Shown here in pieces: positions 1 through 63,513 of a DNA stretch of 63,513 nucleotides. The DNA lies in IMG/VR virus record IMGVR_UViG_2585427777_000008, positions 1 through 63,513 of that record; one strand, given 5' to 3'. How positions within the stretch are numbered: the first letter of the stretch is position 1; the number at the start of each line of letters is the position of its first letter. Under the pieces are notes generated by a model. That model did not search any database, had not been told where the DNA came from, and saw nothing but the letters and a program-made list of their open reading frames with translations. A program made the position numbers and the translations under genes. This DNA is from a virus (taxonomy: Duplodnaviria > Heunggongvirae > Uroviricota > Caudoviricetes).

Positions 1-1079
1 GCCCCGGCCTGACCTACGCCAAGCTGTCCTGGCTGCAAGCCTGGCACATCCGCGACGAAACCTATTCGGCGGCCTTGGCCGAGCTGGTCAACCACCAGTA
101 TCGCCACGCCTTTGCCGCCCACTGGGGCGACGGCACGACCTCATCCTCCGATGGCCAGCGCTTCCGCGCGGGTGGCCGGGGCGAGAGCACCGGGCACGTC
201 AACCCGAAGTACGGTAGCGAGCCGGGACGGCTGTTCTATACCCATATCTCCGACCAGTACGCGCCGTTCAGCACCCGCGTGGTGAATGTCGGCGTCCGCG
301 ATTCCACCTATGTGCTCGACAGCCTGCTGTACCACGAGTCCGACCTGCGGATCGAGGAGCACTACACCGACACGGCCGGCTTCACCGATCACGTCTTTGC
401 CCTGATGCACCTGCTAGGCTTCCGCTTCGCGCCGCGCATCCGCGACCTCGGCGAAACCAAGCTGTACGTGCCGCAGGGCGTGCAAGCCTACCCGACGTTG
501 CGCCCGCTGATCGGCGGCACCCTGAACATCAAGCACGTGCGTGCCCACTGGGACGACATCCTGCGCCTGGCCAGCTCGATCAAGCAGGGCACCGTCACCG
601 CCTCGCTGATGCTGCGCAAGCTCGGCAGCTACCCGCGCCAGAACGGACTGGCCGTGGCCCTGCGCGAGCTGGGCCGGATCGAGCGCACGCTGTTCATCCT
701 GGACTGGCTGCAAAGTGTTGAACTGCGCCGCCGCGTGCATGCCGGCCTGAACAAAGGTGAGGCGCGCAACTCGCTGGCCAGGGCGGTGTTCTTCAACCGC
801 CTTGGGGAAATCAGGGATCGGAGCTTCGAGCAGCAGCGCTACCGGGCCAGCGGCCTCAACCTGGTGACGGCGGCTATCGTGCTGTGGAACACGGTGTACC
901 TGGAACGCGCCACCCAGGGGTTGGTCGAGGCCGGCAAGCCGGTGGACGGCGAGCTGCTGCAATTCCTGTCGCCGCTGGGCTGGGAGCACATCAACCTAAC
1001 CGGCGATTACGTCTGGCGGCAGAGCCGCAGACTGGAAGACGGGAAGTTTCGGCCCTTACGGATGCCCGGAAAACCTTAG
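1..1079 (+). CDS. tnpA: Tn3-family transposase TnpA, C-terminal portion (gene begins upstream of the window)
   Basis: Frame is open from the window edge to a TAG at 1077-1079. GC-rich unlike the rest of the window. Translation resembles the C-terminal region of Tn21/Tn501-group transposases and ends inside the terminal inverted repeat. Confidence 0.85.
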
Positions 1080-1112
1080 CGTACGATTTTTTCCGAATTC
1101 TGCGGGCTCCCC
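1075..1112. repeat. 38-bp terminal inverted repeat of a Tn3-family transposon (outer end GGGG at 1109-1112)
   Basis: Reverse complement reads GGGGAGCCCGCAGAATTCGGAAAAAATCGTACGCTAAG, the canonical 38-bp Tn3-family IR shape (GGGG...ACGCTAAG). Sharp GC drop immediately after 1112. Confidence 0.8.
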
Positions 1113-1244
1113 TTAAAACAATTTTCCTCAATAGTTAAGTCAAACATCCCGGCGTTAATTGTTAACTGGTTAACGTCACCGGGAGGCACCCGGCACCGCA
1201 ATCTAACAGCAATGGCGTTTTGTCTTAAAAGGTAGCTGCAAGTG

Positions 1245-1373
1245 ATGGATTTTTGGGCCTTTGCCGATAAGAACCCTGGTTGGACATTTTTATTTCTGCT
1301 GGTGGTTGCATATGGGATCGAGCAAGCGGCAAAAGCCTTACGCGGTTCTGGCAAAAAGCGTAAGCGGAATTAA
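1245..1373 (+). CDS. possible small hydrophobic peptide (42 aa)
   Basis: ATG at 1245 to TAA at 1371-1373; translation MDFWAFADKNPGWTFLFLLVVAYGIEQAAKALRGSGKKRKRN has a hydrophobic core and basic tail. Below the ORF-track size cutoff; no family assignment. Confidence 0.2.
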   Translation: MDFWAFADKNPGWTFLFLLVVAYGIEQAAKALRGSGKKRKRN

Positions 1374-1382
1374 CAGTAATCT

Positions 1383-1458
1383 GGCCCTTTAGCTCAGTGG
1401 TTAGAGCTGGCGACTCATAATCGCACGGTCACCGGTTCAAGTCCGGTAGGGGCCACCA
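1383..1458 (+). tRNA. tRNA with CAU anticodon (closest in shape to enterobacterial tRNA-Ile2/lysidine type; elongator Met not excluded)
   Basis: 76-nt cloverleaf: acceptor GGCCCTT/AGGGGCC, D-arm GCTCAGTGGTTAGAGC, anticodon loop CTCATAA (CAT at 34-36), T-arm ACCGG/TTCAAGT/CCGGT, discriminator A, encoded CCA. G1-C72 pair argues against initiator tRNA. Confidence 0.85.
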
Positions 1459-1911
1459 TATTTGGTTGTAACACGGCGTATGGCACATGCGTCGTTAGCG
1501 GTCTGGTGACGTTAAAGGGGTTAACTTTTCCCCTAGCTCAGGCAACAAACCAGGTAGCCGGAATGTGCAAGCCCCGTTCATATCGTCGGACCGAGGACTC
1601 ACCATCCTGGCGATTCGGTGTGACAGCCGGAAGAGTACGGCGCACAACAGGAAAAGGCGTTTAATTAGCGTGAGCGCCGTTTCCGTTGTGGTAATTGCGG
1701 CTATGCGCTCGTGACGAAGCCATTTTCATTCACTACGTTCTGATAAGTGACGTCGCCAGGAGTGGCTAACCTGGCAGGTGGAGGCACCACCGCCACAACT
1801 CCTTTCAATTCATCATATAGCCGCTCAGGCTGTAACCCTTAATTAATACGAAGTTTCGACATCTCTATCGGTTTAACCGAGGGATGGTCGCGCGTGTAAA
1901 AAGGAGACGTT

Positions 1912-2487
1912 ATGTTAACGGCGAACGATAACGCGTATGCAGAAGCAGATCTCATATTGAGTGACTTCATCGGTCAGCGGGAACGCTGGACACAAAAGCG
2001 AGAGGAACTTTATGCCTCGTTAGTTCGCAAAGGTGTCAACATTGAAACCGCTCAAAGCGGCGATATGACGGTAGTCAGTGTTGGATTACATGGTGTGAGC
2101 GTGTCCGCAGCCAATCATGAGCCATACGTAGCGTTATCCGAGTCGATGGCAAGGCTAATTAAGTTTCTGAAGCAAACAGAAGCCAATAATGTTTTCATCG
2201 CCAAAAAGAACATCAATTTTTCTGCCGCCATGTTCTGGATGATGAAGGGGCTGGATGCCCGCCGGGCATCATGGCCTAAAGGGAGCTATTTATCGATGTT
2301 CCGTGGCAGTATTGGCAGTAAAGAAAAGCTCGTCGAATTCCTGCCTGAAGAAGCATTCGATATTGTGGAAGGGTGCGATGTGATGGTTATGCCTCGGCTG
2401 GTAATGATGAATGGAGACTTACAGGCACAGACAGACTGGTTCGCCACTGGCGTGGATATTATCGCGACTGACTGGGAGGCATTCTGA
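1912..2487 (+). CDS. hypothetical protein
   Basis: 191-aa ORF with RBS-like AAGGAG upstream; stop overlaps the start of the next ORF (ATGA at 2484-2487). Confidence 0.5.
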   Translation: MLTANDNAYAEADLILSDFIGQRERWTQKREELYASLVRKGVNIETAQSGDMTVVSVGLHGVSVSAANHEPYVALSESMARLIKFLKQTEANNVFIAKKNINFSAAMFWMMKGLDARRASWPKGSYLSMFRGSIGSKEKLVEFLPEEAFDIVEGCDVMVMPRLVMMNGDLQAQTDWFATGVDIIATDWEAF

Positions 2488-2879
2488 TGTACGAGACTAC
2501 AAAATTAAGCATTCACGAAGTCTCCAATGTGGAGTGGAATATCGTCACCTGTAAGATTGTATCGTGTAATGCTACGCGTACTGATGCAGGCCATAAGAGC
2601 ACGATAACAGGCTACATGGTAATGGCTTATAGGGGATTGAGAGTTCGCTTTATCTGGAAAGCTCGGCAATTGACACCATTCAGAGAGCCGTCAATGCCAT
2701 TAGAGGTAGAACAGGATTATTTAAGCCTGCCGGAAATAGACGGTGCAACGCTGGTGGATTCTGATGGTCGTAAGGCTGATTTTGAAGTCAGCTTAAAGGT
2801 GGCGCAGGCCGTAATTAATAACTCACGTGGTAAGTGGATCGCTAAGGTAAAACACGTCGTTCGCTTATCTCGCTGGTAG
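2487..2879 (+). CDS. hypothetical protein
   Basis: 130-aa ORF translationally coupled to the upstream ORF. Confidence 0.5.
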   Translation: MYETTKLSIHEVSNVEWNIVTCKIVSCNATRTDAGHKSTITGYMVMAYRGLRVRFIWKARQLTPFREPSMPLEVEQDYLSLPEIDGATLVDSDGRKADFEVSLKVAQAVINNSRGKWIAKVKHVVRLSRW

Positions 2880-2909
2880 TGTTAGATGAATGGAATTAAT
2901 TTTCTAATA
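2880..2909. promoter_or_regulatory. operator-like inverted pair TGTTAGA-N16-TCTAATA
   Basis: Member of the dispersed TTCTAACA motif family; sits directly upstream of the 2988 ORF. Confidence 0.4.
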
Positions 2910-2987
2910 TAACCAACTTTTTGCCAGTCTATACAGAAATAACATTCTCATTATCATCCCCTCGGTCATTTCCTGCCTGGGGGATTA

Positions 2988-3380
2988 ATGGAGCATATCA
3001 GCAGCGCAGAAATTGCGGATATCATGATTAGGGCTGACTGCTATCTGACAGTCACCGAAATCACCACTCTAGCTAAAGAAAAATATCCTCACCTTCATGT
3101 TTCACGCGTAAGTGTAACCAACATCATTCGGCATTTTGTGCGGTCAAGCCGAGCTATTTGTGAGCTTGATGATCGTGTTTACCCACGGAAATACTGGTTG
3201 CATGGCCTGAACGGATATCAGTTCAAGGTGCGCGGGCGCACGCCTGAATACGGTAGCTTACTGGTTAAAAACTGTAGCAGGAAATCAGTCGAACAGGCGC
3301 GAAAAGAGCAACGAGAGCTGGTGGACATGGCGAATAAGCTGTGGAATGCCGCCGTTAAAAAGCGTGGTGTTGCTTTATGA
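2988..3380 (+). CDS. hypothetical protein; candidate late-promoter activator by position (Lpa-like)
   Basis: 130-aa ORF immediately upstream of pacA, preceded by an operator-like motif, as for lpa in P1. Assignment is by synteny only. Confidence 0.4.
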   Translation: MEHISSAEIADIMIRADCYLTVTEITTLAKEKYPHLHVSRVSVTNIIRHFVRSSRAICELDDRVYPRKYWLHGLNGYQFKVRGRTPEYGSLLVKNCSRKSVEQARKEQRELVDMANKLWNAAVKKRGVAL

Positions 3381-4741
3381 GTCTGGTTAATTGGGAGGAG
3401 CACCGCGCCCGCTTTATAGCGTTGCGTGAAGAAAAAGGGATCACTGTAAAGGAATACTGTGAGGAGCATGGCCTTAGCTTCAATACAGCCAGAAAGCATC
3501 TCAATATGAAAAAAAATGAGGTGCGGTCGCAGGTAAAGACAACAAAAAAAAGCACCAAATCACCTGAAAAAAAACGGGCGGGAAGAGCAACAAAAAAGCT
3601 GGAAGAGGGTGCAGAAAAAACAAAATTTACAGAAATTGACAATTCGCAGGGTGCAGGTTCTTTCCGAAGTATGCCAAGAAAGAAAACTTCGGATCATGAC
3701 AATAATACCAATAATAACAATGAGATAAAAGAATCTGTCAGGAGATCATGGCGCAAAAAAATGGCAAAAATGACCCCCGCCGAAGATAAATGCGCTTCAA
3801 AAACCGAGGGATCTTCAGCAATGATCCCTGGCGGTGCTGTGCAGCGTGCCACGTTGCCCACTACGAGTGTGGCTCGCGACATGATGAAGAACGGCGCAGA
3901 AGAGCACCTGCGGTTAGCAATTCAAATGGCGCAAGAACGCGCACTTCAGTACCAAAGCATTGTTGATCAGGAGGCCGAACGCCTACAGGCGGAGATAGAC
4001 GCCCTGGGTGATCAGCAGCCAGAAGGAATGCACCCTGGGCAGCGACTGCTCGGTCTAATCAGTGACGCGGCCTACTACATGAACGATTTTATCAGTAGGT
4101 TGGCAGCGATATATCAGTCCGAACAAAAGCTGCGACAGGGTGATGAAAAACTTCGTCAGGGTGCTCGCCAGCAAGCATTCAGAGAGGCCGAGGCCAAAGA
4201 AAAACTCGAATTAGCACGCCTACAGGCCGAACAGCGTGGCAAAGAGATTGAATATCGCATTGGCGCTGACGCACGCGCAGCCAGAGTTATCGCCGCCGCT
4301 ATACGTATGCGTGAGCGCGAGGAGCTGGACGATATCGGTGTTGCTGAATACATCGAGCGTCAGGGTGTCAGTGTTCCGGCTATCCTCGCGGCGCGCGCGG
4401 CGAAAGCTATCACTCTTCTCGAGCCTCCAGTTTCTGACATCAATGATGTTGATGATGAACAGCTGGACAAAGAAGCGAAGGAGTTTGCATCGCTTCAGGC
4501 TAACCATCCGCAATGGCTGGCAGAGCGCCGGGCGGATGTGGCAACCATTGTTGAAGATCTGGGGTGCGGAGATTACGACCACAATGGCGAGCGTAAGGCT
4601 GGGGAATTCGAGGCCAACGACGAAGAGTTGGATATTGACCCTTCGGCTACGGCTGAAATTTACGGTGATTATGATGCATCAGACGCAGGATATGACGCCG
4701 GAGATGATGATATCGCGATAGAACCGCCGGAGGACGACTAA
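3377..4741 (+). CDS. pacA: terminase small subunit PacA-like
   Basis: 454 aa with an N-terminal HTH-like region, central charged coiled region and acidic C-terminal tail; overlaps pacB start (ATGA at 4738-4741). P1 PacA-like architecture. Confidence 0.7.
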   Translation: MSLVNWEEHRARFIALREEKGITVKEYCEEHGLSFNTARKHLNMKKNEVRSQVKTTKKSTKSPEKKRAGRATKKLEEGAEKTKFTEIDNSQGAGSFRSMPRKKTSDHDNNTNNNNEIKESVRRSWRKKMAKMTPAEDKCASKTEGSSAMIPGGAVQRATLPTTSVARDMMKNGAEEHLRLAIQMAQERALQYQSIVDQEAERLQAEIDALGDQQPEGMHPGQRLLGLISDAAYYMNDFISRLAAIYQSEQKLRQGDEKLRQGARQQAFREAEAKEKLELARLQAEQRGKEIEYRIGADARAARVIAAAIRMREREELDDIGVAEYIERQGVSVPAILAARAAKAITLLEPPVSDINDVDDEQLDKEAKEFASLQANHPQWLAERRADVATIVEDLGCGDYDHNGERKAGEFEANDEELDIDPSATAEIYGDYDASDAGYDAGDDDIAIEPPEDD

Positions 4742-6249
4742 TGGCTGGTGGGCGCAAGATTAAATGCGTCACCAGCGATCCACGCTGGCGCGATATGGTA
4801 ATCAAATACCGCTACAACTTTACCCAGGCTGTTGTTGATATTTTCGGGATGTTTCCCTCCCACCAGCAGCAGGAGATTATCCAGTCCGTACAGCAAAAAG
4901 GGAGCAGAACCACTGTTACTTCTGGTCACGGTACAGGGAAATCGTCGTTAACGGCTATGTTGTTGCTGATTTATTTGATTCTGTTCCCCGATGCCCGTGT
5001 CATCATTGTTGCTAACAAGATAGGCCAGGTTAAAACAGGCGTATTCAAATACGTTAAACAGTATTGGGCGAATGCAGTTAAGCGTCACGGATGGTTACAG
5101 ACCTATTTTGTCCTGTCTGACACCATGTTTTATGAACGTTCCCGCAAAGGGATCTGGGAAGTTCTCTGCAAAGGTTATCGACTCGGTAACGAAGAAGCAC
5201 TGGCGGGGGGGCACGCGGCACATTTGCTTCTAATTCTGGATGAAGCATCAGGTATATCTGATAAAGCGATCGGCGTAATGACTGGCGCTCTGACTGAAGA
5301 AGATAACCGAATGTTGATGCTATCCCAGCCAACAAGGCCAAGTGGTTATTTCTACGATTCGCACCATTCTCAAGCTAAAACCCCAGACAACCCGAAAGGG
5401 ATCTGGACAGCAATTGTTCTTAACTCAGAAGAATCACCGTTCGTCACACCACAATTCATCAGGCAGAAACTCCTGGAATATGGCGGGCGAGATTCTATTG
5501 AGTACATGGTAAAGGTGCTTGGTCAGTTCCCTAGGGAGATTAACGGCTATTTGCTTGGTCGTGATGAATGCGATCGCGCTGCGCGGCGCAAGGTGTTGTT
5601 GGAGAAAAACTGGGGATGGGTGGCTACTGCTGACGTTGGTAACGGGCGAGACAAGTCAGTTCTTAATATCTGTAAAGTGTCTGGTCACCGGGAAAAGCGG
5701 CGTGTTGTTAACTTTAAGGTAATGGAAATGCCAGGGACTATGGACCCGCTGGCTTTTGCTGACTTTATATACAACGAATGCACGCCGGATAAATACCCGA
5801 ATATTACAATCGCGGTTGACGCAGACGGTTTTGGTTCAGATACCTGTGCGCAGCTGGTGCGCCGTGGGGCTAATCCGGTACGGATTCGGTGGGGGAAACC
5901 CATGTTTTCGAACAAAGACAAGGAGCGTTTTGTTAACCAGCGTGCCTACGCAAATATTATGGCTCGTGATGCCATAAAGTCAGGTCGTATGCGAATAGAC
6001 AGCGACCCTAAAACGGCAGAGCAAGCGTCAAAAATCCCCTTTTTACTTAATGAAGAAGGGAAGATGGCGATGATGCGCAAGGAGCACATGCGGCAAAAGC
6101 TGAACATCAAATCACCTGACCGATGGGATACCTACTGCTTTACAATGCTGGTGGACTATGTTCCTGCTAATGAAGATATCGGCGCTGAAATGGCTACCTT
6201 CCGCGATCAGGTTCTTGCAGATGTAGAAATGCCAGATCTGGATATTTGA
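4741..6249 (+). CDS. pacB: terminase large subunit PacB-like
   Basis: 502 aa with Walker A (SGHGTGKSS), Walker B (LLILDEASG) and a C-terminal Asp-rich nuclease-like region (VDADGFG). Confidence 0.8.
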   Translation: MAGGRKIKCVTSDPRWRDMVIKYRYNFTQAVVDIFGMFPSHQQQEIIQSVQQKGSRTTVTSGHGTGKSSLTAMLLLIYLILFPDARVIIVANKIGQVKTGVFKYVKQYWANAVKRHGWLQTYFVLSDTMFYERSRKGIWEVLCKGYRLGNEEALAGGHAAHLLLILDEASGISDKAIGVMTGALTEEDNRMLMLSQPTRPSGYFYDSHHSQAKTPDNPKGIWTAIVLNSEESPFVTPQFIRQKLLEYGGRDSIEYMVKVLGQFPREINGYLLGRDECDRAARRKVLLEKNWGWVATADVGNGRDKSVLNICKVSGHREKRRVVNFKVMEMPGTMDPLAFADFIYNECTPDKYPNITIAVDADGFGSDTCAQLVRRGANPVRIRWGKPMFSNKDKERFVNQRAYANIMARDAIKSGRMRIDSDPKTAEQASKIPFLLNEEGKMAMMRKEHMRQKLNIKSPDRWDTYCFTMLVDYVPANEDIGAEMATFRDQVLADVEMPDLDI

Positions 6250-6294
6250 CATCCTCCACGCCCTGAAGGACGGGGTTTTACGGCGCACCGGATA

Positions 6295-6316
6295 AAGCCC
6301 CGGCAATGCGGGGCTT
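6295..6316. terminator. GC-rich hairpin between convergent pacB and c1-like genes
   Basis: AAGCCCCG-GCAATG-CGGGGCTT stem-loop in the 70-bp gap between two convergent stops; T-run is weak. Confidence 0.4.
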
Positions 6317-6320
6317 GTGA

Positions 6321-7358
6321 TTACCAGAGTTTAGCGGCGTGCTGTGTTTGGGAGAAAGTGAACCCGTAACGTTCTTCTATGGTTTTACCGTATCTTTTCC
6401 GCGCGTCTGTCAGTTTTATGCCTGTCAGGTCATCTCCGGATGTCATCATTACGTCTAACAACTCCAGATCCATTTTATTCAGTCTCGCCATCGCTTCGCG
6501 TGCTGTCTGTATTTTACGCTCAATGATATGGCGAATAGCCGGATCGGCTTCCTCAAGCATTTTGGCTGATTTGTTCTTTAAGCTCTCATTGCGGATGTCG
6601 ATGTTTCGCAAGATGTATGACTTCGCAACATAGCTTGGTTGGTGTTTCTCCAGATCGCGAACGCGATAGAGACTAAAGTCACCAAGCAGGCCGCAAGGTA
6701 TCGACTCAACCCCAGAATAAATAGTAATGCTGCGACGTTCGCCGACATTATTAACAACGGGCACTGTGGTGTTCGGAAGTTTTGCGAACACTAAGGCTCC
6801 GTGTGCGCCTACCCTGAATCGTGACAGAGCATTGCTGCCTTCAATGTTTGTTGTAAGCACTACATCTGTGTATCCATCTTTGCGCGCCCGGTAAACTTCC
6901 CCTTCAGGTTCTGATGCGAAAAAACGGCGCTCTTCTTCAAGTGCACCAACAATCTGCGAAAATATCTTGTTTTTCAGGCTTTTCTTTATAATTGCATCAT
7001 ATTTTTTGAGCAGATTTTCGCGCGTAAATGAGCGGGTGGTGGTCGCGCTTTGCACAACAATATGCGTGCTTTGATTTGTGTCCTCGATAATGAATGGGAT
7101 CGGAGAATATACAGACTCAACAATGTTAGACGCTTTGCCGTCAGCGTTACGGCACAAGTCAACAAAGGCTTTCCATTCTGTGAGGCACTTTTCAGCTTCT
7201 TCTAGCACATTCTGATCATGTGTTAGTGCAACATGGCGGAATTCCTCGCCGGCATAACTGGTATCATGGAAAACAGAGTTTGCGACCACCAGCTCTTTCC
7301 ACCGTGCAGCGGTTTGCAGGAACCGTTTGTACTCTTTCTCGATCGACTTCTTACTCAT
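6321..7358 (-). CDS. putative C1-like immunity repressor (assignment by position)
   Basis: 345-aa ORF between pacB and the rox site, transcribed away from rox as c1 is in P1; operator-like motifs lie in its upstream region. No motif-level confirmation. Confidence 0.4.
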   Translation of the reverse strand: MSKKSIEKEYKRFLQTAARWKELVVANSVFHDTSYAGEEFRHVALTHDQNVLEEAEKCLTEWKAFVDLCRNADGKASNIVESVYSPIPFIIEDTNQSTHIVVQSATTTRSFTRENLLKKYDAIIKKSLKNKIFSQIVGALEEERRFFASEPEGEVYRARKDGYTDVVLTTNIEGSNALSRFRVGAHGALVFAKLPNTTVPVVNNVGERRSITIYSGVESIPCGLLGDFSLYRVRDLEKHQPSYVAKSYILRNIDIRNESLKNKSAKMLEEADPAIRHIIERKIQTAREAMARLNKMDLELLDVMMTSGDDLTGIKLTDARKRYGKTIEERYGFTFSQTQHAAKLW

Positions 7359-7376
7359 TATTCCTACTCGATTTAG

Positions 7377-7386
7377 TTTTCTAACA
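7377..7386. promoter_or_regulatory. operator-like motif TTTTCTAACA
   Basis: 19 bp upstream of the c1-like start codon; dispersed motif family. Confidence 0.4.
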
Positions 7387-7461
7387 TAAAATTACTATGA
7401 CAAATCTATGCCGAATAACAGGGTGAGTAAAGGATCAAGATGTGTTTTTTTATCATCAAAT

Positions 7462-7471
7462 TTAGAAAATT
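7462..7471. promoter_or_regulatory. operator-like motif (inverted orientation, TTAGAAAATT)
   Basis: Second copy in the c1-like upstream region; a third copy (AATTTCTAAC, 7554-7563) overlaps the left arm of rox. Confidence 0.3.
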
Positions 7472-7559
7472 CCGCTTAAAAACTGCCTGGCATAACTTAA
7501 AGCCCACACCAGCAATGCATTGCCCATCTGCGCGGAAAGGAAAAAATTTCCTAAATTTC

Positions 7560-7591
7560 TAACTTTAAATAATTGGCATTATTTAAAGTTA
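7560..7591. other. rox: rox-type site-specific recombination site (Dre target)
   Basis: TAACTTTAAATAATTGGCATTATTTAAAGTTA: perfect 14-bp inverted arms around a 4-bp core; its reverse complement is the rox sequence described for phage D6. Lies 150 bp upstream of the recombinase gene. Confidence 0.85.
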
Positions 7592-7743
7592 GGCTATAAT
7601 CATGTGTAGATGAACAGTGTTGACATCACTGAAAATACGTGCCTCGAATCAAAGGCTTGTATTTTGAAAATTAACTTATAGCTACCCTGTCATTTTTATA
7701 TTTTTCGCGTAGCGTCATCTGTATATAGAGGTCAAATAGTTTC

Positions 7744-8772
7744 ATGAGTGAATTAATTATCTCTGGCAGTTCCGGTGGTTTTCTGCGCAACATTGGCAAA
7801 GAGTACCAGGAAGCCGCAGAAAACTTTATGCGGTTCATGAATGACCAGGGAGCTTATGCGCCGAATACTCTGCGCGACCTCCGTTTGGTGTTTCATTCCT
7901 GGGCGCGCTGGTGTCACGCTCGCCAGCTTGCCTGGTTTCCGATCTCACCAGAAATGGCCCGCGAGTATTTTCTTCAGCTGCATGATGCCGATCTGGCTTC
8001 GACCACCATTGATAAGCACTACGCCATGCTGAACATGCTGCTTTCGCATTGTGGCCTTCCACCACTTTCGGATGATAAAAGTGTTTCTCTGGCTATGCGG
8101 CGCATCCGGCGCGAAGCGGCAACTGAAAAAGGCGAACGAACAGGCCAGGCTATACCGCTGCGGTGGGACGATCTGAAACTGCTCGACGTCCTGCTGTCCA
8201 GGTCAGAACGGCTGGTGGATCTGCGCAACCGGGCTTTTCTCTTTGTTGCATACAATACGCTGATGCGTATGTCGGAAATCTCGCGTATTCGTGTAGGAGA
8301 TCTGGACCAAACAGGTGACACTGTCACGCTACATATTTCACACACGAAGACAATAACGACCGCCGCCGGGCTTGATAAGGTGCTTTCCCGTCGCACTACC
8401 GCTGTGCTGAATGACTGGCTGGATGTTTCCGGGCTTCGCGAACATCCTGACGCAGTGCTGTTCCCGCCGATACACCGTAGCAATAAGGCCAGGATCACGA
8501 CAACGCCCCTTACTGCACCTGCAATGGAGAAAATATTCAGCGACGCCTGGGTGTTGCTGAATAAAAGAGATGCTACGCCAAACAAAGGAAGATACCGGAC
8601 GTGGACCGGGCATAGTGCACGCGTCGGGGCCGCTATTGATATGGCTGAAAAGCAGGTGTCTATGGTGGAGATCATGCAGGAAGGAACCTGGAAGAAACCG
8701 GAAACACTTATGCGGTATCTTCGCCGTGGCGGCGTGTCTGTGGGGGCTAATAGCCGCCTGATGGACTCGTAA
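7744..8772 (+). CDS. dre: Cre-family tyrosine recombinase, Dre-like
   Basis: 342 aa colinear with Cre: conserved SLAMRRIRRE, AYNTLMRMSEI, GHSARVGAAIDMA and C-terminal Tyr region (ETLMRYLRR). Adjacent rox site. Confidence 0.9.
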   Translation: MSELIISGSSGGFLRNIGKEYQEAAENFMRFMNDQGAYAPNTLRDLRLVFHSWARWCHARQLAWFPISPEMAREYFLQLHDADLASTTIDKHYAMLNMLLSHCGLPPLSDDKSVSLAMRRIRREAATEKGERTGQAIPLRWDDLKLLDVLLSRSERLVDLRNRAFLFVAYNTLMRMSEISRIRVGDLDQTGDTVTLHISHTKTITTAAGLDKVLSRRTTAVLNDWLDVSGLREHPDAVLFPPIHRSNKARITTTPLTAPAMEKIFSDAWVLLNKRDATPNKGRYRTWTGHSARVGAAIDMAEKQVSMVEIMQEGTWKKPETLMRYLRRGGVSVGANSRLMDS

Positions 8773-8778
8773 ATTAAA

Positions 8779-8788
8779 TTTCTAACAC
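8779..8788. promoter_or_regulatory. operator-like motif TTTCTAACAC
   Basis: Immediately after the dre stop and upstream of the 8846 ORF. Confidence 0.35.
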
Positions 8789-8845
8789 ATCTTTTTAGAT
8801 TAACGCCTTTGCTGTAAAGTACCCTCGCCTATTTAGGAGGGTGCT

Positions 8846-9190
8846 TTGCAGAGTCAAATCACGGAATCAAGACGCTTCAAGGTGGATGGTTACACCGTAA
8901 CCTTCGCCGCTGGTGTTAAGAACAGTCATGCTGTCGTTGTGTTCGGCATCATGACCGGGCTTGAGGCCGTCCCTGTGTTTACCCTCGAAAAAAACTGGCG
9001 AAATCTGGAGGAAGCAGAAAGCTACGTCCGGAAAGTAACCATCATTGCCGCCGAAAAACTCCTGGCCCACTATCAGGAAAATTATCGCACTATGGTCGAG
9101 AAGATTAATCTCGCTTTCACTCGCCCCACTACCGGCTTTATTGCACCGGATACTAATGCAGGTCGATATCCGGCAAGGGGGCGTCGGTGA
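8846..9190 (+). CDS. hypothetical protein
   Basis: 114-aa ORF preceded by RBS-like GGAGG; overlaps the next ORF start. Confidence 0.4.
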   Translation: MQSQITESRRFKVDGYTVTFAAGVKNSHAVVVFGIMTGLEAVPVFTLEKNWRNLEEAESYVRKVTIIAAEKLLAHYQENYRTMVEKINLAFTRPTTGFIAPDTNAGRYPARGRR

Positions 9191-9663
9191 AAACTTATTA
9201 CCCATCTCTGAATTGTTACCCGTCTTCCTATCCAGAATTGTCCGGGAAGCTGTTAGCTCTATTAGCTAAAGCACCTACGGAATGGTTTAAGCCAGTCGTT
9301 ATCAATCCACACTTCCTGGATTACGGATCTGTTCGCACTCGTAACGAACTCAAAAACCTACTGGCGCATGGATTCATTCGACACCGTGCCGGGAAAGGCT
9401 ATCAGTTAGCGATTGCGCCAGACGAGGCCGTGCGGCTATTCGCATATCGTGACAGCCAGACAAAAGCTCGGGTAATAGCTCAAATACTTCATAACGGCAG
9501 CACCTATGCCCGCCAGTTTGGCGGCGACACGTCGCAGTTCTTGCGGGCGGTGCGATCGCTGGAGGAGCAAGGGGTTATTGAAAGTTCCTGTCTTCCTGTT
9601 CCTACCGTTCCACATATCAAACGTCGGGTTTACACCTTCACGCAGAGAGCTAAAAAACAATGA
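9187..9663 (+). CDS. hypothetical protein
   Basis: 158-aa ORF coupled to the flanking ORFs (overlapping stops and starts). Confidence 0.45.
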   Translation: MKTYYPSLNCYPSSYPELSGKLLALLAKAPTEWFKPVVINPHFLDYGSVRTRNELKNLLAHGFIRHRAGKGYQLAIAPDEAVRLFAYRDSQTKARVIAQILHNGSTYARQFGGDTSQFLRAVRSLEEQGVIESSCLPVPTVPHIKRRVYTFTQRAKKQ

Positions 9664-10154
9664 TTTACGTAAAAGTGAAACGCCTACATCCGGCAGCAAA
9701 ACTTCCAGCTTATGCCACCTCCGGATCGGCGGCGATGGATTTTGAGGCTGTTGAAATAAAACCATGCGTCGATAGCAATGGTGCAATTTCCTCAAGCTGG
9801 TGGGTGTATACCGGACTGGCTATGGAGATCCCGCCCGGCTGGTGTCTGAAACTCTATCCGCGATCCGGATTGGGCTGCAAAAAACATACTCGCCTGGCTA
9901 ACTGCGTAGGAATTATCGACTCCGATTATCGCGGTGAAATCATGGCAAAACTGATTACTGATCCCGGCGGGGAAGGCGTTTGTCTCAAGCCTGGAATGGC
10001 TGTCATGCAAGGCATTTTTGAGCGTGTTGAACAAGTCTCACTAGTCGAGGTTGAGGAACTCAACGAAACGGAACGTGGTGCTGGTGGCTTTGGTAGCACA
10101 TCGGAAGGCCACTTTGAAATTAAGCGTTCACCGCTTCAGTACGAAAAGTTATAA
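9660..10154 (+). CDS. dut: dUTP diphosphatase (dUTPase)
   Basis: 164 aa with trimeric-dUTPase motifs GIIDSDYRGEI and C-terminal RGAGGFGSTS. Confidence 0.85.
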   Translation: MIYVKVKRLHPAAKLPAYATSGSAAMDFEAVEIKPCVDSNGAISSSWWVYTGLAMEIPPGWCLKLYPRSGLGCKKHTRLANCVGIIDSDYRGEIMAKLITDPGGEGVCLKPGMAVMQGIFERVEQVSLVEVEELNETERGAGGFGSTSEGHFEIKRSPLQYEKL

Positions 10155-10168
10155 GCAGAGAAAAGACT

Positions 10169-10846
10169 ATGAATAACATGGCAACGAAAGAGCTTTTTAA
10201 GTTCCTTCCCAAATACAAAGCTCACAAAAACGTTAGTGCATCGAAAATCAAAAATGTTGTTATTTTCGGAGTAACTGATGCCCCACTTTGGGGCTGCATC
10301 GAACTCGTTGAACCAAAAGGGGCAACAGTTTGTGTTGACGCAATGTTTTTACAAAAACACCGACCAAAAACTGGCGGGTATCTGATCGTTTATGAAAACG
10401 GTTATCTGTTCTATGCCCCGGAGAAACCATTTGAGGAACGCTATGGCCTGGTTAACGACGCCTCCAAAAATGGAACCACGGTCATCATTACGGATGACAA
10501 CGGCGTGATGATTAATCTTACCGGGAGCGTAACTATTTCTGCTGGTGGCATCACCACCCAGCAAGAAGAAATCGACCTTGAAGCAGCCGACTTTTCTGAC
10601 GCGCTGATGTGGCTGAAGGATGGCAAGAAAGTTGCTCGACGCGGGTGGAACGGCGAAAACCAATTCTGCTGGCTGGTTCCTGAAGGACAGTACCCGGCAC
10701 GAATGGAAGCCATTAAGGGATATTTCCCCGGCGACCTCGTTCCGTATGGTGCTTATTTCGCCTTAAAAAATGCACAAGGTGTAGTTGTTCCGTGGGTTCC
10801 TTCTGTAGGCGACTTACTGGCATGTGACTGGTTTGTAGTGGAGTGA
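10169..10846 (+). CDS. hypothetical protein with DUF2829-like C-terminal region
   Basis: 225 aa; C-terminal segment (ALMWLKDGKKVARRGWNG...GAYFALKNAQGVVVPWVPS) resembles a phage-associated domain of unknown function. Confidence 0.45.
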   Translation: MNNMATKELFKFLPKYKAHKNVSASKIKNVVIFGVTDAPLWGCIELVEPKGATVCVDAMFLQKHRPKTGGYLIVYENGYLFYAPEKPFEERYGLVNDASKNGTTVIITDDNGVMINLTGSVTISAGGITTQQEEIDLEAADFSDALMWLKDGKKVARRGWNGENQFCWLVPEGQYPARMEAIKGYFPGDLVPYGAYFALKNAQGVVVPWVPSVGDLLACDWFVVE

Positions 10847-10852
10847 TTTGAC

Positions 10853-11620
10853 ATGGAAAGCACCAAAACAATTCAATACCGCTTGCGTAATGGCCTGCTG
10901 GTGGCTGTTAACGCCGACATGTCACTGCCGTTTGACACGATTGAACGCACTATCATGACGTATCTCGGCTTTAATGAAGAGCTGAATGAAGAGCATGGCG
11001 TAGCTATATGGAGTGATGCAGACAGCGGCGTTCGTCGTTACATCACCGCCAGGGGCAAAGACTACTCTCTGGAAGAACTGTTTACCCTTGCGCAGTCTTT
11101 CGAATGTGTAGCATTAGACCTGTTTAATGATCCTGCTATAGCGCAACGACTTATACGCGAGCTTGGGCTATCCGTTACACCAATTATCTTTAAAAATGGC
11201 AGCCTGACTGGCACATGGCGCGTAGAACGCATCTCAAACTACCTTCCATATAACCGACAGTTAAATGGAGTAATCTCCGGCGTTAATCAGCCCGTAGCGT
11301 GTGAAAATGTAAACCTAGTTGTCGCTGTTTTGGCAACCGCATGTCGTGTTATCGGTTTGGCTAAACAGGCATTTATTCATTTCCCAAATGGTGCAGAAGG
11401 TAGCGCAGAGATTATCGCGTGTGATTTCGAATTTACCTGGATGCTACGCGAATATCTGGACCAAACAGTATTCCGTGCCGAAGAACTGGATATGTATATC
11501 ACGTCAACGATTCCAGACGATGTGCGAGCTGAAGCAATCGCTACAGCCAGGGCGAAATGCCGTGCGGCAATTGCAGAACAGGCCAAAGAAAAAGTTAAGG
11601 AAGTGGCAGATGGCGACTAA
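10853..11620 (+). CDS. hypothetical protein
   Basis: 255-aa ORF; its stop overlaps the start of the PacB paralog. Confidence 0.5.
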   Translation: MESTKTIQYRLRNGLLVAVNADMSLPFDTIERTIMTYLGFNEELNEEHGVAIWSDADSGVRRYITARGKDYSLEELFTLAQSFECVALDLFNDPAIAQRLIRELGLSVTPIIFKNGSLTGTWRVERISNYLPYNRQLNGVISGVNQPVACENVNLVVAVLATACRVIGLAKQAFIHFPNGAEGSAEIIACDFEFTWMLREYLDQTVFRAEELDMYITSTIPDDVRAEAIATARAKCRAAIAEQAKEKVKEVADGD

Positions 11621-12704
11621 GAGCAATATTTATAAAGATCCGCGCTGGCTGTCGCTGGTGGAGAAATATAAAGACAATTGGGTACTGGCAGCAAAAGAAT
11701 TGTTTGATATTGATTTAAGCCACCAGCAACAACAAATTGTTGAAGCTATACAGCCCAATAATGCAAAAGCTACTGTCACCACTCCGTATGGGATCGGACG
11801 ACCGCAAGTGCTTGCTGTTATTAGTACCCTTTATACGATTATGTATCCTGATTCCCGGACAGTAATTGTTTATCCAAAATCAAATGTTTGCAAAAGAGGA
11901 ATTGTTGCATATGTGTGGCAATGTTGGGAGGCATTGCTGAAAAAACAACCTTTTATCATTGAGTATTTTAAGGTCGGTGATAGCGGTCTGATGTTCAATG
12001 AATTTTGGGGAATGTGCTTTTGTAACTACCGCCTTAACTATGAAGATAGCATTGCAGGTCACTACGCCGACCATCTTTTATTCATTATTGTGGATTCCGC
12101 ACATATCAGCGATCGGGCATACAGCATTGTGTGGGCAAGCATGACTAGTGGTGATTCACGCATATTGCTCACTTCAATTCCGTCACCAGAGGAAATAGGC
12201 TTTTTTTATGATTCACATCATGGACGTGCTTTAGCTGAAGATAATCCGAGTGGTGTATATAAAGCCATTAAGCTGAGTGCGGAGGATTCACCATTTATTA
12301 CCCAAGAATATCTTGATCATTTTGCCGAAAGGTATGGCGGGCGAAATAGTGATGACTATCGTCGTATGATTCTTGGTGAGTTCCCTGGTATTAGGGAGGC
12401 TGTTCTTGAATCAGATATGCCGAAGACAATGCGCTTTTCGATGCCTGATGGTAGTGAATGGACAATGCCATTACGAGTGATAGCCCGGCATCATGCGCAG
12501 CACCACGCCAAAAAACATGGCGTCACGACATTAGAATGGTTGAAATCGCACACTATTCCACTCTTCACTGCAGATCACAATGCTATCGTTGAGTGGGCAA
12601 AAACAATTCCGTGGGAGCATGTCGCTGAATATGCTCACATGCTAAAACCGCCGAAAGACAGGCACGAAATTAGCTGGCTGACAGCCGAAAAAATCATTGA
12701 ATGA
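11610..12704 (+). CDS. PacB-like paralog with degenerate ATPase motifs and no nuclease domain
   Basis: Start taken at the ATG at 11610 (MATKSNIYKDPRWL), not the overlapping upstream ATG. Aligns with the PacB N-terminal half (DPRW, SHQQQ, YFYDSHH) but Walker A is PYGIGRP and Walker B is LFIIVDSAH; the C-terminus is unrelated to the PacB nuclease region. Confidence 0.6.
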   Translation: MATKSNIYKDPRWLSLVEKYKDNWVLAAKELFDIDLSHQQQQIVEAIQPNNAKATVTTPYGIGRPQVLAVISTLYTIMYPDSRTVIVYPKSNVCKRGIVAYVWQCWEALLKKQPFIIEYFKVGDSGLMFNEFWGMCFCNYRLNYEDSIAGHYADHLLFIIVDSAHISDRAYSIVWASMTSGDSRILLTSIPSPEEIGFFYDSHHGRALAEDNPSGVYKAIKLSAEDSPFITQEYLDHFAERYGGRNSDDYRRMILGEFPGIREAVLESDMPKTMRFSMPDGSEWTMPLRVIARHHAQHHAKKHGVTTLEWLKSHTIPLFTADHNAIVEWAKTIPWEHVAEYAHMLKPPKDRHEISWLTAEKIIE

Positions 12705-12749
12705 TATCAACAAAAAGCCCGCCTGGTCTGGCGGGCTTCTTTATGCGCC

Positions 12750-13139
12750 TTAAATCACAGGTCTATAATCAAACTCCCCACTTCGGGCATCATTAATGAC
12801 ATGAGTGATCACACCAAAAACAGCATTACTGCCCGTGCATCCATCGTCATCTACTGGTAACGCCTCTTTCTTCCCGGTGCTTAAATCCTCCAGGTGCTGG
12901 CGCGGATATTTCCTGTATCTCTTTATGCGATATTCACCCTCCATAGCGCATATAAGCAGTGAACCATCAACCGGAGTAAGTGAGGAATCAACCACCAGCA
13001 AAGCACCTTGCAATATTCCCTCACGGTGATGGCTGTCTGCCGCCCGCATGAAGTAGGTCGCGGAAGGATGTCTGATTAGTTGCTGATCAAGAGAAATGCG
13101 GCTCTCTGCATAATCCGCCGCAGGAGAAGGGAAGCCCAT
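12750..13139 (-). CDS. humD: UmuD'-like SOS mutagenesis protein (HumD-like, S24 peptidase fold)
   Basis: 129 aa starting GFPSPAADY, colinear with the processed UmuD' form (HPSATYF...VFGVITHVI). Confidence 0.85.
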   Translation of the reverse strand: MGFPSPAADYAESRISLDQQLIRHPSATYFMRAADSHHREGILQGALLVVDSSLTPVDGSLLICAMEGEYRIKRYRKYPRQHLEDLSTGKKEALPVDDDGCTGSNAVFGVITHVINDARSGEFDYRPVI

Positions 13140-13262
13140 AGCGTTTTACCTTAATGATACTGTTTATTCATACAGTATACATTGAAAAGGCATAGTTTGT
13201 GAAAGCGGGGTTTGTAGGCGCGCCACGCTGGGGGCTAATCACATTTCTCCCCCATCTTGCCG

Positions 13263-13529
13263 TTATTTTTTTGGTGCATCCTCGTTCTGATACACCGGAT
13301 CGCTCCCTTTTGGCAACTGGAGGCTTAACTGCCGGTAGTGCCGTAGCCGTTCCATGAAATAGGTGCGCAGATTCTCTGGTTGCTCGCGGGCTACCTGTTC
13401 AGCTATGACAGGTATGTTCAATCGCTCTTTGTACGCCACACCGCTGGCAGCCAGATCAACGTTAACCTTATCCCGTTCTTCCTGACTTTTGGCTGCAATA
13501 TTCCAGTCGCTCATGTTTAAGGCTCGCAT
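13263..13529 (-). CDS. hypothetical protein
   Basis: 88-aa ORF at the distal end of the long minus-strand operon. Confidence 0.4.
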
Positions 13530-13789
13530 TTCCAGATGGTATTCTGAACGCCTGTTCCGGGCGCAAGATGAGGATTAGCGTTAGCACTATGCTGATATAC
13601 GGCTTTAGACTTTCCGTATTGCTGGCAGGCTTTATCCGCTGTTTTTTGCAGGCTATCCAGGCCATACCAACCATCTGACTGGATGCTAACCTTTTCTCCG
13701 TCATTGTATTGCACCATAGCACACCCAGACATAGCCAACATCGCACCGACAATAACGCTTTTACCTAAAAATCTACGCAACATATACAA
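13517..13789 (-). CDS. putative lipoprotein
   Basis: 90 aa; N-terminal signal-like segment ending in a lipobox-like LAMSGC. Confidence 0.5.
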
Positions 13790-13886
13790 AAATCCCCTCT
13801 GTGAATTGAGGGGATTTTAGCATGGTGATCAGATATCAGCTTTATTCAGAATTTTACCCACCAGCTATGTGATTTTTTCTGACAGG

Positions 13887-14726
13887 TCATCTTTTATACT
13901 TGCACTTATGACATGCGAATCTCCACTGTTCATGGTCAAAGCACCAGAATACTTCCCTGGGCAGATTGTGTTTTTTCATTTGCGCCAGCACGTGCGTTGG
14001 CGTATTTGCGGGGATTTCTGGTAGCAAAGCCTTAGCCATTTCATGAATTAACATAGCATCTATTACCCCAAGCGTATGCCCCGCCTTAATCTTTAATGCG
14101 GTTTCAAGATGGCCCCTTTCCAGAGTTGTACTCACTCTTGGCTTCGGCGCTTGTGGATGGGTATCCAGACGGTTGCCAGATTCATAGGCTACCCGCAGCC
14201 AGTGCATGAATGTTTCCGTAGACACACAACCGCAGTCCTGGTCGATTTTTTCGTGTTGCTGCCCCAGCCACTGCTCAAAATTTAACTTGTTGGATGCTTC
14301 TAGAGCCTCTTCGTATTGTTTGCGCGAAATTATTTCCGTGTATTCCTCACGATCAAGGTTACTTATCGGGAGTCTGACCTCAAGGCAAAAATGGCGTCCT
14401 CGCAGGCTTTTTGCTGGGTCAGAGCCAAAAGCAAAGAGGCCATATGATGGTTCATACTCGTCCTCTCTAACCATGCGACAATCGAGCACATCATCAGGCC
14501 ACCCTCCACGCTTTGGCAGCTCCTGCACCAACAAGTCAATCAGCTTTATGGTTTCACCATCCTTGCAGGTTGCTAACGCTATTTTGGCAAGCTCCAACAC
14601 CTCATCTGCCGTATATCCAGCACCGTGTCCATACATTTCGATGCGTGCAATAATCTCTGATATGCGCAATTTAGTGATTCTGGTCATTTCTTGTTGCTCC
14701 ATTTCTTTTCGCATTCTTTGGTCCAA
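13887..14726 (-). CDS. hypothetical protein with C-terminal Cys/His cluster
   Basis: 279 aa; C-terminus WCFDHEQWRFACHKCKYKR suggests a small metal-binding knuckle. Confidence 0.45.
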   Translation of the reverse strand: MDQRMRKEMEQQEMTRITKLRISEIIARIEMYGHGAGYTADEVLELAKIALATCKDGETIKLIDLLVQELPKRGGWPDDVLDCRMVREDEYEPSYGLFAFGSDPAKSLRGRHFCLEVRLPISNLDREEYTEIISRKQYEEALEASNKLNFEQWLGQQHEKIDQDCGCVSTETFMHWLRVAYESGNRLDTHPQAPKPRVSTTLERGHLETALKIKAGHTLGVIDAMLIHEMAKALLPEIPANTPTHVLAQMKKHNLPREVFWCFDHEQWRFACHKCKYKR

Positions 14727-15058
14727 TTTTCAATGTTCCTTTTGGCAATATCAGTCATTCCATCACCTAAGAAATACTTATTCCGGTATGCCTTGCACTT
14801 AAACCACACTACAACAGCCACCAGCCAGAAAATAAAAGGCCAAAAAACAATTCCAACGAGTGAGACAATAAAGCCAAATATCCACAAATGAAGCTCGCCT
14901 ACTTCTGTTTCCGGTAATATCTTTAAAGAGTTAAGCAGCAGGATGAATGAATGGTCGTATGCATTTGCGGCATAAGACATGCAATCCATATAATTAAAGT
15001 CATAGCCTGCGGCTGCCGCCCATAATGGACGGTCAAGAAAATGTTTGAATGTCATCAT
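14684..15058 (-). CDS. putative membrane protein
   Basis: 124 aa with a long hydrophobic stretch (LWIFGFIVSLVGIVFWPFIFWLVAVVVWF). Confidence 0.45.
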   Translation of the reverse strand: MMTFKHFLDRPLWAAAAGYDFNYMDCMSYAANAYDHSFILLLNSLKILPETEVGELHLWIFGFIVSLVGIVFWPFIFWLVAVVVWFKCKAYRNKYFLGDGMTDIAKRNIENWTKECEKKWSNKK

Positions 15059-15140
15059 ATAAAATTACTCAATTACACAGTGTTGCAGCCCCCTGCCGTA
15101 ACGACAGGGGTAATAATATTGCTGGTGGTTTGAATCTTTC

Positions 15141-15299
15141 TCATGAAAGAATAAAAGCTAACATGCCCGCGAGTAATAAGGTGTCACCAACCATTACGCC
15201 GCAGTTCTCCGTTCCCCATTCTACGCCACCAGCTAAAGCAACAAAAAAGCCACAAACACAGACAAATAAAAACGTAGACCAAAACTTTTTATTTTTCAT
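15141..15299 (-). CDS. possible small membrane protein (52 aa)
   Basis: ATG overlaps the stop of the upstream gene (TAATG); translation MKNKKFWSTFLFVCVCGFFVALAGG... has two hydrophobic segments. Not in the ORF track. Confidence 0.3.
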   Translation of the reverse strand: MKNKKFWSTFLFVCVCGFFVALAGGVEWGTENCGVMVGDTLLLAGMLAFILS

Positions 15300-15592
15300 T
15301 ACGGATTGCTCCAGTTATCTTCAATAGCAATACTTAATCTCTGTAGCCATTCTGCTAATTTAAGCATTGCTTCTCTTTCGCTTAAACCACGCGGAAAATC
15401 ATCAAGCGCTATTGTTGGCTTGAAGTTACCAAAATTATCCATTTCAACGGTAAGATTTTGCTCCAGCACGGTATTCCTTACGCGGCTATTGTGCCGGAGC
15501 AAATATACTGAGCGTGATTTATTGGTTTTGTGGTCTAACGTATATTCGGTAAGTATCATCTGGCTTCTGCCATGACTATTACCACGCCACAT
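15299..15592 (-). CDS. hypothetical protein
   Basis: 97-aa ORF in the operon. Confidence 0.4.
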   Translation of the reverse strand: MWRGNSHGRSQMILTEYTLDHKTNKSRSVYLLRHNSRVRNTVLEQNLTVEMDNFGNFKPTIALDDFPRGLSEREAMLKLAEWLQRLSIAIEDNWSNP

Positions 15593-15604
15593 AATTACTC
15601 CGTG

Positions 15605-16045
15605 TTAATAAGAGAAATAGACCGTTGCAACACTGTTATATTGGTCGAACGAAATAGCATTTACTTCATAGCTGGTGGGCAGCTTCTTACCAAGAATGTA
15701 GCCAGGCCATGAGTTCCACGGAATTTCTGTTCGGTCGTCGTCTTGCCACATTACACAACCAAGAGAACCAACCATTTCGCTATTCCTCTTTCCGCAAGTA
15801 ACAAAGCCTATATTCGGTTTTGATTGTGTGACTGATACCGTGGTGGTGTTTGCGGAAGCATTGGTTGCAGCACGCCGCGCTTGCTCGCTGGCGATAGAAG
15901 CATTTACTGCCGCCGTGGTCGCCGCTGTTGCCGCCGCTGTTGCCGCCGCTGTTGCCGCCGCTCCAGCGGCAATAACTGACGCGTGGGATAAATGACTGGC
16001 TGATAACATAGCCAGAAAAATAATAGCTCTTTGAAATTTAGCCAT
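15605..16045 (-). CDS. putative secreted protein with (AAAT)n low-complexity repeat
   Basis: 146 aa with an N-terminal signal-like segment; repeat AAATAAATAAATAATTAA encoded by a 12-bp tandem DNA repeat. Confidence 0.5.
   Translation of the reverse strand: MAKFQRAIIFLAMLSASHLSHASVIAAGAAATAAATAAATAATTAAVNASIASEQARRAATNASANTTTVSVTQSKPNIGFVTCGKRNSEMVGSLGCVMWQDDDRTEIPWNSWPGYILGKKLPTSYEVNAISFDQYNSVATVYFSY
15918..15962. repeat. 12-bp tandem repeat (GTTGCCGCCGCT, about 3.7 copies) inside a coding region
   Basis: Direct tandem copies read on the + strand; in-frame, so copy-number change would alter repeat length without a frameshift. Confidence 0.6.
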
Positions 16046-16319
16046 TGATATTAACCTTTATCGCAAATACCTTAACCGGATTCTCTCCAAAGTGCGGATG
16101 TGTAATTGTCTTTATTTCATACCCTTCATACGGGACGTCTATTCTGCGACTGGAATCGTCGCGCTTCGGATATCCCTTTGTGATAATCAGGCGGTCATAT
16201 TCCCGGAACATGATTCGCTTATTCCAGTAGCCATTACACAAGCGATACTCTTCCGTTTTCTCTCCGCGAATCATGGCATCGAAGTATTCACCTTTGACGG
16301 CAAGTTGCAGGTTAGCCAC
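16038..16319 (-). CDS. ASCH/PUA-like domain protein
   Basis: 93 aa; N-terminal LAVKGEYFDAMIRGEKTEEYR resembles the ASCH-type G-x-K-x-x-E-x-R signature. Confidence 0.45.
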   Translation of the reverse strand: MANLQLAVKGEYFDAMIRGEKTEEYRLCNGYWNKRIMFREYDRLIITKGYPKRDDSSRRIDVPYEGYEIKTITHPHFGENPVKVFAIKVNING

Positions 16320-17115
16320 GGTTAACCTCCTGCGGCGGCTCTGGTAGTGGCATCCAATTGATTACATCGCATTCAGGGATGCTGATATCATCACCAAGCC
16401 ACCCTTGACCTTCAGACCAGCATTGCACGTAATACCCGTATTCTGTGTTCACTACGCACCACTGCGCGTCGTTCGGCATTCGCTCACTACAGCTTATCCA
16501 ACTATCCGGAGTTACCGGATAGTTGCGCATTGCGACCTTTAATGCCTCATAGAAGCAACCTTTCAGATTGTTGAACTGACGCCCATTAAGAGGGCCGTGT
16601 TCAGTAAGCATGTTGCGTAATTTCCATGCCGCGTCGTTTACTTCGTTGGATGACAGGGGAGGCAACTTGTAAGTTTGGCTTACAGGTTCGGCACCATGAA
16701 GCATGGCGCCGCTCCGCTCTATGCCATCCAGCGCGATTCGCAGTGCCTGAATTGTGGTAGAGCTATCGTTTGGGGCTATTCCATATCGCTCGAATACAGC
16801 TAAATGGTTGCGCATAATCTCAGGCGTAAGCTCTTTGTAAGCATAAGCAAGAGGCTCTGATGCATTATCCGGCACAACCGACGCAGGCGCGGCAGCATAA
16901 ACAGGAATAACGTCCGCTTGCTCTTTATTGCTTTCATCCGTTAAAGCCCAGAATAATTTCCCGGCCGGATGTTTGAAAATATAAGCAACTGGATCTGCTT
17001 CCAGCGATGCCAGTGCAATTTCATAAGCACGGCGCTCAATATTGTCTCGAACGTCCAGGCTGCTGATACGCTCTTTGATTTCTTTAATCAGTTCTTTGTC
17101 GGTGAAAGTGGTCAT
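16312..17115 (-). CDS. hypothetical protein with DUF551-like Cys/Trp-rich C-terminus
   Basis: 267 aa; C-terminal WISCSERMP...WCVV...CWSEGQGW pattern typical of a prophage domain of unknown function. Confidence 0.45.
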   Translation of the reverse strand: MTTFTDKELIKEIKERISSLDVRDNIERRAYEIALASLEADPVAYIFKHPAGKLFWALTDESNKEQADVIPVYAAAPASVVPDNASEPLAYAYKELTPEIMRNHLAVFERYGIAPNDSSTTIQALRIALDGIERSGAMLHGAEPVSQTYKLPPLSSNEVNDAAWKLRNMLTEHGPLNGRQFNNLKGCFYEALKVAMRNYPVTPDSWISCSERMPNDAQWCVVNTEYGYYVQCWSEGQGWLGDDISIPECDVINWMPLPEPPQEVNRG

Positions 17116-17116
17116 A

Positions 17117-17419
17117 TCACTCTCCTTTTCCCGCTGCTTTCGCCTGCTCTTTAGCGAGTCGCTCCGCTTCTCTGAAATCCCAATCCACTCGATGTGCTAT
17201 ATCAAGTGCAGAACGCACGGTCCGTTCAATTAGCGTATCCAGGTTATCAATTGTCATTGCCATATCTGGATTGCGAGATAAAATCTCCGCCCTCTGAATC
17301 TGCCAGTTGTTGCATGTTTCAAGTAATGAGTTAGCCATATCACTCTCCTTTGATGCGAATGCCAGTGGCGCGTGGCACATTAACTTCCACGATGCGCACT
17401 GTTGGTTTGTACATCTCAA
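17117..17419 (-). CDS. hypothetical protein
   Basis: 100-aa ORF; overlaps the neighbouring ORF by about 80 bp, so the true start is uncertain. Confidence 0.35.
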   Translation of the reverse strand: MRCTNQQCASWKLMCHAPLAFASKESDMANSLLETCNNWQIQRAEILSRNPDMAMTIDNLDTLIERTVRSALDIAHRVDWDFREAERLAKEQAKAAGKGE

Positions 17420-17984
17420 TCGCTGTCAGCCAGTCAGCTCCTGTCATGCGCTTTTCCGCATCGCCATTAGTCCACTGAACCGGTACACCAATAGCCTTCA
17501 TCGCGATTTCTATTTCCCCGGCGATGGCGCTTTTTCCGCAACCAGTAAAACCAGAAACAACGACAAGAACTTCACCTTTGGCTGGTTTTATTTCCCGTGC
17601 TTCCAGTTCTGCTATGCGCTTACTTCCATCCGCGATTACTCCCTCGTAATATTCACGCTGTTCGTTGAGTTTTGATTTTGCCGACTCCAGTTGTTTTGTT
17701 AGTTCCGCAATACGGCAAACATCGTTGATACGCGTTTCCTCTAATGCGTTGATCTCATCCAGTAGTGCCAGCACGGTTTCTGGTCCGGCCAGAAATTTGA
17801 AGGCGTTGAGGGCATCAATATCCACACCGTAATCTTTAAGTTCTTGTTCACTTAACAAATCATCATCAGCTGGCAACATTAACAGGCGTTCCATTGCTGG
17901 AATTGCACGTTCCGCCGCCTCACGCAGTGCCTGGTAATTAATTTCGCTCACTGGTTGCCTCCTTTGCGAAGCTGTTCCGCCCAT
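17340..17984 (-). CDS. Ea22/Ead-like lambdoid early protein (paralog 1)
   Basis: 214 aa; N-terminal INYQALREAAERA signature shared with paralog 2, followed by a coiled-coil. Confidence 0.5.
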   Translation of the reverse strand: MGGTASQRRQPVSEINYQALREAAERAIPAMERLLMLPADDDLLSEQELKDYGVDIDALNAFKFLAGPETVLALLDEINALEETRINDVCRIAELTKQLESAKSKLNEQREYYEGVIADGSKRIAELEAREIKPAKGEVLVVVSGFTGCGKSAIAGEIEIAMKAIGVPVQWTNGDAEKRMTGADWLTAIEMYKPTVRIVEVNVPRATGIRIKGE

Positions 17985-18652
17985 TCTTCAAGGGATTTCT
18001 CCGCATATTCACCAGATAGGCCATCAATCGGATGCGCTTCATTAGCCAACTCTTCTTTCGCTGACAAAATCATGCGTGTAACGTCGAAAACTTCACGCAA
18101 AGACTTATTGATAAATCCGTGATTGAACGCAGCAGCAAGACGGCTGGCGGTATAGTTAATCCCCTCGTTGCGTGCTTCCGCACGAATTTCAGCCAGAAAA
18201 GCATCGGTGGCTGGGGTTTCGCTGTGGTGCAGAGCATCGTTGATAATCATCGCAGCAACTCCGGCCTGCCCTGCATCCGTTACCGACACATGCTCAAGAG
18301 TTACGGCCATTGCGTGTTTCAGTCCGGCGTTCTCTGCCACCAGCGCCGCGATATTAGTTTCAAGCTCTGCAATACGGCACATAGCATCAATATTTGAGTC
18401 CTCCTGACGTTTAATTTCATCCAGTAGTGACAACGCAACTTTTGGTGGGATAGCAGCGATATAACGGGCATTAGCACCAGCATTCCTTTGTCCATCAATG
18501 CCAGGCCAGTCAATAAAGTATCCGCAATGCCTACCCTCAGATGTGCGCGCAGGATAAATGCCGTTATGCCCCGGCAAAATATATGCTACCCATTCATCTT
18601 GCGTTGCCTGCTCCGCTGCCTCGCGCAACTCCTGATAGTTAGTTTCACTCAC
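17948..18652 (-). CDS. Ea22/Ead-like lambdoid early protein (paralog 2)
   Basis: 234 aa starting MSETNYQELREAAEQ; C-terminal region is paralogous to the ORF at 21763..22272. Confidence 0.5.
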   Translation of the reverse strand: MSETNYQELREAAEQATQDEWVAYILPGHNGIYPARTSEGRHCGYFIDWPGIDGQRNAGANARYIAAIPPKVALSLLDEIKRQEDSNIDAMCRIAELETNIAALVAENAGLKHAMAVTLEHVSVTDAGQAGVAAMIINDALHHSETPATDAFLAEIRAEARNEGINYTASRLAAAFNHGFINKSLREVFDVTRMILSAKEELANEAHPIDGLSGEYAEKSLEEWAEQLRKGGNQ

Positions 18653-18839
18653 TATCTGCTCCTTCCGCTTTCTCTGCTTTATCCGCCATGATTTCCAGCT
18701 TTTGTGCTGCTGATGCCGCTAACATTTGAAATTCTTCATCTGTTTCAACTGGAATTGGTACAAACCTGACTCCAATTTGAGCAAGGCTATGCGCCATCTC
18801 TAGACTTGCTCTTAACTCTGCTGGTGAGGCTTTATTCAT
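18645..18839 (-). CDS. hypothetical small protein
   Basis: 64-aa ORF coupled to neighbours. Confidence 0.3.
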   Translation of the reverse strand: MNKASPAELRASLEMAHSLAQIGVRFVPIPVETDEEFQMLAASAAQKLEIMADKAEKAEGADSE

Positions 18840-18935
18840 TTGGCTTCCCCCTTCCGATACATCATGATTACCAGGCCTCCATTTGTAGTAATGCGGATGG
18901 TGCTGCCTGGCTCCATGCTCATGCCTTTATCCCAA

Positions 18936-19931
18936 TCAGTTATTAAACGTGATTACTCCGCGCTCGATGGCGAAGTCAAAAAGCTGGTTAGCGGCTACAT
19001 AAAGGCGTATGCCATGTGCTTTTTCCCATGCCCGGACATCGTGTTCTGCGCTTCTGGCGCAGTCATCGCAAAGAGGAACAGCCCAGCGGTCGTGTTCGTT
19101 TAACGAGCGGGCGCGGTACATGAACGGGTGTTTAACTTTGCCACCGCATCCGATGCACGGACGAGAAACCACAAACCGGAGATAAGCTGGGCTTTTACCG
19201 AGGACCGCTTTTGGTCGGCGCATATAAAGCAGGCCGGAATCCTCATCTACAGACAGGTTGACGATCTGCTCTGCGGTTATGTCCACCAGCTCGCGGGTAC
19301 TGTGCTCCCAGGTGATATCTGATTCTTTCAGCGTACCGGTAGGGATTTCAGTTTTTGGCTGACAAAATGCAATGCGCCCGGCTTCATCTGGCAGCTCATC
19401 TTTCAGATTCCGGCGAATGGCCCAAAAAGTGAGTTCAACCATGCTCAGATCGCGTTCTGGCGGTAGTTTTAACTCGCTCGCAGCCCAGTTCATAACCCAG
19501 TTGGCGCGATTCAGGGATAACTGGTCGTCCAGCTTGCTGTACCCCTTCATCATGTATTCCGCATCATGCTTCCAGCACAGGCGAACGGCAGAGCCGTTAT
19601 AGAAATGAGTGGTTAGCTGGTGGCTGCAATCGCGCTTATCGTGCGCCTGGCAATCGTGGATATTGGAACTTACCCAATGAACAAGCGAATCTTCACCGCC
19701 TAACGCGTTAAATACGCGCTCGCTTTGAAAAAATGGTTTCAGCGACTGGTTGGCAACCAGCGAATAATTCAGATCCACTACGCCATCTGGAGTGTTTTCA
19801 GCCTGTTCTCGCGGAAGTGGTGAGATAATGAAACGGCGACCTGCGCCGATGTAGTTGCTGGTGGGCTTGTCTACCGGAAAGACAGCCACACCAGTTTCAT
19901 TTACGACATATGGGGTGATTATTGCACTCAT
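18936..19931 (-). CDS. hypothetical protein with DUF968-like Cys cluster
   Basis: 331 aa; first gene of the leftward operon; C-terminal CIGCGG...CDDC pattern. Confidence 0.5.
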   Translation of the reverse strand: MSAIITPYVVNETGVAVFPVDKPTSNYIGAGRRFIISPLPREQAENTPDGVVDLNYSLVANQSLKPFFQSERVFNALGGEDSLVHWVSSNIHDCQAHDKRDCSHQLTTHFYNGSAVRLCWKHDAEYMMKGYSKLDDQLSLNRANWVMNWAASELKLPPERDLSMVELTFWAIRRNLKDELPDEAGRIAFCQPKTEIPTGTLKESDITWEHSTRELVDITAEQIVNLSVDEDSGLLYMRRPKAVLGKSPAYLRFVVSRPCIGCGGKVKHPFMYRARSLNEHDRWAVPLCDDCARSAEHDVRAWEKAHGIRLYVAANQLFDFAIERGVITFNN

Positions 19932-19973
19932 AATGCATACCGACTCTGTTTTGTTCCGAGTGGTAAAATAATA

Positions 19974-20003
19974 TGTTAGAAAACTAAAATCAATGTTCTA
20001 ACG
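19974..20003. promoter_or_regulatory. operator-like inverted pair TGTTAGAAAA-N12-TTCTAACG
   Basis: Lies between the phosphatase stop and the start of the 18936..19931 gene, at the head of the leftward operon. Confidence 0.4.
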
Positions 20004-20028
20004 CATTTTGAGTGCGTAAATGATTTGA

Positions 20029-20721
20029 TCAGACTTTAAGCTGCCATCCCTTCACCTGCATTAGCGTCAGATTTCCACAAAAAACCGCGCCCGTGTCTAT
20101 GTAATGCTGATTCCAGTATGCTTTTGGTCTTCGTACCGGTGTGTGCCCAAAGATAAAGCGATCTGCGCCTGTGATTTCTCCACCAATGCCATCTATCGAA
20201 TCACCGACGCGACTGCGCGACCAGACAACATCAAAAAGCGATACATCCTTACCGAACTGGTACTCTCCACCTGGATAGTCGGCATGGGCTATAACGATAG
20301 TTTCATGTCCGGTGTTCAACTCAATGATATATGGCAGACGCTTTACCAGCTCCACCAGCGCCTTGGCTAATATTTCCTGATCAGTGTCCAGCATGAAGAA
20401 CCATTGTCCGCCATTCATTAGCCAGTTATTCACGTTGCCATCTGGACTTAACGCATCAAGCATCAACCGCTCATGGTTCCCCATTACTGCCTTGAACCAG
20501 GGCATCTGCAATAGTTCCAGACATTCGACATTTTCAGTACCGCGATCGATAAGGTCGCCAACCGATATCAGTAAATCCTGCGCCGGGTCAAAATCCACAC
20601 GATGGAGTTCGGACATCAGTCTGGTGTAGCAACCATGCAGATCACCAACTACCCATATGTTTCTGTAGCCAGAACCATCAATACGGCTATATAAATTCAC
20701 TTCATGCATAGCTTGGATCAT
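20029..20721 (-). CDS. Ser/Thr protein phosphatase, lambda PPase-like
   Basis: Start placed at the ATG overlapping the upstream stop (ATGA). Metallophosphatase motifs GDLHGC, GDLIDRG, GNHE; colinear with lambda-type phosphatases. Confidence 0.85.
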
Positions 20722-21029
20722 GCGGCAACCTTCTCCCGCAGCCAGATACAAACTGGACCATCTTCAGTGTCATGAATAGAGCCAACAAACCAGCCTTCAC
20801 CCTCTGGTCGCTCCGGTTCCCAGGCGGCAATATCGGGACCAGCTGCGTCCAGATCAAAATCATCTTCATCCATACTGCGAATAGTCCACTGAAGATTATT
20901 TTCCTTCATCCAGGCGTCAAATTCCTCAGTGGAAATATATTCACGACCTGCGCAAAACTTCTCATACTCCGGATGTGTCCAGCAGCCATATTCATCACGT
21001 TCTACCGGCATTTCTTTAATTGTGTTCAC
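20718..21029 (-). CDS. hypothetical acidic protein
   Basis: 103-aa ORF, translationally coupled. Confidence 0.45.
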
Positions 21030-21250
21030 TCTTCATCCTCCAAATCAGCAATCGCGTCCATCACATCAGAACCGCGAATAACTTCAAAAGCGCGACAGGC
21101 CATTTGAAATACCCGTTGCTCTTGCGGGTGCGGAGACTCCCAATATTTGAAGCCTGGGCGATGCGTGTACCCCATCATGGAATAAAAATCGCCAGCAAGT
21201 TCAATCGCGGCATCAACAAGTTCGCGATTAGTCATTCGCTTTGCTGCCAT
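21026..21250 (-). CDS. hypothetical protein
   Basis: 74-aa ORF, coupled. Confidence 0.4.
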   Translation of the reverse strand: MAAKRMTNRELVDAAIELAGDFYSMMGYTHRPGFKYWESPHPQEQRVFQMACRAFEVIRGSDVMDAIADLEDEE

Positions 21251-21521
21251 TTGCTTTCTCCTGTCGGAACATCACGATCATCAGGTCATCTTTTGTTGCT
21301 ACCCTGGCTGTTGTGCCAGGCTCAATGCGGCTAAGTTCAAAGGCGTCATAGAACGCCTCTAACGCTTTCTGGCGTATCTCCTGTTTGCGGCGCTTTCCCC
21401 ACTGCTTTAGAAAAACAGAGGCCGCCCACTTCCCCGCACTGAACATGATGTAAAACCAACCGAGCAGGGCCAAACCTGTGTTGAGGGCCGTATCGATCGT
21501 TATCGTGGTGTCGATATTCAC
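21228..21521 (-). CDS. putative small membrane protein
   Basis: 97 aa with a hydrophobic N-terminal segment. Confidence 0.4.
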   Translation of the reverse strand: MNIDTTITIDTALNTGLALLGWFYIMFSAGKWAASVFLKQWGKRRKQEIRQKALEAFYDAFELSRIEPGTTARVATKDDLMIVMFRQEKANGSKAND

Positions 21522-21766
21522 TGTGGTGGCTCCTGCTTTTCTGCCTTTAATACCATGCGCGAACCATCATCCAGCTCCCAATTAATTTCACCGCCTTCTG
21601 CCATGACCAGATGCCAGACGAGTTGAGCGGCCTCGTTGGTTACATCACGACCGCGATCATTGCCAACACGACGTTTTGTTCCATCCCCTAAGTCACGCAT
21701 TTTTGCCAACACGATGGTTTTTGATAGCGGTGAAAAACCAAGCTGTAGTCGTGCGGAATTACTCAC
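21518..21766 (-). CDS. hypothetical protein
   Basis: 82-aa ORF, coupled. Confidence 0.4.
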   Translation of the reverse strand: MSNSARLQLGFSPLSKTIVLAKMRDLGDGTKRRVGNDRGRDVTNEAAQLVWHLVMAEGGEINWELDDGSRMVLKAEKQEPPQ

Positions 21767-22272
21767 TGTTTGCCTCCTTTTCCAAGCTGGGCGGCGATAT
21801 CTTCGAGAACGCCATCAGAGAATGAGCGGTCAAAATCGCCTTCCGGCGCATTAGCCATAAACTCAGTAGAGGTAAGAATCATCCGGGCAATATCCGCGGC
21901 GTTCTTCGCAGTATCATCAATAAAACCAGCTACCCAGGCAGCCAGCATTCTGTTCGCCACAAAGTAAGCGCCCTCCTTGCGTGCTTCAGTCTTCACTTCA
22001 TCCAGGAAAGTGTCGGTCGCAGGAGTAGTTTTTTGTGGTGATAGGGCGATACGAATTGTTTCAAGAGCTGGATCTATTTCCACTGTTGGCACCTTGATAA
22101 AACCAAGCTGCACACCATTCATAATGAACGTGCGGCGATCCTCACATATCGCCTTCAGTCTCGCATTCTCCGCAGCCAGCGCCGCGCGCTCTTTCTCAAG
22201 TCGGGAAATTTCCGTTACATACTCAGCGTTACGCTCTGCCAGTTGTGCGGGCGTTAAACCTTCAGACTTCAT
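21763..22272 (-). CDS. Ea22-like C-terminal-domain paralog
   Basis: 169 aa; C-terminal TPATDTFLDEVKTEARKEG...AAQLGKGGKQ closely parallels the C-terminus of the 17948..18652 product. Confidence 0.5.
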   Translation of the reverse strand: MKSEGLTPAQLAERNAEYVTEISRLEKERAALAAENARLKAICEDRRTFIMNGVQLGFIKVPTVEIDPALETIRIALSPQKTTPATDTFLDEVKTEARKEGAYFVANRMLAAWVAGFIDDTAKNAADIARMILTSTEFMANAPEGDFDRSFSDGVLEDIAAQLGKGGKQ

Positions 22273-22579
22273 GCACTCTCCTTTCGAAATAAACGTACTG
22301 ATTAATCATTCCCAGGGGCATTTCGAGTTTTTCTGCGATCTCACGGCGGGGAACACCACACTGATGAAGCTGCCGCGCCAGTTCTATATCGCTCTGCCGG
22401 TATTTGGCTGACTGGTGAAAGTCTCCTTTCAGAATCATGCTGATCCGCAGCTCCCGCGCTTTGGTCCTGACGGCATCACCGGTACGACCGATCAGCTTCC
22501 CAATACTCTCTACCGTCATAGTTCCGGCGCACTGGCGGAGTATCATGATTTCTGCCCTTCCCCATCCCCGCCAGCTCAC
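22262..22579 (-). CDS. putative HTH DNA-binding protein
   Basis: 105 aa with two HTH-like segments. Confidence 0.4.
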   Translation of the reverse strand: MSWRGWGRAEIMILRQCAGTMTVESIGKLIGRTGDAVRTKARELRISMILKGDFHQSAKYRQSDIELARQLHQCGVPRREIAEKLEMPLGMINQYVYFERRVHEV

Positions 22580-23226
22580 GCCGACATCCTCTGAGACATA
22601 AACTCCACAAAACGAACTGCATCTTCAGAAACAACGCCGCATGACTTCAGATAATTCATTGCGTCATTAGGTAGCGGATTAGTTGGTTCGGCATTTGCCA
22701 GGGATTGAGATAAACGCGTGATTAATTTGACCATTCTCCGCTGCCGGAGGTTGTATCCTTCAGCTAAAGACAGGTAACTGGAAAGGGTATTGCTTAAGCG
22801 GGCGCGAAGCTGATCCGTGCCGTGACATTCAATAGCAACATCACGTAACGCATCGACCAGTTCACGGTAAAGATGCGCTGCCATTCTGCAATCTGTGTCA
22901 GATGGTGCTTCATAAATTACCGTCAACCCCAGTTTTTCAGCCAGAGCGTGTTCTGCACGTGCTCCTGCGGACACATCCCATCCCTTAAGCAGATAGATCG
23001 CATCAGCAGAACGCACCATTGCCAGGCAAATATCCATGTATTCACTCTGACAAAGGCCACCAGGTAACACAGCTGGATTCAGAACGATATGCCCTTCAGC
23101 CATCAGCTCGCTCGCTTTCGCATTAAACGCCGCACGGTTGTAATCTGGATAACCAGTCATCGGCCCCGCGATGTAAATTTTCAAAACACGTTTCACCATC
23201 AAAATTTCCCCAAAATCGTGACGCAA
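22576..23226 (-). CDS. DUF4406-like (nucleoside 2-deoxyribosyltransferase-like fold) protein with C-terminal extension
   Basis: 216 aa; KIYIAGPMTG near the N-terminus matches the signature of that family; about 95 extra C-terminal residues. Confidence 0.45.
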   Translation of the reverse strand: MRHDFGEILMVKRVLKIYIAGPMTGYPDYNRAAFNAKASELMAEGHIVLNPAVLPGGLCQSEYMDICLAMVRSADAIYLLKGWDVSAGARAEHALAEKLGLTVIYEAPSDTDCRMAAHLYRELVDALRDVAIECHGTDQLRARLSNTLSSYLSLAEGYNLRQRRMVKLITRLSQSLANAEPTNPLPNDAMNYLKSCGVVSEDAVRFVEFMSQRMSA

Positions 23227-23391
23227 AACATAAGCACTGCGAAAAGCTCAATACCAAGCTCAAGTAGCGCCAACGCCCCGAAAAACAACACATAGAACAG
23301 GCCAATTTCATTCACAGATGGCTGGTGGATCGCACTTAAAGCTATAAGCATCATGTCCTCCAAACAGTTATCAGGAATGATATTAATGTTT

Positions 23392-23423
23392 TGTGTTAGA
23401 AAATCAATTTTGAATATCTAACA
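23392..23423. promoter_or_regulatory. operator-like inverted pair TGTGTTAGAAAA-N13-TCTAACA in a divergent promoter region
   Basis: Between the divergently transcribed 22576..23226 gene and the ref-like gene. Confidence 0.45.
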
Positions 23424-23471
23424 GTTTTGATCAATCATAGAAAAATCGTTGAAAAGTAAGAGACTGCCATC

Positions 23472-24050
23472 ATGCAGAAACAGAGTTATTGGGAGAAACA
23501 GAGACAAAAAGCCATGCAAAAATTGGCTGACCCGGCCTGGCGAGAGGAACAAAGGGCAAAGCGCCTTCAACAAGCTCAACGCCAGCAGCAGCGAGCGAGA
23601 GAAAAAGCCGCATCGCCTGAATATCGGCAAAAGAAAATTGAAAAAGCAAAGCAATATGAACAGCGGAGAAAAGATAAAGCTGTATCCGCTCCGTCCAAAA
23701 AAACACGCACGTCACGCGGCCTGAAGGGCAGATCACTCACAGCTGATGAACGCCGGATACAGACCGCTATCGGTACTCTCCCCTGCATTGCCTGCCATAT
23801 TCACGGACAACATAGCCCAGTAGTATCCCTGCACCATATCTTCGGGAGAACGGCAGAGAACGCGCATAAATATGTCCTCCCTTTGTGTAAATGGCACCAC
23901 CAGTACGCAGCGCCAGCCGAGGTCCGAGAACAATATCCCTGGCTGGTCCCTGTTCATGCTGATGGAAAAATAGGCGGAAAAGCAGATTTCATACGGCACA
24001 ATGCCGATGAAATGGCGTTGTATCAGATGGCGATTGAATTGATAAATTAG
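23472..24050 (+). CDS. ref: Ref-like HNH endonuclease (recombination enhancement function-like)
   Basis: 192 aa; highly charged Lys/Arg/Gln-rich N-terminal half and C-terminal HNH-like Cys/His cluster (CIACHIHGQH...CKWHH). Operator-like motif upstream, as for P1 ref. Confidence 0.6.
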   Translation: MQKQSYWEKQRQKAMQKLADPAWREEQRAKRLQQAQRQQQRAREKAASPEYRQKKIEKAKQYEQRRKDKAVSAPSKKTRTSRGLKGRSLTADERRIQTAIGTLPCIACHIHGQHSPVVSLHHIFGRTAENAHKYVLPLCKWHHQYAAPAEVREQYPWLVPVHADGKIGGKADFIRHNADEMALYQMAIELIN

Positions 24051-24060
24051 TTTTCTAACA
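24051..24060. promoter_or_regulatory. operator-like motif TTTTCTAACA at the head of the immI-like region
   Basis: Directly after the ref-like stop, upstream of the candidate immunity RNA region. Confidence 0.4.
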
Positions 24061-24381
24061 TTTTAAGTTGAATTGTAAATTTCTCCGATGTACATTCACT
24101 ACCGATTGGCACACCGGTCAACTTTTTGAGACAAACTATTTAGTTTTTCGTATGATTGCCGCCGCCATACCAATGGCGGTGCAATATAGGTGGCTGAAAA
24201 GCCCCCGTTGACTCACGGTGTTCCAGCCTTTATTGCGCCGCCACCAGACCGTGGAACAGTCGATGGCGGCTCCGAAAGCAAGGAGTCACTACACTATGAA
24301 CAACTACAGTCTTTTCCCATCACTCGTCGTCCACCACTCACGCGATAATCTGCATTCTTTACTCGCGCCGGGGGTGTCAAA

Positions 24382-24549
24382 ATGACTGTTCGCTACCTCA
24401 ACTTTCAAATCAAGAACATTACTGGCGGTTGCTATGACTGGTTTGTCACTCTCGGAAAAGAAGTGATCACCGGGAAGCTGGATGAAGTGAAAGCTAAAGC
24501 AATGGCCTACGCCTGCAAGCAAGCCCGGAAGAAATCCGCCAAAGCATAA
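24382..24549 (+). CDS. possible small protein (55 aa)
   Basis: ATG 24382 to TAA 24547-24549, translation MTVRYLNFQIKNITGGCYDWFVTLGKEVITGKLDEVKAKAMAYACKQARKKSAKA. Preferred over the overlapping minus-strand ORF 24304..24522, but weak. Confidence 0.25.
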   Translation: MTVRYLNFQIKNITGGCYDWFVTLGKEVITGKLDEVKAKAMAYACKQARKKSAKA

Positions 24550-24643
24550 AATACTGACTGTTGCGCCCTGGCATTATCGTGGGGTATATTTCTACGGCAC
24601 CTTAGAAAAACGGGTGCCGGGATTGGAACCCCGGATAATGTCA

Positions 24644-24667
24644 AAGGCGACACAGACGCCGAAAGCG
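24644..24667 (+). terminator. rho-independent terminator
   Basis: AGACGC-CGAAA-GCGTCT hairpin followed by seven T residues. Confidence 0.65.
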
Positions 24668-24689
24668 TCTTTTTTTGTGTCACGCCATC

Positions 24690-24830
24690 GCACAGCCATA
24701 CGTAGCGTTTAGCTCAGAGATCAATGGTAGTGCTGGCTGGGCTGCCGAAAGGCAGGCCGGTTCCCTTTGACGCCGGTAGTTCCAACCCAGTCAGTGCTAC
24801 CGCCATTGAGATTGGAACCTCACGCGGTAG
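24690..24830 (+). ncRNA. candidate c4-like antisense immunity RNA (boundaries approximate)
   Basis: Structured non-coding stretch with a tRNA-like 5' part (GCGTTTAGCTCAG...) and a GNRA hairpin (CTGCC-GAAA-GGCAG). CCTTTGAC at 24755-24762 is complementary to GTCAAAGG at 24843-24850, which overlaps the Shine-Dalgarno of the icd-like ORF, and to an upstream copy at 24630-24637. Confidence 0.35.
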
Positions 24831-24861
24831 CTCCTTAACTTAGTCAAAGGAGGCTGCCAAT

Positions 24862-25077
24862 ATGGCTACTATCCCTACCCCAACTCATTCTGAATTTATC
24901 TGGCGTTTCTATTCCTGCCAAAAACACCTGTATATCTGCGTCATGGCTGCTACCGAAGCAGAGGCGCGCTCATACCTTCCCGAAGAACCCTGCATTTTTG
25001 CTGCTCGCTTCACTCTTGATGCGATGGAGATCCTCAATTACTGGAATCTGCCGATGAACTGCGTGGAGGTACACTGA
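24862..25077 (+). CDS. Icd-like small protein (by position)
   Basis: 71-aa ORF whose RBS is the candidate antisense target; its stop overlaps the antirepressor start (ATGA at 25074-25077). Confidence 0.4.
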   Translation: MATIPTPTHSEFIWRFYSCQKHLYICVMAATEAEARSYLPEEPCIFAARFTLDAMEILNYWNLPMNCVEVH

Positions 25078-26003
25078 TGAATCTGTCCATCTCTCAAAAA
25101 GCGACAATGACAAGTATTGAGATCGCGGAGCTGGTGGGTAAGCGTCCTGACAACGTTAAACGCACCATTGAACACCTGGCGGAACGGGGCGTAATAACTT
25201 TTCCTCAAATTGAGGAAAAGCCCACCGCAGGCCGCCCGGCGAGCTATTACGTCTTCGAAGGCGAACAAGGCAAGCGCGATAGTATTATCGTCGTCGCGCA
25301 GCTCTCTCCCGAATTCACCGCCCGGCTGGTGGACCGCTGGCGCGAACTGGAGAGTGCCAGGGGACCGTTAAAATCAAAAGCCGAAATTCTGGCTGAAATG
25401 GCGCAAATGCATCTTGAGCATGAACGCCGGATCAACGCCGTAAATGCCCAGGTAGCCGAGGTATCGGCACAAGTATCGATGGTCGCTGAAACACTCGAGC
25501 AAATAAAGAAAGGCAATATTCCGGAAGGCTACATTGGCTACCGCCAGCTGGCGGCGAAATGTGGCCTGACTGAAGCCAAATGTCGCAACCTGGTTAACGC
25601 TTACCGGATTCCAACCGATACGCATGAGTTTTTAACGCCAGATGGTTTGCTTGCCCGACGCTCCATTGTGGCCTTAGCCCCCTTCCGGAAAGCCTTCAAG
25701 CAGGTTATGTCGGAGGCAGAACCACGCAACAAACGCTGGTATCATCCGAAGATGGGGCTGTTTCAGGCAATCCATCATCCTTTACCGGAAATCCCAAAAG
25801 ATAATCTGTCACTGCATACCGCCAGAGAGAAGATCAGAAGTGGATATGCAACGGTATGCCGTCGCGCCTCATGGTCTGAAGGTGTATGGGTATGGCCCGA
25901 AGGCGGATCAAGGAAGCACTGGCGCACTATCCGGGATGGGAAAATCCATGCTATTGATTTAGCGCCAGAGGATATGGTTGCTATGGACTGGATTGTTAGT
26001 TAA
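25077..26003 (+). CDS. ant: antirepressor-like protein (Ant/Rha-type N-terminal domain)
   Basis: 308 aa; N-terminal MTSIEIAELVGKRPDNVKRTIEHL resembles phage regulatory/antirepressor N-terminal domains; coupled to the icd-like ORF. Confidence 0.55.
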   Translation: MNLSISQKATMTSIEIAELVGKRPDNVKRTIEHLAERGVITFPQIEEKPTAGRPASYYVFEGEQGKRDSIIVVAQLSPEFTARLVDRWRELESARGPLKSKAEILAEMAQMHLEHERRINAVNAQVAEVSAQVSMVAETLEQIKKGNIPEGYIGYRQLAAKCGLTEAKCRNLVNAYRIPTDTHEFLTPDGLLARRSIVALAPFRKAFKQVMSEAEPRNKRWYHPKMGLFQAIHHPLPEIPKDNLSLHTAREKIRSGYATVCRRASWSEGVWVWPEGGSRKHWRTIRDGKIHAIDLAPEDMVAMDWIVS

Positions 26004-26011
26004 TTACTGTT

Positions 26012-26038
26012 GCCCCGGCCAGGTCGGGGCTTTAATTT
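26012..26038 (+). terminator. rho-independent terminator after the antirepressor gene
   Basis: GCCCCG-GCCAGGT-CGGGGC hairpin followed by TTTAATTT. Confidence 0.55.
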
Positions 26039-26039
26039 A

Positions 26040-26915
26040 CTAGTCCTGCTGACAATTCAGGAACATAAACGCACGTTTGTCCGTTAAATCCGTAACATAA
26101 TATTCACGAATACCATTCGGTTTTATGCGGCGAGCATACACAAACTTATGAACTGGCTGGTCGCTGCCATAACTAACCTCAGTGCGAAATTCATCGACCG
26201 TGCTACCATCCTTTTCTGTCTCTTTGCGTATCAGCTTATTGTTCAGAACTGGTTGAGTCTCATCCATTCCGCTAAATGCATCTTGCCCGGTACTATTACC
26301 CCGGTTGCCACGTGGTAAATCCCACGAGAAATAAGTCCCATAGTCTGTAATTACCTGATCCCACGCCCCGGCTTCATCCATATAATGACTACGCTTCCCT
26401 TGGTATGTTACGTCAACCTTACAGGAAAACGTTGGCGCGCTATTACTTGCAGCAGAGGCCGTTGAAGATTGTGTAACACTGCCATTGTTGGCATTTCCAT
26501 AGTTCCAGCCATCATGCAACGCTTTAACCCACAGATTAGTCAGGGATAGCGTAACATCATTCCCCAGCGCCTGGCTGATTCGAAGCCTCTGTATCCGACG
26601 CAACCCATACTCATAGGCTTCATCGTCATTAATCACTCGCCCACGTTGAGCGGCTACCACCCCAGATTGCCACGCACGATTAATTTCACGAATAAGATAT
26701 ACTTGTGGATCAACTCCGTATCTGTTGTATTCATAGTAAAGGCTCATTGCGCCATGTTGGCTCTGGTATTCATTAGCCCATGATATAACCGCGTTTCTTC
26801 CATAATCCGCGAGCGCAGAATGACTTGACAGAAGAAGAGCAACGCCAACAGTCTTCAGTAATTTGAATCGGAATAACTTTTTAATAATACGATTGGGAAA
26901 TATGTTTTTGCTCAC
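26040..26915 (-). CDS. secreted protein of unknown function (moron-like)
   Basis: 291 aa; basic N-terminus, hydrophobic core and ALA cleavage-like site (LLLSSHSALA-DYG). Opposite strand to both neighbours, with AT-rich flanks. Confidence 0.6.
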   Translation of the reverse strand: MSKNIFPNRIIKKLFRFKLLKTVGVALLLSSHSALADYGRNAVISWANEYQSQHGAMSLYYEYNRYGVDPQVYLIREINRAWQSGVVAAQRGRVINDDEAYEYGLRRIQRLRISQALGNDVTLSLTNLWVKALHDGWNYGNANNGSVTQSSTASAASNSAPTFSCKVDVTYQGKRSHYMDEAGAWDQVITDYGTYFSWDLPRGNRGNSTGQDAFSGMDETQPVLNNKLIRKETEKDGSTVDEFRTEVSYGSDQPVHKFVYARRIKPNGIREYYVTDLTDKRAFMFLNCQQD

Positions 26916-27143
26916 TTTTCAACCTTTCACCACAAATCAAGACCAACAACCCAATAATAATAACTAACCACTCTGTTTTTTTGATAAGCACCAAATCGTT
27001 TACAAAAAAAATAGCAAATGACTATTGACACTATTCTGGAAATCACAAACTGCACATAATCCATCGCGCTAACGGCTCCCGTTGAAGGTTCTTTTGACGA
27101 TTAACTTTCAGCCGAAGCGCGGTAGGGAGTCATAACGCCAAAG

Positions 27144-27167
27144 CAGGCCGCCATGTGCGGCCTTTTT
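27144..27167 (+). terminator. rho-independent terminator or attenuator upstream of the 27197 gene
   Basis: GGCCGC-CATGT-GCGGCC hairpin followed by TTTTTTT. Confidence 0.5.
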
Positions 27168-27196
27168 TTGTATCCGTCATCCGTGGAGGAAGGACA

Positions 27197-27850
27197 ATGG
27201 AAAAGATCGCAATATTCAGCCTGACCACCAGCAAGCCTCAAATGCTCACTGCAATACTGAAAGACGGTGCTCTCATTATTAACGAAGTAAAACCCCTTCC
27301 CGCGTCAGCATTGGAACAAAAGCAAAAAATTCCTCCAGCTATAGCAGCCCTGCGGAAAAGCAAATTTAAGGTGCTGGTTGACGAAATTACGCCAACGATC
27401 TCCGCTGGCACCGGAGCAAGCCAGGTAACACTCAAGACACGTCATGCCGACGGCAGAGCTGCGATCATCGTAGGGATGGAAAGATACAGAGAGCTAAAAC
27501 TCCAGAAGCTATTATCCCTGCCGCAAAATAACAAAGGTGCTTTCGAAATCCCCGACTCCATCGTTGACACCGAATACAACGGTAACGGAGAAGAAGTCTA
27601 CAGGGTGAACTGGCAGGATATCAGGCCGGAGCATATTCTGATGATCCTGTGTTGCTACGCGACCGTATACCACAACGTTGCCAGTGCAGATTACGTAGAG
27701 CAGATGACCGGCACAGTCGAGAAAGAGCAAAAAACAGGCATACTCGCTTCGTTCCTGTCCATTATTGGGCATGAAAAAGTTGAAGCAGGCACCTCCCAGC
27801 CAAAGTCACTGGCTGGGAAAGAAGTTGATGAAGATACCGTGATACTTTGA
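27197..27850 (+). CDS. hypothetical protein
   Basis: Start taken at MEKIAIF (RBS GGAGGAAGG) rather than the overlapping upstream ATG; 217 aa. Confidence 0.5.
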   Translation: MEKIAIFSLTTSKPQMLTAILKDGALIINEVKPLPASALEQKQKIPPAIAALRKSKFKVLVDEITPTISAGTGASQVTLKTRHADGRAAIIVGMERYRELKLQKLLSLPQNNKGAFEIPDSIVDTEYNGNGEEVYRVNWQDIRPEHILMILCCYATVYHNVASADYVEQMTGTVEKEQKTGILASFLSIIGHEKVEAGTSQPKSLAGKEVDEDTVIL

Positions 27851-28178
27851 TCACATTAGTAGCTTTGTTAACTCCCTCAATACCAGGTAGAAGAGTAACA
27901 AAAATATTGACGCCAGTATTTGAGTGGACAATGAAGCGTTCATAAACAGATCAATTAGCATTAATAATTCGAAGATAACATCCATGTCATTCACTCCGTT
28001 TAATTTTTAATCTAATGCCAGCAAATGAAGCTGGCCCCCGCATAAAGATTAATGAAAGTCACTTGTCACCAGTGAGGGGATTTATGAACCACATCCCCCT
28101 GAACTGGTGGCCAGTCTGTTTCTCGCATTTCACACCCTGCATACAGTTTCCACCAGGTTATGACTGAGAGGCTTTGTT

Positions 28179-28508
28179 ATGGGCTATAGCAGACTCGACG
28201 ATAGGTACATTGAAGACGATATTTTTCGTGCGCTGTTTCACCAGGAAATGATTAAGCGGGTATCGGAGTATCACTCTGATAATTTCCAGTACACGATAAA
28301 GATTGATGAAGTATATCGTTCAGACCTTGCAGCCTACAGGGCGTATGGCAATGCAGATTTGCGCTGGGTATTCCGGGTGCTGGTGGGCCATGAGTCAGAA
28401 ATGGAAGAAATGCCCGCCGGGACCACGTTAACTCTTCCTGATGTCGCATGGCTGAGGAACAAGATCCGTGATTACGCGAGCGCGGAACCGGAGATAGAAA
28501 ATGCCTGA
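28179..28508 (+). CDS. hypothetical protein
   Basis: 109-aa ORF; its stop overlaps the start of the next ORF. Confidence 0.5.
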   Translation: MGYSRLDDRYIEDDIFRALFHQEMIKRVSEYHSDNFQYTIKIDEVYRSDLAAYRAYGNADLRWVFRVLVGHESEMEEMPAGTTLTLPDVAWLRNKIRDYASAEPEIENA

Positions 28509-29697
28509 TTTCCTGAAAAACCAGGACGGGCGCTATATCACTGATGGCCTGTCCTCTAAGGACTTCACGCGTTTATTCGACCTTATCAGTAAAGAACAAA
28601 CCCGTAAGCGCCGACAAGCTCACCGGACGCTGACGCCCGGCAGACTGAGGAACAAATCCGCCGAAGATATTCTCAAGTTGGGGAAGAAGAAAGGCGGCAC
28701 GTTCTTTACGCGAGACGATCTGAAAGGCTTCGAAAAGCTACGGAGTAAAACGCGCGAAAAATATGACAGTAAGACGGCAGGCATCACATACGCCCAGCTG
28801 GTGGCATCCAGCCAGGCTATCGATATTAAGCGTGCAAATAACGCCGTGGATGACGGATCTGGTATCAAAAGAGCTACACCCGTATCTCTTCGCCACAATG
28901 TGATTAATATCCGCGTAGAAGCATCGGATATATCCGTCCACCAGCACCATATCGTCCGTATACGCTTTGAAGAATGGGATCAGATGGTCGATGACATCGC
29001 AGAAGACGATAAATCAGCTCTGAAAATCACTAAATCACTGTGCGCCGGGCGGGTGTCTTTCGATTGTGACTGTGGTCGTCATCAATACTGGTATCGTTAC
29101 ATCGCTACTGCGGGTAACTTTGCCTTGGCCCCGCCAAAAGAATACGCCTATCCAAAAGTTCGTAACCCTAAGCTACAAGGCGTCGCCTGTAAACACGTGA
29201 TCCACTCAATGACGCGGTTACAGTCCGCCAGTTGGCAAATGAGTATTGCTCGTGCGTTACAAAAGGCCGCAACGCAAATTGCATTTGGTGACGATCGCCG
29301 CCGTACAACTAAACACTTCTCAAAAGAAGACGAGAAGGAGTTTAATCGCAATCGTAGCAGTAAAACGAACGTTGAAGCCGCCAAACGCGAATGGAGGCTC
29401 TATCAGAAACGCCAGGCCGCTTTAAGCACAAAACTGGCAAAGGACAACGGGAAGATTGACAAGCTACGTGACCAGCTGACCAGGGCCAGAAAGTTGTCCG
29501 ATGCACAGAAAAAACGGGCAGCAGCAAAAGAAGCAGCCTTGCAACGTGAGAAACAGAAAAACAAGGAGCTTCAGCAACGCCTTGCCGATCAATTCGCACT
29601 GAAGAAGCAAGCGTTCATTGATGCACTGGTCATGGCAGGAACGTCACCTGAGCAAGCTGAAAAAATGTTTATGGAGTACGTGAAGAAAGGTTCTTGA
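28501..29697 (+). CDS. hypothetical protein with SWIM-like zinc-finger signature and basic coiled-coil C-terminus
   Basis: 398 aa; CxC...CxH pattern (FDCDCGRHQYW...GVACKHVIH) followed by a Lys/Arg/Gln/Glu-rich helical tail. Confidence 0.5.
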   Translation: MPDFLKNQDGRYITDGLSSKDFTRLFDLISKEQTRKRRQAHRTLTPGRLRNKSAEDILKLGKKKGGTFFTRDDLKGFEKLRSKTREKYDSKTAGITYAQLVASSQAIDIKRANNAVDDGSGIKRATPVSLRHNVINIRVEASDISVHQHHIVRIRFEEWDQMVDDIAEDDKSALKITKSLCAGRVSFDCDCGRHQYWYRYIATAGNFALAPPKEYAYPKVRNPKLQGVACKHVIHSMTRLQSASWQMSIARALQKAATQIAFGDDRRRTTKHFSKEDEKEFNRNRSSKTNVEAAKREWRLYQKRQAALSTKLAKDNGKIDKLRDQLTRARKLSDAQKKRAAAKEAALQREKQKNKELQQRLADQFALKKQAFIDALVMAGTSPEQAEKMFMEYVKKGS

Positions 29698-29731
29698 TTG
29701 ACAACAAAGGCGGTCATACAGACCGCCAAAC

Positions 29732-30091
29732 TCATACACCAACCAGGCTTTCAAGAGGAATGCCAAACTGGGAATGTAAACGACGAATCATAGGTAACGT
29801 TAAATTTCGTGTCCCATTTAGCACTTCGTAAACACGATTTGACTTACCAATCGCCGGTTCCAGATCCTTCACGGTCAGCCCTTGCTGTTCCATACGGAAT
29901 TTAATGGCTTCAATAGGTGATGGTGGCTCAATTGGGTAATGCTTTTTCTCGTACTCTTCAATGAGCAGGCACATTACTTCAAAGAAATCGCCTTCCGGTG
30001 TGTTCATTTCCGGTTCGTTATCGAACATCGGTTCGACCGCACGCAGTGCGGCCTCATAATCTTGTTCTGTACGGATAGGTTTAATGTTCAT
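29732..30091 (-). CDS. higA: HigA-like antitoxin (HTH)
   Basis: 119-aa ORF immediately downstream of the toxin, with a C-terminal HTH-like segment. Confidence 0.75.
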   Translation of the reverse strand: MNIKPIRTEQDYEAALRAVEPMFDNEPEMNTPEGDFFEVMCLLIEEYEKKHYPIEPPSPIEAIKFRMEQQGLTVKDLEPAIGKSNRVYEVLNGTRNLTLPMIRRLHSQFGIPLESLVGV

Positions 30092-30094
30092 GAT

Positions 30095-30397
30095 TTACTC
30101 CAGTTCTATTGTATCAGCTTCAATGGCATCGTATTCCTTATGTGTTCCAATAAACTTAACGAACATCCATCCTCGCTGATAAGCAATTGCGACAATTAAC
30201 CTGTAATCATTTCCCTTAATATTGAACACCACGCGCCTGTTTTTAAGGATGCTGGCTGTCCGGTACTGTTCTTTGATCTCAGCCGGATTTTTCCAGTCAG
30301 CCTTTGTTGCTTCATCAACCCATGCCTTTAATGGCTGTTCTGCATCGGGATTCTTCGCCCAGAAATCCCTTAGTGTTTTTACCGAAATTATTTTCAT
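30095..30397 (-). CDS. higB: HigB-like toxin (RelE/ParE superfamily)
   Basis: Start taken at MKIISVK with upstream AAGGA; C-terminal RVVFNIKGNDYRLIVAIAYQRGWMFVKFIGTHKEYD matches the HigB family pattern; toxin-first gene order typical of higBA. Confidence 0.8.
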   Translation of the reverse strand: MKIISVKTLRDFWAKNPDAEQPLKAWVDEATKADWKNPAEIKEQYRTASILKNRRVVFNIKGNDYRLIVAIAYQRGWMFVKFIGTHKEYDAIEADTIELE

Positions 30398-30426
30398 CAC
30401 AGATTCCTTCTCGCTGAAAGTATAGT

Positions 30427-30473
30427 AGTCCCAATATGGGACAATGTAAAGCACTTTAGTCCCATGCTGGGAT
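30427..30473. promoter_or_regulatory. two palindromic operator-like sites in the higBA promoter region
   Basis: AGTCCCAATATGGGAC and TCCCATGCTGGGA lie 30-75 bp upstream of the higB start. Confidence 0.5.
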
Positions 30474-30542
30474 ATGAATTGAAATCACAATCTCCAGACA
30501 ATGCACCCTCGATACCTGATAAATCGACCTTTGAGGATGCTT

Positions 30543-31334
30543 ATGGGCCGTTTTGACGAATGGTTTGCTGACGATGCAAACCTGGCAAGTAAGGAGTCAG
30601 AACATGACAGCACGCAGAGAGAAACGCCAGCGACGGTTGAAGCGGATGCAGGAGGCGCGCCGGAACATGGCAATACCGGTTCGGATTCATTCAGCATTCT
30701 GGAAGAGCAACCCGCCGCCAAAGCTGATAGCCATGATAATTTTGCTGATAGCAACGGTGGCCTTACTCCGGATGCTGGCGAATCAGATATAGCCATACTT
30801 CCATCTTCCCTGGCTGGCAGAGAACCGACTCCACAGTTAAAAGCACGCTATAACGGGCATAAAGCCTTTAACGACCAAATCCGCGCAGACTGGATGCTAA
30901 TTATTGAATCCAGCCCAGACGCGTTTCAGGCTCTCTTATATCGACCAGATGTTGGCACATATGGGGTAGTCAGCGACGAAACAGGAGAAGAGTCATTCAC
31001 CGAACTGGATAACAACCAACGCGAACTGACTTACCAGGAACCTGAAATCGTTTATGTGCTGGATAACCCTGACGGGCGTGACTCTTTCCATGCGATTGAC
31101 GCAGACGGTGAGCAGGATGGCTTAACCGATGATGTTCTGATTCTGCGTATTGCAGCAAATAACGTCCCCGTCGGATCAATTCTTGAATGGAATGAAGAGA
31201 TGGTAAACGGCGTAGCCCGCCGCTGGTGGTACGTGCACCGTATTTTTAGCTACGGCACACAGCATGTTGGTTCGCTTTACTACTGCATACCTGCCAGGAA
31301 TTTTGATACGACTCAAAACGGAGTGATCGAATGA
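30543..31334 (+). CDS. hypothetical protein, acidic N-terminal half (possible virion protein)
   Basis: Start taken at MGRFDEWF (RBS GAGGA) rather than the overlapping upstream ATG; first of four coupled ORFs ending in the spike gene. Confidence 0.5.
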   Translation: MGRFDEWFADDANLASKESEHDSTQRETPATVEADAGGAPEHGNTGSDSFSILEEQPAAKADSHDNFADSNGGLTPDAGESDIAILPSSLAGREPTPQLKARYNGHKAFNDQIRADWMLIIESSPDAFQALLYRPDVGTYGVVSDETGEESFTELDNNQRELTYQEPEIVYVLDNPDGRDSFHAIDADGEQDGLTDDVLILRIAANNVPVGSILEWNEEMVNGVARRWWYVHRIFSYGTQHVGSLYYCIPARNFDTTQNGVIE

Positions 31335-32098
31335 CTTCAAATAAAACCCTCCTGGCGCGAACAGGTGAATGGCAAACCTCACGCACAGGAAAATTCCAGA
31401 CCACGGGCTTTGAAAACGTGGATAACGCGTTTGCTACGCTAATCAGCAATATCTTTTCTGATATCTTACTGGTGGCCCCCGCGCCGGAAGAAAAACGCTT
31501 TGCGTCATTCCTGAATCGTCCACCAGCAGAGCGTGTCTATGTGGCCCGTTTCGACAATGCGATCGAGTTTCTTAAAGCAGTTCGTCGCGCAAATGCTGGG
31601 CAAGGAAGAAAACCGGAAAACCAGAACATTAATCGCGATGCCTTGCCGTTGATCAACATCTCCCGGTCTATGGATATCAGCTATATCAATGATGATCAGC
31701 AGATAGACCGCAGGCAAACTGCCAGTTTTTGCAACCCGGATACTGGAATGCCTTTAGCGACTCTGGAATACACCCAGGCTATCCTGACTTATGACGTTAC
31801 GTTAATGGCTACTGATAAAGCAACCATGAGTCTGATGTGTAATTCGCTGGGCGCGCGGCTCCGCCTGATGACCGGAACACAATTTGAGGCAAACACTAAC
31901 CTGGTGCGTGTTCCTGTTCCTCTGATTTGCTCCATTCAGGATGCTAAAGACGTTGGATTTACGGATGTTTCGGCACCAGTGGGAGAAGAGAGGATTTATG
32001 CTACTCAGGCACCTGTAAGCGTCATTGCGGATGTAATCACAGCCTGGGAATTGGACGCGAAACGCGTTGTTACTGAAACCTCGCTGGCTATGGGGTAA
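31331..32098 (+). CDS. hypothetical protein (probable baseplate/tail module member)
   Basis: 255-aa ORF coupled to neighbours. Confidence 0.45.
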   Translation: MTSNKTLLARTGEWQTSRTGKFQTTGFENVDNAFATLISNIFSDILLVAPAPEEKRFASFLNRPPAERVYVARFDNAIEFLKAVRRANAGQGRKPENQNINRDALPLINISRSMDISYINDDQQIDRRQTASFCNPDTGMPLATLEYTQAILTYDVTLMATDKATMSLMCNSLGARLRLMTGTQFEANTNLVRVPVPLICSIQDAKDVGFTDVSAPVGEERIYATQAPVSVIADVITAWELDAKRVVTETSLAMG

Positions 32099-32101
32099 TC
32101 A

Positions 32102-33082
32102 ATGTCCCAGGAGTTACAACAATACTTCCTCCAGTCAGTCACAATTAACGATAACAAAGTGCCACGAGACTGGATTTTTACCGCAGTGTACGTGGAAAAG
32201 AGCAGCCTTAAAGCGCCGTTATTGAAGCTGGAAATTCATGACATGACAGGCACCATAATTGATGACTGGAAAGCTAAATACGGTGCATCGCTGGTGGCTG
32301 AAATGGGCGATCCAAACGGTAATGCAGGCACTTTTAAAACAACTTTTTTTGTTACGTCAGCAATGTTGGCTGGGGATGTAGTTACCGTTATTGCGGTCAG
32401 TGAAGACGTGCATCGGTTTAAGATCCCCTCCCCTCGCACCAATCTACACACGAACAAAACGCCGGACACCATATTCAAGGCGTATAGCGGCAATCTTAAA
32501 ATTTCCAGCAGTGTCTTAAAGCGTGCGGTTACATATCACCTGAACGCAGGCGACAAACCGTCAAAAATGCTCTCGCAGATAGCGCGAGACAAAGGTGCAT
32601 TATGTTGGGTATGCCGGGGGGAATTTAACTTTTACACCCTGGCTGATCTGATGAAGCAAACGCCATCATTTACCTACGAGGGGAATAACCCTAAAGCAGA
32701 ATACACTTTGTCCAAAATGCGCCTACTCCAACAGGAACATGCGACAACAGCAAAGAATCAATATCGTTTTGTTGGGTATTCCATGACCGATGGCTACGTC
32801 GAATATGGCGATAGCTCACTCCCAGTGCGTTATATATCCGACTCTGATATGGAAACTCTTCGCAATATGCAGCTGTCTCTCGTCCCCAAAATGGATATAG
32901 AAGTCGCAGGCAATCCGGATATAAAACCGGGAATGGTAATAGAGATTATCGTATACCGCTATGACCAGGAAAACCGCATTGATGAATCAATGCCCCGCAA
33001 GCTGATAGTAAAAAATGTTGCGCACTTTGAAGACCGCGTAGGCTACACAACACGAATGATATTAGGAGTGCCGAACAAATGA
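32102..33082 (+). CDS. hypothetical protein (probable baseplate/tail module member)
   Basis: 326-aa ORF coupled to the downstream spike-like gene. Confidence 0.45.
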   Translation: MSQELQQYFLQSVTINDNKVPRDWIFTAVYVEKSSLKAPLLKLEIHDMTGTIIDDWKAKYGASLVAEMGDPNGNAGTFKTTFFVTSAMLAGDVVTVIAVSEDVHRFKIPSPRTNLHTNKTPDTIFKAYSGNLKISSSVLKRAVTYHLNAGDKPSKMLSQIARDKGALCWVCRGEFNFYTLADLMKQTPSFTYEGNNPKAEYTLSKMRLLQQEHATTAKNQYRFVGYSMTDGYVEYGDSSLPVRYISDSDMETLRNMQLSLVPKMDIEVAGNPDIKPGMVIEIIVYRYDQENRIDESMPRKLIVKNVAHFEDRVGYTTRMILGVPNK

Positions 33083-33732
33083 AGCGTAGAGCGCAAATTG
33101 TTGGAACTGTGCACCCGGCAGGGCTTATGCGTGCTCAGGTCCGTGTTTTACCAGACTGGAATGGCGTTCCTGATGACGATCTACCCTGGGCAGAATACCT
33201 GTTACCCATAGGTAACGCGTTTGTACCTACAGTAAAAGGCGACCTGGTATGGGTAGAGTTTCCTTATCTGGATGTTAATGGTCGAATTGATACCAGACGC
33301 CCAATGATAGTTGGCGCAGCTCAGGATGCGCCTGGCGGAGTACCAAACGTCGCGCCGGAGGCGTCAGGCAATGGTAGCGGCTGGACGCCACCAGAAGTAG
33401 ACGGAGCGCCTCCCCGCCCGCAATTTTCGGCGACAAAAGATTTCGTGATTCACCGCAACAATGTGCTCGAAGTGCGAACGGCTGGCGGTGGATATGAAAT
33501 AGCGAATACGGCAGCAGGCTCAAGGATTGGAATGAATGAATCAGGGCAGATATACATCATTGGTCCGGCTGATGTAGTAGTGAATGCGGGAGGGAGTGTT
33601 AACGTCAAATCAGCCGATAACATCAGCGTTAATGGCAAAAACATTACTGTGACAGCCGACGAAAATATTGATTTCAAGGCTGGAGGCACCTTCCAGGCTA
33701 TCGCAAGCAACTTTGATTTCAAGAAGGGATAG
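33079..33732 (+). CDS. baseplate central spike protein, gpV-like
   Basis: 217 aa; N-terminal OB-fold-like pattern (GTVHPAG...RAQVRV...GDLVWVEF) followed by a Gly-rich beta-helix-like tail. Confidence 0.5.
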   Translation: MKRRAQIVGTVHPAGLMRAQVRVLPDWNGVPDDDLPWAEYLLPIGNAFVPTVKGDLVWVEFPYLDVNGRIDTRRPMIVGAAQDAPGGVPNVAPEASGNGSGWTPPEVDGAPPRPQFSATKDFVIHRNNVLEVRTAGGGYEIANTAAGSRIGMNESGQIYIIGPADVVVNAGGSVNVKSADNISVNGKNITVTADENIDFKAGGTFQAIASNFDFKKG

Positions 33733-33746
33733 AAAACACATACAAT

Positions 33747-33780
33747 TGTGTTAGATAATTGAATAGAATTTTCTAACACA
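33747..33780. promoter_or_regulatory. operator-like perfect inverted repeat TGTGTTAGA-N16-TCTAACACA
   Basis: In the 59-bp gap upstream of rdgC. Confidence 0.45.
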
Positions 33781-33791
33781 ATTGGTGAAAC

Positions 33792-34697
33792 ATGAGATCA
33801 GTCGCTTTCAAAAACATCTTCATCTATCGTCTTTCACGTGAAGTTAACTGGAGTGCCGCAGAAGTATCCGATGCTCTTAGCAAATTCGTGTTTACTCCTT
33901 GCGGTTCTCAGGACACAGCTAAAGTCGGTTGGACACCTGTTCTTGGTGACAACCTCACCCATGAATACCAGGGTTTTCTGCTAATACAGCATAAGCGAGA
34001 AGAAAAAATTCTCCCCTCGCAGGTGCTCAAGGAAGAGTTGCAGAAAAAAGTCCTGAAACTCGAAGAAGAGCAAGCCCGCAAGCTGAAGAAAACGGAAAGA
34101 GACAGTCTTAAAGATGAAGTCCTGCATTCACTTTTGCCTCGCGCGTTCACGAGAAAATCACTCGCCAAAATCCTGATCGACCGCAGCAACCATCTGGTAT
34201 TCGTTGAGGCAAGCAGCGCCAAAAAGGCAGAGGACCAGCTGGCTTTATTGCGAAAGTCGCTCGGCAGCCTGCCTGTCATTCCATTCACACCACGCGAACC
34301 GCTGGAAATTACAATGACCGAGTGGTTTAAAAGCGGCTTCCCTGCCGGATTTACAGCAGGTGAAGACGCCACATTAAAGGGTCTGCTCGATAATGGTGGT
34401 GCCGTTCGCTGCAACAAAGTTGATCTACAGTCCGACGAGATTATGTCTCACATTGAGGCGGGGAAAGTAGCTACGACCGTTGCAATTAACTGGATGGACC
34501 GTGCGTCGTTCAGAGTCAACGATGATATGAGTATCAAAGCCCTGACATTCTGTGATGATCTCTATGACCAGAACGACGATATCGACCGGGAGGATGTAGC
34601 ACAACGATTTGATGCTGATTTCGTGCTCTTTACGGGCGAATTATCTGCACTGTTTAACGCGCTGGTGGAGGCCATTGGCGGTGAAGCAGAACGATAA
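33792..34697 (+). CDS. rdgC: recombination-associated protein RdgC
   Basis: 301 aa, colinear with enterobacterial RdgC along its whole length ([37 protein letters not shown]-terminal GGEA.R). Confidence 0.85.
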
Positions 34698-35361
34698 TAA
34701 CCGACCGCTTGTTGTGAGTCTTTGTGATTTTACGGGGGCAATGGTTGCCCCCTGGCTGGAATACGGTGTCGATGCCGCTATCGTCGATCCACAGCACTTA
34801 TCGACCAGTGACGAGCGGATGCAATCAGGTGCCGTTCTGACGCGTATTAGTGCGATCATCGATAGCGATGAAGTATACGCTTTTCTCCGTAAGAATTTGC
34901 AGCGCATCGTGTTTCTGGCCGGGTTCCCACCGTGTACTGACCTGGCTGTTTCCGGCGCGCGCTGGTTTTCGGACAAGGCTAATAAAGATCCGGTTTTCCA
35001 GTTCAAAGCAATGCAGGTTGTCTGGCAGTGTTATGACATTGCAAAGATGATCGGTTGTCCGTACATGATTGAAAATCCGGTCAGCAAAATATCGACATTC
35101 TGGCGTAAGCCAGATCACATCTTTCACCCTTACTTCTTCACTGCATATTGTCAGGAAGATAACTACACCAAAAAAACATGCCTCTGGAGCGGCCAGGGCT
35201 TTGTCATGCCTGATGCCCTAATGGACGAATCATTAGGCAAGCCAGATAACAGAATCCATGCCGCGCCACCAGGGCCTGACAGGGCTAATTTCCGAAGTGC
35301 TACTCCACATGGATTCGCAAAGGCAGTTTTCGAAGCGAATAAGGGGGTGCTCTATGAGTAA
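34681..35361 (+). CDS. short C5-cytosine methyltransferase-like protein (atypical)
   Basis: Motif I-like [11 protein letters not shown], motif IV PPC ([12 protein letters not shown]) and ENV-like ENPVS, but only about 227 aa with no evident target-recognition domain. GTG start is uncertain. Confidence 0.45.
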
Positions 35362-36259
35362 ATCTATAGCAAGCATAGCCATAGAAAAACAGGATACGAT
35401 GGCTGAAATTAGCTATATGCGCACCATTCGGACTCCGGATGAATATGAGCGTCCGATATTCAAATGGGTAGGTGGTAAATTCTCAGAATTGCCTACAGTG
35501 CTTGAGCATCTACCACACGGTAAGCGGTTAATAGAACCATTCGTTGGTGGCGGTTCCGTATTTACGAATGCAGGATTTCGCCACAACCTGCTTAATGATA
35601 TTAACGGTGACCTGATTAACTTCTATCAGACATTGCAGCGAGAAGGACATTCGCTCGTCACGCTGTCATATAGTTTTTTCAAAAATTACAACAACGCTGA
35701 CGCTTACCTCGAAGTGCGTGAGGCATTTAACAGAGGAAAATATGACCAGCTACATCATGCTGCCGCATTTTTGTACCTTAATCGTCACTGTTTTAATGGC
35801 GTAACGCGGTACAACCAAAATGGCGAGTTCAACGTGGGGTATGGCAAATACAAAGCGCCCTACTTCCCACATGCAGAGATGGAGGCATTTTTGGCTGATG
35901 ACGTACTCAAAAACACTTCCTTTGTATCAGGAGACTTTGCTAGCGTCATCGAGGCGGCTGGTGAAGACGATGTGATTTTTTGTGATCCGCCGTATGAACC
36001 GCTTCCGGATACAGAGGGATTTACCAGCTATTCAGGAAATAGCTTCCGTTTCGATGAACAAAAACGGCTTGTATCACTGTTGGTGGATGCCCACCAGCGC
36101 GGCGCTAAGGTAGTGATAACAAATAGTGGTGCTCCAAACATCCGTGAGCTATATGAAGGAAACGGGTTTAAAGTACATCATATGGCAGCCAGACGGTCGG
36201 TTTCCTGCAAGGCGTCAACACGTGTAGTTGCTAACGATATAATTGCAATAATGAAGTAA
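35354..36259 (+). CDS. dam: DNA adenine methyltransferase (Dam-like)
   Basis: Start at MSKSIAS (RBS AAGGGGG). Motif I region KWVGGK...EPFVGGGSV and catalytic DPPY. Confidence 0.85.
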   Translation: MSKSIASIAIEKQDTMAEISYMRTIRTPDEYERPIFKWVGGKFSELPTVLEHLPHGKRLIEPFVGGGSVFTNAGFRHNLLNDINGDLINFYQTLQREGHSLVTLSYSFFKNYNNADAYLEVREAFNRGKYDQLHHAAAFLYLNRHCFNGVTRYNQNGEFNVGYGKYKAPYFPHAEMEAFLADDVLKNTSFVSGDFASVIEAAGEDDVIFCDPPYEPLPDTEGFTSYSGNSFRFDEQKRLVSLLVDAHQRGAKVVITNSGAPNIRELYEGNGFKVHHMAARRSVSCKASTRVVANDIIAIMK

Positions 36260-36307
36260 AAAACGCCGCAGTAGCGGCGTTTACTTTTTCATGTGGCGAA
36301 ATACCTA

Positions 36308-37969
36308 TTAACCTAACTTCGCCCAGGTATCACGCAGCCCAACGGTGCGGTTAAATACCGGTTTTTCCGCCGTAGAATGGCGGCTGTCGAGGCAGAAATA
36401 ACCTTCACGCTCAAACTGGAATGCTTTACCCGCTACCGCTTCTTTCAGCGACGGTTCAGCAAAGCCTTGTTTGATCACCAGCGATTCCGGGTTAATCACC
36501 GACAGGAAATCATCCGCAGCACCTGGGTTCGGCACGTTGAACAGACGATCGTACAGGCGGATTTCAACCGGCAGCGCATGTGCCGCGCTCACCCAGTGAA
36601 TAACGCCTTTCACTTTACGACCATCTGCCGGATCTTTGCTTAAGGTGTCGGCGTCATAAGTACAGAAGATGGTGGTGATATTACCTTCGGCATCTTTCTC
36701 CACGCGTTCAGCCTTAATGACGTAAGCATTACGCAGACGCACTTCTTTACCCAGCACCAGACGTTTGTACTGCTTGTTAGCTTCTTCTCGGAAATCGGCG
36801 CGGTCGATCCAAATCTCACCGCTAAACGGCACCTGACGGCTACCCATTTCCGGTTTGTTTGGATGGTTCGGCATGGTGACCATTTCGCCTTCGCCCTGGT
36901 AGTTTTCGATAACCAGTTTCACCGGATCGATAACCGCCATTGCGCGCGGGGCATTTTCGTTGAGATCTTCACGGATGCAGGATTCCAGCGACGCCATCTC
37001 AATGGTGTTGTCCTGCTTGGTCACGCCGATGCGTTTGCAGAACTCACGAATAGAAGCCGCAGTGTAACCACGACGACGCAGACCGGAAATGGTCGGCATA
37101 CGCGGGTCATCCCAGCCTTCAACGTGCTTGTCGGTCACCAGCAGGTTCAGCTTACGCTTGGACATCACAGTGTATTCCAGATTCAGGCGCGAGAATTCGT
37201 ACTGGCGCGGGTGAACAGGAATGGTGATGTTGTCCAGCACCCAGTCGTACAGGCGACGGTTGTCCTGGAACTCAAGCGTACACAGAGAGTGCGTAATACC
37301 TTCCAGCGCATCGCTGATGCAGTGGGTGAAGTCGTACATCGGGTAGATGCACCACTTGTTGCCAGTCTGGTGGTGTTCAGCAAACTTAATGCGGTACAGC
37401 ACCGGATCGCGCATCACGATAAACGGCGACGCCATGTCGATTTTCGCACGCAGGCAGGCTTTACCTTCTTCAAAACCACCGGCACGCATTTTTTCGAACA
37501 GCGCCAGGTTCTCTTCAACGCTGCGATCGCGGTACGGGCTGTTTTTACCCGGCTGCGTCAGGGTGCCGCGGTATTCGCGGATCTGTTCCGGCGTCAGTTC
37601 GTCAACATACGCCAGGCCTTTGTTGATCAGTTCAACAGCATAGGCGTGGAGCTGATCAAAATAATCGGAGGAGTAACGGATGTTGCCAGACCAGTGAAAA
37701 CCTAACCATTCAACGTCGTTTTTAATCGACTCGACGTACTCGATATCTTCTTTTACCGGGTTAGTGTCGTCGAAACGCAGGTTGCACTGGCCTTTATAGT
37801 CCTGGGCGATCCCGAAGTTCAGGCAGATAGATTTCGCATGACCAATATGCAGATAGCCATTTGGTTCCGGCGGGAAACGGGTATGTACTGTGGTGTGCTT
37901 ACCACTGGCCAGATCTTCATCGATGATCTGACGAATGAAGTTAGTCGGGCGGGCTTCTGCCTCACTCAT
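36308..37969 (-). CDS. glnS: glutaminyl-tRNA synthetase
   Basis: 553 aa, full length, with class I signatures HIGH ([12 protein letters not shown]) and VMSKR; colinear with enterobacterial GlnS throughout. Confidence 0.9.
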
Positions 37970-38237
37970 TGTGGATTCCTCAAAGCGTAAACAACGTATA
38001 ACAGCGTATGATCTTATAAGCCGAATAGGCTGACAACCACTAGTTGATTAGAAATTGCTTTCTATCGTTATTTCAATAATGAGCTTTTTCATGAAGCCCA
38101 CTTTTGCGCATAAGTAAATTAATGACAAATGGTACACAATTGATACCAAAAAGGATGTAAAAGTGCACCAAATTAGTGGTGTATTGGTGCACCTTTGGTT
38201 CAAAACTTTTTAAGTTCTAAAACCAACCTGAAAGACT

Positions 38238-38525
38238 TTATTTTGCTTCCTCAGACTCCGCTAACATGAGGATAGCATGGCGGATCATATTCAATTTGCT
38301 GCGATTATGCTTTTTGCTTAACGCATCAAGTACCTGGTACTCGTATTCATTGAAGCCAACACGAATGGATTTAAAATCACGTGGGGCGTCCTTATCGAGC
38401 ACTTTGTTGTCTTCTGGTTGCTCACCCGGCACCAAATCAGCTTTGCTGGCAAAAGCCTCAATTCGGCGTTCAAGATCGAGGTCTTTTACTTCGGGGGCTT
38501 TTACCGATTTACGAGGCTTAATCAC
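38238..38525 (-). CDS. parG: ParG-like centromere-binding protein
   Basis: 95-aa ORF directly downstream of, and overlapping, the ParA-type ATPase gene; basic N-terminus. Confidence 0.55.
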   Translation of the reverse strand: MIKPRKSVKAPEVKDLDLERRIEAFASKADLVPGEQPEDNKVLDKDAPRDFKSIRVGFNEYEYQVLDALSKKHNRSKLNMIRHAILMLAESEEAK

Positions 38526-39159
38526 TTAATAACTCCTTAACCAACATCTGGATTTCACCTTTAGCTTTCCCGTTGTCCATCTCAACAACGCCCTTCCCTT
38601 CAGCCATACAATCGCGGTAAACCTTGCGATCGCGAATGATGGTTTTCAGCAACTTCAGTTGCGGATATTCAGCCAGGTACTCTTTGGCCTCATTGGCTTC
38701 ATTCACAACCGGATTGGATGGGGCCATTGTTAAGACTGCGCACGCCTTAATGCTAGGATTAGGCATCAGATCCAAAGCCTCTTCAAAGACTTCAACAAAA
38801 TGCGCCAGAGTGTCTAAATCTGGCTGAGATGGCCTGAATGGAACAAGCAAAACATCCGCCGCAGTAATACCGGTGCGCATTTCTTTGCTATCACGACCAG
38901 CGGTATCAACAACCACAAATTCATAACGCTTGTCCAGATCAAGAAGTGTTTCACGAATATTCCCAAACTTCTGGACGCAATGAATTACTGGAGAAACCTC
39001 TGCCGCATTACGGTCCGATGCCCAACGGGCAGATGTTCCTTGCTTATCTGCATCAAGTAGAACTACGTCCTTATTTGCGCGGGCAAGCTCCGCACAAATA
39101 TTTACGCTGGTGGTTGATTTGCCACAGCCACCTTTTTGGCTGGCTACCAATATAATCAT
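38518..39159 (-). CDS. parF: ParF-like small ParA partition ATPase
   Basis: Start taken at MIILVASQKGG; deviant Walker A QKGGCGKST; about 213 aa. Confidence 0.8.
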   Translation of the reverse strand: MIILVASQKGGCGKSTTSVNICAELARANKDVVLLDADKQGTSARWASDRNAAEVSPVIHCVQKFGNIRETLLDLDKRYEFVVVDTAGRDSKEMRTGITAADVLLVPFRPSQPDLDTLAHFVEVFEEALDLMPNPSIKACAVLTMAPSNPVVNEANEAKEYLAEYPQLKLLKTIIRDRKVYRDCMAEGKGVVEMDNGKAKGEIQMLVKELLSD

Positions 39160-39194
39160 ATCCGTTCCTCGGTGTGATTTTGGTATCAAAACGG

Positions 39195-39380
39195 TTCCAG
39201 ATAAGAGCCTTTTTGATGCGGGACAGGCTCTATAATGGAGTCATGAATGTTTGGCAAAGTATAACATCAATCAGACCAAATACACCTAATATTGCATCCT
39301 ATTTAACACGAAATCAGCCCCAAATTGGAACCAGATACAAAATTGCACCATAACAGCACCTAACTGGTTCCAGATTAACA
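39195..39380. repeat. centromere-like repeats upstream of parF (GGTTCCAGAT / GGAACCAGAT family)
   Basis: At least three copies of TGG(TT/AA)CCAGAT(A/T)A plus CACCA(A/T)T motifs in the 290-bp parF upstream region. Confidence 0.4.
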
Positions 39381-39401
39381 CCAATTAGACACCATTAATG
39401 C

Positions 39402-39428
39402 ATAAAAAAGGCTGCAATTTGCAGCCTT
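39402..39428 (-). terminator. rho-independent terminator after parR (minus strand)
   Basis: AAGGCTGCA...TGCAGCCTT palindrome preceded on the + strand by an A-run, i.e. followed by a T-run on the minus strand. Confidence 0.5.
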
Positions 39429-39446
39429 AAACCAGCACATCTTCTG

Positions 39447-39791
39447 TCAATCAGGTAGAGAGTCAGCCAGATTGCGCGCCGACGCGCTTTTGGCAACAAC
39501 TTGCTCCTTCACTGGCTCAATGGAGGCAGGGCGCTCCTCAACCGCAGCTGGTAGTTCCAGGAAGGATGCCAGCATTTTTCGGATCAGCTCCGGGTTATTG
39601 TCTTCGGTCAGCAGGGAAGCCAGTAATCCTGGAAGCCTGCTATCGACTTCTCCCAGCGCAAGCCCTGCCAACAATGCGGTTCTTGCCATATCGCTATGTT
39701 TTTTTATCTTCTCGCTAGCCGCCTTTTCATTGGCATAAGCCTCTGGGCGAAGATAAATCATCACTTTCTTACGTTCCTGAGACATGGACAT
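39447..39791 (-). CDS. parR: ParR-like adaptor
   Basis: 114-aa ORF immediately downstream of parM; segment ARTALLAGLALGEVDSRLPGLL parallels ParR/StbB proteins. Confidence 0.55.
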   Translation of the reverse strand: MSMSQERKKVMIYLRPEAYANEKAASEKIKKHSDMARTALLAGLALGEVDSRLPGLLASLLTEDNNPELIRKMLASFLELPAAVEERPASIEPVKEQVVAKSASARNLADSLPD

Positions 39792-39798
39792 TACCTCG

Positions 39799-40779
39799 TT
39801 AACCGATTGCTTTCAGGCCATGAACAAGAGCAAGTTGCGGGTCATCCGCCACGAAGAAACGGTCATCACGAATATTAACTTGCTCGCGAATTGCATCTGC
39901 CACCAGCGGTGCGCCACCACCGATCACCATGACATGCGTATATCCTTTAAAGTCGCCAATCACATCAAGAACGCGGGTACGCAGACGGTCAATGCTTGCG
40001 GCAATGGCCTTTTTCACATCACCAACCGCTGATGGGTCATTGATATTGTCGTTCAGATAATCTTCATCGTGGCGGTTAATAATGAGCTGATCGACATTGT
40101 AATTTGACGTTTCGGTATTGGCTCTGGCAAGTGCTTGCCTTACTTCCCTGGTGACCAGTGATACACCAAGATTCGAATCGCCAAAAACACGGGAAACTGC
40201 CGTCATTTGCCCGGCGACCATTGAAACATCAAGGGTAGTTCCACCCAAATCGACGATAAGAACAGAATGGGCAGGGTTCAGATTGTCGCACAGGCCAATT
40301 CCTGCCGGAATAGACTCCGGGCGTACCGTAACTTTCTTAATCGTGAACACATTGCCTTTATTCAGCGTGACGGGGCGCATAAGGCTGGCTTTCTTGCGCT
40401 CGATGTTATCGAGATTGTATTGCGCGTCGACGTCGTAAAACTCCGCCAGAGGCAGCGTGACCACAATTTCTACTTCCTGCGGCTCAATGCCACTTGTCAG
40501 CAGGGCATGGTGAACAGCCAGGACGTTAAGCGGGCTGTATTGCCATTCCACGTTATTCGTCGGCAGAACATCTGGCGAGATCAAATCATACGAATACTTT
40601 TCGTCGTCAATGACATAGTTAAACGGCTTGCCAGCACCAAATGTTGCTGACCATCCGCGCTTAAAGCTGTTAGGGCTGATGTGAGTGCGAGTTTCCCCGT
40701 CGTGCTCCCACAGCATTTTGATATTGGTTGAACCATCATCGATAAAAATGCGCATCTTCTTGCTCCACTTCTGAGACAC
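39799..40779 (-). CDS. parM: ParM-like actin-type segregation ATPase
   Basis: 326 aa; actin-fold phosphate motifs FIDDGSTNIK and LIVDLGGTTLD, colinear with ParM/StbA. Confidence 0.85.
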   Translation of the reverse strand: MSQKWSKKMRIFIDDGSTNIKMLWEHDGETRTHISPNSFKRGWSATFGAGKPFNYVIDDEKYSYDLISPDVLPTNNVEWQYSPLNVLAVHHALLTSGIEPQEVEIVVTLPLAEFYDVDAQYNLDNIERKKASLMRPVTLNKGNVFTIKKVTVRPESIPAGIGLCDNLNPAHSVLIVDLGGTTLDVSMVAGQMTAVSRVFGDSNLGVSLVTREVRQALARANTETSNYNVDQLIINRHDEDYLNDNINDPSAVGDVKKAIAASIDRLRTRVLDVIGDFKGYTHVMVIGGGAPLVADAIREQVNIRDDRFFVADDPQLALVHGLKAIG

Positions 40780-40780
40780 A

Positions 40781-40936
40781 TTTGAGAATCAAAATGTAAT
40801 TTTAAAAGAGAAGCACCCAAAAATCCACACCAAACGAGATAAAGAAGAGCGATTGTTGAGTTTATTTTGAGAATATCTTAATCACCCACCGAATGATGGT
40901 CTGATAGTGAGATTTATTTGAGAACGAATTGAGAAT
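40781..40936. repeat. parC-like centromere repeats (TTGAGAA(T/C) iterated)
   Basis: At least four copies of TTTGAGAAT/TTGAGAAC in the AT-rich region upstream of parM. Confidence 0.45.
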
Positions 40937-41021
40937 ACAAAAATATTCCGAAATTTAACTCTCCGTTTGAATGACGAAATAACAAAGTGATGACAATAGG
41001 AGGATAACCAGGAGGTGAAGA

Positions 41022-41306
41022 ATGAGCGCAATAGCCACCAGCGACACCCTTTGTTCTGGTCACGGAGGATTTCCGCCGCGACTGGTAGCTGAAACCGTTC
41101 CCTGGTTCACCGTTAACGGTAAGCCAGTTGTTGTAGATGGTGCCATGTTTCCCAGTCACACTGACGGTAACAGTGCACATCCAGGGGCAGCTGTATCGAC
41201 GCGAGTATGGTTTTCGATAGGTGGAAAGGGAGTTGTCTGTGTAGGCGATCCGCTTTCTTGTGGTTCTGTTATCGCCAACGGCGAGGATATTTTTCAGGTT
41301 GCATAA
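41022..41306 (+). CDS. PAAR-like spike-tip protein
   Basis: 94 aa, Gly-rich, with repeated G.P.V.G/VGD...C..GS..V segments typical of PAAR cone proteins. The overlapping minus-strand ORF 40914..41318 is rejected. Confidence 0.55.
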   Translation: MSAIATSDTLCSGHGGFPPRLVAETVPWFTVNGKPVVVDGAMFPSHTDGNSAHPGAAVSTRVWFSIGGKGVVCVGDPLSCGSVIANGEDIFQVA

Positions 41307-42112
41307 TGCTTGATTCAATAGGTGAAGTTAAAGCCTTCAAAATTCTGTCAGATGCCGGTATCTCTACACCAGAATCTATAACCATAAGCCGGGCAGCTTC
41401 TGTAAAAGCCTCATCGCTCGCCAGCGCCATACACGGGATAGTTCACGCCGATAAAACCTATCCTGATTCTGTTTCGGCCTGGACCACTCAATTGCTTGGC
41501 TTTTCTGAACAGCTCAATGAGGCCAGCAAAGCGTCTTCATTACTGGCTGATTCTCTTTCCCCATACACCAAGCCATCAGAATTGTTACAGATGAAGATTG
41601 GCTGGGAATGCTACGCAAAAGGTAACGAGCTGACCCCCATACCTGCTTTCGCCCTTGTTGAGGGAATGGGGAATGTTTCCATTCCGCAATCTCTAACGGA
41701 CGCATTGACGGCGCTAAAACTTGATGCTCTGAAAACCGCCATGAACGCCATTAACGCAAAAATTGAAGCTGCCGGAAGTGCTGGTGGTGGTGAAAGCAAT
41801 GGTGGACAGGGTGGTGCTGGGGGCGCTCAGGCTCCAGTCATTACTCAGGATGAAATTGATGCTTTACGGGAAGCAGTGACAGCCGCCGAAGTTTTACTCT
41901 CCGAAATTAACTCAGCAAGTGAGGGTGTCGTAGCCCTTACAGGTCGCATTAAAACGTCAACCACTCAGGCAACCAAAGGTTTAGAGAACGCTGTCGCCAT
42001 CACGTTAACTGGTTCTCTACTGGATGATGCAGTAATGAGTCCGGCAATCAGTTTAATCATGCCACAAGGCGTTATCGATGCGCTCCAAAAGAACACCAAA
42101 AAGGAATCATAG
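41306..42112 (+). CDS. hypothetical protein (Ala/Ser/Thr-rich; possible virion-associated)
   Basis: Start at the ATG overlapping the PAAR stop (TAATG); 268 aa. Confidence 0.45.
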   Translation: MLDSIGEVKAFKILSDAGISTPESITISRAASVKASSLASAIHGIVHADKTYPDSVSAWTTQLLGFSEQLNEASKASSLLADSLSPYTKPSELLQMKIGWECYAKGNELTPIPAFALVEGMGNVSIPQSLTDALTALKLDALKTAMNAINAKIEAAGSAGGGESNGGQGGAGGAQAPVITQDEIDALREAVTAAEVLLSEINSASEGVVALTGRIKTSTTQATKGLENAVAITLTGSLLDDAVMSPAISLIMPQGVIDALQKNTKKES

Positions 42113-42168
42113 AAACACCACTTAGGCACACAAAAGGATGTAAATTGGTACATGTTTAACACCAAATA

Positions 42169-42642
42169 ATGAACCTGGAGAGGATGGTTTTGAAAAAGAT
42201 AATTTTGATTGTAATTGCGCTTTTAGCCATTTCTGGAATTTACCGAACAACGACGGCAGTTATCGAACACATCAGGTATGTCCGATCGCTTGAAGACTCA
42301 AAATCACAACTGGAAAGCACGAACAACACGCTTTCTACCGCATTACAGTTAAGTGAGAAGGCTCGCTCAGCCATGCTGACCGAAAACGAAAGAATTAAAG
42401 CACTGGAAAAGGAGTACCAGCGCAAAACAGCAGAACTGAATGCCAACCTAATCAAACAACGAGAGGAAAGCCAGAATGAAATCACTCGCCTTGAAAATGC
42501 GTTACGCCGTGCTGGGATTAACGATGTGCGTGTGCCTGATGACGTTATCAGGATGCAGCGGGAACGGGCAAAAGCCATCAACCAGCGTGCCAGTGAAAAT
42601 TACCGTAGAAGCCACCAGCAAGCCGCAGGCAAATCTGATTGA
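42169..42642 (+). CDS. inner-membrane spanin (Rz-like)
   Basis: 157 aa; N-terminal transmembrane helix followed by a long coiled-coil periplasmic region. Confidence 0.55.
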   Translation: MNLERMVLKKIILIVIALLAISGIYRTTTAVIEHIRYVRSLEDSKSQLESTNNTLSTALQLSEKARSAMLTENERIKALEKEYQRKTAELNANLIKQREESQNEITRLENALRRAGINDVRVPDDVIRMQRERAKAINQRASENYRRSHQQAAGKSD

Positions 42643-42808
42643 TTATTCCCCTTGTCTGGTGCCAGAGGACACGCCAGTGCTGTTAAACAAGTATCCAACA
42701 TACACTGAACAGTTATTCAGCACGATCGATGAATGCAACCAACGAAACGCACTGAATAACCAAAGGAATAGGGAGATTTGGGAAGGGAAGGGTAATCACG
42801 GCTCCTGA
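42476..42808 (+). CDS. outer-membrane spanin lipoprotein (Rz1-like), overlapping Rz in another frame
   Basis: Signal-like segment with lipobox LSGC; starts inside the Rz gene in a different frame and extends beyond it. Start codon uncertain. Confidence 0.45.
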   Translation: MKSLALKMRYAVLGLTMCVCLMTLSGCSGNGQKPSTSVPVKITVEATSKPQANLIDYSPCLVPEDTPVLLNKYPTYTEQLFSTIDECNQRNALNNQRNREIWEGKGNHGS

Positions 42809-43254
42809 AGCCAGATATCCTGGCTGTCAGCTTCTTCGAAACCGTGACAGACGTTAAAGTCACTCAAGCGATACTGACGCTGACGGCCTCTATTTCGCTC
42901 ATACCAATGCATATATCCACCAGCAAATGCCAGCGGGCAATCGCTATAGTCTATGTAGCCAATGCCATTCCCCAAACGCGCTTCGCGCGCCCCGGCTTTC
43001 CAGGACAGCAGAAAAGAGTCACGATCTGCCAGCATGACAACAAAATCATCCGGATCGCCTATGCAGTGAAGAATCCCGGCTTTGCACAACTGTTTTAGTG
43101 CTTTCGACTGTCCCAGAATGTCTTCACCGTAATACTGAAAACAATCATCAACAACAGCGGGATAGCCAGCAGGGGGATTCAGGCTGGTTGGTATAGCTGA
43201 CGCGATCGCCAGCATTAAGCGATATTGTGTTTTTGATGGATTCGCGTGACTCAT
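42796..43254 (-). CDS. hypothetical protein
   Basis: 152-aa ORF downstream of the 43273 gene, same strand. Confidence 0.45.
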   Translation of the reverse strand: MSHANPSKTQYRLMLAIASAIPTSLNPPAGYPAVVDDCFQYYGEDILGQSKALKQLCKAGILHCIGDPDDFVVMLADRDSFLLSWKAGAREARLGNGIGYIDYSDCPLAFAGGYMHWYERNRGRQRQYRLSDFNVCHGFEEADSQDIWLQEP

Positions 43255-43272
43255 TTTGCCCCCCCTGTTTAC

Positions 43273-43665
43273 TCATTGTCGCCATGCGTTTTTTAACTCT
43301 GGAATATCTGCCATTTCAATTAACTTTCGCAGTCCAGCACTGACTTTCCCGTTGCCAATCACAGCAAGCCAGTCTCTTACTGCTTTCGGCATATAGAGCG
43401 TAGCGGTTACCGGCTCTTCAACTCTCGCCGGGCATCCACATACAGGCCATTTAATGGATTCCATGACTTCGGAGGCCGGGGTGAGGGCGGGGACATTAAG
43501 AATATCTCTACCAGAAAACTGGATGACGATTCGTTCAGCGAGGGAGAGTATCTCACTTTCAGCAAGAATTGATGCCAGTTGCGCCTCAACAAGAAAGCGG
43601 CTCGTTGTGTTCAGGGAGTGGCTTTTCGCGCCATTTTTATACGAAACAAAGATCCGATACGCCAT
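43273..43665 (-). CDS. hypothetical protein
   Basis: Start moved to MAYRIFVSYKN (43665) so that the operator-like motif at 43679-43690 lies in the promoter, not the coding region. Confidence 0.45.
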   Translation of the reverse strand: MAYRIFVSYKNGAKSHSLNTTSRFLVEAQLASILAESEILSLAERIVIQFSGRDILNVPALTPASEVMESIKWPVCGCPARVEEPVTATLYMPKAVRDWLAVIGNGKVSAGLRKLIEMADIPELKNAWRQ

Positions 43666-43678
43666 AACCGTAATGATT

Positions 43679-43690
43679 TGTGTTAGAAAA
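43679..43690. promoter_or_regulatory. operator-like motif TGTGTTAGAAAA
   Basis: 14 bp upstream of the revised start of the 43273..43665 gene. Confidence 0.4.
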
Positions 43691-43823
43691 TTAAAATTAA
43701 ACCACATAACAACACGTGTGTTAACAGATTTTATTTTACTAATGCTATTGACTAAATCACAAAGTTGGTATTGTTAGCGCGTCAAAAGAACCTTCACGCC
43801 GCGACCGAATTTAGGGCTTAACC

Positions 43824-45521
43824 GTGAATAAAAACATTCAGCCAGCTCGTGATCGCGAGCGCGAGATTATGAATCGGGCGGCAAGCGTCATGGCTATGAC
43901 CGTCGATCCGACCACCGATGCTGCGGGCAATATGATTGCTGATCAGGCAGCGATGATGGAGAACCTGGATAAAGCTATCCAGAAGGAGGCTATGTTTGAA
44001 GGCGTAAATCCAGAGGTTGCACGTCAGATCGCTGGTGGGTGGGCTATGTCTCTGCATGAGTACAAGCGCCAGCATGGTCACTACCCGGCAAGCGATATCC
44101 TGGCAAACGCACACATGGCACTTGAACGCCTGATGACTGAATGTGCCAGCGATACACACGTAGGCACTGGCAAGGCAATGTTTGAGTCTGTCGCGCAATC
44201 AATGCGTAGCTCTGACGGCGTAATGAAAGTTGCTCAATATGCTGCACTAATTCTGCCTGCCTCTCTGGGTGCTGCTACCAGTGATGCCTGTACTTTTGTT
44301 CCTTGTGATCGTGATGAGTCAAATATTTATGAACTGGTCAACGTAGCAGGCACAAAATTCGGCACCTTCGAGCAAGGTGACGAACTGAATATGCAGTCCG
44401 CTGGTGTTTATTCTCAAATGAAGCGCCTGTATACCCTTTCCACGAAAGGGGACGGCAGCACCAAAACTTTCCAGTTCGACATCCAAAATTTTGAGGGGCA
44501 GTCCTGCCCGCTGCGTGCTGGTTATAACAAGCTGCTTATCAACCGCAAACCGTCCAAGGTTGACGACGGTGATGGCAACCTTTATTTCAATGATAAAGAC
44601 TGCAAAGGCAATGCATTCTCAGCTACCGCAAAAGTCGCTTATGACACTGGTGTCATCGACATTACCTTCACTCAAGCGCCAGCAGAAGGGACTGAAATTG
44701 CGGTTCAGGTCGAAATTAACATCGAGCGCAATCCAAGCCTGATTCCGGTAATCAACCAGGCTATGCGTAAGTATGAAGTTCGACCGTCTCAGTACGTAAT
44801 TGCTTCCGAACACACCGTAATGTCCGCTTCCGATTTAAGCCGTGAACACGGCCTTGAATTGGCGGCACTTCAGTTCTCCGCAATGCGGAACTGGATCTCC
44901 CATGAAACCGACATCATGCGTCTGCGCACCCTGGTATTCCATACCGTTTATGGTCGTGAATTTGATGTGGCTCTGCCTGAAGCTCAAAACTATGAGTCCT
45001 GGGTCGGCCTCCTGCGCCACGCAGTAAACGCCCTGTCTCAGGAAATGGCAAACCGCACCCTGACCACAGGTATTCGCGGTGGCTTCGCAGGTGGTGACGC
45101 CGCTAACTTCCTGCGTTCTCTGCCTCCACAGCACTTCCAAATCGCGCCGGGCTACGTTCAGTCACCGTATGTGCAGTACATCGGCACCCTGTTTGGCACG
45201 ATTCGTATTTACGAAGTGCCGCAGCCTGTGTGTGAGCAATTCAAGGCTCAGGGATATGACTTAGGTCTGGATGACATTTATTTCTATGGTCGCGGTGAAG
45301 GCATCGGTAAAGCCGGGCTGATCGCTGGTGATGCGGTCCCAGCAATCCCGTATGTGCACGAAACCAATCCATCTCTCGTTAACCGCACCACTCTCTGGGG
45401 TAGTGCTATCAACGAAGTCCACCCGCGCAACGGTGAGAATTATTTCGCCCGCCTGCGTCTGACTCGTGCCAAAGAAGGTGCAATCGACATGCTGTCCGGG
45501 AAGGTCAACGAAAAAAAGTAA
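43824..45521 (+). CDS. putative major capsid protein precursor
   Basis: 565 aa; charged, helix-prone N-terminal about 100 aa (delta-domain-like), then a long mixed domain; followed by an Ig-like gene and a sheath-like gene. Assignment is by size, architecture and context. Confidence 0.45.
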   Translation: MNKNIQPARDREREIMNRAASVMAMTVDPTTDAAGNMIADQAAMMENLDKAIQKEAMFEGVNPEVARQIAGGWAMSLHEYKRQHGHYPASDILANAHMALERLMTECASDTHVGTGKAMFESVAQSMRSSDGVMKVAQYAALILPASLGAATSDACTFVPCDRDESNIYELVNVAGTKFGTFEQGDELNMQSAGVYSQMKRLYTLSTKGDGSTKTFQFDIQNFEGQSCPLRAGYNKLLINRKPSKVDDGDGNLYFNDKDCKGNAFSATAKVAYDTGVIDITFTQAPAEGTEIAVQVEINIERNPSLIPVINQAMRKYEVRPSQYVIASEHTVMSASDLSREHGLELAALQFSAMRNWISHETDIMRLRTLVFHTVYGREFDVALPEAQNYESWVGLLRHAVNALSQEMANRTLTTGIRGGFAGGDAANFLRSLPPQHFQIAPGYVQSPYVQYIGTLFGTIRIYEVPQPVCEQFKAQGYDLGLDDIYFYGRGEGIGKAGLIAGDAVPAIPYVHETNPSLVNRTTLWGSAINEVHPRNGENYFARLRLTRAKEGAIDMLSGKVNEKK

Positions 45522-45668
45522 TGGTGGCGAACGTGTCGGTATCACCAACGTCAGTTGACGTAAATGAAGGTGAAACTATCGCCGCGAGCACTTCAAAGGC
45601 ACAGAAAAAAACAAAGCAGAAGTAAGGCAAAAACACGCCCCTGAATAAGGGGCGTTCAGGAGAAAAGA

Positions 45669-45947
45669 ATGGCAAACATTCAAGTAACTATCACGCCATC
45701 TGACGCAACAGACAAATCTTTCACTGTTGAGTCCGATCACCCTGAAATTGTCCAGGTTGATGGCACTACATGTACCGCTCTTAAGGCAGGGCAGGCAGTG
45801 CTGACAATCAAAACTAATGACGGCAATAAAACCGCACAGTGCACGGTCACTGTTAGGGAGGCACCTAAAAGCGTAAGCGCCGTCAGTGTTGAACCGACTA
45901 CGAAAGAAGTAACCGTAGGCGACAACTTCACGGTAGGCGAATCCTGA
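45669..45947 (+). CDS. bacterial Ig-like (Big_2-type) domain protein, possible decoration protein
   Basis: 92 aa, Thr/Val-rich beta pattern typical of Ig-like domains; followed by a GC-rich hairpin. Confidence 0.5.
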   Translation: MANIQVTITPSDATDKSFTVESDHPEIVQVDGTTCTALKAGQAVLTIKTNDGNKTAQCTVTVREAPKSVSAVSVEPTTKEVTVGDNFTVGES

Positions 45948-46015
45948 TCAGAGGCTACCCATTAACCGTGGGTAGCCTTGCCTCGTTCTCTCGCTTTAGA
46001 GGATAAGAACACAGC

Positions 46016-47674
46016 ATGAATAAGATTAGTTTTTCGGTAGGGCAGGCAGCTGGCGTTGCTGTAATGGCGGTAAATGCTGACGCTACCCTCACCAATACCA
46101 GCGGTGGCGCATCTGTCTTTGCTGGGCTTGTAATATCGCGTCGTGGCGCACCGGGTAAAGTGCTGAAAGTTGACGATACGACTTATCAAAGCGTATTAGG
46201 TTCACCTATTCACCCTCGCCTGGGATCGGCATTTGAACCATACCGCCACGTGGAGCGTGCCGTAAAAGGTGGCTCTGGTTATGTCGTTCGTGTTTGCGCT
46301 AAAGACATGAAGGTGCCGGGAATTTCTGTTTCCGTCGCGAGCAGAGCAAAAGCGGCAAAGGCCAACAAAACACTTACCGTGGAACCTGCTGAAACCACAG
46401 TAAATCCAGGTGACACATTGAGCGTGGGTGTTGCTTCAACTGCAACGACACAATCAGTAACTTTCACACCAAAAGAAACTCCCCAGATTAAAGACGAAGG
46501 GAAGGCATTATTCTTCATCAAAGATGGTGATGCATCTCAAAATCGCACGTTATCACTAACTCGCGATGATGAAGAAAGTGAACTCTTTACGCTGACGCTG
46601 AAAGAAAAACAAACCGATGGGTCTGTTGAGGTGCTGGAAAGCCACCAGGTGTCCTTCAATCCAGAAGGCACTAACGACATGGGCCAACCAGCATGGATTC
46701 CGACACTGCTTGAAAGCCAGTCCACTCGCATTGGTGCCGTCCTGGCAGATAATGCGGAAGCATCTGCTGCTCAACTCATGTTTGAGGATGTGGCTTTTGA
46801 AGGCGGCACTGATGGCGATTTGTCCACCATTGACACCGAAGACTATCTGGAAGCATTAAAGGTTCTCGAAGCCTCGGAGGTTAATTACACCGCATTACTG
46901 TCACTGGGCTGCTATGACGCATCCGCCTTAGCCGCGCTCAAAAATCTGGCAGAAGACGTTCGTGTAGACATGTTCTACGACCTGAAGGGCAACCAGACAC
47001 CAGAAAATGCTATTTCAGAAGCGAAAAGCCATAGTTTTGGCGGCTCACATCAACCAAGCCGTTACTACTTCCCGCTCTCCTGCCGAGATACTTTCACTGG
47101 AATGAATGTCGTCTATGGCATTAGCTGCGACGCATTCGTAGCGAAAGCAAAAGGAGTGGCGCTGGTACCGGATGTTGGTGGTTGGCATTACGCACCGGCA
47201 GGTATATCACGCGCGATTATTGATCGACAGAACATTGCCCGAATTCCAAATATCGGTGCAGTTGATCGTGAAGCCTTCGTTCTTGCGCGCATTAATCCAG
47301 TTTCAGTTGCTGCTGACGGGTCCGTTTACATTGACGACTCTTTAACAACTTACAGCAAAAACAACTATCTGCGATTCCAGCATGTGTCTTCCTTGATGAA
47401 CGCCATCGCCAGAGATTTCTATGAAGTAGCTCAGGCGATTAAGCACGAACCGGATGGCATTACCAAAGAAACGCTAATGAAAGCAATGACTGAATTGCTT
47501 GACCGTTACGTTGCAGCCGGTGCGCTGGTTACTCCACGTGACAAGTCCCAGGGCGAAGATCCATATGTTGTTCAGGTTGTCCAAAAGGACATCGATCTGT
47601 GGGAAGTGTCCTGGTCTGTTTGTCCGACCGGTACAGCTCGCCGAATCGTCGGTAAGCCAATTCTGATGCGCTGA
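46016..47674 (+). CDS. putative contractile tail sheath protein
   Basis: 552 aa with an internal Ig-like insertion and a C-terminal region resembling myovirus sheath C-terminal domains. Context-supported, not motif-proven. Confidence 0.45.
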   Translation: MNKISFSVGQAAGVAVMAVNADATLTNTSGGASVFAGLVISRRGAPGKVLKVDDTTYQSVLGSPIHPRLGSAFEPYRHVERAVKGGSGYVVRVCAKDMKVPGISVSVASRAKAAKANKTLTVEPAETTVNPGDTLSVGVASTATTQSVTFTPKETPQIKDEGKALFFIKDGDASQNRTLSLTRDDEESELFTLTLKEKQTDGSVEVLESHQVSFNPEGTNDMGQPAWIPTLLESQSTRIGAVLADNAEASAAQLMFEDVAFEGGTDGDLSTIDTEDYLEALKVLEASEVNYTALLSLGCYDASALAALKNLAEDVRVDMFYDLKGNQTPENAISEAKSHSFGGSHQPSRYYFPLSCRDTFTGMNVVYGISCDAFVAKAKGVALVPDVGGWHYAPAGISRAIIDRQNIARIPNIGAVDREAFVLARINPVSVAADGSVYIDDSLTTYSKNNYLRFQHVSSLMNAIARDFYEVAQAIKHEPDGITKETLMKAMTELLDRYVAAGALVTPRDKSQGEDPYVVQVVQKDIDLWEVSWSVCPTGTARRIVGKPILMR

Positions 47675-47712
47675 TTTATAACCCCCCGCTAAATGATGCG
47701 GGGGAGAGAGGT

Positions 47713-48453
47713 TTGAATATGAAAAATTATACTGCTGATCCTTTTATGCGTGCGATTTTCGGTTCTGGCTGCTTTGAAAGCGGTGATAAATCCACGCAGG
47801 ACAATAATGATAACGCCATGCTGGAAAGCGCAGGACAGAAAGGAAAGGACACTCAACCAAAGCCCAAAGACGACATTGAAACCGCGATGATGGAAGCGGT
47901 TGAATCCCGTGCACAAGGTGATATGCGCAGCCTGGCAGCTTCCATGCTTGCTGGTTGGGTTGAAGATGGTGATCCGGAGGCTGACTCATTTGATGCATTA
48001 GCAATCACTATGGCTGGCCTGGCTGATATCGATGAAGACACCGATTTCACCGATGAGCAAATCGATGCTTATAACGATGCTCTCGCAGCTCTTGCTGATG
48101 CAGCTGTTGCGCTTGGCGCTGATCAGGACGATGTAACCGAAATGATCGACGATGAAGATGACTCAGCTGCCGAACGTGTTTATGACGCTCTTTCCGAAAG
48201 CGACACCGACATGATGGAAACAGCTATTGCCATTTACACCGTTGCTGGTGGTGATAGCGCAATGCTGGAAGCGGTACGTAAAAAAGTGGTTCGTGATGGC
48301 AAGGTTACCATCATCCGTAAACGCCCGCGTCCTCGCCGCATGACGTCATTGCAAAAACAGGCGCTGAAAAAAGCACGCCGCAAAGCACATACATCCGTAG
48401 CGAATATCAACCGCAAAAAATCAATGCGCATTCGCAAAAAACGCGGTTTGTAA
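47713..48453 (+). CDS. highly acidic protein with basic C-terminal tail
   Basis: 246 aa; long Asp/Glu-rich region then an Arg/Lys-rich tail (RKRPRPRR...RKKRGL). Confidence 0.45.
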   Translation: MNMKNYTADPFMRAIFGSGCFESGDKSTQDNNDNAMLESAGQKGKDTQPKPKDDIETAMMEAVESRAQGDMRSLAASMLAGWVEDGDPEADSFDALAITMAGLADIDEDTDFTDEQIDAYNDALAALADAAVALGADQDDVTEMIDDEDDSAAERVYDALSESDTDMMETAIAIYTVAGGDSAMLEAVRKKVVRDGKVTIIRKRPRPRRMTSLQKQALKKARRKAHTSVANINRKKSMRIRKKRGL

Positions 48454-48502
48454 GTGACATAGGCCGCCTGCAAAGGTGGCCTCTACCTGGGAGAAATAGC
48501 GT

Positions 48503-49093
48503 TTGATTTGCGGCGCGATAATGCCTGACGGAATAAGTCCGTTAATGAAGGTTTATATCCTCTCTTCAGAGGATATGGTCGTCGGTTATATCGGTGAAGG
48601 ATCTACCGCAGAACTGTCATCAATGTGGCAATCACCATTTGAAAACCAGTCAGTAGGAGGTTTGCTTGGCGGTATTAGCGCTGCGGCTGGCTCTCTTGCA
48701 GATACGCTTCAGACCGCAACCGGCGTAACAACAAAAACCCTCTTCAACTCAATGCTTGTTTGGGAAGGTCAGCAACCGCCTGAATTTAATCTGGTAATTG
48801 ATTTCATGGCGACAACGAACGCGCAACTTGAAGTGAACGCAGCCATTACAGCATTGCTGAAGATGGAATCGCCGGAACTGAACAATGTAGCGCCATTCGG
48901 TCGTCGCCCGGAGACAGTAACGTTAAACATAGGTAGGAACATAGCCCTTACCGACGTTGTTATCAAAAGCGTGAGTTACCAACTGGACGCCCCGCGCACA
49001 CCGGAAGGCTATTTCACTCATAACACGGTAACCCTGCAATGCAGCGGTAACACATCGATCAACCGTAGCAATATCTCATCTGTTTTTGTGTAG
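48503..49093 (+). CDS. virion structural protein (tail-tube candidate)
   Basis: 196-aa ORF in the structural block; no diagnostic motif. Confidence 0.35.
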   Translation: MICGAIMPDGISPLMKVYILSSEDMVVGYIGEGSTAELSSMWQSPFENQSVGGLLGGISAAAGSLADTLQTATGVTTKTLFNSMLVWEGQQPPEFNLVIDFMATTNAQLEVNAAITALLKMESPELNNVAPFGRRPETVTLNIGRNIALTDVVIKSVSYQLDAPRTPEGYFTHNTVTLQCSGNTSINRSNISSVFV

Positions 49094-49101
49094 GAGTATT
49101 T

Positions 49102-49593
49102 ATGTCCGGTTTTGCAAATACAAAAGCCGATATGGCCTTTCTAAAATCCCGGTTTAATAAAAACCTGGCTGCAGGCGAAAAACTTATTGGTTCTGAATAT
49201 TGGATGACCATTAAGGGTTACGAACATCTGTCTGTACTAGTTCGTACAGCTCAGTTACCAGAAATGACACGTGAAGATGTGGAGGATTACGCCCCTGGTG
49301 GCATGAAATTCAACCAGCACGGACCATTACGCAACTCTGGTGAATTTCAGGTCACATGCGCGGAAACTATCGAAGGCGCAGTTCTCGCCGCTGTAAAACA
49401 GATGGTATACGGAAAAGAATATCTGGAAATTACCTTACAGGCGGCGGCTGAATCGAATAGCGGTAACCATAAAGGTCTGATCCGCACATATTCTCATTGC
49501 AAAGTGTATTCCGACGCCGTGGACTTCTCATCCGAAGACGTAACGGCGGTCGTTAAACCTTCCCTGCGCATTGTTTACAACTGGGCGGAATAA
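49102..49593 (+). CDS. virion structural protein (tail-tube candidate)
   Basis: 163-aa ORF with strong RBS GGAG, in the structural block. Confidence 0.35.
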   Translation: MSGFANTKADMAFLKSRFNKNLAAGEKLIGSEYWMTIKGYEHLSVLVRTAQLPEMTREDVEDYAPGGMKFNQHGPLRNSGEFQVTCAETIEGAVLAAVKQMVYGKEYLEITLQAAAESNSGNHKGLIRTYSHCKVYSDAVDFSSEDVTAVVKPSLRIVYNWAE

Positions 49594-49647
49594 TCCCTAT
49601 CCCGCCCTTGTGGCGGGAACATCCTTGTTATTGAGTTGTAGGCAACA

Positions 49648-50199
49648 ATGACACCAATTGAATTATTAGAAAGCGTTAAAGAGCGATTTAATCCGCTGCT
49701 TGTGCGTGAAGAAGAAACGTTGAAAGCATTCCTGATCAAAGCTCTGACCACGTATCAGGACAGGGCAGGGGTAGTGAAAACGTTAAAACTTGAAAAAGCT
49801 GGTGGTACTGCAATCCCGTTGCCAGAAGATTATCTCTCTCTGGTTCATGTTACCGACAACAACGGCTTGTTGGTCTATTCGGATGAATTATCCGGATTTA
49901 TTGAATTAGAGCTAACAGGTTCAGAACGCTGGCCTTTTCGAATGCTGTATCTGGTTAATCTACGCGACAGAGAGCTGGATGAATGGCAAGTGCCTCCTGC
50001 AATCATTGGAATGCTGGAGGAATATCTGGAGGCGCTTATCAATGTAAGAAATGTCGCCCGGCAGCGTAGAGCGTCCATCGACGGGAAATTTGACTACTCC
50101 GATCTGCCCGATGAAGCCACGCTATATGCCCGCGTGCAGGAGATTGAGGAAAAAATGTCCTCAAACCGGGCCATTATTCCGGGGGCTACCATTTTTTAA
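49648..50199 (+). CDS. hypothetical structural-module protein
   Basis: 183-aa ORF. Confidence 0.4.
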   Translation: MTPIELLESVKERFNPLLVREEETLKAFLIKALTTYQDRAGVVKTLKLEKAGGTAIPLPEDYLSLVHVTDNNGLLVYSDELSGFIELELTGSERWPFRMLYLVNLRDRELDEWQVPPAIIGMLEEYLEALINVRNVARQRRASIDGKFDYSDLPDEATLYARVQEIEEKMSSNRAIIPGATIF

Positions 50200-50214
50200 C
50201 GCTGGAGGCGCAGA

Positions 50215-50922
50215 GTGAGTATTTTCAGCAGCGTTGGTAGAACGTTGACCACCGCATTGTCATTTAACACGAAATCATTCACCAGCAACCTCATTAGCGA
50301 CATTCTTGATAAAGCCATATCAGGCGGCGGGGTAAGCGGGAATTACAGTAGCGATATTGCCTACGGGAAAAATATTGTTGCTGCCGCTATGCGTATCCGT
50401 TACGCCCAGGGGTGGCAGTGGACCGTTGAAGTGGATGGTCTGAACGGCTTCGATATGTTCGTGAAGGATATCACCTACAGCAGTGGGAACATCGAGACAG
50501 AAAGCAAGGTGATCGGCAGCGTAGAATTCAGCAAGCCAACCTATGTTAGCGCCGGACCGGTCACTATGACCGTGAGGGATACCGAAGATGGCAAGATCAT
50601 GGACTGGTTCAAAGAGCGTCGTTCTCGTGTAACAAATCCTGATGGAACAATAAACCTTCCTCCGGAATATCTGATGAAAATCCGTGTCTACCGGGTAACT
50701 CAGGACGGCGGAAAAGAACTGGAAGAAGAAATGCGCGTATTTCCTACTCAACTTGGGGAAATCACTCGCTCACGTGATCAGGTGTCAGAGTTCTTGTCAT
50801 ACCCAATCACTTTCCAGAAATACACATCCGCAGGCTCAGGTGTTTCTGCTTTGGTCAACGGTGCCGCTGGCATGGCTACAAGTGCGTTAAAGGGGGCTGT
50901 GAGTGGAGTGATCAAATTCTGA
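50215..50922 (+). CDS. hypothetical structural-module protein
   Basis: 235-aa ORF. Confidence 0.4.
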   Translation: MSIFSSVGRTLTTALSFNTKSFTSNLISDILDKAISGGGVSGNYSSDIAYGKNIVAAAMRIRYAQGWQWTVEVDGLNGFDMFVKDITYSSGNIETESKVIGSVEFSKPTYVSAGPVTMTVRDTEDGKIMDWFKERRSRVTNPDGTINLPPEYLMKIRVYRVTQDGGKELEEEMRVFPTQLGEITRSRDQVSEFLSYPITFQKYTSAGSGVSALVNGAAGMATSALKGAVSGVIKF

Positions 50923-51012
50923 ATAGCTTTAATTATGTGTGCTGGAGGGTTGCTCATTTCCCGTCAGCACCCACGCCCTCAACGATAGCGTGTAGGGAAG
51001 GTAGCGCAATTT

Positions 51013-51307
51013 TGAGGGCATTTTTTACATCATTAATCCATCTGTAATGAAGGCATTCTTTACACATTTCAATAATATCAATCAGTTAACACAGTGAATG
51101 ATAATAAAAAAGCGCAATAAGAATGCACGATACGCACGATATTGGTTGAGGGTGATTTTTACATAATCCTTATATGTCAATATGTTATATAAAAACACAA
51201 CTTGCCAATAACAAGATACATGCAATTAAGATGTAAAAATTGCCCTCAATTGCCGATCGTTAAGGGCAAATTCTACACCTTGAGAGGGGTGTAAAAATTG
51301 CCCTTAA
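51013..51307. repeat. iteron cluster downstream of rep (about 5 copies, both orientations)
   Basis: Copies of the 19-bp unit TGAGGGCAAATCTTACACC and variants at 51013-51031, 51147-51165, 51231-51249 (inverted), 51261-51279 and 51289-51307 (inverted), in an AT-rich region. Confidence 0.7.
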
Positions 51308-52059
51308 GACTGCTGATAGGTAAATTTTATCCTGGTAACTTTGCCGCCTTCCGTCACCTCTGAGAAGACTATTTTCATTTTTGTATTTTTTTCAATCTCT
51401 GCTACAGCCTTCGTTAAAAAACTTCTCTTAAATTCGGCATACCGCTGATAGCTTTTTGGTAACCCATAACGCTCACGCATCCATTCGACGCCAAGTATGG
51501 CAAAGCCGCTTCCATCATCCTTCCTGTACTGGCATAAGGACTCATAAAGCCGCATAGAATAAGGATTTGTAAGGCGAGATACTTCAGTAAAATTCAGCCT
51601 TGTGAATCTCTTATCAAGCAGAGTAAAAAACGGCATGAGATATGGATTAAGATGAATAATGTAAGTCCCGCGCCGTGGTGAATAGGCATCCTTAATCATC
51701 CAAGGATAAGACTCATAACTGTCTTCTGATTCGGTCGATTCATCAGGGTTATATATCGTAACTTTCTTCTCGCTAAGACCTGAAATGGCCTTACGAATAT
51801 CCTTGCTGGCTTCAGCAGAGGGCAAATTATACATCTCTGCATATTCGTTGACCGTCAACTCACAGGCACCTGAACCAAGAACGCCATCCTTAGAAGCATA
51901 GCGAAGCCTTCCCACCACAATAAACAACAGTCGCTTTTGGTCGCGAGTCAGGTGATAAGCAGCCTCCGTGATCTCATTGGCTTGTGCCAAACTACGACTA
52001 ATAGGTGTCGCTGACTCAATCAGGCTGACGGCTTTTGCTGTTAATTCCGCTCTGTTCAT
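51304..52059 (-). CDS. repA: iteron-type plasmid replication initiator (Rep_3 / RepA-RepE-like)
   Basis: C-terminal half (NPYSMRLYESLCQYRK...FAILGVEWMRERYGLPKSYQRYAEFKRSFLTKAVAEIEKNT...) has the Rep_3 winged-helix pattern; iterons on both sides. Start could also be the upstream ATG at 52092. Confidence 0.7.
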   Translation of the reverse strand: MNRAELTAKAVSLIESATPISRSLAQANEITEAAYHLTRDQKRLLFIVVGRLRYASKDGVLGSGACELTVNEYAEMYNLPSAEASKDIRKAISGLSEKKVTIYNPDESTESEDSYESYPWMIKDAYSPRRGTYIIHLNPYLMPFFTLLDKRFTRLNFTEVSRLTNPYSMRLYESLCQYRKDDGSGFAILGVEWMRERYGLPKSYQRYAEFKRSFLTKAVAEIEKNTKMKIVFSEVTEGGKVTRIKFTYQQS

Positions 52060-52083
52060 AACCCTGTGTGATCCTTCAAATGG

Positions 52084-52201
52084 TGAGGGCAATTTTTACA
52101 TCACTTTGAGGGCAATTACTACACCTTTTGAGGGTAAATCTTACACCTTTTGAGGGCAAATCTTACACCGATCGTATTTAATTGAGGGCAAATCTTACAC
52201 C
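52084..52201. repeat. five direct 19-bp iterons upstream of rep (origin-like)
   Basis: TGAGGGCAATTTTTACATC, TGAGGGCAATTACTACACC, TGAGGGTAAATCTTACACC, TGAGGGCAAATCTTACACC (x2), spaced 21-32 bp; an inverted copy at 52324-52342 and a DnaA-box-like TGTGGATAT at 52297-52305. Confidence 0.8.
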
Positions 52202-52447
52202 AGCCTCCTCTACAGCCCGCGCCACTACTGGCTCCAGCGACGCCTAAAAAGGATCTAAAAAGGATTAAAAATGGAAAAAGGTTTATAAAAATACTCTGTG
52301 GATATGTGAGTAGCGTCACTTAAGGTGTAAAAATCACCCTCAATAATCGCTTCTCGACCGGCAAAGATCTTCATTCAATCCCCATCGCAAATCACACACT
52401 CCCTATCCTCTGGAAAATGAACAGATACCTGCTTTTCGGAGGAATAA

Positions 52448-53269
52448 TTGAACATTCCAAAATTCCCATTGCCTTCCCGTCCTGAGACAGAAATTCAGTT
52501 TCACGCCCCTACCGTGAAGGATGCGCTGAAATATTCTGACCTGAACCCGGCAGAAGATGAGGCAACTACTACAGAGTACCTTAACTCTATGCAGGATGGT
52601 GAAATTAACGACAGTGCTAACTGGACAGTTCAGGATCGCAGAACTGCTCTTTGGTGGATATTTGTTAATTCGCGCCCTGATGCAGTAATGACCTACTCCT
52701 ATGAGTGCAGTCACTGCGGTAATACGCATCATGCAGATATTAACCTGAGCGACCTGGCCCAAACAGTAGAAATACTCACTGTGCCTCCTTACGTGAAAAC
52801 CAACGTACCAGTAAATGGAGTACCAACTGACTGGATACTTAAACCATTAACCGGGAAAGGCGCGGAACTCCTTGAACGAATGCGAGCGTCACTTCCTGAT
52901 ATGAAAAGCCCCGAATACAGTGCTGGCGTGGCACGGATGCGAATTGCTGAACTCGCTTTATGCACGGCGCTTGAAGACGATCCGGAGGACTTCACGCAGG
53001 CCGCTAACCGACGCTTTGACATCATTGAAAGCATGGCGCTTGAAACCGAATTTACTCCGCTTGTGGCTCGCATACAGCTTATGCAAAAAGACCTACGCCA
53101 CGGCCTGAAAATGTCTATTGAGAGAGGCACAAGCCGACTGATCCTGCCTCCGCAACATTGCAAAAACGCTAAGGAGGGTGCAGATGTGACAACCACACTG
53201 TACGTCCCCTTTCTCAATAGAGAGTTTATCCCATCAATTAGATCTGAATGGATGGCTAACCATTATTAA
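52448..53269 (+). CDS. hypothetical protein
   Basis: 273-aa ORF between the replicon and the giant structural gene. Confidence 0.45.
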   Translation: MNIPKFPLPSRPETEIQFHAPTVKDALKYSDLNPAEDEATTTEYLNSMQDGEINDSANWTVQDRRTALWWIFVNSRPDAVMTYSYECSHCGNTHHADINLSDLAQTVEILTVPPYVKTNVPVNGVPTDWILKPLTGKGAELLERMRASLPDMKSPEYSAGVARMRIAELALCTALEDDPEDFTQAANRRFDIIESMALETEFTPLVARIQLMQKDLRHGLKMSIERGTSRLILPPQHCKNAKEGADVTTTLYVPFLNREFIPSIRSEWMANHY

Positions 53270-53323
53270 CAACCTGACTCTATATGGATATCAGCCCGTT
53301 AGTGACGTTGAACAATTGCCACA

Positions 53324-56300
53324 ATGGCGAGCACTCCATATGTCAAAAGCCCTGGAAGAAAAATACAAAGCTCAAGCCAGGAAACGTTGATCACCGCTGG
53401 CAAAAGAGAGGTTATTTTGAAAGAGAATAAAGACCGTATCGCAATAATTGACGCTATTCAGGGGGCGAGCACAAACGAACTTAAGGCTCTTGCTGAGATC
53501 AAAGACGCCATTCTCTCTGGGGCAAGCACCATAACTCAACAGGACGAAAGGCAAGGCAGAGTTAGCAACAGACTATCACGCAGGCGTAAAGACTACGAGC
53601 AAAGTACATCTGATAGCGTCAGAGATGCCCAAGCTAACCCATATAAAAAACGTCTCCCTGCTAAAAAGGAGAGGGCACCGATAAACCAAACCGTGGACCG
53701 CTCTATCGTTGCAACGAACACACCAGAAAGTGTTCGCTCCGTGCAATCACGTCAGACCATCCGAAAATTGGACGGTTTCATACCGGTAGCTGCTAATTCA
53801 GCCCCTCTTGAACCACAATCCCCCCAAAGTCTAAAAGGCCCGCTGCGGGATAGTAATGGACGTTTTGTATCCCAAAAAAGCAATGAGGATGTAGCCAGAA
53901 AAAAAGAATTGCAGAACGCACGTAAAGCCGACGCAAAATTACAAGCTGGCTTTCTCAGAAAGCTAGGTTCCATTATGGGGGTAGATGGCAATCAGTCTTC
54001 CAGTGAAGAGTCTTTAACAAATGCAGCTGGTGTCGGTGCTGGTGGGCCGTTATGGATGGCGGCTCGTGGCATGTACGACATAACTAAAGAGATCACAGGT
54101 AAAGCAGAATCTCTTAAAGAATGGGTAGAAAAGGGGAAAAAAGAAACATCAACCTCGAAAGCAATATCACCAGTAATTACTTATCCGGCGGCGGTGAATT
54201 CTCAAAAAGCAACATCTGCAAAAGCGTTCAATAACGCTGTTGAGACAAAATCCGCACAAGCAGTAGAAGAGCAAACCACAATCCTTCAGGCCAATGACAA
54301 CAAAATAATTGATGGTCTGGAAAATGTTTCTGACGAGATAGTTAAGCTTCGGAAATCAGTGTCTTCTGGAAATAAGTTCGGCTTAAGTGATCTCTGGAAA
54401 AATCGAGCAAGCAGAAGAAATAAAATCAATATTGGTGATCAAACGGAAAAAAATAAACGGAATAAATCGAAAAGGAAAGGCCGCAATCTTGGGAAAAAAG
54501 CACTCTCCGTTGGCGAAAAAGTTGCTGCCGGTAGTGCTGCAGCTGGCACTGGTGTCGGAGCAGCAAAAGTAGTTAAAAATAAGATCAGCAAACCCAAAGA
54601 TGTAAGCACTATCAGCGATACATCAAAGGGGATTGCAAAGGAAACAAAAAATACTGCTAAGGCCGTGAAGTCAGCTGGTGTTGTGGCTGAAGATGCCACC
54701 ATTAAAACCGGCGAAGCCATTGCAAAGAAAAAAACTGAATCTGTAGCCCTCAAAAGTGCTGCAAAAATAGGAGTTAAATCAGCAGCATCCACAGCGGCAA
54801 GAGCGGTCCCTATCATCGGTTCGCTGGCAATGGCTGGATATGACGCCATAGATGGTTACACAGATACAGAGGCGCAAAAGGCAGCCTTTGGTTTAAGTGA
54901 CGATGATGCTGTATCCGAACAGCAAAAAACGGCTTACGCAACAGCTAATGTGCTCGATATGGGGGGCTTGGTGTCGGGCGCAACAAACTTGATAGGGAAA
55001 GGAATTTCTGCGCTAGGATTTGAAAGAGCAGGTGAAAAACTTCAGAATTTTGATACCGGAGATATTGCTCGTGGTGTTAACGGCGCGGTAGATATCACCA
55101 AATCTGTTTTTGGTAGCCTTAAGGATACATTTTTATCCACTGACGAAAACACAAAACAAGTAAAAAAAGCTGTTGAAGACGGCACCAAAAAAACTGTCGA
55201 TGCGATTCATTCTTTAGGTGAGCAGCTACAAGGCGGGCGTGATGGTGAAGATGGTGTTGGTGAGCACGGGTATACTTCCCCGGCTGAATTTAATGCCCCT
55301 ACCAGCAACACCATTGCAGCGGATCTGAATATTGGTGGCAGCAACGCTAAAAACCGCAATTACCGGAATAATAATCTCGGCAACCTTGTTTTCGCTAATC
55401 AGGAAGGGGCGACGCTGGAAGCACCAAATGCAAAAGGTGAACAACGTTTTGCGCGATTTAACACGCCTGAAGAAGGGATCAGGGCGCTGGCAAACCAGGT
55501 GTCAAGCTATTACAACGGCACCAGCGCCGCTGCTGGGTATCAGAAGCTACAGACGGTATCCAGTATTATTTCCAAATGGGCACCCCCAAAGGAGAACAAT
55601 ACTAATCAATATATTGATAACGTCAGCAAATATCTTGGCGTCTCGCCTAATGAAAAAATAGACGTCAGCAACCCAGAGGTTATGACGCAATTAGTTCGTG
55701 CAATAGCGACGAAAGAAGGTGGAAACCCGGCGGTTAACAATGAGTACATAAAGAATGCTCTTGGGGCATTTAACACAAATACTGGTCGATGGGAGGGACA
55801 ATTCTCTGACGAAACATTGGCGCGGATTAATAAAATTCAGAAAGAAAATGGTGGTCAGCTAATTGCCCGCGATTCGCAATATAGTGTTGGTCGCAAGGTA
55901 AAATATGCTAATGGAAAATCTCCAGCTCAACCAGTTTTGAATGCCGTTCCGACAGCAACACAACAGCCAATTGAGGTTGCACAACATGCTCAGACAGTCA
56001 AAAAGCCACAAAAAACAGGCAATCAATCGCAACCGATTAATCCAGAGAATGTTGATGTTAATACTGGCTCGCCATCAAGTCTGCTTGAGAGATTAATCGC
56101 TATAAATGACAGCGGGGTAGGTAATTTATTTGGAGGTGCGGCTACCAGCATTGCTGGTACAAGCCTTGGCCTGATTAAGGATTTTGCGTCGGCGACTTCG
56201 TTTGGTTCTATATCTTCGCTTTCCGAAAAAGCGAAAGGAATGGATCAGGCTCTTACTGAAAAGATATCCAGCTTAACCGGTAAATCTTTTGGATTTCAAA

Positions 56301-57067
56301 AAGCAAGCCAGGTAACTGATATAAGAAACGCTTTACAAAAAAGACCAAAAACTGAACGCGATATGCCTTCAGTGGATCTTCTCTCCGGTGTTTCTTCGGC
56401 AAGTGAGAGTGAAAAAATCTCTGTAAACTCAAGGGAGATTCCAGTTTATGACAATGGATACAAGGTAATTGATGGTGAAGATAAGGGGGTGCTTGGCTCT
56501 TTGTTTGACTCGTCATTAACCGGTCTGAAACGTATTAGCTCTGCTGTGTTACCTGCAATTGGCGATAACGTTTCACAACTTATTGGTGGGGTAGATGGCA
56601 CTGGTATTGTTAATGATTTGGTTTATCAGGCTACTGGACAGAACTCAACAATTGCCAGGGCTATTAGCCCGCTTACCAGGAGCGCCGGTAGTTGGCTGAA
56701 TAATGGTATTCAACAAACCGCAGATAGCATTAGAGGTATATCAAACGAAGCCAATAATGCCATATTTGGCTCTGCGTCAGCCGTGCAAGAACCTTTTCTT
56801 GCTATGCCACCACAGCTTCCTACTGTAACAGATCTCGCACGAAGCGGAATAAGACAACCATTAACTACTGACACTATAAATAACGATCCTGCTATGTTGA
56901 AGGCGCTGGATAACATCTGCTCTATCCTGAACGATCTTCTGAATGTGAACAAGAACAATACAAAAGGCGATCCGGATAAGGTTGTCAAAACATCGCAGCC
57001 GCAACCGCGACCACGTGCTAGCACAACTATTAATGACCCGTCGCTGGATGCTCTGCTTGAGGATTAA
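53324..57067 (+). CDS. large tail protein, tape-measure / Sit-like
   Basis: 1247 aa; Lys-rich low-complexity N-terminal third, Ala/Gly-rich helical middle, and a conserved-looking segment (NNLGNLVFANQEG...TKEGGNP) that may be an enzymatic insert. Lies directly upstream of baseplate genes. Confidence 0.5.
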   Translation: MASTPYVKSPGRKIQSSSQETLITAGKREVILKENKDRIAIIDAIQGASTNELKALAEIKDAILSGASTITQQDERQGRVSNRLSRRRKDYEQSTSDSVRDAQANPYKKRLPAKKERAPINQTVDRSIVATNTPESVRSVQSRQTIRKLDGFIPVAANSAPLEPQSPQSLKGPLRDSNGRFVSQKSNEDVARKKELQNARKADAKLQAGFLRKLGSIMGVDGNQSSSEESLTNAAGVGAGGPLWMAARGMYDITKEITGKAESLKEWVEKGKKETSTSKAISPVITYPAAVNSQKATSAKAFNNAVETKSAQAVEEQTTILQANDNKIIDGLENVSDEIVKLRKSVSSGNKFGLSDLWKNRASRRNKINIGDQTEKNKRNKSKRKGRNLGKKALSVGEKVAAGSAAAGTGVGAAKVVKNKISKPKDVSTISDTSKGIAKETKNTAKAVKSAGVVAEDATIKTGEAIAKKKTESVALKSAAKIGVKSAASTAARAVPIIGSLAMAGYDAIDGYTDTEAQKAAFGLSDDDAVSEQQKTAYATANVLDMGGLVSGATNLIGKGISALGFERAGEKLQNFDTGDIARGVNGAVDITKSVFGSLKDTFLSTDENTKQVKKAVEDGTKKTVDAIHSLGEQLQGGRDGEDGVGEHGYTSPAEFNAPTSNTIAADLNIGGSNAKNRNYRNNNLGNLVFANQEGATLEAPNAKGEQRFARFNTPEEGIRALANQVSSYYNGTSAAAGYQKLQTVSSIISKWAPPKENNTNQYIDNVSKYLGVSPNEKIDVSNPEVMTQLVRAIATKEGGNPAVNNEYIKNALGAFNTNTGRWEGQFSDETLARINKIQKENGGQLIARDSQYSVGRKVKYANGKSPAQPVLNAVPTATQQPIEVAQHAQTVKKPQKTGNQSQPINPENVDVNTGSPSSLLERLIAINDSGVGNLFGGAATSIAGTSLGLIKDFASATSFGSISSLSEKAKGMDQALTEKISSLTGKSFGFQKASQVTDIRNALQKRPKTERDMPSVDLLSGVSSASESEKISVNSREIPVYDNGYKVIDGEDKGVLGSLFDSSLTGLKRISSAVLPAIGDNVSQLIGGVDGTGIVNDLVYQATGQNSTIARAISPLTRSAGSWLNNGIQQTADSIRGISNEANNAIFGSASAVQEPFLAMPPQLPTVTDLARSGIRQPLTTDTINNDPAMLKALDNICSILNDLLNVNKNNTKGDPDKVVKTSQPQPRPRASTTINDPSLDALLED

Positions 57068-57072
57068 TACAG

Positions 57073-57447
57073 ATGCTTTATGAAATAGACGCAAGACTTC
57101 AAACGAATGAGAGCGGTGTCATTATTGCAGAAGGAAGTACCGCAGCATGGATGGCCCGACTTGACGAGTGGCTACGAACCCCTGAAGGGAGTGTTTATGG
57201 TTTACCCTCTTGGGGGAATCCAATGGAAGAATTTAAGCATGAACCATTCGGCTCTGAAACTTCGCACATAGTTGAAGTGGCTATTGAAGGGAGAATGATG
57301 AAAAAACTACGACAAGACTTGCCAGGTTTGGATGTGCAGGGGATTCGTTGCACATCAATTTCTGAAGATTCTTTATTAATTAGTTTTTATGCGAAAGGTG
57401 GGAGCATGGATATTGTTATGCAGAAATCAAGTGGGGTGGGCGCGTGA
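57073..57447 (+). CDS. baseplate wedge protein, gp25/gpW-like
   Basis: 124 aa; pattern WLRTPEGSVYGLPSWGNP...EPFG...IVEVAIEG resembles the gp25/W family; overlaps the next gene. Confidence 0.45.
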   Translation: MLYEIDARLQTNESGVIIAEGSTAAWMARLDEWLRTPEGSVYGLPSWGNPMEEFKHEPFGSETSHIVEVAIEGRMMKKLRQDLPGLDVQGIRCTSISEDSLLISFYAKGGSMDIVMQKSSGVGA

Positions 57448-58874
57448 CGATTACAGAATTACTGGACAAATTTAACGCTAAGTTAAATGAAAACACATGG
57501 TGGTCACGATTTGTAAATAGTCAGTTTGTGCAGATGCACGCTATATTCGGATCACAGCTTATTTATATTGCCCGTACATTTGCAAGCCGCGGCCTCACTG
57601 AGGGACTTATTTCAACGGCTACGCGCCGCTCAAGTATTTTAGCGGTTGCTGAAGACCGTAGCTACGTAGGGCGATTTGTTAGTGCTTCATACGGAACAAC
57701 GTCTATAACCAATAAAACTGATCGGGATATTACGTTACCAGCCGGGGCTGAATTGCTTGCCAATGACCAAACACCTTTGGCAATTATTAACAGCGTTGTA
57801 ATTCCTGCTGGAGGAACTGTTTCTGGCGTAGAAACTAAACAGCATGAAGCTGTTAGCGTTACATTTGATATTGAGAAGGAAACTTTATTTCTGACATTGT
57901 TGCTTTCCAGAGAGTTAACAAAAGAAGTCTCTAGCCTGGATGTTTATGTTATTACAGATGGCGTAGAAGAAAAATGGACATATAACCCATTATTTAGAAT
58001 GTCCAGAGACAAGAGTAAGCACTATTCATTGGCATATAAACCTACAGAACAACTTGGAGTCAAGTTTGGTGATGGTTCTATGGGTATGATGCCTCCAGCA
58101 GGCTGTCAGGTTCGAATCGATGTTATGGCTAGCCTTGGCGACTATACTTTGGCTGAAGGACAAAAGTTAGAACCGGCTGGAAATATCGCTCAATATGTGG
58201 AGTCACTAGAGTTTAAAACTGATTCGATCATTACCGGTGGTAGTGGTATGGAAACTACAGAAGAAACTCGAAATCGTGCTCAGTATTATGTTGCATACGA
58301 TGAACAAGTGGTATGGGGCGGTGATTATCGCCAATTCATTCAGAATGTTGTTCATGGAACTTCATGGTTGAACGTTTGGGGCGAAGCGTTGCAAGAGAAA
58401 ATAACTGGGTTTGACGTTCGAAACATCAACAAGATTTTCTTTTGCGGACATAAGCCAGGTGTAAGCCAGGCTCAGCTAAAATCAGAAATACTGAAAGCTC
58501 TAGAGAATGTTCCAAATGAGTTGAACAAGCGGTTTGAGTATGTAGATACAAATGAACAACCATTTACTATAAAATTTACAGGTATTGCACGTAAAAATGT
58601 TCTGATAGACGACGCTCAAAATGCTATTAAAGCAGCGTTGGAAGATAATTTTGGTCGTGATTCGTCATCATTCAGTTTATTACTACAGAGTGATGATGAT
58701 TCTCAGCAATGTTATGCACAGGTAAAAGTTAAAGATATTTGGCGAGTAATAGAGTCGCTGGATATGTTTCTCTCTTATGACATAAAAATACAAAATATGA
58801 AAGATGCAGTTTACTTTAATGACTTCATTTATCTTGACGTGAAATCTTCAACGTTCAGCATTTCTTACCCGTAA
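57444..58874 (+). CDS. baseplate protein, gpJ/gp6-like (by size and position)
   Basis: 476-aa ORF immediately after the gp25-like gene. Confidence 0.4.
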   Translation: MTITELLDKFNAKLNENTWWSRFVNSQFVQMHAIFGSQLIYIARTFASRGLTEGLISTATRRSSILAVAEDRSYVGRFVSASYGTTSITNKTDRDITLPAGAELLANDQTPLAIINSVVIPAGGTVSGVETKQHEAVSVTFDIEKETLFLTLLLSRELTKEVSSLDVYVITDGVEEKWTYNPLFRMSRDKSKHYSLAYKPTEQLGVKFGDGSMGMMPPAGCQVRIDVMASLGDYTLAEGQKLEPAGNIAQYVESLEFKTDSIITGGSGMETTEETRNRAQYYVAYDEQVVWGGDYRQFIQNVVHGTSWLNVWGEALQEKITGFDVRNINKIFFCGHKPGVSQAQLKSEILKALENVPNELNKRFEYVDTNEQPFTIKFTGIARKNVLIDDAQNAIKAALEDNFGRDSSSFSLLLQSDDDSQQCYAQVKVKDIWRVIESLDMFLSYDIKIQNMKDAVYFNDFIYLDVKSSTFSISYP

Positions 58875-58884
58875 TGAGGTTAGC

Positions 58885-59730
58885 ATGAAAGATAATTGGC
58901 TTAAGGAACGATTAACTAAAGTAAAACAGGATTCACATCTCTGGAGTGCATTTATAGACGCTTTACAGGATGTCTGGAATGAGGCAGTAGAACCAATATT
59001 AACAAGAATAAGTAACAGAAAATCCTTCTTCACTATGGACAGTGAGGACATGGATGCCCGCATTGCTGAATACGGGCGTTTTTTCGTTATCACTGAAAAA
59101 GATAAGGACCGTAGGCCAATGCTGCTGGCGCAACGTTTAGATGAAGTGCACTTTAAAGGCACTATCTTGCCTATTGAGCAGACATTCTGGCGTGAATTCG
59201 GTTGTATTCCTGTTAGTTGGGAACCGCTGTATGCACCTGTAAATATAGAAAAACACCCCTATGGTTCATATTTTGCGACCGAAATAGAAATACCTACGGC
59301 ACAGGCTCAATTCGGTGAGTTCTTCCTGACATCAAGGGGGCTGGTCGTTGTTGATCAGAACAAGCTATATCGCTCATATGGAGAGCAGGATAAAGAAGCC
59401 GCTGTGCAGAAATTGTTATCTGACTTCGAAACAGTAATAGCCCCTTTGTTGCCATTGCATATTGTTTTTGATGGCGTCTCGTTTCGGCTTAGTGCTGTAT
59501 TCCCTGAAGTGGCAGAAATACTAAATTGCTTGTCTACGGATGTTTCGGTAATTGAAGGTGTTTATGTTACTGAGAGTATGGCTGATATGCTATCCCATAG
59601 TGATACCTCCTGCCAGGTAAACAATATTTCTCTTAACGCCATACCGAACAGAACGGCAGAAAAGCAATTACATCTTGATGTAACCCCACTCGATGCGTGG
59701 CCTTTGGATTACCACCTTCAACCTGTTTAA
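58885..59730 (+). CDS. hypothetical baseplate/tail protein
   Basis: 281-aa ORF followed by a GC hairpin (CTTCCCCC-AAATG-CGGGGGAAG). Confidence 0.4.
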   Translation: MKDNWLKERLTKVKQDSHLWSAFIDALQDVWNEAVEPILTRISNRKSFFTMDSEDMDARIAEYGRFFVITEKDKDRRPMLLAQRLDEVHFKGTILPIEQTFWREFGCIPVSWEPLYAPVNIEKHPYGSYFATEIEIPTAQAQFGEFFLTSRGLVVVDQNKLYRSYGEQDKEAAVQKLLSDFETVIAPLLPLHIVFDGVSFRLSAVFPEVAEILNCLSTDVSVIEGVYVTESMADMLSHSDTSCQVNNISLNAIPNRTAEKQLHLDVTPLDAWPLDYHLQPV

Positions 59731-59824
59731 TAATTCTTCCCCCAAATGCGGGGGAAGAACAACGGAAATCACAAACTGAGCATACTCTCCTTTGGTTCAT
59801 TGCTTATGAAGGGGCTATGTTCGT

Positions 59825-60271
59825 ATGGCTGAAAATTTAAAGGCAAGAGATGGTAACCGCCTGTATAAGGCGCAATTGCTTTCCTACTATTATTCACGCC
59901 GCGCTGAGTCGGCGATCGGCAAAGGTGCGCGTTTTGTTATCTCTAAGGCGTATTGGTGCAAATCTAGTCTGGTAACTGCTAATGGTGCAGGAGGCTGGAA
60001 TATAGCGGACATTCCACTCGATTTTAAATTGAGAAACGCTCAGCAGTTTGCTGTGTCCGATCTGATATTGTCCAGTGTGGATGGGATTATCACTATCAAT
60101 GCAGCCTTCCCTCAAGAAAGAATGCCGGATAACACGCCTTACGACTTTAACACGCTTGTGCTTGTTGATGCTGAGGAACAGGCTTTTGCTGTGCTTTGCA
60201 CCCAGCAAGACACCCTCTATAAAGGTAAACGTTACAGTATTCTCATGACAATCGAGCAAGTTGAGGGTTGA
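59825..60271 (+). CDS. hypothetical protein upstream of the tail fiber gene
   Basis: 148-aa ORF; its stop is 2 bp from the tail-fiber start. Confidence 0.4.
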   Translation: MAENLKARDGNRLYKAQLLSYYYSRRAESAIGKGARFVISKAYWCKSSLVTANGAGGWNIADIPLDFKLRNAQQFAVSDLILSSVDGIITINAAFPQERMPDNTPYDFNTLVLVDAEEQAFAVLCTQQDTLYKGKRYSILMTIEQVEG

Positions 60272-60273
60272 TT

Positions 60274-63200
60274 ATGGGTGCTGATAAAACGAACAACATA
60301 ATGACACTATCCTCTGGTGTCTCACAGCCGTTGCTTGCTGATGTTCAATATTTCGAACTCTATAGTAGTTCGGCTCTTAACAGAAAACTTAAAAATATTG
60401 TTTTGCCGGGCTTTTACTGTGGATTTGAACCAGTTCCCGGCGCAGGGTTGAGAGTCCGTATAACTTCTGAAAACTCAGAAGGTAAAGGGGCTGCTTCAGT
60501 AGATGTAAATAATGTTCAGATATCCGTTCAGCAAATAGAAGATGTGACTGTCTCGGTAAAGGCTGGGGCTACCAACATTATTGTGCTAGAAGCCAATTTT
60601 GAACATGGTGTAAAAACGACACAGGTAGAGAGCGCATCTTCTGTCAGTGCTGCAAGAATTTACGCGCGTACGGACAATACTATTGGGCAGAATCAAATTG
60701 AATTATGTCGAGTTATCGTGCCTAACGGCGCAACGGCTGTGACGAAAGAAATGATTGTGCTTAAATACCGGGTTAACCGTGCTGTTGGTGTCGAATTCTC
60801 TAATGAAATAAGCAGTACAGAAGAAAGAAAAGCGGCTACACCTCTGGCTGTCAAAACTCTCCATGATTTGGTTGATACAAAAGCTCCGCTCGATAGTCCA
60901 CATCTGTCAGGTACGCCGACTTCGCCGACACCTGAACCCGGTACAAACAACACACAGATCGCAAATGCGGCCTTTGTTAAGGCAGCTATAACGGCACTTA
61001 TCAACGGTGCACCTGGCACATTGGATACGCTGAAAGAAATAGCGGCTGCGATCAATAACGACCCGAATTTCAGCACAACTATCAACAATGCCCTGGCTCT
61101 CAAAGCGCCTTTGGCAAGCCCGGCGTTCACAGGTACGCCGACAGCACCTACGGCCTCACAAGGCACAAATAGCACGCAGATTGCAAATACAGCCTTTGTT
61201 AAGGCAGCTATAACGGCACTTATCAACGGTGCACCTGGCACATTGGATACGCTGAAAGAAATAGCGGCTGCGATCAATAACGACCCGAATTTCAGCACAA
61301 CTATCAACAATGCCCTGGCTCTCAAAGCGCCTTTGGCAAGCCCGGCGTTCACAGGTACGCCGACAGCACCTACGGCCTCACAAGGCACAAATAGCACGCA
61401 GATTGCAAATACAGCCTTTGTTAAGGCAGCTATAACGGCACTTATCAACGGTGCACCTGGCACATTGGATACGCTGAAAGAAATAGCGGCTGCGATCAAT
61501 AACGACCCGAATTTCAGCACAACTATCAACAATGCTCTGGCCCTTAAAGCGCCTTTAGCAAGTCCTGCATTAACGGGAATACCTACTGCGCCTACCGCTG
61601 CACAGGGTACGAATAACACGCAGATTGCTACGACCGCTTATGTAAGAGCTGCTATCTCTGCATTGGTCGGCTCATCACCTGAAGCTCTTGATACCCTGAA
61701 TGAGCTTGCAGCAGCACTGGGCAATGACCCGAACTTTGCGACAACAATGACAAATGCGCTGGCAGGCAAACAGCCTCTGGATGCAACTTTAACCGCGCTC
61801 GCTGCCCTTGCGACTGGTGCAAACAAACTGCCTTATTTCACTGGTAAGGATACGGTAGCGCAGACTGATTTAACGTCAGTCGGTCGCGATATTCTGGCTA
61901 AAACAAGCACACTGGCCGTTATCCAATACCTTGGTTTAAGAGAACTCGGTACCAGCGGTGAAAAGATCCCCCTGTTGAGTACGGCTAACACATGGAGTGC
62001 GCGCCAGACTTTCAACGGCGGGATCACCGGGGCGCTGACAGGGAACGCCGACACCGCGACGAAATTAAAAACAGCCATAAACATTAATGGCGTCAGGTTC
62101 GATGGTTCGGCTGACATTACGTTGACTCCTAAAGATCTGGACGTTTACAGCAAAAGCGAAATAGACAATAAAAAAGGGATGAGAAAATACACTTTTTCAG
62201 CGCCTGCAAATGCAGTAAGCGGTAAGTGGTATCCTATAGTCTTTCGCCGATCTAGAGGCAGTACCGATGAATTAGCCTCACGAGTTGTGATAACTACTTA
62301 TTCCTCAGCTGGCGGATACGCCATGAATAATTGTGAATTTAATGGTTTTGTTATGCCTGGCGGTTGGTCTGATCGCGGTTCATATGCGGCTGGTTTTTTC
62401 TCAATATATTCTACTGCTGAGCGAGCTATACACTCGATTATTTCAAGTGTGAAAGATGACGATTTGTGTAGTGTGTTTTACGTTGAAGCCAGAGCATTTC
62501 CTATCAAGATATTTGCTGAGGAGGGCTTGAACGTAATTGTTCCAACTACTGACTATACCGTTGGTCAAGCCACCTATAAGTGGGGGGCCACAGATCCAGT
62601 AGCAGAAAGTACAAATACTCAAACCATTCTGGATTTTAAAAATGGACGTGGTTATTACTGCTCACATCAGTTTGTTTCAAGCCTTTCAGGAAATGCAGCA
62701 ACAGCAACGAAATTAGCAAGTTCAATAAACATAGGTGGTGTATCCTTTGATGGTTCAGCCGATATAGATTTGCCTGGTGTTAATGCGACTGGTAATCAGA
62801 ACACCACGGGGAATGCGGCGTCTGCCACGAAATTACAAACGGCAAGAACCATTGGTGGCGTTTCATTTGATGGCTCCGCCAATATCAACCTGCCGGGCGT
62901 GAATATTGCTGGTAGCCAGAACACGACTGGTAATGCTGCAACCGCAACGAAACTTCAGACGGCCCGCACAATAGGCGGCGTGTCATTCGATGGTAGTGCC
63001 AATATCGACCTGCCAGGTGTGAATAAAACAGGTAATCAGAGCACAACCGGTAATGCTGCAACTGCAACAAAACTGCAAACAGCACGCACAATAGGCGGCG
63101 TGTCATTCGATGGCTCCGCCAATATCAACCTGCCGGGTGTAAACATTGCTGGTAACCAGAACACAACCGGTAATGCAGCGACAGCGACCAAGTTACAAAC

Positions 63201-63513
63201 CGCTAGAACTATAAATGGGGTGTCGTTTGACGGTTCTAAAAACATTGAGCTAACTCCAAGGTCTATAGGCACGATCAACTCAGCAACAATGTCTTTTAGT
63301 GGTGGTGCCGGATGGTTCAAGCTGGCAACTGTAACCATGCCACAAGCCAGTTCCGTGGTTTACATAAGCCTGATTGGTGGCGCAGGGTTTAACGTTGGCT
63401 CCCCGCAGCAAGCAGGCATCTCTGAGCTGGTTCTGCGTGCAGGAAATGGGAACCCCAAAGGTATTACTGGTGCATTATGGCGACGGACCTCGGTTGGATT
63501 TACTAATTTTGCA
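60274..63513 (+). CDS. tail fiber protein (3' end beyond the window)
   Basis: Frame open from the ATG at 60274 to the window edge (over 1079 codons), so it is absent from the ORF track. Contains three near-identical 74-aa repeats (APLASPAFTGTPTAP...NFSTTINNALALK) and five 40-aa repeats (GNAATATKLQTARTIGGVSFDGSANI.LPGVN), both typical of tail-fibre shafts. Confidence 0.8.
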   Translation, partial: MGADKTNNIMTLSSGVSQPLLADVQYFELYSSSALNRKLKNIVLPGFYCGFEPVPGAGLRVRITSENSEGKGAASVDVNNVQISVQQIEDVTVSVKAGATNIIVLEANFEHGVKTTQVESASSVSAARIYARTDNTIGQNQIELCRVIVPNGATAVTKEMIVLKYRVNRAVGVEFSNEISSTEERKAATPLAVKTLHDLVDTKAPLDSPHLSGTPTSPTPEPGTNNTQIANAAFVKAAITALINGAPGTLDTLKEIAAAINNDPNFSTTINNALALKAPLASPAFTGTPTAPTASQGTNSTQIANTAFVKAAITALINGAPGTLDTLKEIAAAINNDPNFSTTINNALALKAPLASPAFTGTPTAPTASQGTNSTQIANTAFVKAAITALINGAPGTLDTLKEIAAAINNDPNFSTTINNALALKAPLASPALTGIPTAPTAAQGTNNTQIATTAYVRAAISALVGSSPEALDTLNELAAALGNDPNFATTMTNALAGKQPLDATLTALAALATGANKLPYFTGKDTVAQTDLTSVGRDILAKTSTLAVIQYLGLRELGTSGEKIPLLSTANTWSARQTFNGGITGALTGNADTATKLKTAININGVRFDGSADITLTPKDLDVYSKSEIDNKKGMRKYTFSAPANAVSGKWYPIVFRRSRGSTDELASRVVITTYSSAGGYAMNNCEFNGFVMPGGWSDRGSYAAGFFSIYSTAERAIHSIISSVKDDDLCSVFYVEARAFPIKIFAEEGLNVIVPTTDYTVGQATYKWGATDPVAESTNTQTILDFKNGRGYYCSHQFVSSLSGNAATATKLASSINIGGVSFDGSADIDLPGVNATGNQNTTGNAASATKLQTARTIGGVSFDGSANINLPGVNIAGSQNTTGNAATATKLQTARTIGGVSFDGSANIDLPGVNKTGNQSTTGNAATATKLQTARTIGGVSFDGSANINLPGVNIAGNQNTTGNAATATKLQTARTINGVSFDGSKNIELTPRSIGTINSATMSFSGGAGWFKLATVTMPQASSVVYISLIGGAGFNVGSPQQAGISELVLRAGNGNPKGITGALWRRTSVGFTNFA
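60893..61780. repeat. 222-bp tandem repeat (3 near-identical copies plus 1 divergent) inside the tail fiber gene
   Basis: Identical strings recur at 60971, 61193 and 61415 (period 222 bp = 74 codons). Confidence 0.8.
62691..63290. repeat. 120-bp tandem repeat (about 5 copies) inside the tail fiber gene
   Basis: Period 120 bp = 40 codons, each encoding GNAATATKL...GGVSFDGS...LPGVN. Confidence 0.75.

Follow-up and report, generated by a model that had tools for sequence, protein, structure and literature searches.

A C4-type antisense RNA in the leader of the icd-like/antirepressor operon of a D6-like phage-plasmid

Introduction

Phages P1 and P7 repress icd and ant with C4, an RNA that is excised by RNase P to a length of ~77 nt, according to Hartmann 1995 as cited in PMC11143913 and to the review PMC12197685. 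The processed 77-nt RNA of P1 is the genetically defined repressor (P1 annotation; PMC12197685). The immI regions of both phages run from a promoter through a first pair of target sites (a1 and b1), a terminator or terminator-like hairpin, and C4 to a second pair of target sites (a2 and b2), icd, and the antirepressor gene. That specificity in this family follows from complementarity has been known since P1 and P7, which are heteroimmune (PMC12197685, PMC6906374), and a 2010 catalogue of RNA motifs lists C4 and c4-a1b1 among those of phages (PMC2864571). Homologues of c4, icd and the antirepressor gene have been described in an ImmI-related region of the D6-like phage-plasmid pYU39_89, together with a second c4/icd region (PMC6799933).

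A parallel literature concerns Gifsy-1, an integrated lambdoid prophage with the gene order IsrK-orf45 (STnc1160)-anrP. In the published model the region that corresponds to C4 is an mRNA and IsrK is its activator; activation of an antirepressor in trans by the short, terminated IsrK has been demonstrated for Gifsy-1 only, and two compensatory mutant pairs, G28A/C162U and G31A/C159U, have been published (PMC4825925). The same authors regard IsrK as structurally analogous to seqA of satellite phage P4, and the downstream stable RNA STnc1160 as analogous to the P4 CI RNA (PMC4825925). CI (seqA/seqB/seqC) is likened here by description: this small RNA is cut from its own leader and pairs with repeated sites on either side, as at the locus reported below, but by the account of the IsrK authors it shuts off replication genes through premature transcription termination and not through occlusion of an antirepressor ribosome-binding site (PMC4825925). 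The 2025 review keeps the work on IsrK and that on P1 c4 apart (PMC12197685).

Genomic setting

The window analysed here is a stretch of 63,513 nucleotides from a Caudoviricetes virus (IMG/VR record IMGVR_UViG_2585427777_000008). Between the stop codon of a 55-aa ORF (24549) and the ATG of an icd-like gene (24862) lie 312 bp that are poor in open reading frames and hold no credible gene, in agreement with an initial annotation that described a roughly 300-bp non-coding stretch ahead of the icd-like ORF. This stretch (24550-24861) is the leader of the icd-like/antirepressor operon in a D6-like phage-plasmid. The assignment of the window to this group follows from its identity to D6 and to plasmids and from its matches in E. 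coli: the surrounding ~1.6 kb (24380-26010) shares 94.4% identity with orf85-orf82 of Escherichia phage D6 and ~95% with many ~90 kb plasmids of E. coli and Salmonella; the 321 bases 24550-24870 occur with 100% identity in the RefSeq E. coli plasmid NZ_CP127300.1, and 44 RefSeq E. coli records match them with at least 99% identity. The leader is matched in 310 of 5,426 complete E. coli genomes (~6%), where 317 of the 325 places are plasmids and the carriers are almost always phage-plasmids. The orthologous locus comprises orf83 and orf82 in D6 and is present in D6-like plasmid prophages (e.g. pYU39_89, CP011430). Its neighbours in the window are ref and small ORFs, whereas P1 immI adjoins sim. 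A query of species-representative genome contigs with the Icd-like protein returned no confirmed relative.

An isrK-type leader and a C4 RNA

The 312 bp encode two catalogued regulatory RNAs (Table 1), so existing annotation of the locus in RefSeq and in the D6 GenBank record is in error. The first RNA reaches 62.7 bits with the Rfam model of isrK, an Hfq-binding RNA (RF01394; cut-off 50), over model positions 1-77, and has the layout of that family, two hairpins followed by a Rho-independent terminator; the isrK alignment also supports the terminator, which the initial annotation had recognised but placed at 24644-24667. With the c4-a1b1 model (RF03163) the same leader scores 22.4 bits, under the cut-off of 46.7, while P1 and Gifsy-1 reach 51.0 and 48.1 bits. 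Even so, the leader has the same layout, two hairpins of which the second carries a1 in its loop, and it is therefore regarded as an isrK subtype of the same element. Upstream, a candidate sigma-70 promoter occupies the alignment columns of the annotated -35 and -10 of P1c4/P51b in P1, its -10 aligning with that of P51b. It was missed by a consensus scan of the locus, and its -35 is weak (three of six consensus positions). Transcription would start near G24597.

Table 1. Features of the leader and operon in the window
Feature	Position	Strand	Description
Candidate sigma-70 promoter	24561..24590	+	Predicted; -35 TTGCGC 24561-24566, 18-nt spacer, -10 TATATT 24585-24590
isrK-type leader RNA	24597..24675	+	Hairpin 1, hairpin 2 with a1, single-stranded b1, terminator; Rfam and fold
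a1 target TTGGAAC	24623..24629	+	Loop of leader hairpin 2; covaries with a'
b1 target GTCAAAGG	24640..24647	+	Motif search and covariation
Rho-independent terminator	24654..24677	+	AGACGC-CGAAA-GCGTCT then T7; stem 24654-24670, T-run to 24677
C4 antisense RNA gene	24720..24807	+	Rfam C4 RF01695
C4 hairpin 1	24742..24755	+	CUGCC-GAAA-GGCAG; GNRA loop 24747-24750
b' recognition sequence CCTTTGAC	24764..24771	+	In 12-nt loop of C4 hairpin 2 (24756-24777)
a' recognition sequence GTTCCAA	24779..24785	+	Single-stranded junction between hairpin 2 and closing stem
a2 target TTGGAAC	24812..24818	+	Eight bases 3' of predicted C4 end
b2 target GTCAAAGG (24843-24850)	24843..24853	+	Overlaps icd-like Shine-Dalgarno AAGGAGG 24847-24853
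icd-like gene, 71 aa	24862..25077	+	Stop TGA overlaps ATG of next gene by one base
Putative Rha-family antirepressor gene, 308 aa	25077..26003	+	Regulated cargo; PHROG 63, Pfam
Terminator-like hairpin	26012..26030	+	Closes operon; terminator scan

The second RNA scores 77.1 bits with Rfam C4 (RF01695; cut-off 45, E 2.4e-13) over model positions 1-87, against 68.8 bits for P1's own c4 on the same model. Its mature form is predicted at ~24726-24804 from homology to the annotated 77-nt C4 of P1. The minimum free energy is -48.7 kcal/mol, far more stable than shuffled sequences (z -5.4), and in the predicted fold a 17-bp closing helix surrounds two hairpins, one with the GAAA loop and one whose loop has 12 nt, after which comes a junction of 8 unpaired nucleotides. 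When 31 diverse C4 relatives are folded together, the consensus has 27 pairs, and compensatory changes are seen in 17 of these. Covariance score and fold are joined by two downstream targets, one of them on a ribosome-binding site, and by upstream copies of both (a1 and b1). The region is a real and already catalogued member of the P1-type C4 family, and it would work like P1 c4.

The initial annotation had anticipated much of this arrangement. Its c4-type antisense RNA, with targets on both sides and ahead of icd-like and antirepressor ORFs, was right in mechanism and context, its GNRA hairpin is real, and two of the checks that it had proposed, RNA folding and covariation, came out in favour of the RNA. 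The complementarity that it reported is real as well, and the copy on the Shine-Dalgarno sequence was correctly located, but the other two coordinates were 9-10 nt off: CCTTTGAC had been put at 24755-24762 and the upstream GTCAAAGG at 24630-24637. The two-target layout stands, although the motif that had been labelled a corresponds by position to the b element of P1, and the a-pair, TTGGAAC/GTTCCAA, had been overlooked. The statement that the sequences are unrelated to P1 c4 is contradicted by the C4 score and by the 63% identity of the Icd-like protein to P1 Icd. A tRNA reading of part of the leader was rejected, as ARAGORN found no tRNA gene in 24000-25000 and the single Rfam tRNA match in the whole window lies at 1383-1455.

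Covariation of the recognition sites

Counted by itself, the GTCAAAGG 8-mer is not significant, with four matches in the window against 1.86 expected and seven of 100 shuffles reaching four. The longer GATTGGAACC, which is complementary to GTTCCAA at 24779-24785, occurs twice (24621-24630 and 24810-24819) against 0.15 expected. That the a/b arrangement lies far beyond chance follows from comparative evidence. Relatives were collected as 80 IMG/VR loci found through the Icd-like protein, 120 loci found through a DNA pattern of the a1 hairpin, which guarantees an a1 site but not a matching a' or a2, and annotated phages (P1, P7, both loci of D6, RCS47, phiP27, Stx phage F039 and Gifsy-1). The C4 profile identified 143 copies in the collected loci, and the 105 distinct leaders contain 10 a'-types and 28 loop types in 34 combinations. 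With G-U pairs allowed, the whole a' 7-mer finds its complement at an upstream site in 98% of these leaders and at a downstream site in 100%, compared with 7.6% and 9.8% for non-cognate pairs. Similarly, the loop finds at least 8 complementary nt upstream in 96% and downstream in 98%, compared with 10% and 5% for non-cognate pairs.

The changes are concerted. Among closely related leaders all three copies of the b element switch together, from GTCAAAGG/CCTTTGAC to GCAAAAGG/CCTTTTGC, and the a element changes jointly from TTGGAAC/GTTCCAA to TTGAGAC/GTCTCAA, TTGGTCT/AGACCAA or TTGGCGT/ACGCCAA. In a MAFFT alignment of 33 representatives, covariation reaches 0.316 for a'-a2 plus b'-b2 (0.118 in shuffles) and 0.484 for a1-a' plus b1-b' (0.168 in shuffles); none of 500 shuffles attains either value, and slid controls of the long-range pairs score far lower. 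The a1-a' helix is paired in 93.9% of alignment cells. The 72-84% of paired cells found elsewhere understate the true complementarity because the b sites, along with the P1-type rows, are partly misaligned, and the alignment-free search gives 96-100%. Family membership, the fold, the site positions and a three-way covariation of the recognition sites are thus what the analysis itself demonstrates.

The icd-like gene and the putative antirepressor

The 71-aa Icd-like protein is 63% identical to P1 Icd (E 6e-28) and scores 49.4 bits with NCBIfam phage_ICD_like (cut-off 25). The 308-aa protein that follows matches PHROG 63, 'anti-repressor Ant' (E 3e-62), and its score with Pfam Phage_pRha is exactly equal to the cut-off. 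Similarity to P1 Ant1 is limited to a BLASTP match over 67 aa with E 0.011, and the protein is not of the Ant1/Ant2 type; comparison with AnrP of Gifsy-1 gave no homology. A search of the whole window with the consensus of the P1 C1 operator (Op51/Oc4), allowing up to three mismatches, gave no match; the D6-type repressor may recognise a different operator.

Comparison with P1 and Gifsy-1

The locus is collinear with immI of P1 and P7. It shares with P1 the covariance model and fold of C4, the location of b' in the loop of hairpin 2 and of a' in the junction, b2 on the icd Shine-Dalgarno sequence, and an overlapping stop and start codon. Unlike P1, it has a leader of the isrK subtype, an additional spacer of ~40 nt between terminator and C4, and a Rha-family antirepressor that is not homologous to Ant1/2, and it lacks a P1-type C1 operator.

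Gifsy-1 carries the same leader family, with 79.3 bits for isrK (34316-34240) against 62.7 in the window, followed by a C4-family RNA of 69 bits (34214-34131). Its published mutations map exactly onto a1 (UUG28G29C30G31U32) and a' (A158-A164) of the Rfam-defined isrK and C4 RNAs. Since the pairs G28-C162 and G31-C159 fall on a1 and a', the a1-a' helix is genetically proven in this sister system, and it is the same cis pairing that is predicted for the window. As its start codon (AUG107), orf45 has the AUG that is conserved in the 5' stem of C4. Gifsy-1 IsrK/orf45 and P1 c4 are therefore the same module, with IsrK as the a1b1 leader. In contrast to the window, Gifsy-1 has no icd, its C4-overlapping ORF reaches as far as the start of anrP, AnrP shows no relation to the Rha-type protein, and the element is an integrated prophage and not a phage-plasmid. 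The module of the window is itself already known, given that the Rfam families are curated and that the c4/icd/antirepressor homology of D6-like plasmids has been published (PMC6799933). The combination of isrK and C4 is annotated in some GenBank phage records and has been noted for APSE phages.

Proposed regulation and alternatives

The region is best read, with a probability of roughly 85%, as the regulatory leader of an operon of the P1 immI type, made up of leader, C4, icd-like gene and antirepressor gene, in a D6-like phage-plasmid. By analogy with P1 and Gifsy-1, transcription would begin at a promoter immediately before 24597, and the first 80 nt of the transcript would form the isrK-type leader with the decoys a1 and b1. 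Many transcripts would end at the intrinsic terminator and yield a short isrK-type RNA of 80 nt that carries both decoys, as in Gifsy-1 (PMC4825925), while those that read through would carry C4, its long closing helix enclosing two hairpins. RNase P and a 3' nuclease would then release C4, as in P1, and its b' element (CCUUUGAC, in the hairpin-2 loop) and a' element (GUUCCAA, in the junction) could bind b2 and a2 of its own transcript or of sister transcripts. Such pairing would cover the icd Shine-Dalgarno sequence and block translation of icd; antirepressor synthesis would be blocked with it, because the stop and start codons overlap by 1 nt and probably also because of Rho polarity of the kind seen in P1. 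In the unprocessed transcript a1 and b1 would sequester a' and b' in cis, and the predicted minimum free energy structure of the read-through leader does pair a1 with a' and b1 with b'. The short terminated leader may in turn titrate C4 in trans and so act as an anti-antisense activator, as shown for Gifsy-1 IsrK, whose trans-activation is most simply explained as titration of the C4 recognition sites. Two pairings, a of 7 nt and b of 8 nt, would set the specificity.

Positive control of the kind published for Gifsy-1 would assign the same elements different roles: the C4 region would be mainly an mRNA, in which a short ORF (24724-24843, the equivalent of orf45), whose start codon is the AUG conserved in the 5' stem of C4, is unlocked by the leader in trans and coupled to the genes downstream, with no processed antisense repressor. 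In Gifsy-1, translation of anrP rises more than 100-fold when IsrK is supplied in trans and falls when orf45 carries a stop codon (PMC4825925); AUG107 of orf45 is that conserved AUG, the equivalent 39-codon ORF of the window ends at 24843, 18 nt ahead of the icd ATG, and the read-through structure ties up a' and b' with a1 and b1, all of which suits such a scheme. It is nonetheless rather unlikely here, as the ORF from the conserved AUG varies between 3 and more than 82 codons (14 in P1), loop indels are not multiples of three, and the C4 stems show compensatory changes at the RNA level. Moreover, a2 and b2 covary with a' and b', which an activation-only model does not need, and in P1 the genetically defined repressor is the processed RNA (PMC12197685). 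The antisense and IsrK views can be largely reconciled if IsrK is read as an anti-C4 decoy. The lack of conservation in ORF length likewise argues against a protein product, and so against the very improbable reading that the conserved sequence is a protein gene with incidental complementarities. The 39-aa translation does score 32.2 bits with Pfam Phage_ASH (cut-off 26), and RefSeq has a CDS at the equivalent position, but 17 compensatory base pairs back the RNA fold, the recognition sites covary three ways, and the covariance-model score is well over threshold; the coding interpretation of this ORF was rejected.

Control of the P4 CI type, in which pairing of C4 at seqA-like and seqC-like sites mainly causes premature termination and not a block of translation, is an unlikely scheme. 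It draws on the IsrK-seqA and STnc1160-CI analogies of the IsrK authors (PMC4825925), and on the position of the terminator between b1 and C4. The translated C4 gene also matches the Pfam Ash family (PF10554, Phage_ASH), a family that derives from the phage P4 immunity region. The overlap of b2 with the Shine-Dalgarno sequence, in the window and in nearly all relatives, is what translational occlusion predicts, however, and a terminator scan between a2 and the icd start found no terminator-like hairpin. Termination in P1 was reportedly found by Biere, Citron and Schuster in 1992 to be a Rho-dependent consequence of translational repression, which also counts against this scheme. As for existing records, RefSeq labels the equivalent of 24724-24843 as the CDS of an 'ash family protein', and GenBank's record of D6 has at this place a spurious ORF on the opposite strand and no RNA.

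Specificity of the window allele

The a and b elements of the window, TTGGAAC and GTCAAAGG, differ from those of P1 (TTGACAG and GTTAGTG) and P7 (TTAGCAG and GATTGTG), and each differs by two bases from its counterpart in D6 (TTGAGAC and GCAAAAGG). P1 and P7 are separated by the same magnitude, two nucleotides in each of the two elements. The predicted duplex energy of the window C4 is -21.5 kcal/mol on its own a2 and b2 and -8.8 kcal/mol on the D6 targets; the corresponding values are -11.5 for P1 on P7 targets and -13.0 for P7 on P1 targets, against -23.5 and -23.6 for the cognate duplexes. As the sites differ, the non-cognate duplexes are predicted to be weak, and P1 and P7 are heteroimmune at equal divergence, the specificity of the window C4 is likely distinct from those of D6, P1 and P7. 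The distinct immunity specificity suggested by the initial annotation is thus plausible, although the allele is a common one; 20 sequences of the comparative sample carry this a/b combination.

A broader proposal is offered tentatively, at somewhat less than even odds. The window C4 (TTGGAAC with GTCAAAGG) would be heteroimmune to D6 (TTGAGAC with GCAAAAGG) at the level of antirepressor control, as one allele of a combinatorial two-site code of at least 10 a-types and at least 28 loop types in 34 observed combinations that arise as D6-like, P1-like and lambdoid phages recombine. The locus would also be a tandem one, with two tiers of antisense control, through a diverged C4-like RNA 550 bp upstream (24169-24248) that has its own matching sites on the ribosome-binding site of a pair of small ORFs. 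Which relatives, co-resident or superinfecting, can set off each other's antirepressor presumably depends on the a/b allele, which may hence bear on the compatibility and spread of D6-like plasmids, some of which carry resistance genes.

D6-like elements carry two c4 modules, either of which is a candidate for a role in immunity. The second c4-icd-ant module of D6 lies at ~20.9 kb, is 90% identical to the P1 leader, and is outside the window, in which comparing the locus with itself by BLAST gave no further copy. The upstream C4-like RNA at 24169-24248 is nearly invariant among relatives, and D6 alone has it among phage records.

The IsrK/orf45 system of Gifsy-1 is the same module

The IsrK/orf45 system of Gifsy-1 is an a1b1 leader, carrying the upstream target copies, followed by a C4 RNA. 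The compensatory pairs reported for Gifsy-1, G28-C162 and G31-C159 (PMC4825925), are the helix formed between the target copy a1 and the C4 junction site a’, and the start AUG of orf45 is the conserved AUG in the C4 stem. The same Gifsy-1 leader scores 79.3 bits with isrK and 48.1 bits with c4-a1b1, passing both of these Rfam families, although they are separate entries with no common clan. A 2025 review handles IsrK and c4 as unrelated systems (PMC12197685).

Protein annotations overlie the C4 RNA

RefSeq/PGAP places a CDS, “ash family protein”, at 24724–24843 (+), and its 39 aa translation scores 32.2 bits against Pfam Phage_ASH, above the cut-off of 26. This ORF sits within the C4 RNA gene, and the length of the ORF overlapping C4 is not conserved, ranging from 3 to more than 82 codons across the family. 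Therefore, what the Phage_ASH family represents, at least in this part, appears to be an RNA gene in translation. In the D6 GenBank record, C4 is covered by a spurious ORF on the opposite strand, orf84.

Several C4 modules occur in one element

Phage D6 contains two C4 modules, one being that studied in the window, and a second, P1-like module at ~20.9 kb in D6 (L086), outside the window, that precedes another icd and a Roi-like antirepressor. Its a site, TTGACAG, is that of P1, and its b site, ACTTACG, is new. The P1-like phage-plasmids RCS47 (L002), JL22 and vB_EcoM-673R5 each carry a P1-type and a D6-type module, the latter being inserted between pacB and c1 in RCS47. Three tandem isrK-C4 modules, of three different a/b types, are present in IMG/VR contig 2671181028_000005 (L106), at ~9799, 10455 and 11111. 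At a hybrid locus, L036, recombination may have occurred inside the leader, as suggested by an a1 (TTGAGAC) that does not match its own a’ (GTTCCAA) and a2 (TTGGAAC).

The spacer and neighboring features

Leaders of the window type have a terminator–C4 spacer ~40 nt longer than that of most relatives. It includes TAGCTCAG, a stretch similar to the D-arm of a tRNA and probably the source of the “tRNA-like segment” in the initial annotation. The spacer matches no tRNA and no Rfam family, and that label is not upheld.

Features of the window and the Gifsy-1 locus
Feature	Position	Strand	Support
Weak STnc100 match, near tRNA gene	1095–1194	+	26.5 bits, under cut-off 47
tRNA gene	1383–1455	+	Rfam 64.7 bits
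DUF4406 protein	22576–23226	-	
Ref-type RecA-dependent nuclease	23472–24050	+	Pfam RecA_dep_nuc, E 1e-34
Promoter-like site, 5’ of upstream C4-like RNA	24128–24156		
Candidate second, diverged C4-like RNA	24169–24248	+	Rfam C4 39.5 bits, sub-threshold (cut-off 45)
29-codon ORF	24296–24385	+	Shine-Dalgarno carries GAGUCA
Conserved 55 aa ORF	24382–24549	+	PHROG 7786, unknown function
Spacer, terminator to C4	24678–24719	+	
Gifsy-1 leader and C4 (L209)	34131–34329 of L209	-	Rfam isrK, c4-a1b1

A candidate diverged C4-like RNA lies 550 bp 5’ of the C4 module, with a fold z of -4.4. All 7 nt of its junction, UGUUCCA, have their complement in UGGAACA at 24252–24258, and its 6 nt loop, UGACUC, is complementary to GAGUCA at 24283–24288, on the Shine-Dalgarno of a short ORF that overlaps the conserved 55 aa ORF at ATGA. 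This RNA is found among phage records in D6 only, and almost no variation is seen across 22 D6-like relatives. D6 also shares the arrangement of the window in having the Ref-type nuclease and the DUF4406 protein directly 5’ of the RNA locus.

Follow-up and report, generated by a model that had tools for sequence, protein, structure and literature searches.

A predicted periplasmic barrel protein with exchangeable N-terminal domains, encoded by an accessory cassette beside the immI region of a D6-like plasmid prophage and possibly acting in superinfection exclusion

The window, by which we mean the whole stretch of 63,513 nucleotides analyzed here, was found to be a D6-like (P1-related) plasmid prophage of Escherichia coli. 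Directly after the antirepressor gene ant, and thereby adjoining the immI region (C4 RNA, icd, ant), it carries a gene for a protein of 291 aa that is convergent to ant and divergent from the mat homologue. A previous sequence-only reading had described this gene as lying on the strand opposite to both its neighbors, and indeed, it is located on the minus strand while ant and mat are on the plus strand. The features of the locus are the following.

24597-24675: isrK-like RNA of the immI module, left of the ORF
24720-24807: C4 antisense RNA of the immI module, left of the ORF
24862..25077: icd, annotated in D6 and in NZ_AP027678
25077..26003, plus strand: ant, encoding a Rha/Ant-type antirepressor (PHROG 63 "anti-repressor Ant," E value of 3e-62; Pfam Phage_pRha)
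26012..26030, plus strand: GC-rich hairpin between the convergent ant and ORF, 8 pairs of which 7 are G-C
26040..26915, minus strand: complete ORF of 291 aa, with a GTG start at 26913-26915 and the stop codon at 26040-26042
26043..26432, minus strand: conserved C-terminal "Y domain," aa 162-291, predicted antiparallel beta-barrel of ~130 aa
26433..26489, minus strand: Ser/Ala/Asn-rich low-complexity linker, aa 143-161, where alleles exchange N-domains
26490..26807, minus strand: "type A" N-domain, aa 37-142, predicted all-helical bundle
26808..26915, minus strand: predicted Sec signal peptide, aa 1-36 (MSKNIFPNRIIKKLFRFKLLKTVGVALLLSSHSALA), predicted cleavage at ALA/DYG
26916..27024, minus strand: cassette-specific upstream region, AT-rich (~41% GC), with AAAGG and a weak promoter-like site
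27197..27850, plus strand: mat homologue (D6 annotation)
28179..29697, plus strand: homologues of the P1 tail genes 26/25, right of mat

The GTG start is preceded, 7 nt upstream, by the Shine-Dalgarno-like sequence AAAGG (26923-26927), and an identical 291-aa protein has been called by PGAP on E. coli plasmids (P0001, with 43 member sequences; WP_236478011.1, a CDS in NZ_AP027678). Comparison of the window allele with the D6 allele over the C-terminal 130 codons gave a pS of 0.735, a pN of 0.118, and a dN/dS of 0.044. Since the synonymous sites are saturated at such a low dN/dS, the ORF is, by its pattern of substitution, a genuine protein-coding gene under strong purifying selection and not a chance ORF. 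The span originally delimited for it, 26012-26960, corresponds to the ORF together with the downstream hairpin and 45 nt upstream. The gene had also been proposed to be a lysogenic-conversion moron. Its stand-alone arrangement and its presence in some relatives with conserved flanks fit with this proposal, but an atypical base composition does not go along with them, the GC content of the ORF being 46 to 48% versus ~50% in ant and mat.

The same reading had placed the gene between a terminator and an AT-rich promoter region, a description that needs two qualifications. The hairpin at 26012-26030 has a T-run tail (TTTAATTT) on the plus strand only, its continuation on the minus strand being AACAGTAATT. 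Because of this orientation of the T-run, the hairpin is, judged by its sequence, the intrinsic terminator of ant and for the ORF at best a weak stop. The upstream region is indeed AT-rich, but no sigma-70 promoter with at least 9 of 12 matching positions was found on the minus strand upstream of the ORF; the best promoter-like site matched at 8 of 12 (TCAAAA-16-TATTAT, minus strand, with the -10 element at 26957-26962). No match to the P1 C1 operator was detected in the whole window with up to 3 mismatches allowed. From position 27025 on, the window is 100% identical to D6. The sequence AAATGACTA, at 27016-27024, is the same as the -22 box annotated for P1 LPsit. We dropped the reading of this site as a late-promoter box, as one match is no more than chance would give (29 of 100 shuffles) and D6 lacks it.

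The N terminus of the protein bears the signal peptide that had been noticed from the sequence. The rule-based Sec prediction relies on a positively charged start (6 K/R among residues 1 to 18), a hydrophobic core (around LLKTVGVALLLSS), and the following SALA/DYG, with small residues at positions -3 and -1. A comparable signal peptide is found in every relative, and the A-x-A/D-Y junction is kept in the alignment. The N terminus harbors no lipobox, and the mature part, which is hydrophilic (GRAVY of -0.75) and devoid of membrane-spanning segments, contains no further hydrophobic segment (highest KD19 of 0.52). Outer membrane barrels usually end in an aromatic residue; the C terminus of this protein is NCQQD, and its final residue is not aromatic. 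We infer that the product is a soluble periplasmic protein of ~29 kDa after removal of the 36-residue signal peptide.

The domain organization was derived from an AlphaFold model (mb1eebebf1f93) built on a 16-sequence alignment, with a mean pLDDT of 80.9; an earlier model, built on a 10-sequence alignment, had a mean pLDDT of 58 and was not used. In this model, mature residues from about 1 to 106 form a helical bundle (pLDDT of ~75 to 90), residues 109 to 122 are disordered (pLDDT below 50), and residues 126 to 254 form a ten-strand antiparallel barrel (pLDDT of ~90). The Y domain has two invariant cysteines, Cys165 in the first strand and Cys288 in the last one, three residues from the end, as well as an invariant loop motif, F-x6-G-x-R-G-x-S-T-G, that is kept in all relatives and reads YFSWDLPRGNRGNSTGQD in the window protein. 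No cysteine is present in the window N-domain. In a closed barrel, the first strand usually adjoins the last, so that a disulfide between Cys165 and Cys288 that clamps the modeled barrel is likely.

As modeled, the Y domain belongs to the calycin-like small barrels, and no homologue with a known function could be identified for it. Its matches to generic small-barrel folds have a sequence identity of 4 to 14%, and its likeness to calycin-type barrels (the Cap15 barrel, nitrobindin, FABP/CRABP, and PliC/MliC/PhiA) is one of general architecture only, with no Pfam or motif match. Foldseek, which had been suggested as a check, returned nothing significant in the PDB. Among predicted viral structures, two uncharacterized barrel proteins came closest, one from phage DIBBI of Xanthomonas (I3PGY4; E value of 7.8e-5, target TM of 0.60) and one from phage PS2 of Serratia (A0A023W4P5; E value of 1.8e-3, TM of 0.53), both with a probability of 1.00. 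They are single-domain proteins of 127 to 134 aa with 15 to 16% sequence identity to the window protein.

Neither the window protein nor D6 orf79 nor P0013, a Y protein that stands alone, had a match in Pfam, NCBIfam, or PADLOC, and profile searches against PDB sequences likewise gave none. The initial impression that no family could be assigned was thus essentially right, the only match being to PHROG 13054, whose function is unknown. The match (E value of 5.6e-83) places aa 143 to 291 on profile positions 127 to 275 of 276, that is, on the C-terminal half only, and does not extend into its SimB-like N-terminal portion. The two halves of PHROG 13054 are matched by different proteins, the N-half by P1 SimB and the C-half by both P0013 and the window protein. 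Homology of the window protein to a structural or housekeeping phage protein, which would be at odds with a moron, was looked for as well, and none was found.

PHROG 13054 is the family of D6 orf79 (YP_009914756.1), annotated as [quoted passage not shown] This gene resembles the window gene in its site and strand (from the ant side to mat), and its product has a signal peptide and the same cysteines and loop. The last 130 residues of the two proteins are 82% identical, and a BLASTP alignment that includes part of the linker gave 75% identity over 150 columns, with the N-halves unaligned. However, the N-domain of D6 orf79 is SimB-like and has two cysteines, whereas that of the window protein is helical, cysteine-free, and unrelated (hhalign probability of 0.1% between N_A of the window and the SimB-like N_B). 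The promoter and leader upstream of D6 orf79 also differ from those of the window gene, and D6 harbors, between ant and orf79, the extra genes pmgF and orf80, which are without counterpart in the window.

The N-half of D6 orf79 is 49 to 52% identical to P1 SimB (49% for residues 52 to 143). SimB has 111 aa and a signal peptide and is encoded between simA and simC beside c4. Elsewhere, the only form in which the SimB-like domain (PHROG 14329) turned up was that of a stand-alone protein of ~105 to 121 aa, and in one P1-like contig, a SimC-sized gene comes after the SimB-like gene, beside ant. In the window itself, no homologue of simA, simB, or simC was detected by tblastn. No similarity could be detected between the window protein and SimB, and aa 37 to 142 align with neither SimB nor orf79. 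BLASTP between SimC and the window protein gave nothing better than an E value of 12, tblastn of SimC on the window found nothing, and the hhalign probabilities for SimC did not exceed 0.3% with either the Y or the N_A profile. The idea of a function like that of P1 Sim, which had been raised from the sequence, therefore has indirect support, in that the D6 gene at this site combines a Y domain with a SimB-like N-domain, but none from any similarity of the window protein to SimB or SimC. As far as these comparisons go, the connection of the window protein with Sim is a domain in common with orf79, whose other domain is SimB-like.

At the level of the operon, the likeness to P1 sim consists in exported proteins encoded on a plasmid prophage by genes beside immI (c4, icd, ant). 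The arrangement differs, P1 sim lying upstream of c4 and divergent, whereas the window gene lies downstream of ant and is convergent. Furthermore, SimC gives a weak OB-fold-like signal, whereas the window Y domain is predicted to be a calycin-like barrel, and the role of SimB in the P1 annotation is only "putative accessory." The P1 sim gene was described in the 1980s, and no mechanism for its exclusion has, to our knowledge, been established since. Sim possibly prevents DNA injection by the superinfecting phage (PMC8546580), and the P1 sim genes are nonessential for lytic growth (PMC10695390). In D6-like prophages of Salmonella, a simB homologue occurs without simA and simC and has been regarded as a superinfection exclusion gene; its surroundings are among the regions that diverge between D6-like prophage variants (PMC6799933).

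Between positions 25000 and 28000, the window is 95% identical to phage D6 with 63% of the length covered, while the segment 25900-27200 has full-length matches in three E. coli plasmids at 99.5 to 99.8% identity. The similarity of the window protein to D6 orf79 and to P0003 starts at the linker, and the Y domain of P0003, 90% identical to that of the window, is preceded by a SimB-like N-domain. Since P0003 has this Y allele with a different N-domain, N-domains have been swapped on a single Y allele, the linker being the place of the junction. Moreover, the synonymous sites are saturated and yet the backbones are near-identical, which argues that old alleles were moved in by recombination.

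Other exported proteins are encoded at the same place. In NZ_CP029365, the same site and strand are occupied by two other signal-peptide genes, of 202 and 130 aa, whose products are found in 69 and 87 plasmid records, respectively. NZ_CP029365 and D6 have the upstream leader and the first dozen codons in common, and on a contig of 88 kb, the 202-aa gene lies immediately before a SimB-Y gene. By its gene content, the site next to mat is a hot spot for genes of exported proteins. All hhalign comparisons among N_A, N_B, the 202-aa and 130-aa proteins, the neighbors of the stand-alone Y genes, SimC, and Y gave probabilities below 4%. A by-eye likeness of the 130-aa cassette protein to the His-rich lipoproteins described below was not borne out (E value of 0.65). 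Taken at the level of gene order and alleles, it is well supported that the window gene is an exchangeable accessory cassette beside immI in D6-like plasmid prophages.

Across the relatives, the Y domain was found in four architectures. It stands alone behind a signal peptide in P0013, P0016, and P0017; it follows the helical type A N-domain in the window protein, P0002, P0008, P0011, and the Buttiauxella protein, the only ones to have this N-domain in common; it follows a SimB-like N-domain in D6 orf79, P0003 to P0007, P0009, and P0010; and it follows other N-terminal regions in P0014 and P0015. Members of the family are very few: 10 clusters came out of a word-indexed search of 5.8 billion proteins, 11 matches (clusters) out of a full HMM search of 1.84 billion representatives, and a single locus, in Buttiauxella massiliensis, out of a pattern scan of one genome per species (185,579). 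Among plasmids, 59 of 72,556 have a Y-domain gene, all of them E. coli or Salmonella replicons, and those among the matches listed (40) measure ~75 to 96 kb. Three of these plasmid records harbor the window allele versus 56 with the D6 allele. The mat flank is common to 121 plasmid records, 3 of which contain the complete window gene, and the window allele occurs in 5 of 5,426 complete E. coli genomes, where it is always plasmid-borne.

Several relatives are encoded in other surroundings. The P0002 homologue lies 18 nt after ssb in a lydB/darA-domain/ssb block of a P1-like phage and may be cotranscribed with ssb, as judged from this spacing. Another relative sits on a ParM plasmid, and the Buttiauxella gene is located between a type I restriction-modification methylase gene and an integrase gene. 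Two of the stand-alone Y loci share a conserved cluster in which the Y protein is accompanied by a His-rich lipoprotein and a small membrane protein (E values of 3e-21 and 7e-32 between the loci). The P0016 cluster lies between a fimbrial operon and genes of metabolism, and the loci look chromosomal. These gene clusters suggest a general envelope role for the barrel and weaken a purely anti-phage reading.

For the window protein, we tentatively favor a function as a periplasmic, Sim-like superinfection exclusion module, a reading that we hold to be the best of those considered while still not quite probable. The protein would be exported by the Sec pathway, lose its 36-residue signal peptide, and be soluble in the periplasm as a helical N-domain joined through a flexible linker to a barrel that is probably clamped by a disulfide. 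It would act in the envelope of the plasmid-carrying cell and block a superinfecting phage after adsorption, a task of the kind ascribed to P1 Sim. The conserved barrel would do the work common to all alleles or serve as their anchor, and the target would be set by the N-domain, which can be swapped and is of the helical type A in the window protein but SimB-like in D6. The sequences show well that the gene is genuine and under purifying selection, that its product has an export signal and is built of two domains, that N-domains are swapped, and that only some plasmids have the gene at this site; the periplasmic location, the disulfide, expression during lysogeny, and exclusion as the function are what we infer.

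Several features of the sequences are consistent with exclusion. Every member has a signal peptide, a hydrophilic mature part, and the two invariant cysteines, and D6 orf79 joins, at the very same site, the Y domain to a SimB-like N-domain. The N-domain swap, the saturated synonymous sites within an identical backbone, and the other exported proteins at the site would together make up the signature of an arms race, and relatives occupy other variable spots of mobile elements. On the other hand, the window protein resembles neither SimB nor SimC, to which exclusion is credited, so that the link would pass through a third protein. No PADLOC defense model was matched, no recognizable promoter or repressor operator was seen in the sequence, the fold match of the model is generic, and stand-alone Y clusters near metabolic or fimbrial genes would be unlike phage defense.

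Alternatively, the protein would benefit the host as a periplasmic factor for ligand binding or envelope homeostasis, a case of lysogenic conversion broadly understood, and would play no part in phage exclusion; the barrel would bind a small molecule, a lipid, or a metal, and the N-domain would be an accessory. We regard this as rather unlikely, yet as the most serious alternative. In its favor are the conserved neighbors of the stand-alone Y genes, which encode a small membrane protein and His-rich lipoproteins, and the metabolic and fimbrial genes around the P0016 cluster; an anionic ligand would also fit the invariant Gly-rich loop, in which Arg, Ser, and Thr are present. However, the fold matches are at 4 to 14% identity, with nothing significant in the PDB by Foldseek, and a pure housekeeping function would leave unexplained the swapping of N-domains, the placement beside immI, and the replacement by other exported proteins. 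The extreme rarity of the family (1 of 185,579 species genomes) also argues against a general envelope function.

A small periplasmic barrel with a predicted disulfide and a strongly conserved exposed loop could also be an inhibitor of a periplasmic hydrolase (a lysozyme, a lytic transglycosylase, or a protease) in the manner of MliC, PliC, or PhiA, which would protect the cell wall or mediate exclusion. T4 Spackle and the gp5 lysozyme provide a precedent for the inhibition of a tail-associated enzyme. A predicted peptidoglycan hydrolase is moreover encoded beside immI in a D6-like prophage (PMC6799933). Nevertheless, we consider such an inhibitor improbable, as neither Pfam MliC nor any other inhibitor family was matched, the MliC motifs are missing, and PhiA ranked only 32nd among the generic barrel matches. 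Nor do the possible targets lend support to it: D6 pmgF and orf80, between ant and orf79, have no hydrolase signature and are missing from the window. A tail-associated transglycosylase was likewise dropped as a target, the candidate, a protein of 1,247 aa encoded at 53324..57067, having no Pfam match and no detected SLT domain.

Finally, a role in the lytic cycle (morphogenesis, an injected or virion-associated protein, or lysis) instead of in the lysogen is very unlikely, for although the gene adjoins mat and the homologues of the P1 tail genes 26/25, and the P0002 homologue follows ssb in the lydB/darA-domain/ssb block of a P1-like phage, the gene is missing from most D6-like plasmids with the same flanks and therefore cannot be essential for making virions, lies on the strand opposite to the neighboring late genes, has no structural PHROG annotation, and encodes a Sec-exported soluble protein, which is unusual among tailed-phage structural proteins. 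We thus rank superinfection exclusion first, followed by a ligand-binding or envelope factor, a hydrolase inhibitor, and a lytic role, and leave the remaining probability to explanations that we did not consider.

Going beyond this one protein, Y barrels with interchangeable N-domains may represent a new modular family for periplasmic anti-phage exclusion, in which SimB-type and type A domains would be the targeting modules; as a proposal drawn from domain arrangements, we put this forward as doubtful. If it is true, the window protein and P0003, which combine the same Y allele with different N-domains, would give a handle on the P1-type Sim mechanism. Phage-plasmids of the P1 family, which bear resistance genes, occur commonly in E. 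coli and Salmonella, and what decides their entry into a cell matters for their spread. The locus described here shows a SimB domain naturally fused to a conserved barrel and the same barrel carrying a different N-domain. Should the protein not act in phage exclusion, the gene would be an ordinary uncharacterized accessory gene of a plasmid prophage; should it do so, these natural domain swaps would represent a ready-made specificity experiment.

The site of the cassette gene, which encodes a predicted exported 291-aa protein between ant and mat, is occupied in many D6-like plasmids by two different proteins with signal peptides, one of 202 aa (PHROG 12786) and one of 130 aa (PHROG 13864). We compared the locus of one such plasmid with that of phage D6, whose orf79 lies at the same site and on the same strand:

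NZ_CP029365 (L014) 2868-3889, minus strand: genes for the 202-aa and 130-aa proteins
D6 (L001) 5899-6795, minus strand: orf79, the counterpart

On NZ_CP029365 there is not enough space for icd and ant. As annotated, D6 orf79 begins with VKLMVLGTALAA..., and it has the leader and the opening dozen codons in common with the 202-aa gene. Relatives such as P0003, which pairs a SimB-like N-domain with a Y allele close to that of the window, begin with MFFIKNGKRF. The D6 start may therefore have been annotated too far upstream, or it may represent a recombination scar.

On either side of the cassette gene, the following features were found in the window:

24597-24675, plus strand: isrK-like RNA (62.7 bits)
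24720-24807, plus strand: C4 antisense RNA (77.1 bits)
26927-27064, minus strand: 45-aa hydrophobic ORF, ending 11 nt 5' of the start codon of the cassette gene
27145-27163, plus strand: terminator-like hairpin, followed by T7, about 30 nt 5' of the mat start codon
29732-30454, minus strand: HigB-type toxin gene (Pfam HigB_toxin, E 5e-34) and HTH_3 antitoxin-like gene

The isrK-like RNA lies directly 5' of the C4 antisense RNA, followed by icd and ant, and this stretch constitutes the D6-like element's immI regulatory region. The 45-aa ORF starts within the backbone common to the window and D6, but in D6 the reading frame diverges. We saw no Shine-Dalgarno sequence for this ORF, and it is therefore probably not a gene.

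Between the cassette gene and mat, positions 27025-27196 (plus strand) are 100% identical to D6. Within this gap, 27061-27172 (plus strand) is predicted to fold into a long stem and the strong terminator-like hairpin, with a minimum free energy of -42.1 kcal/mol (z -3.06); an Rfam search gave no family match (best E 0.67). The structured stretch might act as an attenuating leader for mat, or it might be a small RNA.

Relatives of the cassette protein were also found in other settings:

L009 (Buttiauxella massiliensis NZ_LR722668) 2862-10283: type-A relative and two flanking genes
L003 (metagenomic contig) 4127-6438: stand-alone Y-domain cluster
L005 (metagenomic contig) 5078-6513: second instance of the cluster

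The B. massiliensis protein (270 aa), a full-length relative sharing the helical type-A N-domain, was the sole match among 185,579 species genomes. On one side of it is an 809-aa gene that by eye resembles the HsdM methylase of type I R-M systems, on the other a 472-aa tyrosine-integrase-like gene, and the locus looks like an integrative island carrying defence genes. The cluster, conserved in two unrelated metagenomic contigs, encodes a small membrane protein (134 aa in L003, 136 aa in L005), a His-rich lipoprotein (166 and 133 aa) and a stand-alone Y-domain protein; L003 encodes an additional, very His-rich 83-aa lipoprotein. No family could be assigned to any of these proteins. A metal-related role for this cluster is our guess. 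Finally, the 517-aa repeat protein P0018, recovered in the deep search, matches the Y profile four times (E 3e-7). The similarity is limited to a 24-residue piece of the profile (VVQDYGLNFGSDLP...), and is either a short common motif or a fortuitous hit on the strand-loop that is most strongly conserved.

Beyond the cassette region, the HigB/HTH_3 pair, whose genes adjoin each other right after the tail genes, is probably a plasmid addiction module. The 1247-aa ORF at 53324-57067 (plus strand) matched no Pfam model (E cut-off 0.001). In P1-like plasmids a transglycosylase (SLT) domain is seen in the large gene after pmgB. Should this ORF correspond to P1 Sit, the missing SLT domain would set the window apart from P1-like plasmids.

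Follow-up and report, generated by a model that had tools for sequence, protein, structure and literature searches.

A predicted terminated leader RNA ahead of the mat-26-25 tail operon of a D6-like phage-plasmid and its complementarity to major-capsid mRNA

In the window analyzed (the whole stretch of viral DNA, 63,513 nucleotides), three genes at 27197-27850, 28179-28508 and 28501-29697 were identified as mat, 26 and 25, with which the P1-family operon for the tail and virion maturation begins. The best reading of the locus, which we consider probable, is that these P1 tail-operon genes are preceded by a predicted terminated leader RNA that would also pair in trans with capsid mRNA. The window belongs to a D6-like P1-family phage-plasmid with 96.8% nucleotide identity to phage D6, in which mat, 26 and 25 are annotated as such.

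In the sequence-only reading, three ORFs had been placed at exactly these coordinates and on this strand, which was confirmed, and had been described as having no recognizable phage function, which proved wrong. By tblastn, the first product was aligned to P1 Mat with 33% identity and 95% coverage (E 3e-31), the second to P1 gp26 with 40.6% identity (E 2e-14), and the third to P1 gp25 with 56.7% identity across 84% of its length (E 5e-112); compared with these values for P1 (33%, 41% and 57% when rounded), identity to the D6 orthologues orf78, orf75 and orf74 was 98-100%. The three proteins were assigned to PHROG 1837 (Mat, E 3.6e-94, residues 1-211), PHROG 1269 (gp26, E 2e-36) and PHROG 1722 (gp25, "tail stability", E 2.8e-196). 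All three genes lie on the plus strand; mat (maturation control protein homologue) is preceded by a Shine-Dalgarno sequence (GGAGG, 27185-27189), and gene 25 overlaps the stop codon of gene 26. P1 mat, 25 and 26 are listed among the known essential P1 genes (PMC10695390), and P1 gp26 has been resolved in the virion baseplate, where its role is described (PMC12810830; bioRxiv 10.1101/2025.07.21.665459).

The adjacency of mat, 26 and 25 was found in all 77 related loci, over a range of Mat identity of 35-100%. In distant clades a single unbroken operon, mat-26-25-7-24-6-5, was observed (gene 5 only where the locus extends that far), and the comparison showed that mat-26-25 running straight into 7, 24, 6 and 5 is the ancestral state. 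It was also shown that the D6-type phage-plasmid operon in the window is split by two insertions, a 329-bp spacer 3′ of mat and higBA 3′ of gene 25. The mat-26 spacer (27851-28178) is an insertion hotspot absent from distant relatives: the gap measures 0-9 nt in distant clades versus 63-1668 nt in the D6 clade, and in relatives it is occupied by hicAB or relE/higA. In the window it contains an ORF for a hydrophobic protein of 47 amino acids on the minus strand (27851-27994; PHROG 38362 is cited for the spacer) and a palindrome, AAGTCACTT (28056-28064). The second insertion, between genes 25 and 7, is the toxin-antitoxin module higBA (29732-30454), with higA at 29732-30091 and higB at 30095-30454, both on the minus strand; in the related loci L008, L010, L130 and L131, gene 7 follows gene 25 without interruption. 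The operon continues on the plus strand with genes 7 (stopper, PHROG 1906), 24 (tail terminator) and 6 (hub) at 30501-33082, named after the D6 annotation; the roles of these genes in the P1 virion have been reported (PMC12810830).

The three genes had been proposed to be accessory defence or counter-defence cargo lying between the immunity region and higBA, and this is now hardly credible. Mat and gp25 gave no Pfam or NCBIfam match and toxin-antitoxin genes have indeed been inserted nearby, but the proposal is refuted because each of the three proteins has an essential morphogenetic protein of P1 as its homologue, one of them located in the baseplate of the P1 virion, and because the gene order is universally conserved, contiguous with 7, 24 and 6 (and 5 where reached) in distant clades; the patchy presence of an accessory cassette was not seen. 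PADLOC assigned no defence family to Mat, gp26 or gp25, and matched HigB to PD-Lambda-2_A (E ~1e-41) and HigA to PD-Lambda-2_B (E ~1e-43). The inserted element is the higBA pair, not mat-26-25. With the genes identified, an erroneous lead is set right: mat-26-25 belongs to the core virion machinery, and the real cargo is the toxin-antitoxin modules, which have repeatedly entered intergenic gaps of the mat/tail operon. Compared with the window, P1 itself is arranged differently, since its mat adjoins ref, far from 26-25-7-24-6-5, whereas mat is the first gene of that operon in the window and in the majority of relatives, and the operon is interrupted here by the spacer and higBA, unlike in P1. 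Common to both are the order of 26 before 25, late-promoter control and ref upstream of mat.

Upstream of mat, a late-type promoter was predicted at 27040-27060 on the plus strand, consisting of the box AAATCACAAAC (27040-27050), the spacer TGCA and a -10 element CATAAT (27055-27060), with a predicted transcription start near 27067. The same combination of box (AAATCACA[AC]A[CG]-N4-(-10)), spacing and -10 element was found at 27040, 43754, 52389 and 59766 of the window, each time before a plus-strand ORF, and the box and -10 element of the mat promoter are conserved in relatives. The geometry (box at about -22, 4 nt, then the -10 element, with no -35) is that of P1 LPmat, LP26 and LP23, although the box in the window is only half-similar to the P1 palindrome AAGTNACTT. 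By box and geometry, 27040-27060 is accordingly predicted to be a P1-type late promoter of the Lpa-dependent type. The promoter at 43754-43774 on the plus strand (AAATCACAAAG-TTGG-TATTGT) is predicted to serve the capsid operon, and its counterpart in P1 is the annotated LP23.

A promoter-like TTGACA had earlier been noted in this region. The hexamer exists on the plus strand, one base from the position given (27025-27030), and is the first element conserved with D6, homology with D6 starting here; its reading as a sigma-70 -35 element fared less well, with no -10 hexamer 16-18 nt downstream and no promoter called in a sigma-70 scan, and 27040-27060 is better supported. TTGACA may be a sigma-70 -35 element, for which P1 Pmat (TTGACA-19 nt-CAGAAT) offers a parallel, though here it lies 24 nt from the -10 element. 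A P1-type -22 box, AAATGACTA at 27016-27024, identical to that of P1 LP26, was dropped as a promoter because its conservation does not extend to D6. The vicinity of the leader proved free of P1 C1-operator-like sites when scanned for them.

Transcription from 27040-27060 would enter a mat leader RNA (27063-27171, plus strand) for which a three-way junction followed by a terminator was predicted by means of a covariance model and compensatory changes. The outer helix is formed by 27066-68/27136-38 and 27074-80/27125-31, hairpin P2 by 27083-90/27103-10 with the loop CUUUUGACGAUU at 27091-27102, and hairpin P3 by 27111-14/27120-23. The segment 27146-27169 has the features of an intrinsic (Rho-independent) terminator and is predicted to be one: a G+C stem of 6-7 bp (27146-51/27157-62) with a 5-nt loop is followed by U7 (27163-69), 27 nt before the mat ATG. 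A strong terminator at this place had already been recognized, and its reality was confirmed by a hairpin energy of -12.1 kcal/mol (z -3.6), as low as which none of 200 shuffled sequences folded, and by a stem that is paired in 16 of 16 distinct relatives. The length of the released RNA was predicted as about 103-105 nt, and the late promoter would give about 103 nt, in agreement with the short RNA of about 100 nt suggested before; that suggestion of a terminated leader or separate short RNA was strengthened by the covarying structure and by the capsid complementarity described below.

Pairing of the leader was found in 88.3% of alignment cells against 75.3% in shuffles, none of 500 of which reached the observed value, and slid controls gave 35-51%. 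Double-sided changes were counted at 18 of 28 leader pairs and compensatory changes at 17 of 22 junction pairs, counts that are inflated by the fitting of the structural alignment to the structure proposed here. The minimum-free-energy fold of the window sequence (AUCGCGCU/AGCGCGGU and others) was rejected, as it was 63% paired in relatives versus 60% in shuffles. An alignment guided by the covariance model was required because RNAalifold on a plain MAFFT alignment recovered the terminator only. In the window the covariance model matched the leader site and no other; in relatives it identified a site upstream of mat in all those searched except P1 and one Erwinia locus (L019), with E values from 1e-31 down to 1e-5 across clades. 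Since the covariance models fail to detect the P1 leader, its homology is argued from position and architecture, the P1 leader having likewise a 10-bp outer helix, two hairpins and a terminator. No match was obtained with Rfam 15 at gathering thresholds in 27000-27200, and the best match in a permissive Rfam search of the leader was isrK (14.7 bits, E 2.6). By comparison across the P1 phage family, the predicted leader is shown to be a conserved, covarying structured RNA ending in a terminator.

A terminator at this position might merely insulate the mat operon from transcription of ref and the immunity region, in which case the structure upstream of it and the capsid match would have no function. 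Insulating terminators are a common arrangement, and mat directly follows ref on the same strand in P1 and distant relatives. This explanation is nevertheless very improbable: the promoter lies upstream, not downstream, of the terminator, and therefore the operon's own transcripts meet it, while the compensatory changes in the junction and the capsid complementarity in every genome compared also speak against a functionless upstream structure.

The 5′ strand and loop of P2 (UGAAGGUUCUUUUGACG, 27083-27099, plus strand) constitute a candidate seed with a perfect 17-nt reverse complement at 43780-43796 on the plus strand. This site corresponds to about +1 to +16/+17 of the predicted transcript of the capsid gene (gene 23), 28-44 nt before the capsid GTG start at 43824. 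Two matches to the seed with up to 3 mismatches were found in the window, against 0.16 expected. The predicted duplex of seed and capsid mRNA has an energy of -28.9 kcal/mol versus -5.1 kcal/mol for the P2 hairpin alone, and the target region of the capsid mRNA is predicted to be unpaired. Perfect complementarity of 9-17 nt between leader and capsid site was found in each of the 10 genomes tested, which represent 7 sequence-distinct clades and include P1 (P <= 0.013 for each genome), and in all ten the capsid site keeps a fixed position (43-50 nt before the start codon) while its sequence is clade-specific. The cognate capsid site was the longest match of the leader in 7 of 8 genomes compared; for one Xenorhabdus leader it was tied with a non-cognate site. 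At non-Watson-Crick positions within the duplexes there were 6 G.U, 0 A.C and 2 others. A further short complementarity (GCGCGG/CCGCG) does not run colinear with this one. Against C4 or isrK-like RNAs the leader paired no better than against shuffled sequences, and a duplexfold scan of the whole window was uninformative. The leader has the complementarity, conserved through co-variation, by which a trans-acting base-pairing small RNA may be recognized; its presence in every clade tested favours a role of the leader in trans and points to a hitherto undescribed connection, by RNA, between the production of heads and of tails.

Complementarity between the leader and capsid RNAs is, at the level of double-stranded DNA, an inverted identical site, and therefore a DNA-binding late regulator predicts the same co-variation and would account for it equally well. 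The leader might accordingly act in cis only, its promoter-proximal terminator gating the late tail operon in the manner of lambda PR′-tR′/6S RNA or HK022 put, its junction being the target of an antitermination factor or modifying RNA polymerase, and the 17-bp capsid match being an inverted site for the regulator. A strong terminator does sit between the promoter and the essential mat gene, and therefore read-through must come from somewhere; the structured element lies at the extreme 5′ end of the transcript, the invariance of 5 of 6 terminator stem pairs across clades hints at sequence-specific recognition, and attenuator-antiterminator control was proposed for the adjacent P1 ref gene, going by the citation of Windle et al. 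(1988) in PMC10695390. We regard action in cis only as rather unlikely. Inspection revealed no antiterminator pairing in competition with the terminator, a complementary site is missing from the two remaining late promoters of the window, and the site occupies +1 to +17 at the capsid promoter but +17 to +33, inverted, at mat. Protein-binding sites are usually degenerate within and conserved between genomes, whereas the copies here are identical within and diverged between genomes. Only this pattern and the 6:0 excess of G.U over A.C at interior mismatches argue for RNA pairing over a DNA site.

With a leader acting in trans as the preferred reading, most transcripts from the late promoter would be terminated ahead of mat, setting free an RNA of about 103 nt, and the remaining transcripts would read through and express the mat operon. 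The 5′ strand and loop of the weak hairpin P2 in the released leader could then pair with the first 16-17 nt of the gene 23 late mRNA, which are predicted to be unstructured. The leader and capsid RNAs would arise from promoters of the same type, and their pairing would couple expression of the tail operon with that of the capsid, possibly by one of two routes: the stability or translation of capsid mRNA may be altered by the leader, or, reciprocally, pairing with capsid RNA may unfold the junction and alter read-through.

Terminated leader RNAs acting in trans are exemplified by the SreA/SreB riboswitch leaders of Listeria and by the attenuator RNA rnTrpL. The mat leader resembles these in being a 5′ leader with an intrinsic terminator before its own operon, from which a released short RNA is predicted to pair with another mRNA; it differs in being phage-encoded, with no ligand or leader peptide evident, and in its predicted target, which is the extreme 5′ end of the capsid mRNA and not a ribosome-binding site. 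The window also contains a C4 antisense RNA (Rfam RF01695, 24720-24807). P1 C4 is likewise a small phage-plasmid RNA of the P1 family with short loop-exposed complementarities to a target mRNA, although it has no sequence or model similarity to the mat leader and controls the antirepressor in the immunity region, whereas the mat leader has a late promoter and matches the mRNA of a structural gene. In lambda, the promoter-proximal terminator of PR′-tR′ yields the short 6S RNA unless read-through occurs by Q antitermination, and the put RNA of HK022 consists of two stem-loops. The mat leader shares with these a promoter-proximal terminator heading a late morphogenetic operon and a structured RNA at the 5′ end of the transcript; in contrast to lambda, neither a Q-like protein nor a qut site was recognized here, the mat leader is predicted to fold as a three-way junction unlike the two stem-loops of put, and neither lambda 6S nor put is known to have complementarity in trans to another late mRNA.

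We tentatively extend the proposal, with somewhat less than even confidence, to all P1-like phages and phage-plasmids including P1: a terminated mat leader RNA of about 100 nt would pair with the start of the major-capsid late mRNA and balance head and tail production, the two sites having co-evolved since the common ancestor of P1 and D6. One reason why such a leader RNA may have been overlooked in P1 is that the start of the annotated mat ORF lies within the leader. P1 has been a model phage for 70 years, and control of its late genes is generally attributed to a single factor, the Lpa activator. If the proposal is true, the leader RNA would add a post-transcriptional layer to P1 late control and provide an example of RNA-mediated coordination of head and tail operons. 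It could also help to explain the altered dimensions of P1 virions in hfq mutants (bioRxiv 10.64898/2025.12.28.696737).

The three proteins were further characterized by profile searches and structure models. The gp26 homologue, a baseplate plug and T4 gp53-like wedge protein, matched the P1 Gp26 chains 9ay5_S and 9vzk in the PDB (E 1e-16, residues 4-99), with sub-threshold scores only for Pfam Phage_gp53 and Phage_tail_X. Mat aligns from M1 with the internal-start form of P1 Mat. Its predicted model has the fold of the nuclease domain of large terminases (TerL), which is RNase H-like; sequence and profile searches with Mat in Pfam, NCBIfam and the PDB were empty, and no match to TerL was found at the sequence level. 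Compared with the TerL nuclease domain (e.g. T4 gp17, 3cpe), Mat is a stand-alone protein of 217 amino acids without the ATPase domain. In the alignment D62/E63 and D165 of Mat are invariant, and β1 (residues 2-8) is without Asp, positions 8-9 being F/I/V and S/T/C; as read from the alignment and not from a superposition, S, T or C takes the place on the first β strand at which the catalytic Asp of TerL would be expected. With the terminase-nuclease fold predicted for Mat and the conserved zinc motif of gp25, two essential P1 proteins become accessible in structural terms for the first time. For gp25, 300 homologues were found, the contigs among those listed being mostly about 80-100 kb. The gp25 of the window matched no Pfam family at E <= 1, SWIM (PF04434) was absent from the 25 most frequent of 53 Pfam families matched by 30 gp25 members, and no convincing structural neighbour of the gp25 model was found. 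The CxC...CxH motif noted earlier in this protein was verified as C189, C191, C230 and H232 (DNA 29065-29196), which agree with the SWIM signature CxCxnCxH and are invariant in 30 members with 44-82% identity, and the C-terminal coiled-coil noted with it was recovered in the AlphaFold model (pLDDT 82.9) as a long helix of residues 291-378.

The three same-strand ORFs (27197-27850, 28179-28508 and 28501-29697), for which a sequence-only reading had found no recognisable phage function, were present and proved to be homologues of P1 mat, gene 26 and gene 25. The first was identified by sequence as Mat (33% identity to P1 Mat across 95% of the length, E 3e-31; PHROG 1837, E 4e-94), the second as gp26 from its matches to the P1 Gp26 chains in cryo-EM entries 9ay5 and 9vzk (E 1e-16), and the third as gp25 (56.7% identity to P1 gp25, E 5e-112). 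All three genes are among the known essential genes of P1 (PMC10695390). P1 gp26 is a six-fold baseplate "plug", which is T4 gp53-like and links wedge to hub (PMC12810830; bioRxiv 10.1101/2025.07.21.665459). P1 gp25, described as a "tail stability" protein, gave a weak signal in mass spectrometry of virions and received no role from HHpred (PMC9024508); the cryo-EM studies do not name it among their modelled proteins (PMC12810830; bioRxiv 10.1101/2025.07.21.665459). The zinc-finger-like CxC...CxH motif noted in gp25 (C189, C191, C230 and H232) was invariant in 30 members of the family, and the proposed coiled-coil corresponded to a long C-terminal helix in the predicted model.

Gene order was compared in 77 loci encoding a Mat relative at 35-100% identity, and mat was followed by genes 26 and 25 in every one. 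In clades with Mat identity of at most 56%, mat overlaps or abuts gene 26 (gap 0-9 nt), and in four related loci (L008, L010, L130 and L131) genes 7, 24 and 6, with gene 5 where the locus extends that far, directly follow gene 25. The mat-26 gap of the D6 clade measures 63-1668 nt and holds hicAB in one relative and relE/higA in others, and in the window higBA separates gene 25 from gene 7. The three genes thus belong to the conserved core, with the toxin-antitoxin modules as cargo. The idea of a defence or counter-defence cassette was abandoned, since the genes are homologous to P1 virion genes and keep their order in all of these loci; as a cassette they are ordinary and known already. Mat, gp26 and gp25 matched no PADLOC defence model. 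What the region truly offers as an accessory or defence candidate is the higA/higB pair (29732-30454, minus strand), inserted between tail genes that are contiguous in distant relatives; HigB matched PD-Lambda-2_A (E 2e-41) and HigA matched PD-Lambda-2_B (E 7e-43), with the match confined to the first 119 of the profile's 402 positions. The mat-26 spacer of the window (27851-28178), an insertion hotspot, contains a very hydrophobic 47-aa ORF (27851-27994, minus strand; PHROG 38362) and a perfect P1-type late-promoter palindrome, AAGTCACTT (28056-28064).

Across positions 26900-29800, identity was 96.8% to the P1-like plasmid prophage Escherichia phage D6 and 98.7% to plasmid II of E. coli RL465. 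Annotations in the D6 records liken the three ORFs to mat and genes 26 and 25 of P1, and name the ORFs beyond the toxin-antitoxin pair as 7, 24, 6 and 5. Nucleotide homology to D6 ends at about 27025, so, compared with D6, the stretch from ant to the mat promoter has been swapped; pmgF and orf80 are absent. A simB-like ORF (26040-26915, minus strand) matches PHROG 13054 only in its C-terminal half (residues 143-291). Upstream of icd and ant, in the immunity region, Rfam models placed a C4 antisense RNA (24720-24807, 77.1 bits) with an isrK-like RNA (24597-24675, 62.7 bits) directly upstream of it; they also placed a tRNA gene at 1383-1455.

The TTGACA hexamer noted as promoter-like ahead of the cassette does exist, at 27025-27030 (one base from the position first reported), but a -10 hexamer is lacking 16-18 nt downstream and a sigma-70 scan made no call there. 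In each clade, the leader is preceded by a box and a -10 hexamer with 4 nt between them. We read the element at 27040-27060 (plus strand; AAATCACAAAC-TGCA-CATAAT) as a late-type promoter with a predicted transcription start at about 27067. The motif AAATCACA[AC]A[CG]-N4-(-10) occurs four times in the window (27040, 43754, 52389 and 59766; plus strand), each time followed by a plus-strand ORF, and is probably a D6-type late (Lpa-like) promoter. LPmat, LP26 and LP23, annotated as late promoters in P1, have the same geometry (-22 box, 4 nt, -10), and the D6-type box resembles the P1 box AAGTNACTT in its left half only.

The proposed terminated leader or short RNA of about 100 nt was supported by a conserved covarying structure and a terminator, with a predicted length of about 103 nt. 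The terminator consists of a stem (27146-51/27157-62) and U7 (27163-69), with a folding energy of -12.1 kcal/mol (z -3.6). About 170 nt 5' of mat, including the terminator, are conserved far outside the D6 clade, and most relatives and P1, each folded singly, gave an outer helix around two hairpins (P2 and P3), then the terminator. A covariance model with this structure, built on three D6-clade sequences, had a single match in the window (27063-27171) and matched 5' of mat in Salmonella-, Leclercia-, Enterobacter-, Pantoea-, Rosenbergiella- and Xenorhabdus-type relatives (E 1e-31 to 1e-5). Among 16 distinct sequences, 88.3% of cells could pair (75.3% in shuffles; 35-51% in slid controls) and 18 of 28 pairs changed on both sides, with 0 of 500 shuffles reaching this, these numbers being biased towards the structure by the fitting of the alignment to the model. 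On that alignment the competing minimum-free-energy fold of the window leader reached only 63%, with 60% in shuffles, and was rejected. A second leader model matched weakly at 36212-36288 and 39353-39435 (plus strand; about 20 bits, E about 0.006).

The terminator stem GGCCGC/GCGGCC (27146-27162) is almost invariant, five of six pairs never varying among clades whose Mat identity is only 40-55%, and the loop and U tract vary between clades, the latter being interrupted in Pantoea (UUUCGCCUUUU); this pattern suggests sequence-specific recognition beyond simple termination. On inspection, no competing antiterminator helix that would account for read-through by the operon's own transcripts was found in the leader.

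A window-wide search for complements of the leader gave a perfect 17-nt match between P2 (27083-27099; 5' strand and conserved loop) and 43780-43796; at no more than three mismatches there were two matches, with 0.16 expected. The site lies 6 nt past the -10 of the late promoter at 43754 and 28-44 nt 5' of the GTG start of the gene 23 homologue (major capsid protein, 565 aa), and so forms the extreme 5' end of the predicted capsid late transcript. The mat leader and the capsid upstream region of the same contig or plasmid were then compared in nine other genomes. The longest perfect complement was 11-16 nt in three D6-clade variants, 12 nt in Pantoea pEuc3, 11 nt (15/16) in Leclercia pE1_003, 14 nt in an Enterobacter-type virus, 9 nt in both Xenorhabdus types (L078/L127, and L079/L129 with 7 nt in an adjacent stretch) and 10 nt in P1 (13 with one G.U). 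The leader segment was P2 in every genome, the capsid site lay 43-50 nt 5' of the start codon, just past the late promoter, and each pair was better than at least 98.7% of shuffles. The complementary sequences were clade-specific (UUUUGAC, UUUUGGC and UCUUCGAC; CCCUUUUC in P1), and the longest match of the leader was its cognate capsid site in seven of eight genomes compared, one Xenorhabdus leader tying with a non-cognate site. Non-Watson-Crick positions within the duplexes comprised six G.U, no A.C and two others. P2 alone is predicted to be weak (-5.1 kcal/mol) and its target in the capsid transcript unpaired, and the duplex of the two has a predicted energy of -28.9 kcal/mol.

Identity within genomes, combined with divergence between them and with a G.U bias, is the mark of base pairing and not of a protein-binding site. 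An inverted double-stranded DNA site under a co-evolving late regulator would formally give the same co-variation; the DNA-site or cis-only alternative is considered unlikely, but it holds our confidence in a trans interaction of the leader with capsid mRNA to a nearly even balance. The leader is a real, conserved and apparently undescribed RNA element with a specific predicted partner; it has no matching Rfam family, and its novelty holds within the literature searched in full text, including a P1/hfq preprint, where no such RNA is mentioned.

A second short complementarity, not colinear with the main duplex, lies between GCGCGGU of P3 (27117-27123) and CCGCG in the capsid 5'UTR (43799-43803; some relatives have ACCGCGC). 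Its two sides hardly vary, and co-variation therefore provides no test of such a pairing. In P1 (AF234172; 717-830 of locus L003, 2716-2829 of the record), the annotated mat CDS begins at 2716, within the leader hairpin, and runs through a terminator-like hairpin. The alignment of D6-type Mat proteins begins at an internal P1 ATG (about 2827) located after the U tract and after a Shine-Dalgarno sequence, GGGGG. The P1 mat start codon is probably misannotated.

Follow-up and report, generated by a model that had tools for sequence, protein, structure and literature searches.

A probable D6-lineage version of the P1 uhr-hrdC-dmt operon, with a short C5-methyltransferase-like protein encoded beside a Dam-type methyltransferase

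Results

We analysed a three-gene region in a D6-like, P1-family plasmid prophage (63,513 nt; the whole of this stretch is referred to here as the window) and propose that it is the D6-lineage version of the early uhr-hrdC-dmt operon of phage P1, with the regulation and products set out below; we put the probability of this reading at roughly 0.65. In the place where P1-type elements encode the canonical C5 domain of the fused methylase Dmt, the window carries an alternative cassette, a gene for a short, separate protein (ORF2) that resembles the core of a C5-methyltransferase. The coordinates of the three genes, all of which are real, and of the associated sites are given in Table 1.

Table 1. 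Features of the hrdC-ORF2-dam region and related sites in the window
Feature	Coordinates	Strand	Remarks
Two inverted copies of the 16-nt motif	2876..2913	.	upstream of the lpa homologue (about 2988-3380)
16-nt motif copy	7375..7390	-	17-32 nt upstream of c1 (6321-7358, minus)
16-nt motif copy	23390..23405	+	67-82 nt upstream of ref (23472-24050)
Candidate sigma-70-like promoter, TAGAAA-18 nt-GATAAT	33730..33759	+	consensus match 9/12
Near-perfect palindrome, 42 bp; putative bivalent C1-type operator	33743..33784	.	two inverted 16-nt motif copies
hrdC, RdgC-family protein, 301 aa	33792..34697	+	Pfam, NCBIfam, phrog_724; D6 orf65
Short C5-methyltransferase-like ORF2, 226 aa	34681..35361	+	GTG start; D6 orf64; phrog_757
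D12-class Dam adenine methyltransferase, 301 aa	35354..36259	+	PF02086, TIGR00571; D6 orf63
Bidirectional intrinsic-terminator-like hairpin	36261..36282	.	9-pair stem, 6 G-C; between dam and convergent glnS

The region shares 96.2% DNA identity with phage D6 and is an exact match (100% identity) to the E. coli plasmid NZ_CP047663.1, and 98 plasmids in PLSDB cover at least 80% of it. D6-like phage-plasmids are common in E. coli and Salmonella. Phage D6 itself (MF356679; Gilcrease & Casjens 2018, Virology 515:203) carries the same three genes, orf65-orf64-orf63, and shares their order, their overlaps and their flanks, gene 5 upstream and glnS downstream; the window differs from it only by point differences, and the ORF2 equivalents share 99.6% protein identity. 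The D6 genes are annotated as hrdC/RdgC, as a "putative DNA-cytosine methylase" (orf64) and as a Dam "similar to the C-terminal half of P1 dmt". The arrangement of rdgC, a small cytosine-methylase-like gene and dam is therefore already known and catalogued in D6-like phage-plasmids, and is in itself of modest interest.

The three genes are probably co-transcribed, since rdgC and ORF2 overlap by 17 nt, ORF2 and dam overlap by 8 nt, and no terminator-like site precedes position 36261, where the hairpin marks the end of the operon. An Rfam scan of positions 33400-36500 returned a sub-threshold Leu_leader match on this terminator hairpin alone, which we take as chance. Upstream, the operon directly adjoins late tail genes that run in the same direction and from which no terminator separates it; late transcripts could therefore read through into it.

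The first gene encodes a phage RdgC homologue, as the earlier note on this DNA had proposed. Its product matches the Pfam RdgC family PF04381 over its full length (E 5e-103; 344.9 bits against a cutoff of 25; profile positions 3-298 of 298) and NCBIfam NF001462 (PRK00321) at 381 bits against a cutoff of 330. It does not reach the equivalog model NF001460 (409 bits against 501), and is therefore a member of the RdgC family and not the host orthologue. The protein is 51% identical to P1 HrdC, with dN/dS values of 0.06-0.13. E. coli RdgC is a ring-shaped DNA-binding dimer that inhibits RecA, and by analogy HrdC may modulate RecA-dependent recombination. In P1, hrdC was non-essential in a CRISPRi screen (PMC10695390).

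The third gene likewise encodes what had been suggested, a canonical Dam-type enzyme. Both family cutoffs are passed, for PF02086 (E 7e-57; 193 bits against 22) and for TIGR00571 (250.6 bits against 114.85), and the translation contains the SAM motif EPFVGGGSVF and the catalytic CDPPYEP (DPPY). The protein is 69% identical to residues 478-753 of P1 Dmt, its C-terminal half, and residues 1-25 are the counterpart of the linker between the two P1 Dmt domains. The P1 annotation gives GATC as the site methylated by the Dam half of Dmt, and this level of identity suggests the same specificity for the window Dam.

ORF2, the second gene, begins at a GTG preceded by a GGAGG Shine-Dalgarno sequence, both of which lie inside the 3' end of rdgC. 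It had been described as a C5-like ORF of about 227 aa with PPC and ENV motifs; the former is present as FPPC, while the latter reads ENP (E131-N132-P133) and the protein has 226 residues. NCBI labels it a hypothetical protein. Searches of Pfam and NCBIfam, including PF00145, gave no match even at E<=10, and phmmer and a family HMM run against PDB sequences gave chance matches only, with no C5 methyltransferase among them. In contrast, hhalign of the ORF2 family against a profile of nine C5 methyltransferases gave E values of 2e-4 (local) and 7e-6 (global), with motifs I, II, III, IV and VI in register, Cys85 aligned with Cys81 of M.HhaI and Glu131 with its Glu119. The proposed C5 similarity thus stands at the level of this profile comparison and fails at that of the Pfam and NCBIfam libraries. 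When the family was aligned by hhalign with the single sequences of the P1 Dmt N-terminal half or M.HhaI, the result was not significant; the M.HhaI alignment already placed PC and ENx in register. In addition, ORF2 belongs to phrog_757, "DNA methyltransferase" (E 4.3e-78; residues 2-224 on profile positions 8-222 of 247). Its AF2 model has a pLDDT of 86, a fold search returned canonical C5 methyltransferases as its best structural neighbours, and ORF2 falls within the C5-methyltransferase fold and superfamily.

To describe conservation we used 98 diverse family representatives, drawn from a 50%-identity clustered library and 33-50% identical to the window protein. Asp36, Cys85, Glu131, Pro133, Lys164, Thr166 and Trp169 are invariant among them, and Asn132 is kept in at least 90% of sequences. 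The Pro-Cys of motif IV and the Glu-Asn of motif VI are therefore both present, the latter followed by Pro instead of Val. Like canonical PF00145 enzymes (M.HhaI, Dcm, DNMT3), ORF2 has a class-I fold with a P-C catalytic loop after strand 4, an E-N-x at the end of strand 5 and an acidic residue closing strand 2. Unlike them, it has no Pfam match, reads (L/F)-x-D-x-T-G at motif I instead of F-x-G-x-G, and lacks a recognisable QxRxR of motif VIII, the equivalent strand being D-x-Y-T-K-x-T-C-L-W; motifs IX and X are merged in a single helix, R-S-x-T-P-x-G-F-A-x-A-V. The earlier remark that this methyltransferase has no normal target-recognition domain (TRD) is borne out: between the motif VIII strand and the RSxTPxGFA helix there are about 30 variable residues (172-200), compared to a TRD of 80-200 residues in canonical enzymes. 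Some relatives have a further insertion of about 28 residues in this segment. Sequence comparison and model together place ORF2 as a C5-methyltransferase-like core with a predicted SAM-binding Rossmann fold and a minimal target-recognition region, and it is predicted to transfer methyl groups to C5 of DNA cytosine.

Comparison with sibling plasmids showed how this gene relates to dmt. In CP057047.1 and NZ_CP066033.1, DNA homology to the window ends at the rdgC stop (34697) and resumes at 35429, and between these borders the siblings encode a Dmt of 762 aa or 691 aa. The 762-aa protein of CP057047.1 shares 85% identity with P1 Dmt and, in its Dam half, 95% identity with residues 5-301 of the window Dam; it opens with the same V-K-Q-N codons as ORF2. 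For the Dmt of NZ_CP066033.1 the annotated start lies further downstream. About 730 bp in the window are replaced by about 1,440 bp in the siblings, with sharp borders. The ORF2 gene and the canonical PF00145 C5 domain of a P1-type Dmt are alternative cassettes, and the window Dam ORF was once the C-terminal half of a Dmt, linker included. The locus thus presents a clean natural exchange, behind one common start codon within rdgC, between a fused canonical C5 plus Dam enzyme and a separate minimal C5-like protein plus Dam, which argues for selection in favour of expressing a cytosine-type methylase together with an adenine-type one.

These comparisons also bear on the suggestion that the two ORFs are a P1 Dmt split or frameshifted at 35354-35361, by sequencing error or recent pseudogenisation, with ORF2 as the remnant of its C5 domain. 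The strong identity of Dam to the C-terminal half of P1 Dmt, the position of ORF2 in the place of the Dmt N-terminal domain and the existence of one natural fusion of a short methyltransferase to Dam (P0121) speak in its favour. However, neither BLASTP nor hhalign found similarity between ORF2 and the Dmt N-terminal half, which matches PF00145 at 1.6e-35 where ORF2 has no match, so that in place of one polypeptide with PF00145 and D12 Dam domains there are two ORFs of which the first is not PF00145. The junction in the window, ATGAGTAA, in which the dam start overlaps the ORF2 stop, recurs as an 8-nt start/stop overlap of different sequence, GTGGCTGA, in a plasmid of 74% DNA identity, and hence is not a sequencing artefact; the junction is likewise conserved among the 98 PLSDB plasmids. 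With the sharply bordered replacement in the siblings, we regard a split Dmt as already refuted and give it next to no credence.

The palindrome upstream of rdgC had been called a perfect inverted-repeat operator. The repeat is real and lies upstream as stated, but it is perfect only over its 12-nt core, TGTGTTAGA, and near-perfect over its 18-nt arms (33743-33760 and 33767-33784), which are complementary at 17 of 18 positions (94%). The exact 12-mer has no other occurrence in the 63.5-kb window, and the core is invariant across five plasmids down to 74% overall identity. Each half of the palindrome contains a copy of a 16-nt motif, ATTGTGTTAGA(T/A)AATT, for which the window holds four sites with at most two mismatches (0.03 expected) and nine with at most three (0.7 expected). 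Dispersed copies stand in front of c1, lpa, ref and hrdC, as is characteristic of P1-type C1 operators, and the P1 annotation has operators at the equivalent places, Oc1 (Oc1ab), Olpa, Oref and Odmt. With copies of the motif also standing before c1, lpa and ref, at places occupied by C1 operators in P1, the most likely role of the palindrome is that of a bivalent operator of the C1 type. Compared with the P1 C1-operator consensus ATTGCTCTAATAAATTT, a 17-bp sequence that we extracted from the P1 annotation, the window motif, ATTGTGTTAGAAAATT(A), agrees at 11 of 17 positions and so falls short of that consensus; judged by sequence, it is related to the P1 operator but distinct from it, as one would expect if the repressor had a specificity of its own. 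For the D6 immunity system, the 16-nt motif supplies a map of operators that can be tested. A weak sigma-70-like promoter candidate, recognised by its consensus match, places its -10 hexamer inside the left operator half-site.

Alternatively, the palindrome could act mainly as an RNA or DNA hairpin, influencing stability, processing or rdgC translation in a read-through tail-gene mRNA. If transcribed from upstream, the 18-bp stem would fold at -20.3 kcal/mol (z -5.1) and end at the rdgC Shine-Dalgarno sequence, with no terminator between gene 5 and rdgC. Its outer part co-varies among plasmids (CAAT/ATTG, CATT/AATG, AAAC/GTTT, plus one G-T pair), and such compensating changes are compatible with an RNA or DNA hairpin as well as with an operator. 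Against this, single, non-palindromic motif copies before c1, ref and other genes fit a protein-binding site, and the orthologous position in P1 is occupied by a C1 operator. We consider a predominantly hairpin role possible but rather unlikely, and the two roles are not mutually exclusive.

Discussion

In the operon model that we favour, a C1-type repressor bound to the bivalent operator over the weak sigma-70 promoter would keep the operon off in the lysogen, and after infection or induction it would be expressed. Three translationally coupled proteins would then be made: an RdgC-family DNA-binding protein, the C5-like enzyme, with a predicted SAM-binding Rossmann core and putative catalytic residues Cys85 in FPPC and Glu131 in ENP, and a Dam-type GATC methyltransferase. 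Both methylases would modify replicating or progeny phage or plasmid DNA. Protection of incoming DNA, which the earlier note had hinted at, is mechanistically weak, because enzymes synthesised once the DNA has been injected act on replicating and progeny molecules and not on DNA that has just entered. In P1 the order is Odmt (the C1 operator), Pdmt, uhr, hrdC and dmt, and the likeness lies in a C1-operator operon in which an RdgC homologue is followed by cytosine-type and Dam-type methylase functions. P1 differs in having the extra gene uhr, a monovalent operator with another core sequence, an operon located elsewhere on the map and a single fused Dmt of 754 aa whose N-terminal half is a canonical PF00145 domain, whereas in the window the C5 function would reside in a separate protein unrelated to it in sequence.

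How ORF2 itself works admits several readings, which its family helps to weigh. The family is phage-wide, occurring in phages of Actinobacteria and Proteobacteria, with more than 7,900 homologues and, at E<=1e-3, 2,621 representatives of 50%-identity clusters that are mostly 200-270 aa long. In one homologue an intein interrupts the protein directly ahead of the PPC cysteine; active sites are the typical location of inteins. That the short protein is catalytically dead, a relic, a regulator or a decoy, could be argued from its lack of Pfam and NCBIfam matches, its non-canonical motif I and unrecognisable motif VIII, its near absence of a target-recognition domain and its NCBI name. Yet selection on ORF2 is strongly purifying (dN/dS 0.044), Asp36 (at the position that contacts the SAM ribose), Cys85 and Glu131 are invariant in the 98 representatives, the intein lies exactly at the catalytic cysteine and the family is very large. 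An inactive relic, as suggested earlier, is not what these data describe, and we hold a dead enzyme of any kind to be very improbable. It is less improbable, though still unlikely, that ORF2 acts on something other than DNA cytosine, such as RNA or tRNA cytosine (as Dnmt2 does), or with another cofactor, for example carboxy-SAM. The minimal size of the would-be target-recognising region fits such an activity, but the genomic context consists of DNA-metabolism and DNA-methylase modules, ORF2 replaces a canonical DNA C5 domain at this locus, and the window contains no adjacent gene for a CmoA-like carboxy-SAM synthase.

A slightly weaker case can be made that ORF2 needs a partner, as a subunit with Dam or another adenine methylase whose DNA binding would stand in for the TRD. 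ORF2 and dam are translationally coupled through their 8-nt overlap, the Arthrobacter and Klebsiella phage homologues overlap a neighbouring methyltransferase gene by 4 nt, the natural fusion P0121 (563 aa) joins a short methyltransferase to Dam, and P1 Dmt is itself a C5 domain fused to a Dam domain. An adenine or N4 methyltransferase, from one of four families, is adjacent at about one quarter of 56 viral loci, but about three quarters of these loci have no adjacent methyltransferase, and one 2-kb contig is the only known source of the fusion. Moreover, the partner families are unrelated, which points to co-location in a "methylation module" and not to a specific complex. With about 75% of viral loci lacking a methyltransferase neighbour, we rejected obligate partnership as the main model.

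The ORF2 family might also represent minimal, TRD-less C5 methyltransferases with very short or no cytosine specificity, or with specificity supplied through a neighbouring adenine methylase; we advance this tentatively and think it unlikely on present evidence, if more plausible than any of the three readings just weighed. A precedent for little or no sequence specificity is M.EcoGII (PMC5778455), an orphan methyltransferase carried by a prophage and not expressed in the lysogen. It differs in being an adenine-N6 enzyme of a family unrelated to ORF2, and the hypothesis of non-specificity for ORF2-type proteins draws on it by analogy; if correct, they would be the cytosine counterpart of M.EcoGII. 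Such relaxed specificity, if real, would matter for anti-restriction biology and for tools used in methylation footprinting. In the searchable literature we found neither an ORF2 family member with measured activity nor a characterised TRD-less phage C5 methyltransferase. Two candidates were set aside: the Stx-phage M.ECPA8_3172P/PNB-2 enzyme, initially annotated as an adenine methyltransferase, for which no link to the ORF2 family was established, and the Sinorhizobium phage m5C methyltransferases, which are about 700 aa long and belong to a different family. The ORF2 family is missed by standard domain libraries and has no Pfam model, and none of the 120 homologues listed carries a precomputed Pfam domain.

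Finally, we do not claim for this element the P1 pac mechanism, in which Dam has a role in packaging, as a P1-like GATC cluster was sought in pacA and no 170-bp segment holds five or more GATC sites. The total number of GATC sites is near expectation, at 225 compared to 246 expected.

The rdgC–methyltransferase–dam locus

The region from 33700 to 36300 shares 96.2% identity with Escherichia phage D6 (MF356679), which is a plasmid prophage of the P1 family and collinear with most of the window in reverse orientation. Its identity to E. coli plasmid NZ_CP047663.1 is 100%. Flanked by baseplate gene 5 and a phage-borne glnS, it carries rdgC, a short C5-methyltransferase-like ORF and dam behind an inverted repeat, largely as the earlier note had observed. 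This anatomy is both real and already public, since D6 annotates the stretch, with orf64 as a 'putative DNA-cytosine methylase' and orf63 as a 'site-specific DNA-adenine methylase, similar to C-term half of P1 dmt only'. Because the arrangement is annotated in D6 and the family of the short ORF is itself catalogued, novelty is low.

The window RdgC shares 51% identity with P1 HrdC. GGAGG lies 8 nt upstream of the GTG start of the short ORF, a start at the first in-frame ATG would leave out the conserved N-terminal motif SLCDFTG, and the same GTG/GGAGG start is kept in a plasmid that is only 74% identical in DNA, for which RefSeq gives a truncated start. The short ORF overlaps rdgC by 17 nt and dam by 8 nt (ATGAGTAA). 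The latter overlap is retained with other sequence (GTGGCTGA) in the divergent plasmid, and 98 PLSDB plasmids cover the region, which excludes the sequencing frameshift at 35354-35361 raised as a concern from the sequence alone. In NZ_LR890273.1 (1259-1939), the RefSeq start is an internal ATG giving 206 aa, with loss of the conserved SLCDYTG motif; the conserved GTG with GGAGG inside rdgC is the likelier start. In addition, the 90%-identity cluster containing the 226-aa protein also holds 301-aa Dam proteins, and its representative is 301 aa long, which suggests that chimeric or read-through gene calls bridge the two proteins or that the clustering itself produced an artefact.

Features of the operon and copies of the 16-nt motif in the window
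Feature	Position	Remarks
Inverted motif pair	2876-2913	upstream of lpa
Motif site	7375-7390	17-32 nt upstream of c1
Motif site	23390-23405	about 70 nt upstream of ref
Weak motif site	24049-24064	end of ref
Inverted repeat (motif pair)	33743-33784	before hrdC
Further copies of the motif ATTGTGTTAGAAAATT	8776-8791, 19970-20007, 43677-43692	
rdgC	33792-34697	full-length RdgC; Pfam E 5e-103; NCBIfam NF001462 above cutoff
Short ORF	34681-35361 (+)	226 aa; GTG at 34681 is the preferred start
dam	35354-36259	passes PF02086 and TIGR00571; FVGGG and DPPY present
Terminator-like hairpin, bidirectional	36261-36282	closes the operon unit

The short ORF probably encodes an active C5-methyltransferase-like enzyme

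Pfam and NCBIfam gave no match to the short ORF even at E ≤ 10, and searches of PDB sequences with the ORF and with its family HMM found no C5 methyltransferase. It nevertheless belongs securely to phrog_757, 'DNA methyltransferase' (E 4e-78). Of the more than 7,900 homologues scored, 120 were listed, and a precomputed Pfam domain was present in 0 of these. The family occurs in 1,591 phage records, from Escherichia and Klebsiella phages through to those of Arthrobacter, Flavobacterium and Campylobacter. Clustering at 50% identity gives 2,621 representatives at E ≤ 1e-3, most of them 200-270 aa long.

Similarity to C5 methyltransferases, missed by the domain libraries, emerged when the family was compared by hhalign with a profile of nine sequences, namely M.HhaI (checked to be identical to 10mh_A), the N-terminal half of P1 Dmt and seven phage enzymes (E 2e-4, local; 7e-6, global). 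The alignment brought motifs I, II, III, IV and VI into register, placing Cys85 on Cys81 and Glu131 on Glu119 of M.HhaI. An AlphaFold2 model (pLDDT 86) has the class-I methyltransferase strand order, with FPPC after strand 4 and ENP at the end of strand 5, and the Foldseek ranking points the same way. The PPC motif first read from the sequence stands, as FPPC; the proposed ENV is actually ENP. Unlike canonical PF00145 enzymes, which have an FxGxG-type motif I, QxRxR and a target-recognition domain, the short ORF has D-x-T-G as motif I, lacks QxRxR and has only about 30 variable residues at the target-recognition position, where some relatives carry a 28-residue insertion.

Asp36, Cys85, Glu131, Pro133, Lys164, Thr166 and Trp169 are invariant in 98 diverse representatives, and comparison with the 74%-identical plasmid gives a dN/dS of 0.044. 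One homologue (P0219, 548 aa) carries a Hint/LAGLIDADG intein between FPP and the catalytic Cys of FPPC, so that this Cys would occupy position +1 of the intein. Taken together, the fold and profile matches, the invariant residues, the intein site and the dN/dS value argue that the short ORF is a selected and probably active C5-methyltransferase-like enzyme, and against the suggestion of an inactive relic. Two other homologues have extended architectures: P0173 (348 aa) has a C-terminal HNH_2 endonuclease domain, and P0004 (305 aa, on a 1-kb contig) covers 98% of the short ORF but also hits the RdgC Pfam model, and is probably a frame-fused gene call. A literature search found no biochemical characterisation of any family member, and the residual interest lies in the putative activity and the specificity of these minimal C5-methyltransferase-like proteins, which form a very large phage family, with the cassette swap described below as a further part.

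Cassette exchange with fused Dmt

In P1 Dmt (754 aa), a PF00145 C5 domain precedes a D12 Dam domain. The window Dam is 69% identical to the C-terminal half of this protein, and the N-terminal half has no similarity to the short ORF. The sibling D6-like plasmids CP057047.1 and NZ_CP066033.1 provide the decisive evidence: between the same flanking genes, gene 5 and glnS, they carry rdgC followed by one Dmt of 762 aa or 691 aa, the former 85% identical to P1 Dmt. DNA homology between siblings and window ends at the rdgC stop codon (34697) and restarts at 35429. The sibling Dam half matches residues 5-301 of the window Dam at 95% identity, and therefore the N-terminal extension of the window Dam represents the former interdomain linker. 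The 762-aa Dmt of CP057047.1 uses the same V-K-Q-N start codons as the short ORF, embedded in the rdgC 3' end; the annotated start of the Dmt in NZ_CP066033.1 lies further downstream. Since siblings carry fused Dmt between the same flanks with sharp homology borders, the locus holds one of two alternative cassettes, the short ORF plus Dam or the fused Dmt, rather than a gene split by a frameshift, and the idea of a split P1 Dmt is not supported. Separately, a natural fusion of a short C5-like methyltransferase, in its 28-residue-insertion variant, with a D12 Dam is encoded on a single 2-kb Logan contig (P0121, 563 aa; 218-1909), the two parts being joined by a linker of about 50 residues.

Among 56 viral loci, partly de-replicated, adenine/N4 methyltransferases adjoined the short gene upstream in about 10-12 and downstream in 3-4, and belonged to four families (PF05869, PF01555, PF05063 and PF02086). 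The remaining neighbours were nin-region and replication genes (for example NinB, NinG, SSB, polymerases and primases). Overlaps of 4 nt with the adjoining methyltransferase occur in Arthrobacter and Klebsiella phages, and phage ECO1230-10 has no methyltransferase neighbour beside its homologue. As about 75% of the viral loci lack such a neighbour, we rejected an obligate subunit of the neighbouring methylase as the main model; the short gene instead looks autonomous, belonging to early modules of DNA metabolism and often lying in a methylase cluster.

A putative C1 operator upstream of rdgC

The inverted repeat upstream of rdgC, earlier described as perfect, is real, but perfection is confined to its 12-nt core, the 18-nt arms being complementary at 17 of 18 positions. 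Its half-site, ATTGTGTTAGA(A/T)AATT, defines a 16-nt motif found in the window at 4 sites with ≤2 mismatches (0.03 expected) and 9 with ≤3 (0.7 expected). When sites were assigned to genes via the D6 annotation, the P1 C1 operators Oc1ab, Olpa, Oref, Omat and Odmt proved to be annotated at exactly the c1, lpa, ref, end-of-ref and hrdC positions; other copies lie downstream of cre, between ppp and pdcB, and between orf52 and the capsid gene. The motif shares 11 of 17 positions with a consensus derived from annotated P1 operator sites, ATTGCTCTAATAAATTT. The core is invariant in five plasmids, with variable loop and flanks, and a weak promoter-like pair (TAGAAA, 18 nt, GATAAT) places its -10 hexamer within the left half-site. 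From motif recurrence, P1-orthologous placement, the invariant core and the overlapping promoter-like pair, we infer a putative bivalent operator for a D6-type C1 repressor, so that comparative evidence supports the initial operator reading. If it holds, the operon would be the D6 counterpart of the C1-controlled P1 uhr-hrdC-dmt early operon.

The stem may also act at the RNA level, because late tail genes precede the operon on the same strand and no terminator separates them from it, the stem is predicted to fold into a hairpin of -20 kcal/mol that abuts the rdgC Shine-Dalgarno sequence, and outer arm positions co-vary among plasmids. An alignment of 33690-33800 with four plasmids contained the compensating arm changes CAAT/ATTG, CATT/AATG and AAAC/GTTT, plus one G-T pair. 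Such a pattern would arise if the hairpin is under constraint or if the two operator halves change in concert.

Proposed function

Alongside the observed gene identities, cassette exchange, purifying selection and operator-motif placement, our model would have C1 repress the operon in the lysogen, with the three coupled proteins made upon infection or induction. Dam would then methylate GATC, the short enzyme would methylate cytosine C5 on replicating and progeny DNA, possibly at a very short recognition sequence, and the RdgC homologue would bind DNA and temper RecA-dependent reactions. The earlier idea of protecting incoming DNA is weak, since enzymes that are made once the DNA is inside the cell act on its progeny. 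In P1, neither hrdC nor dmt is required in a Dam+ host (PMC10695390); in Dam- hosts, P1 dmt is reportedly essential because pac cleavage depends on GATC methylation (PMC12707154). We do not transfer this pac role to the window element because no P1-like GATC cluster was found in its pacA (3377-4741). Across the whole window, GATC is neither enriched nor depleted (225 observed, 246 expected).

Convergent with dam, and using the same bidirectional terminator, is a full-length glutaminyl-tRNA synthetase gene, glnS (36308-37969, minus strand), a cargo gene of D6-like plasmid prophages that is present in the D6 annotation and discussed in PMC6799933.
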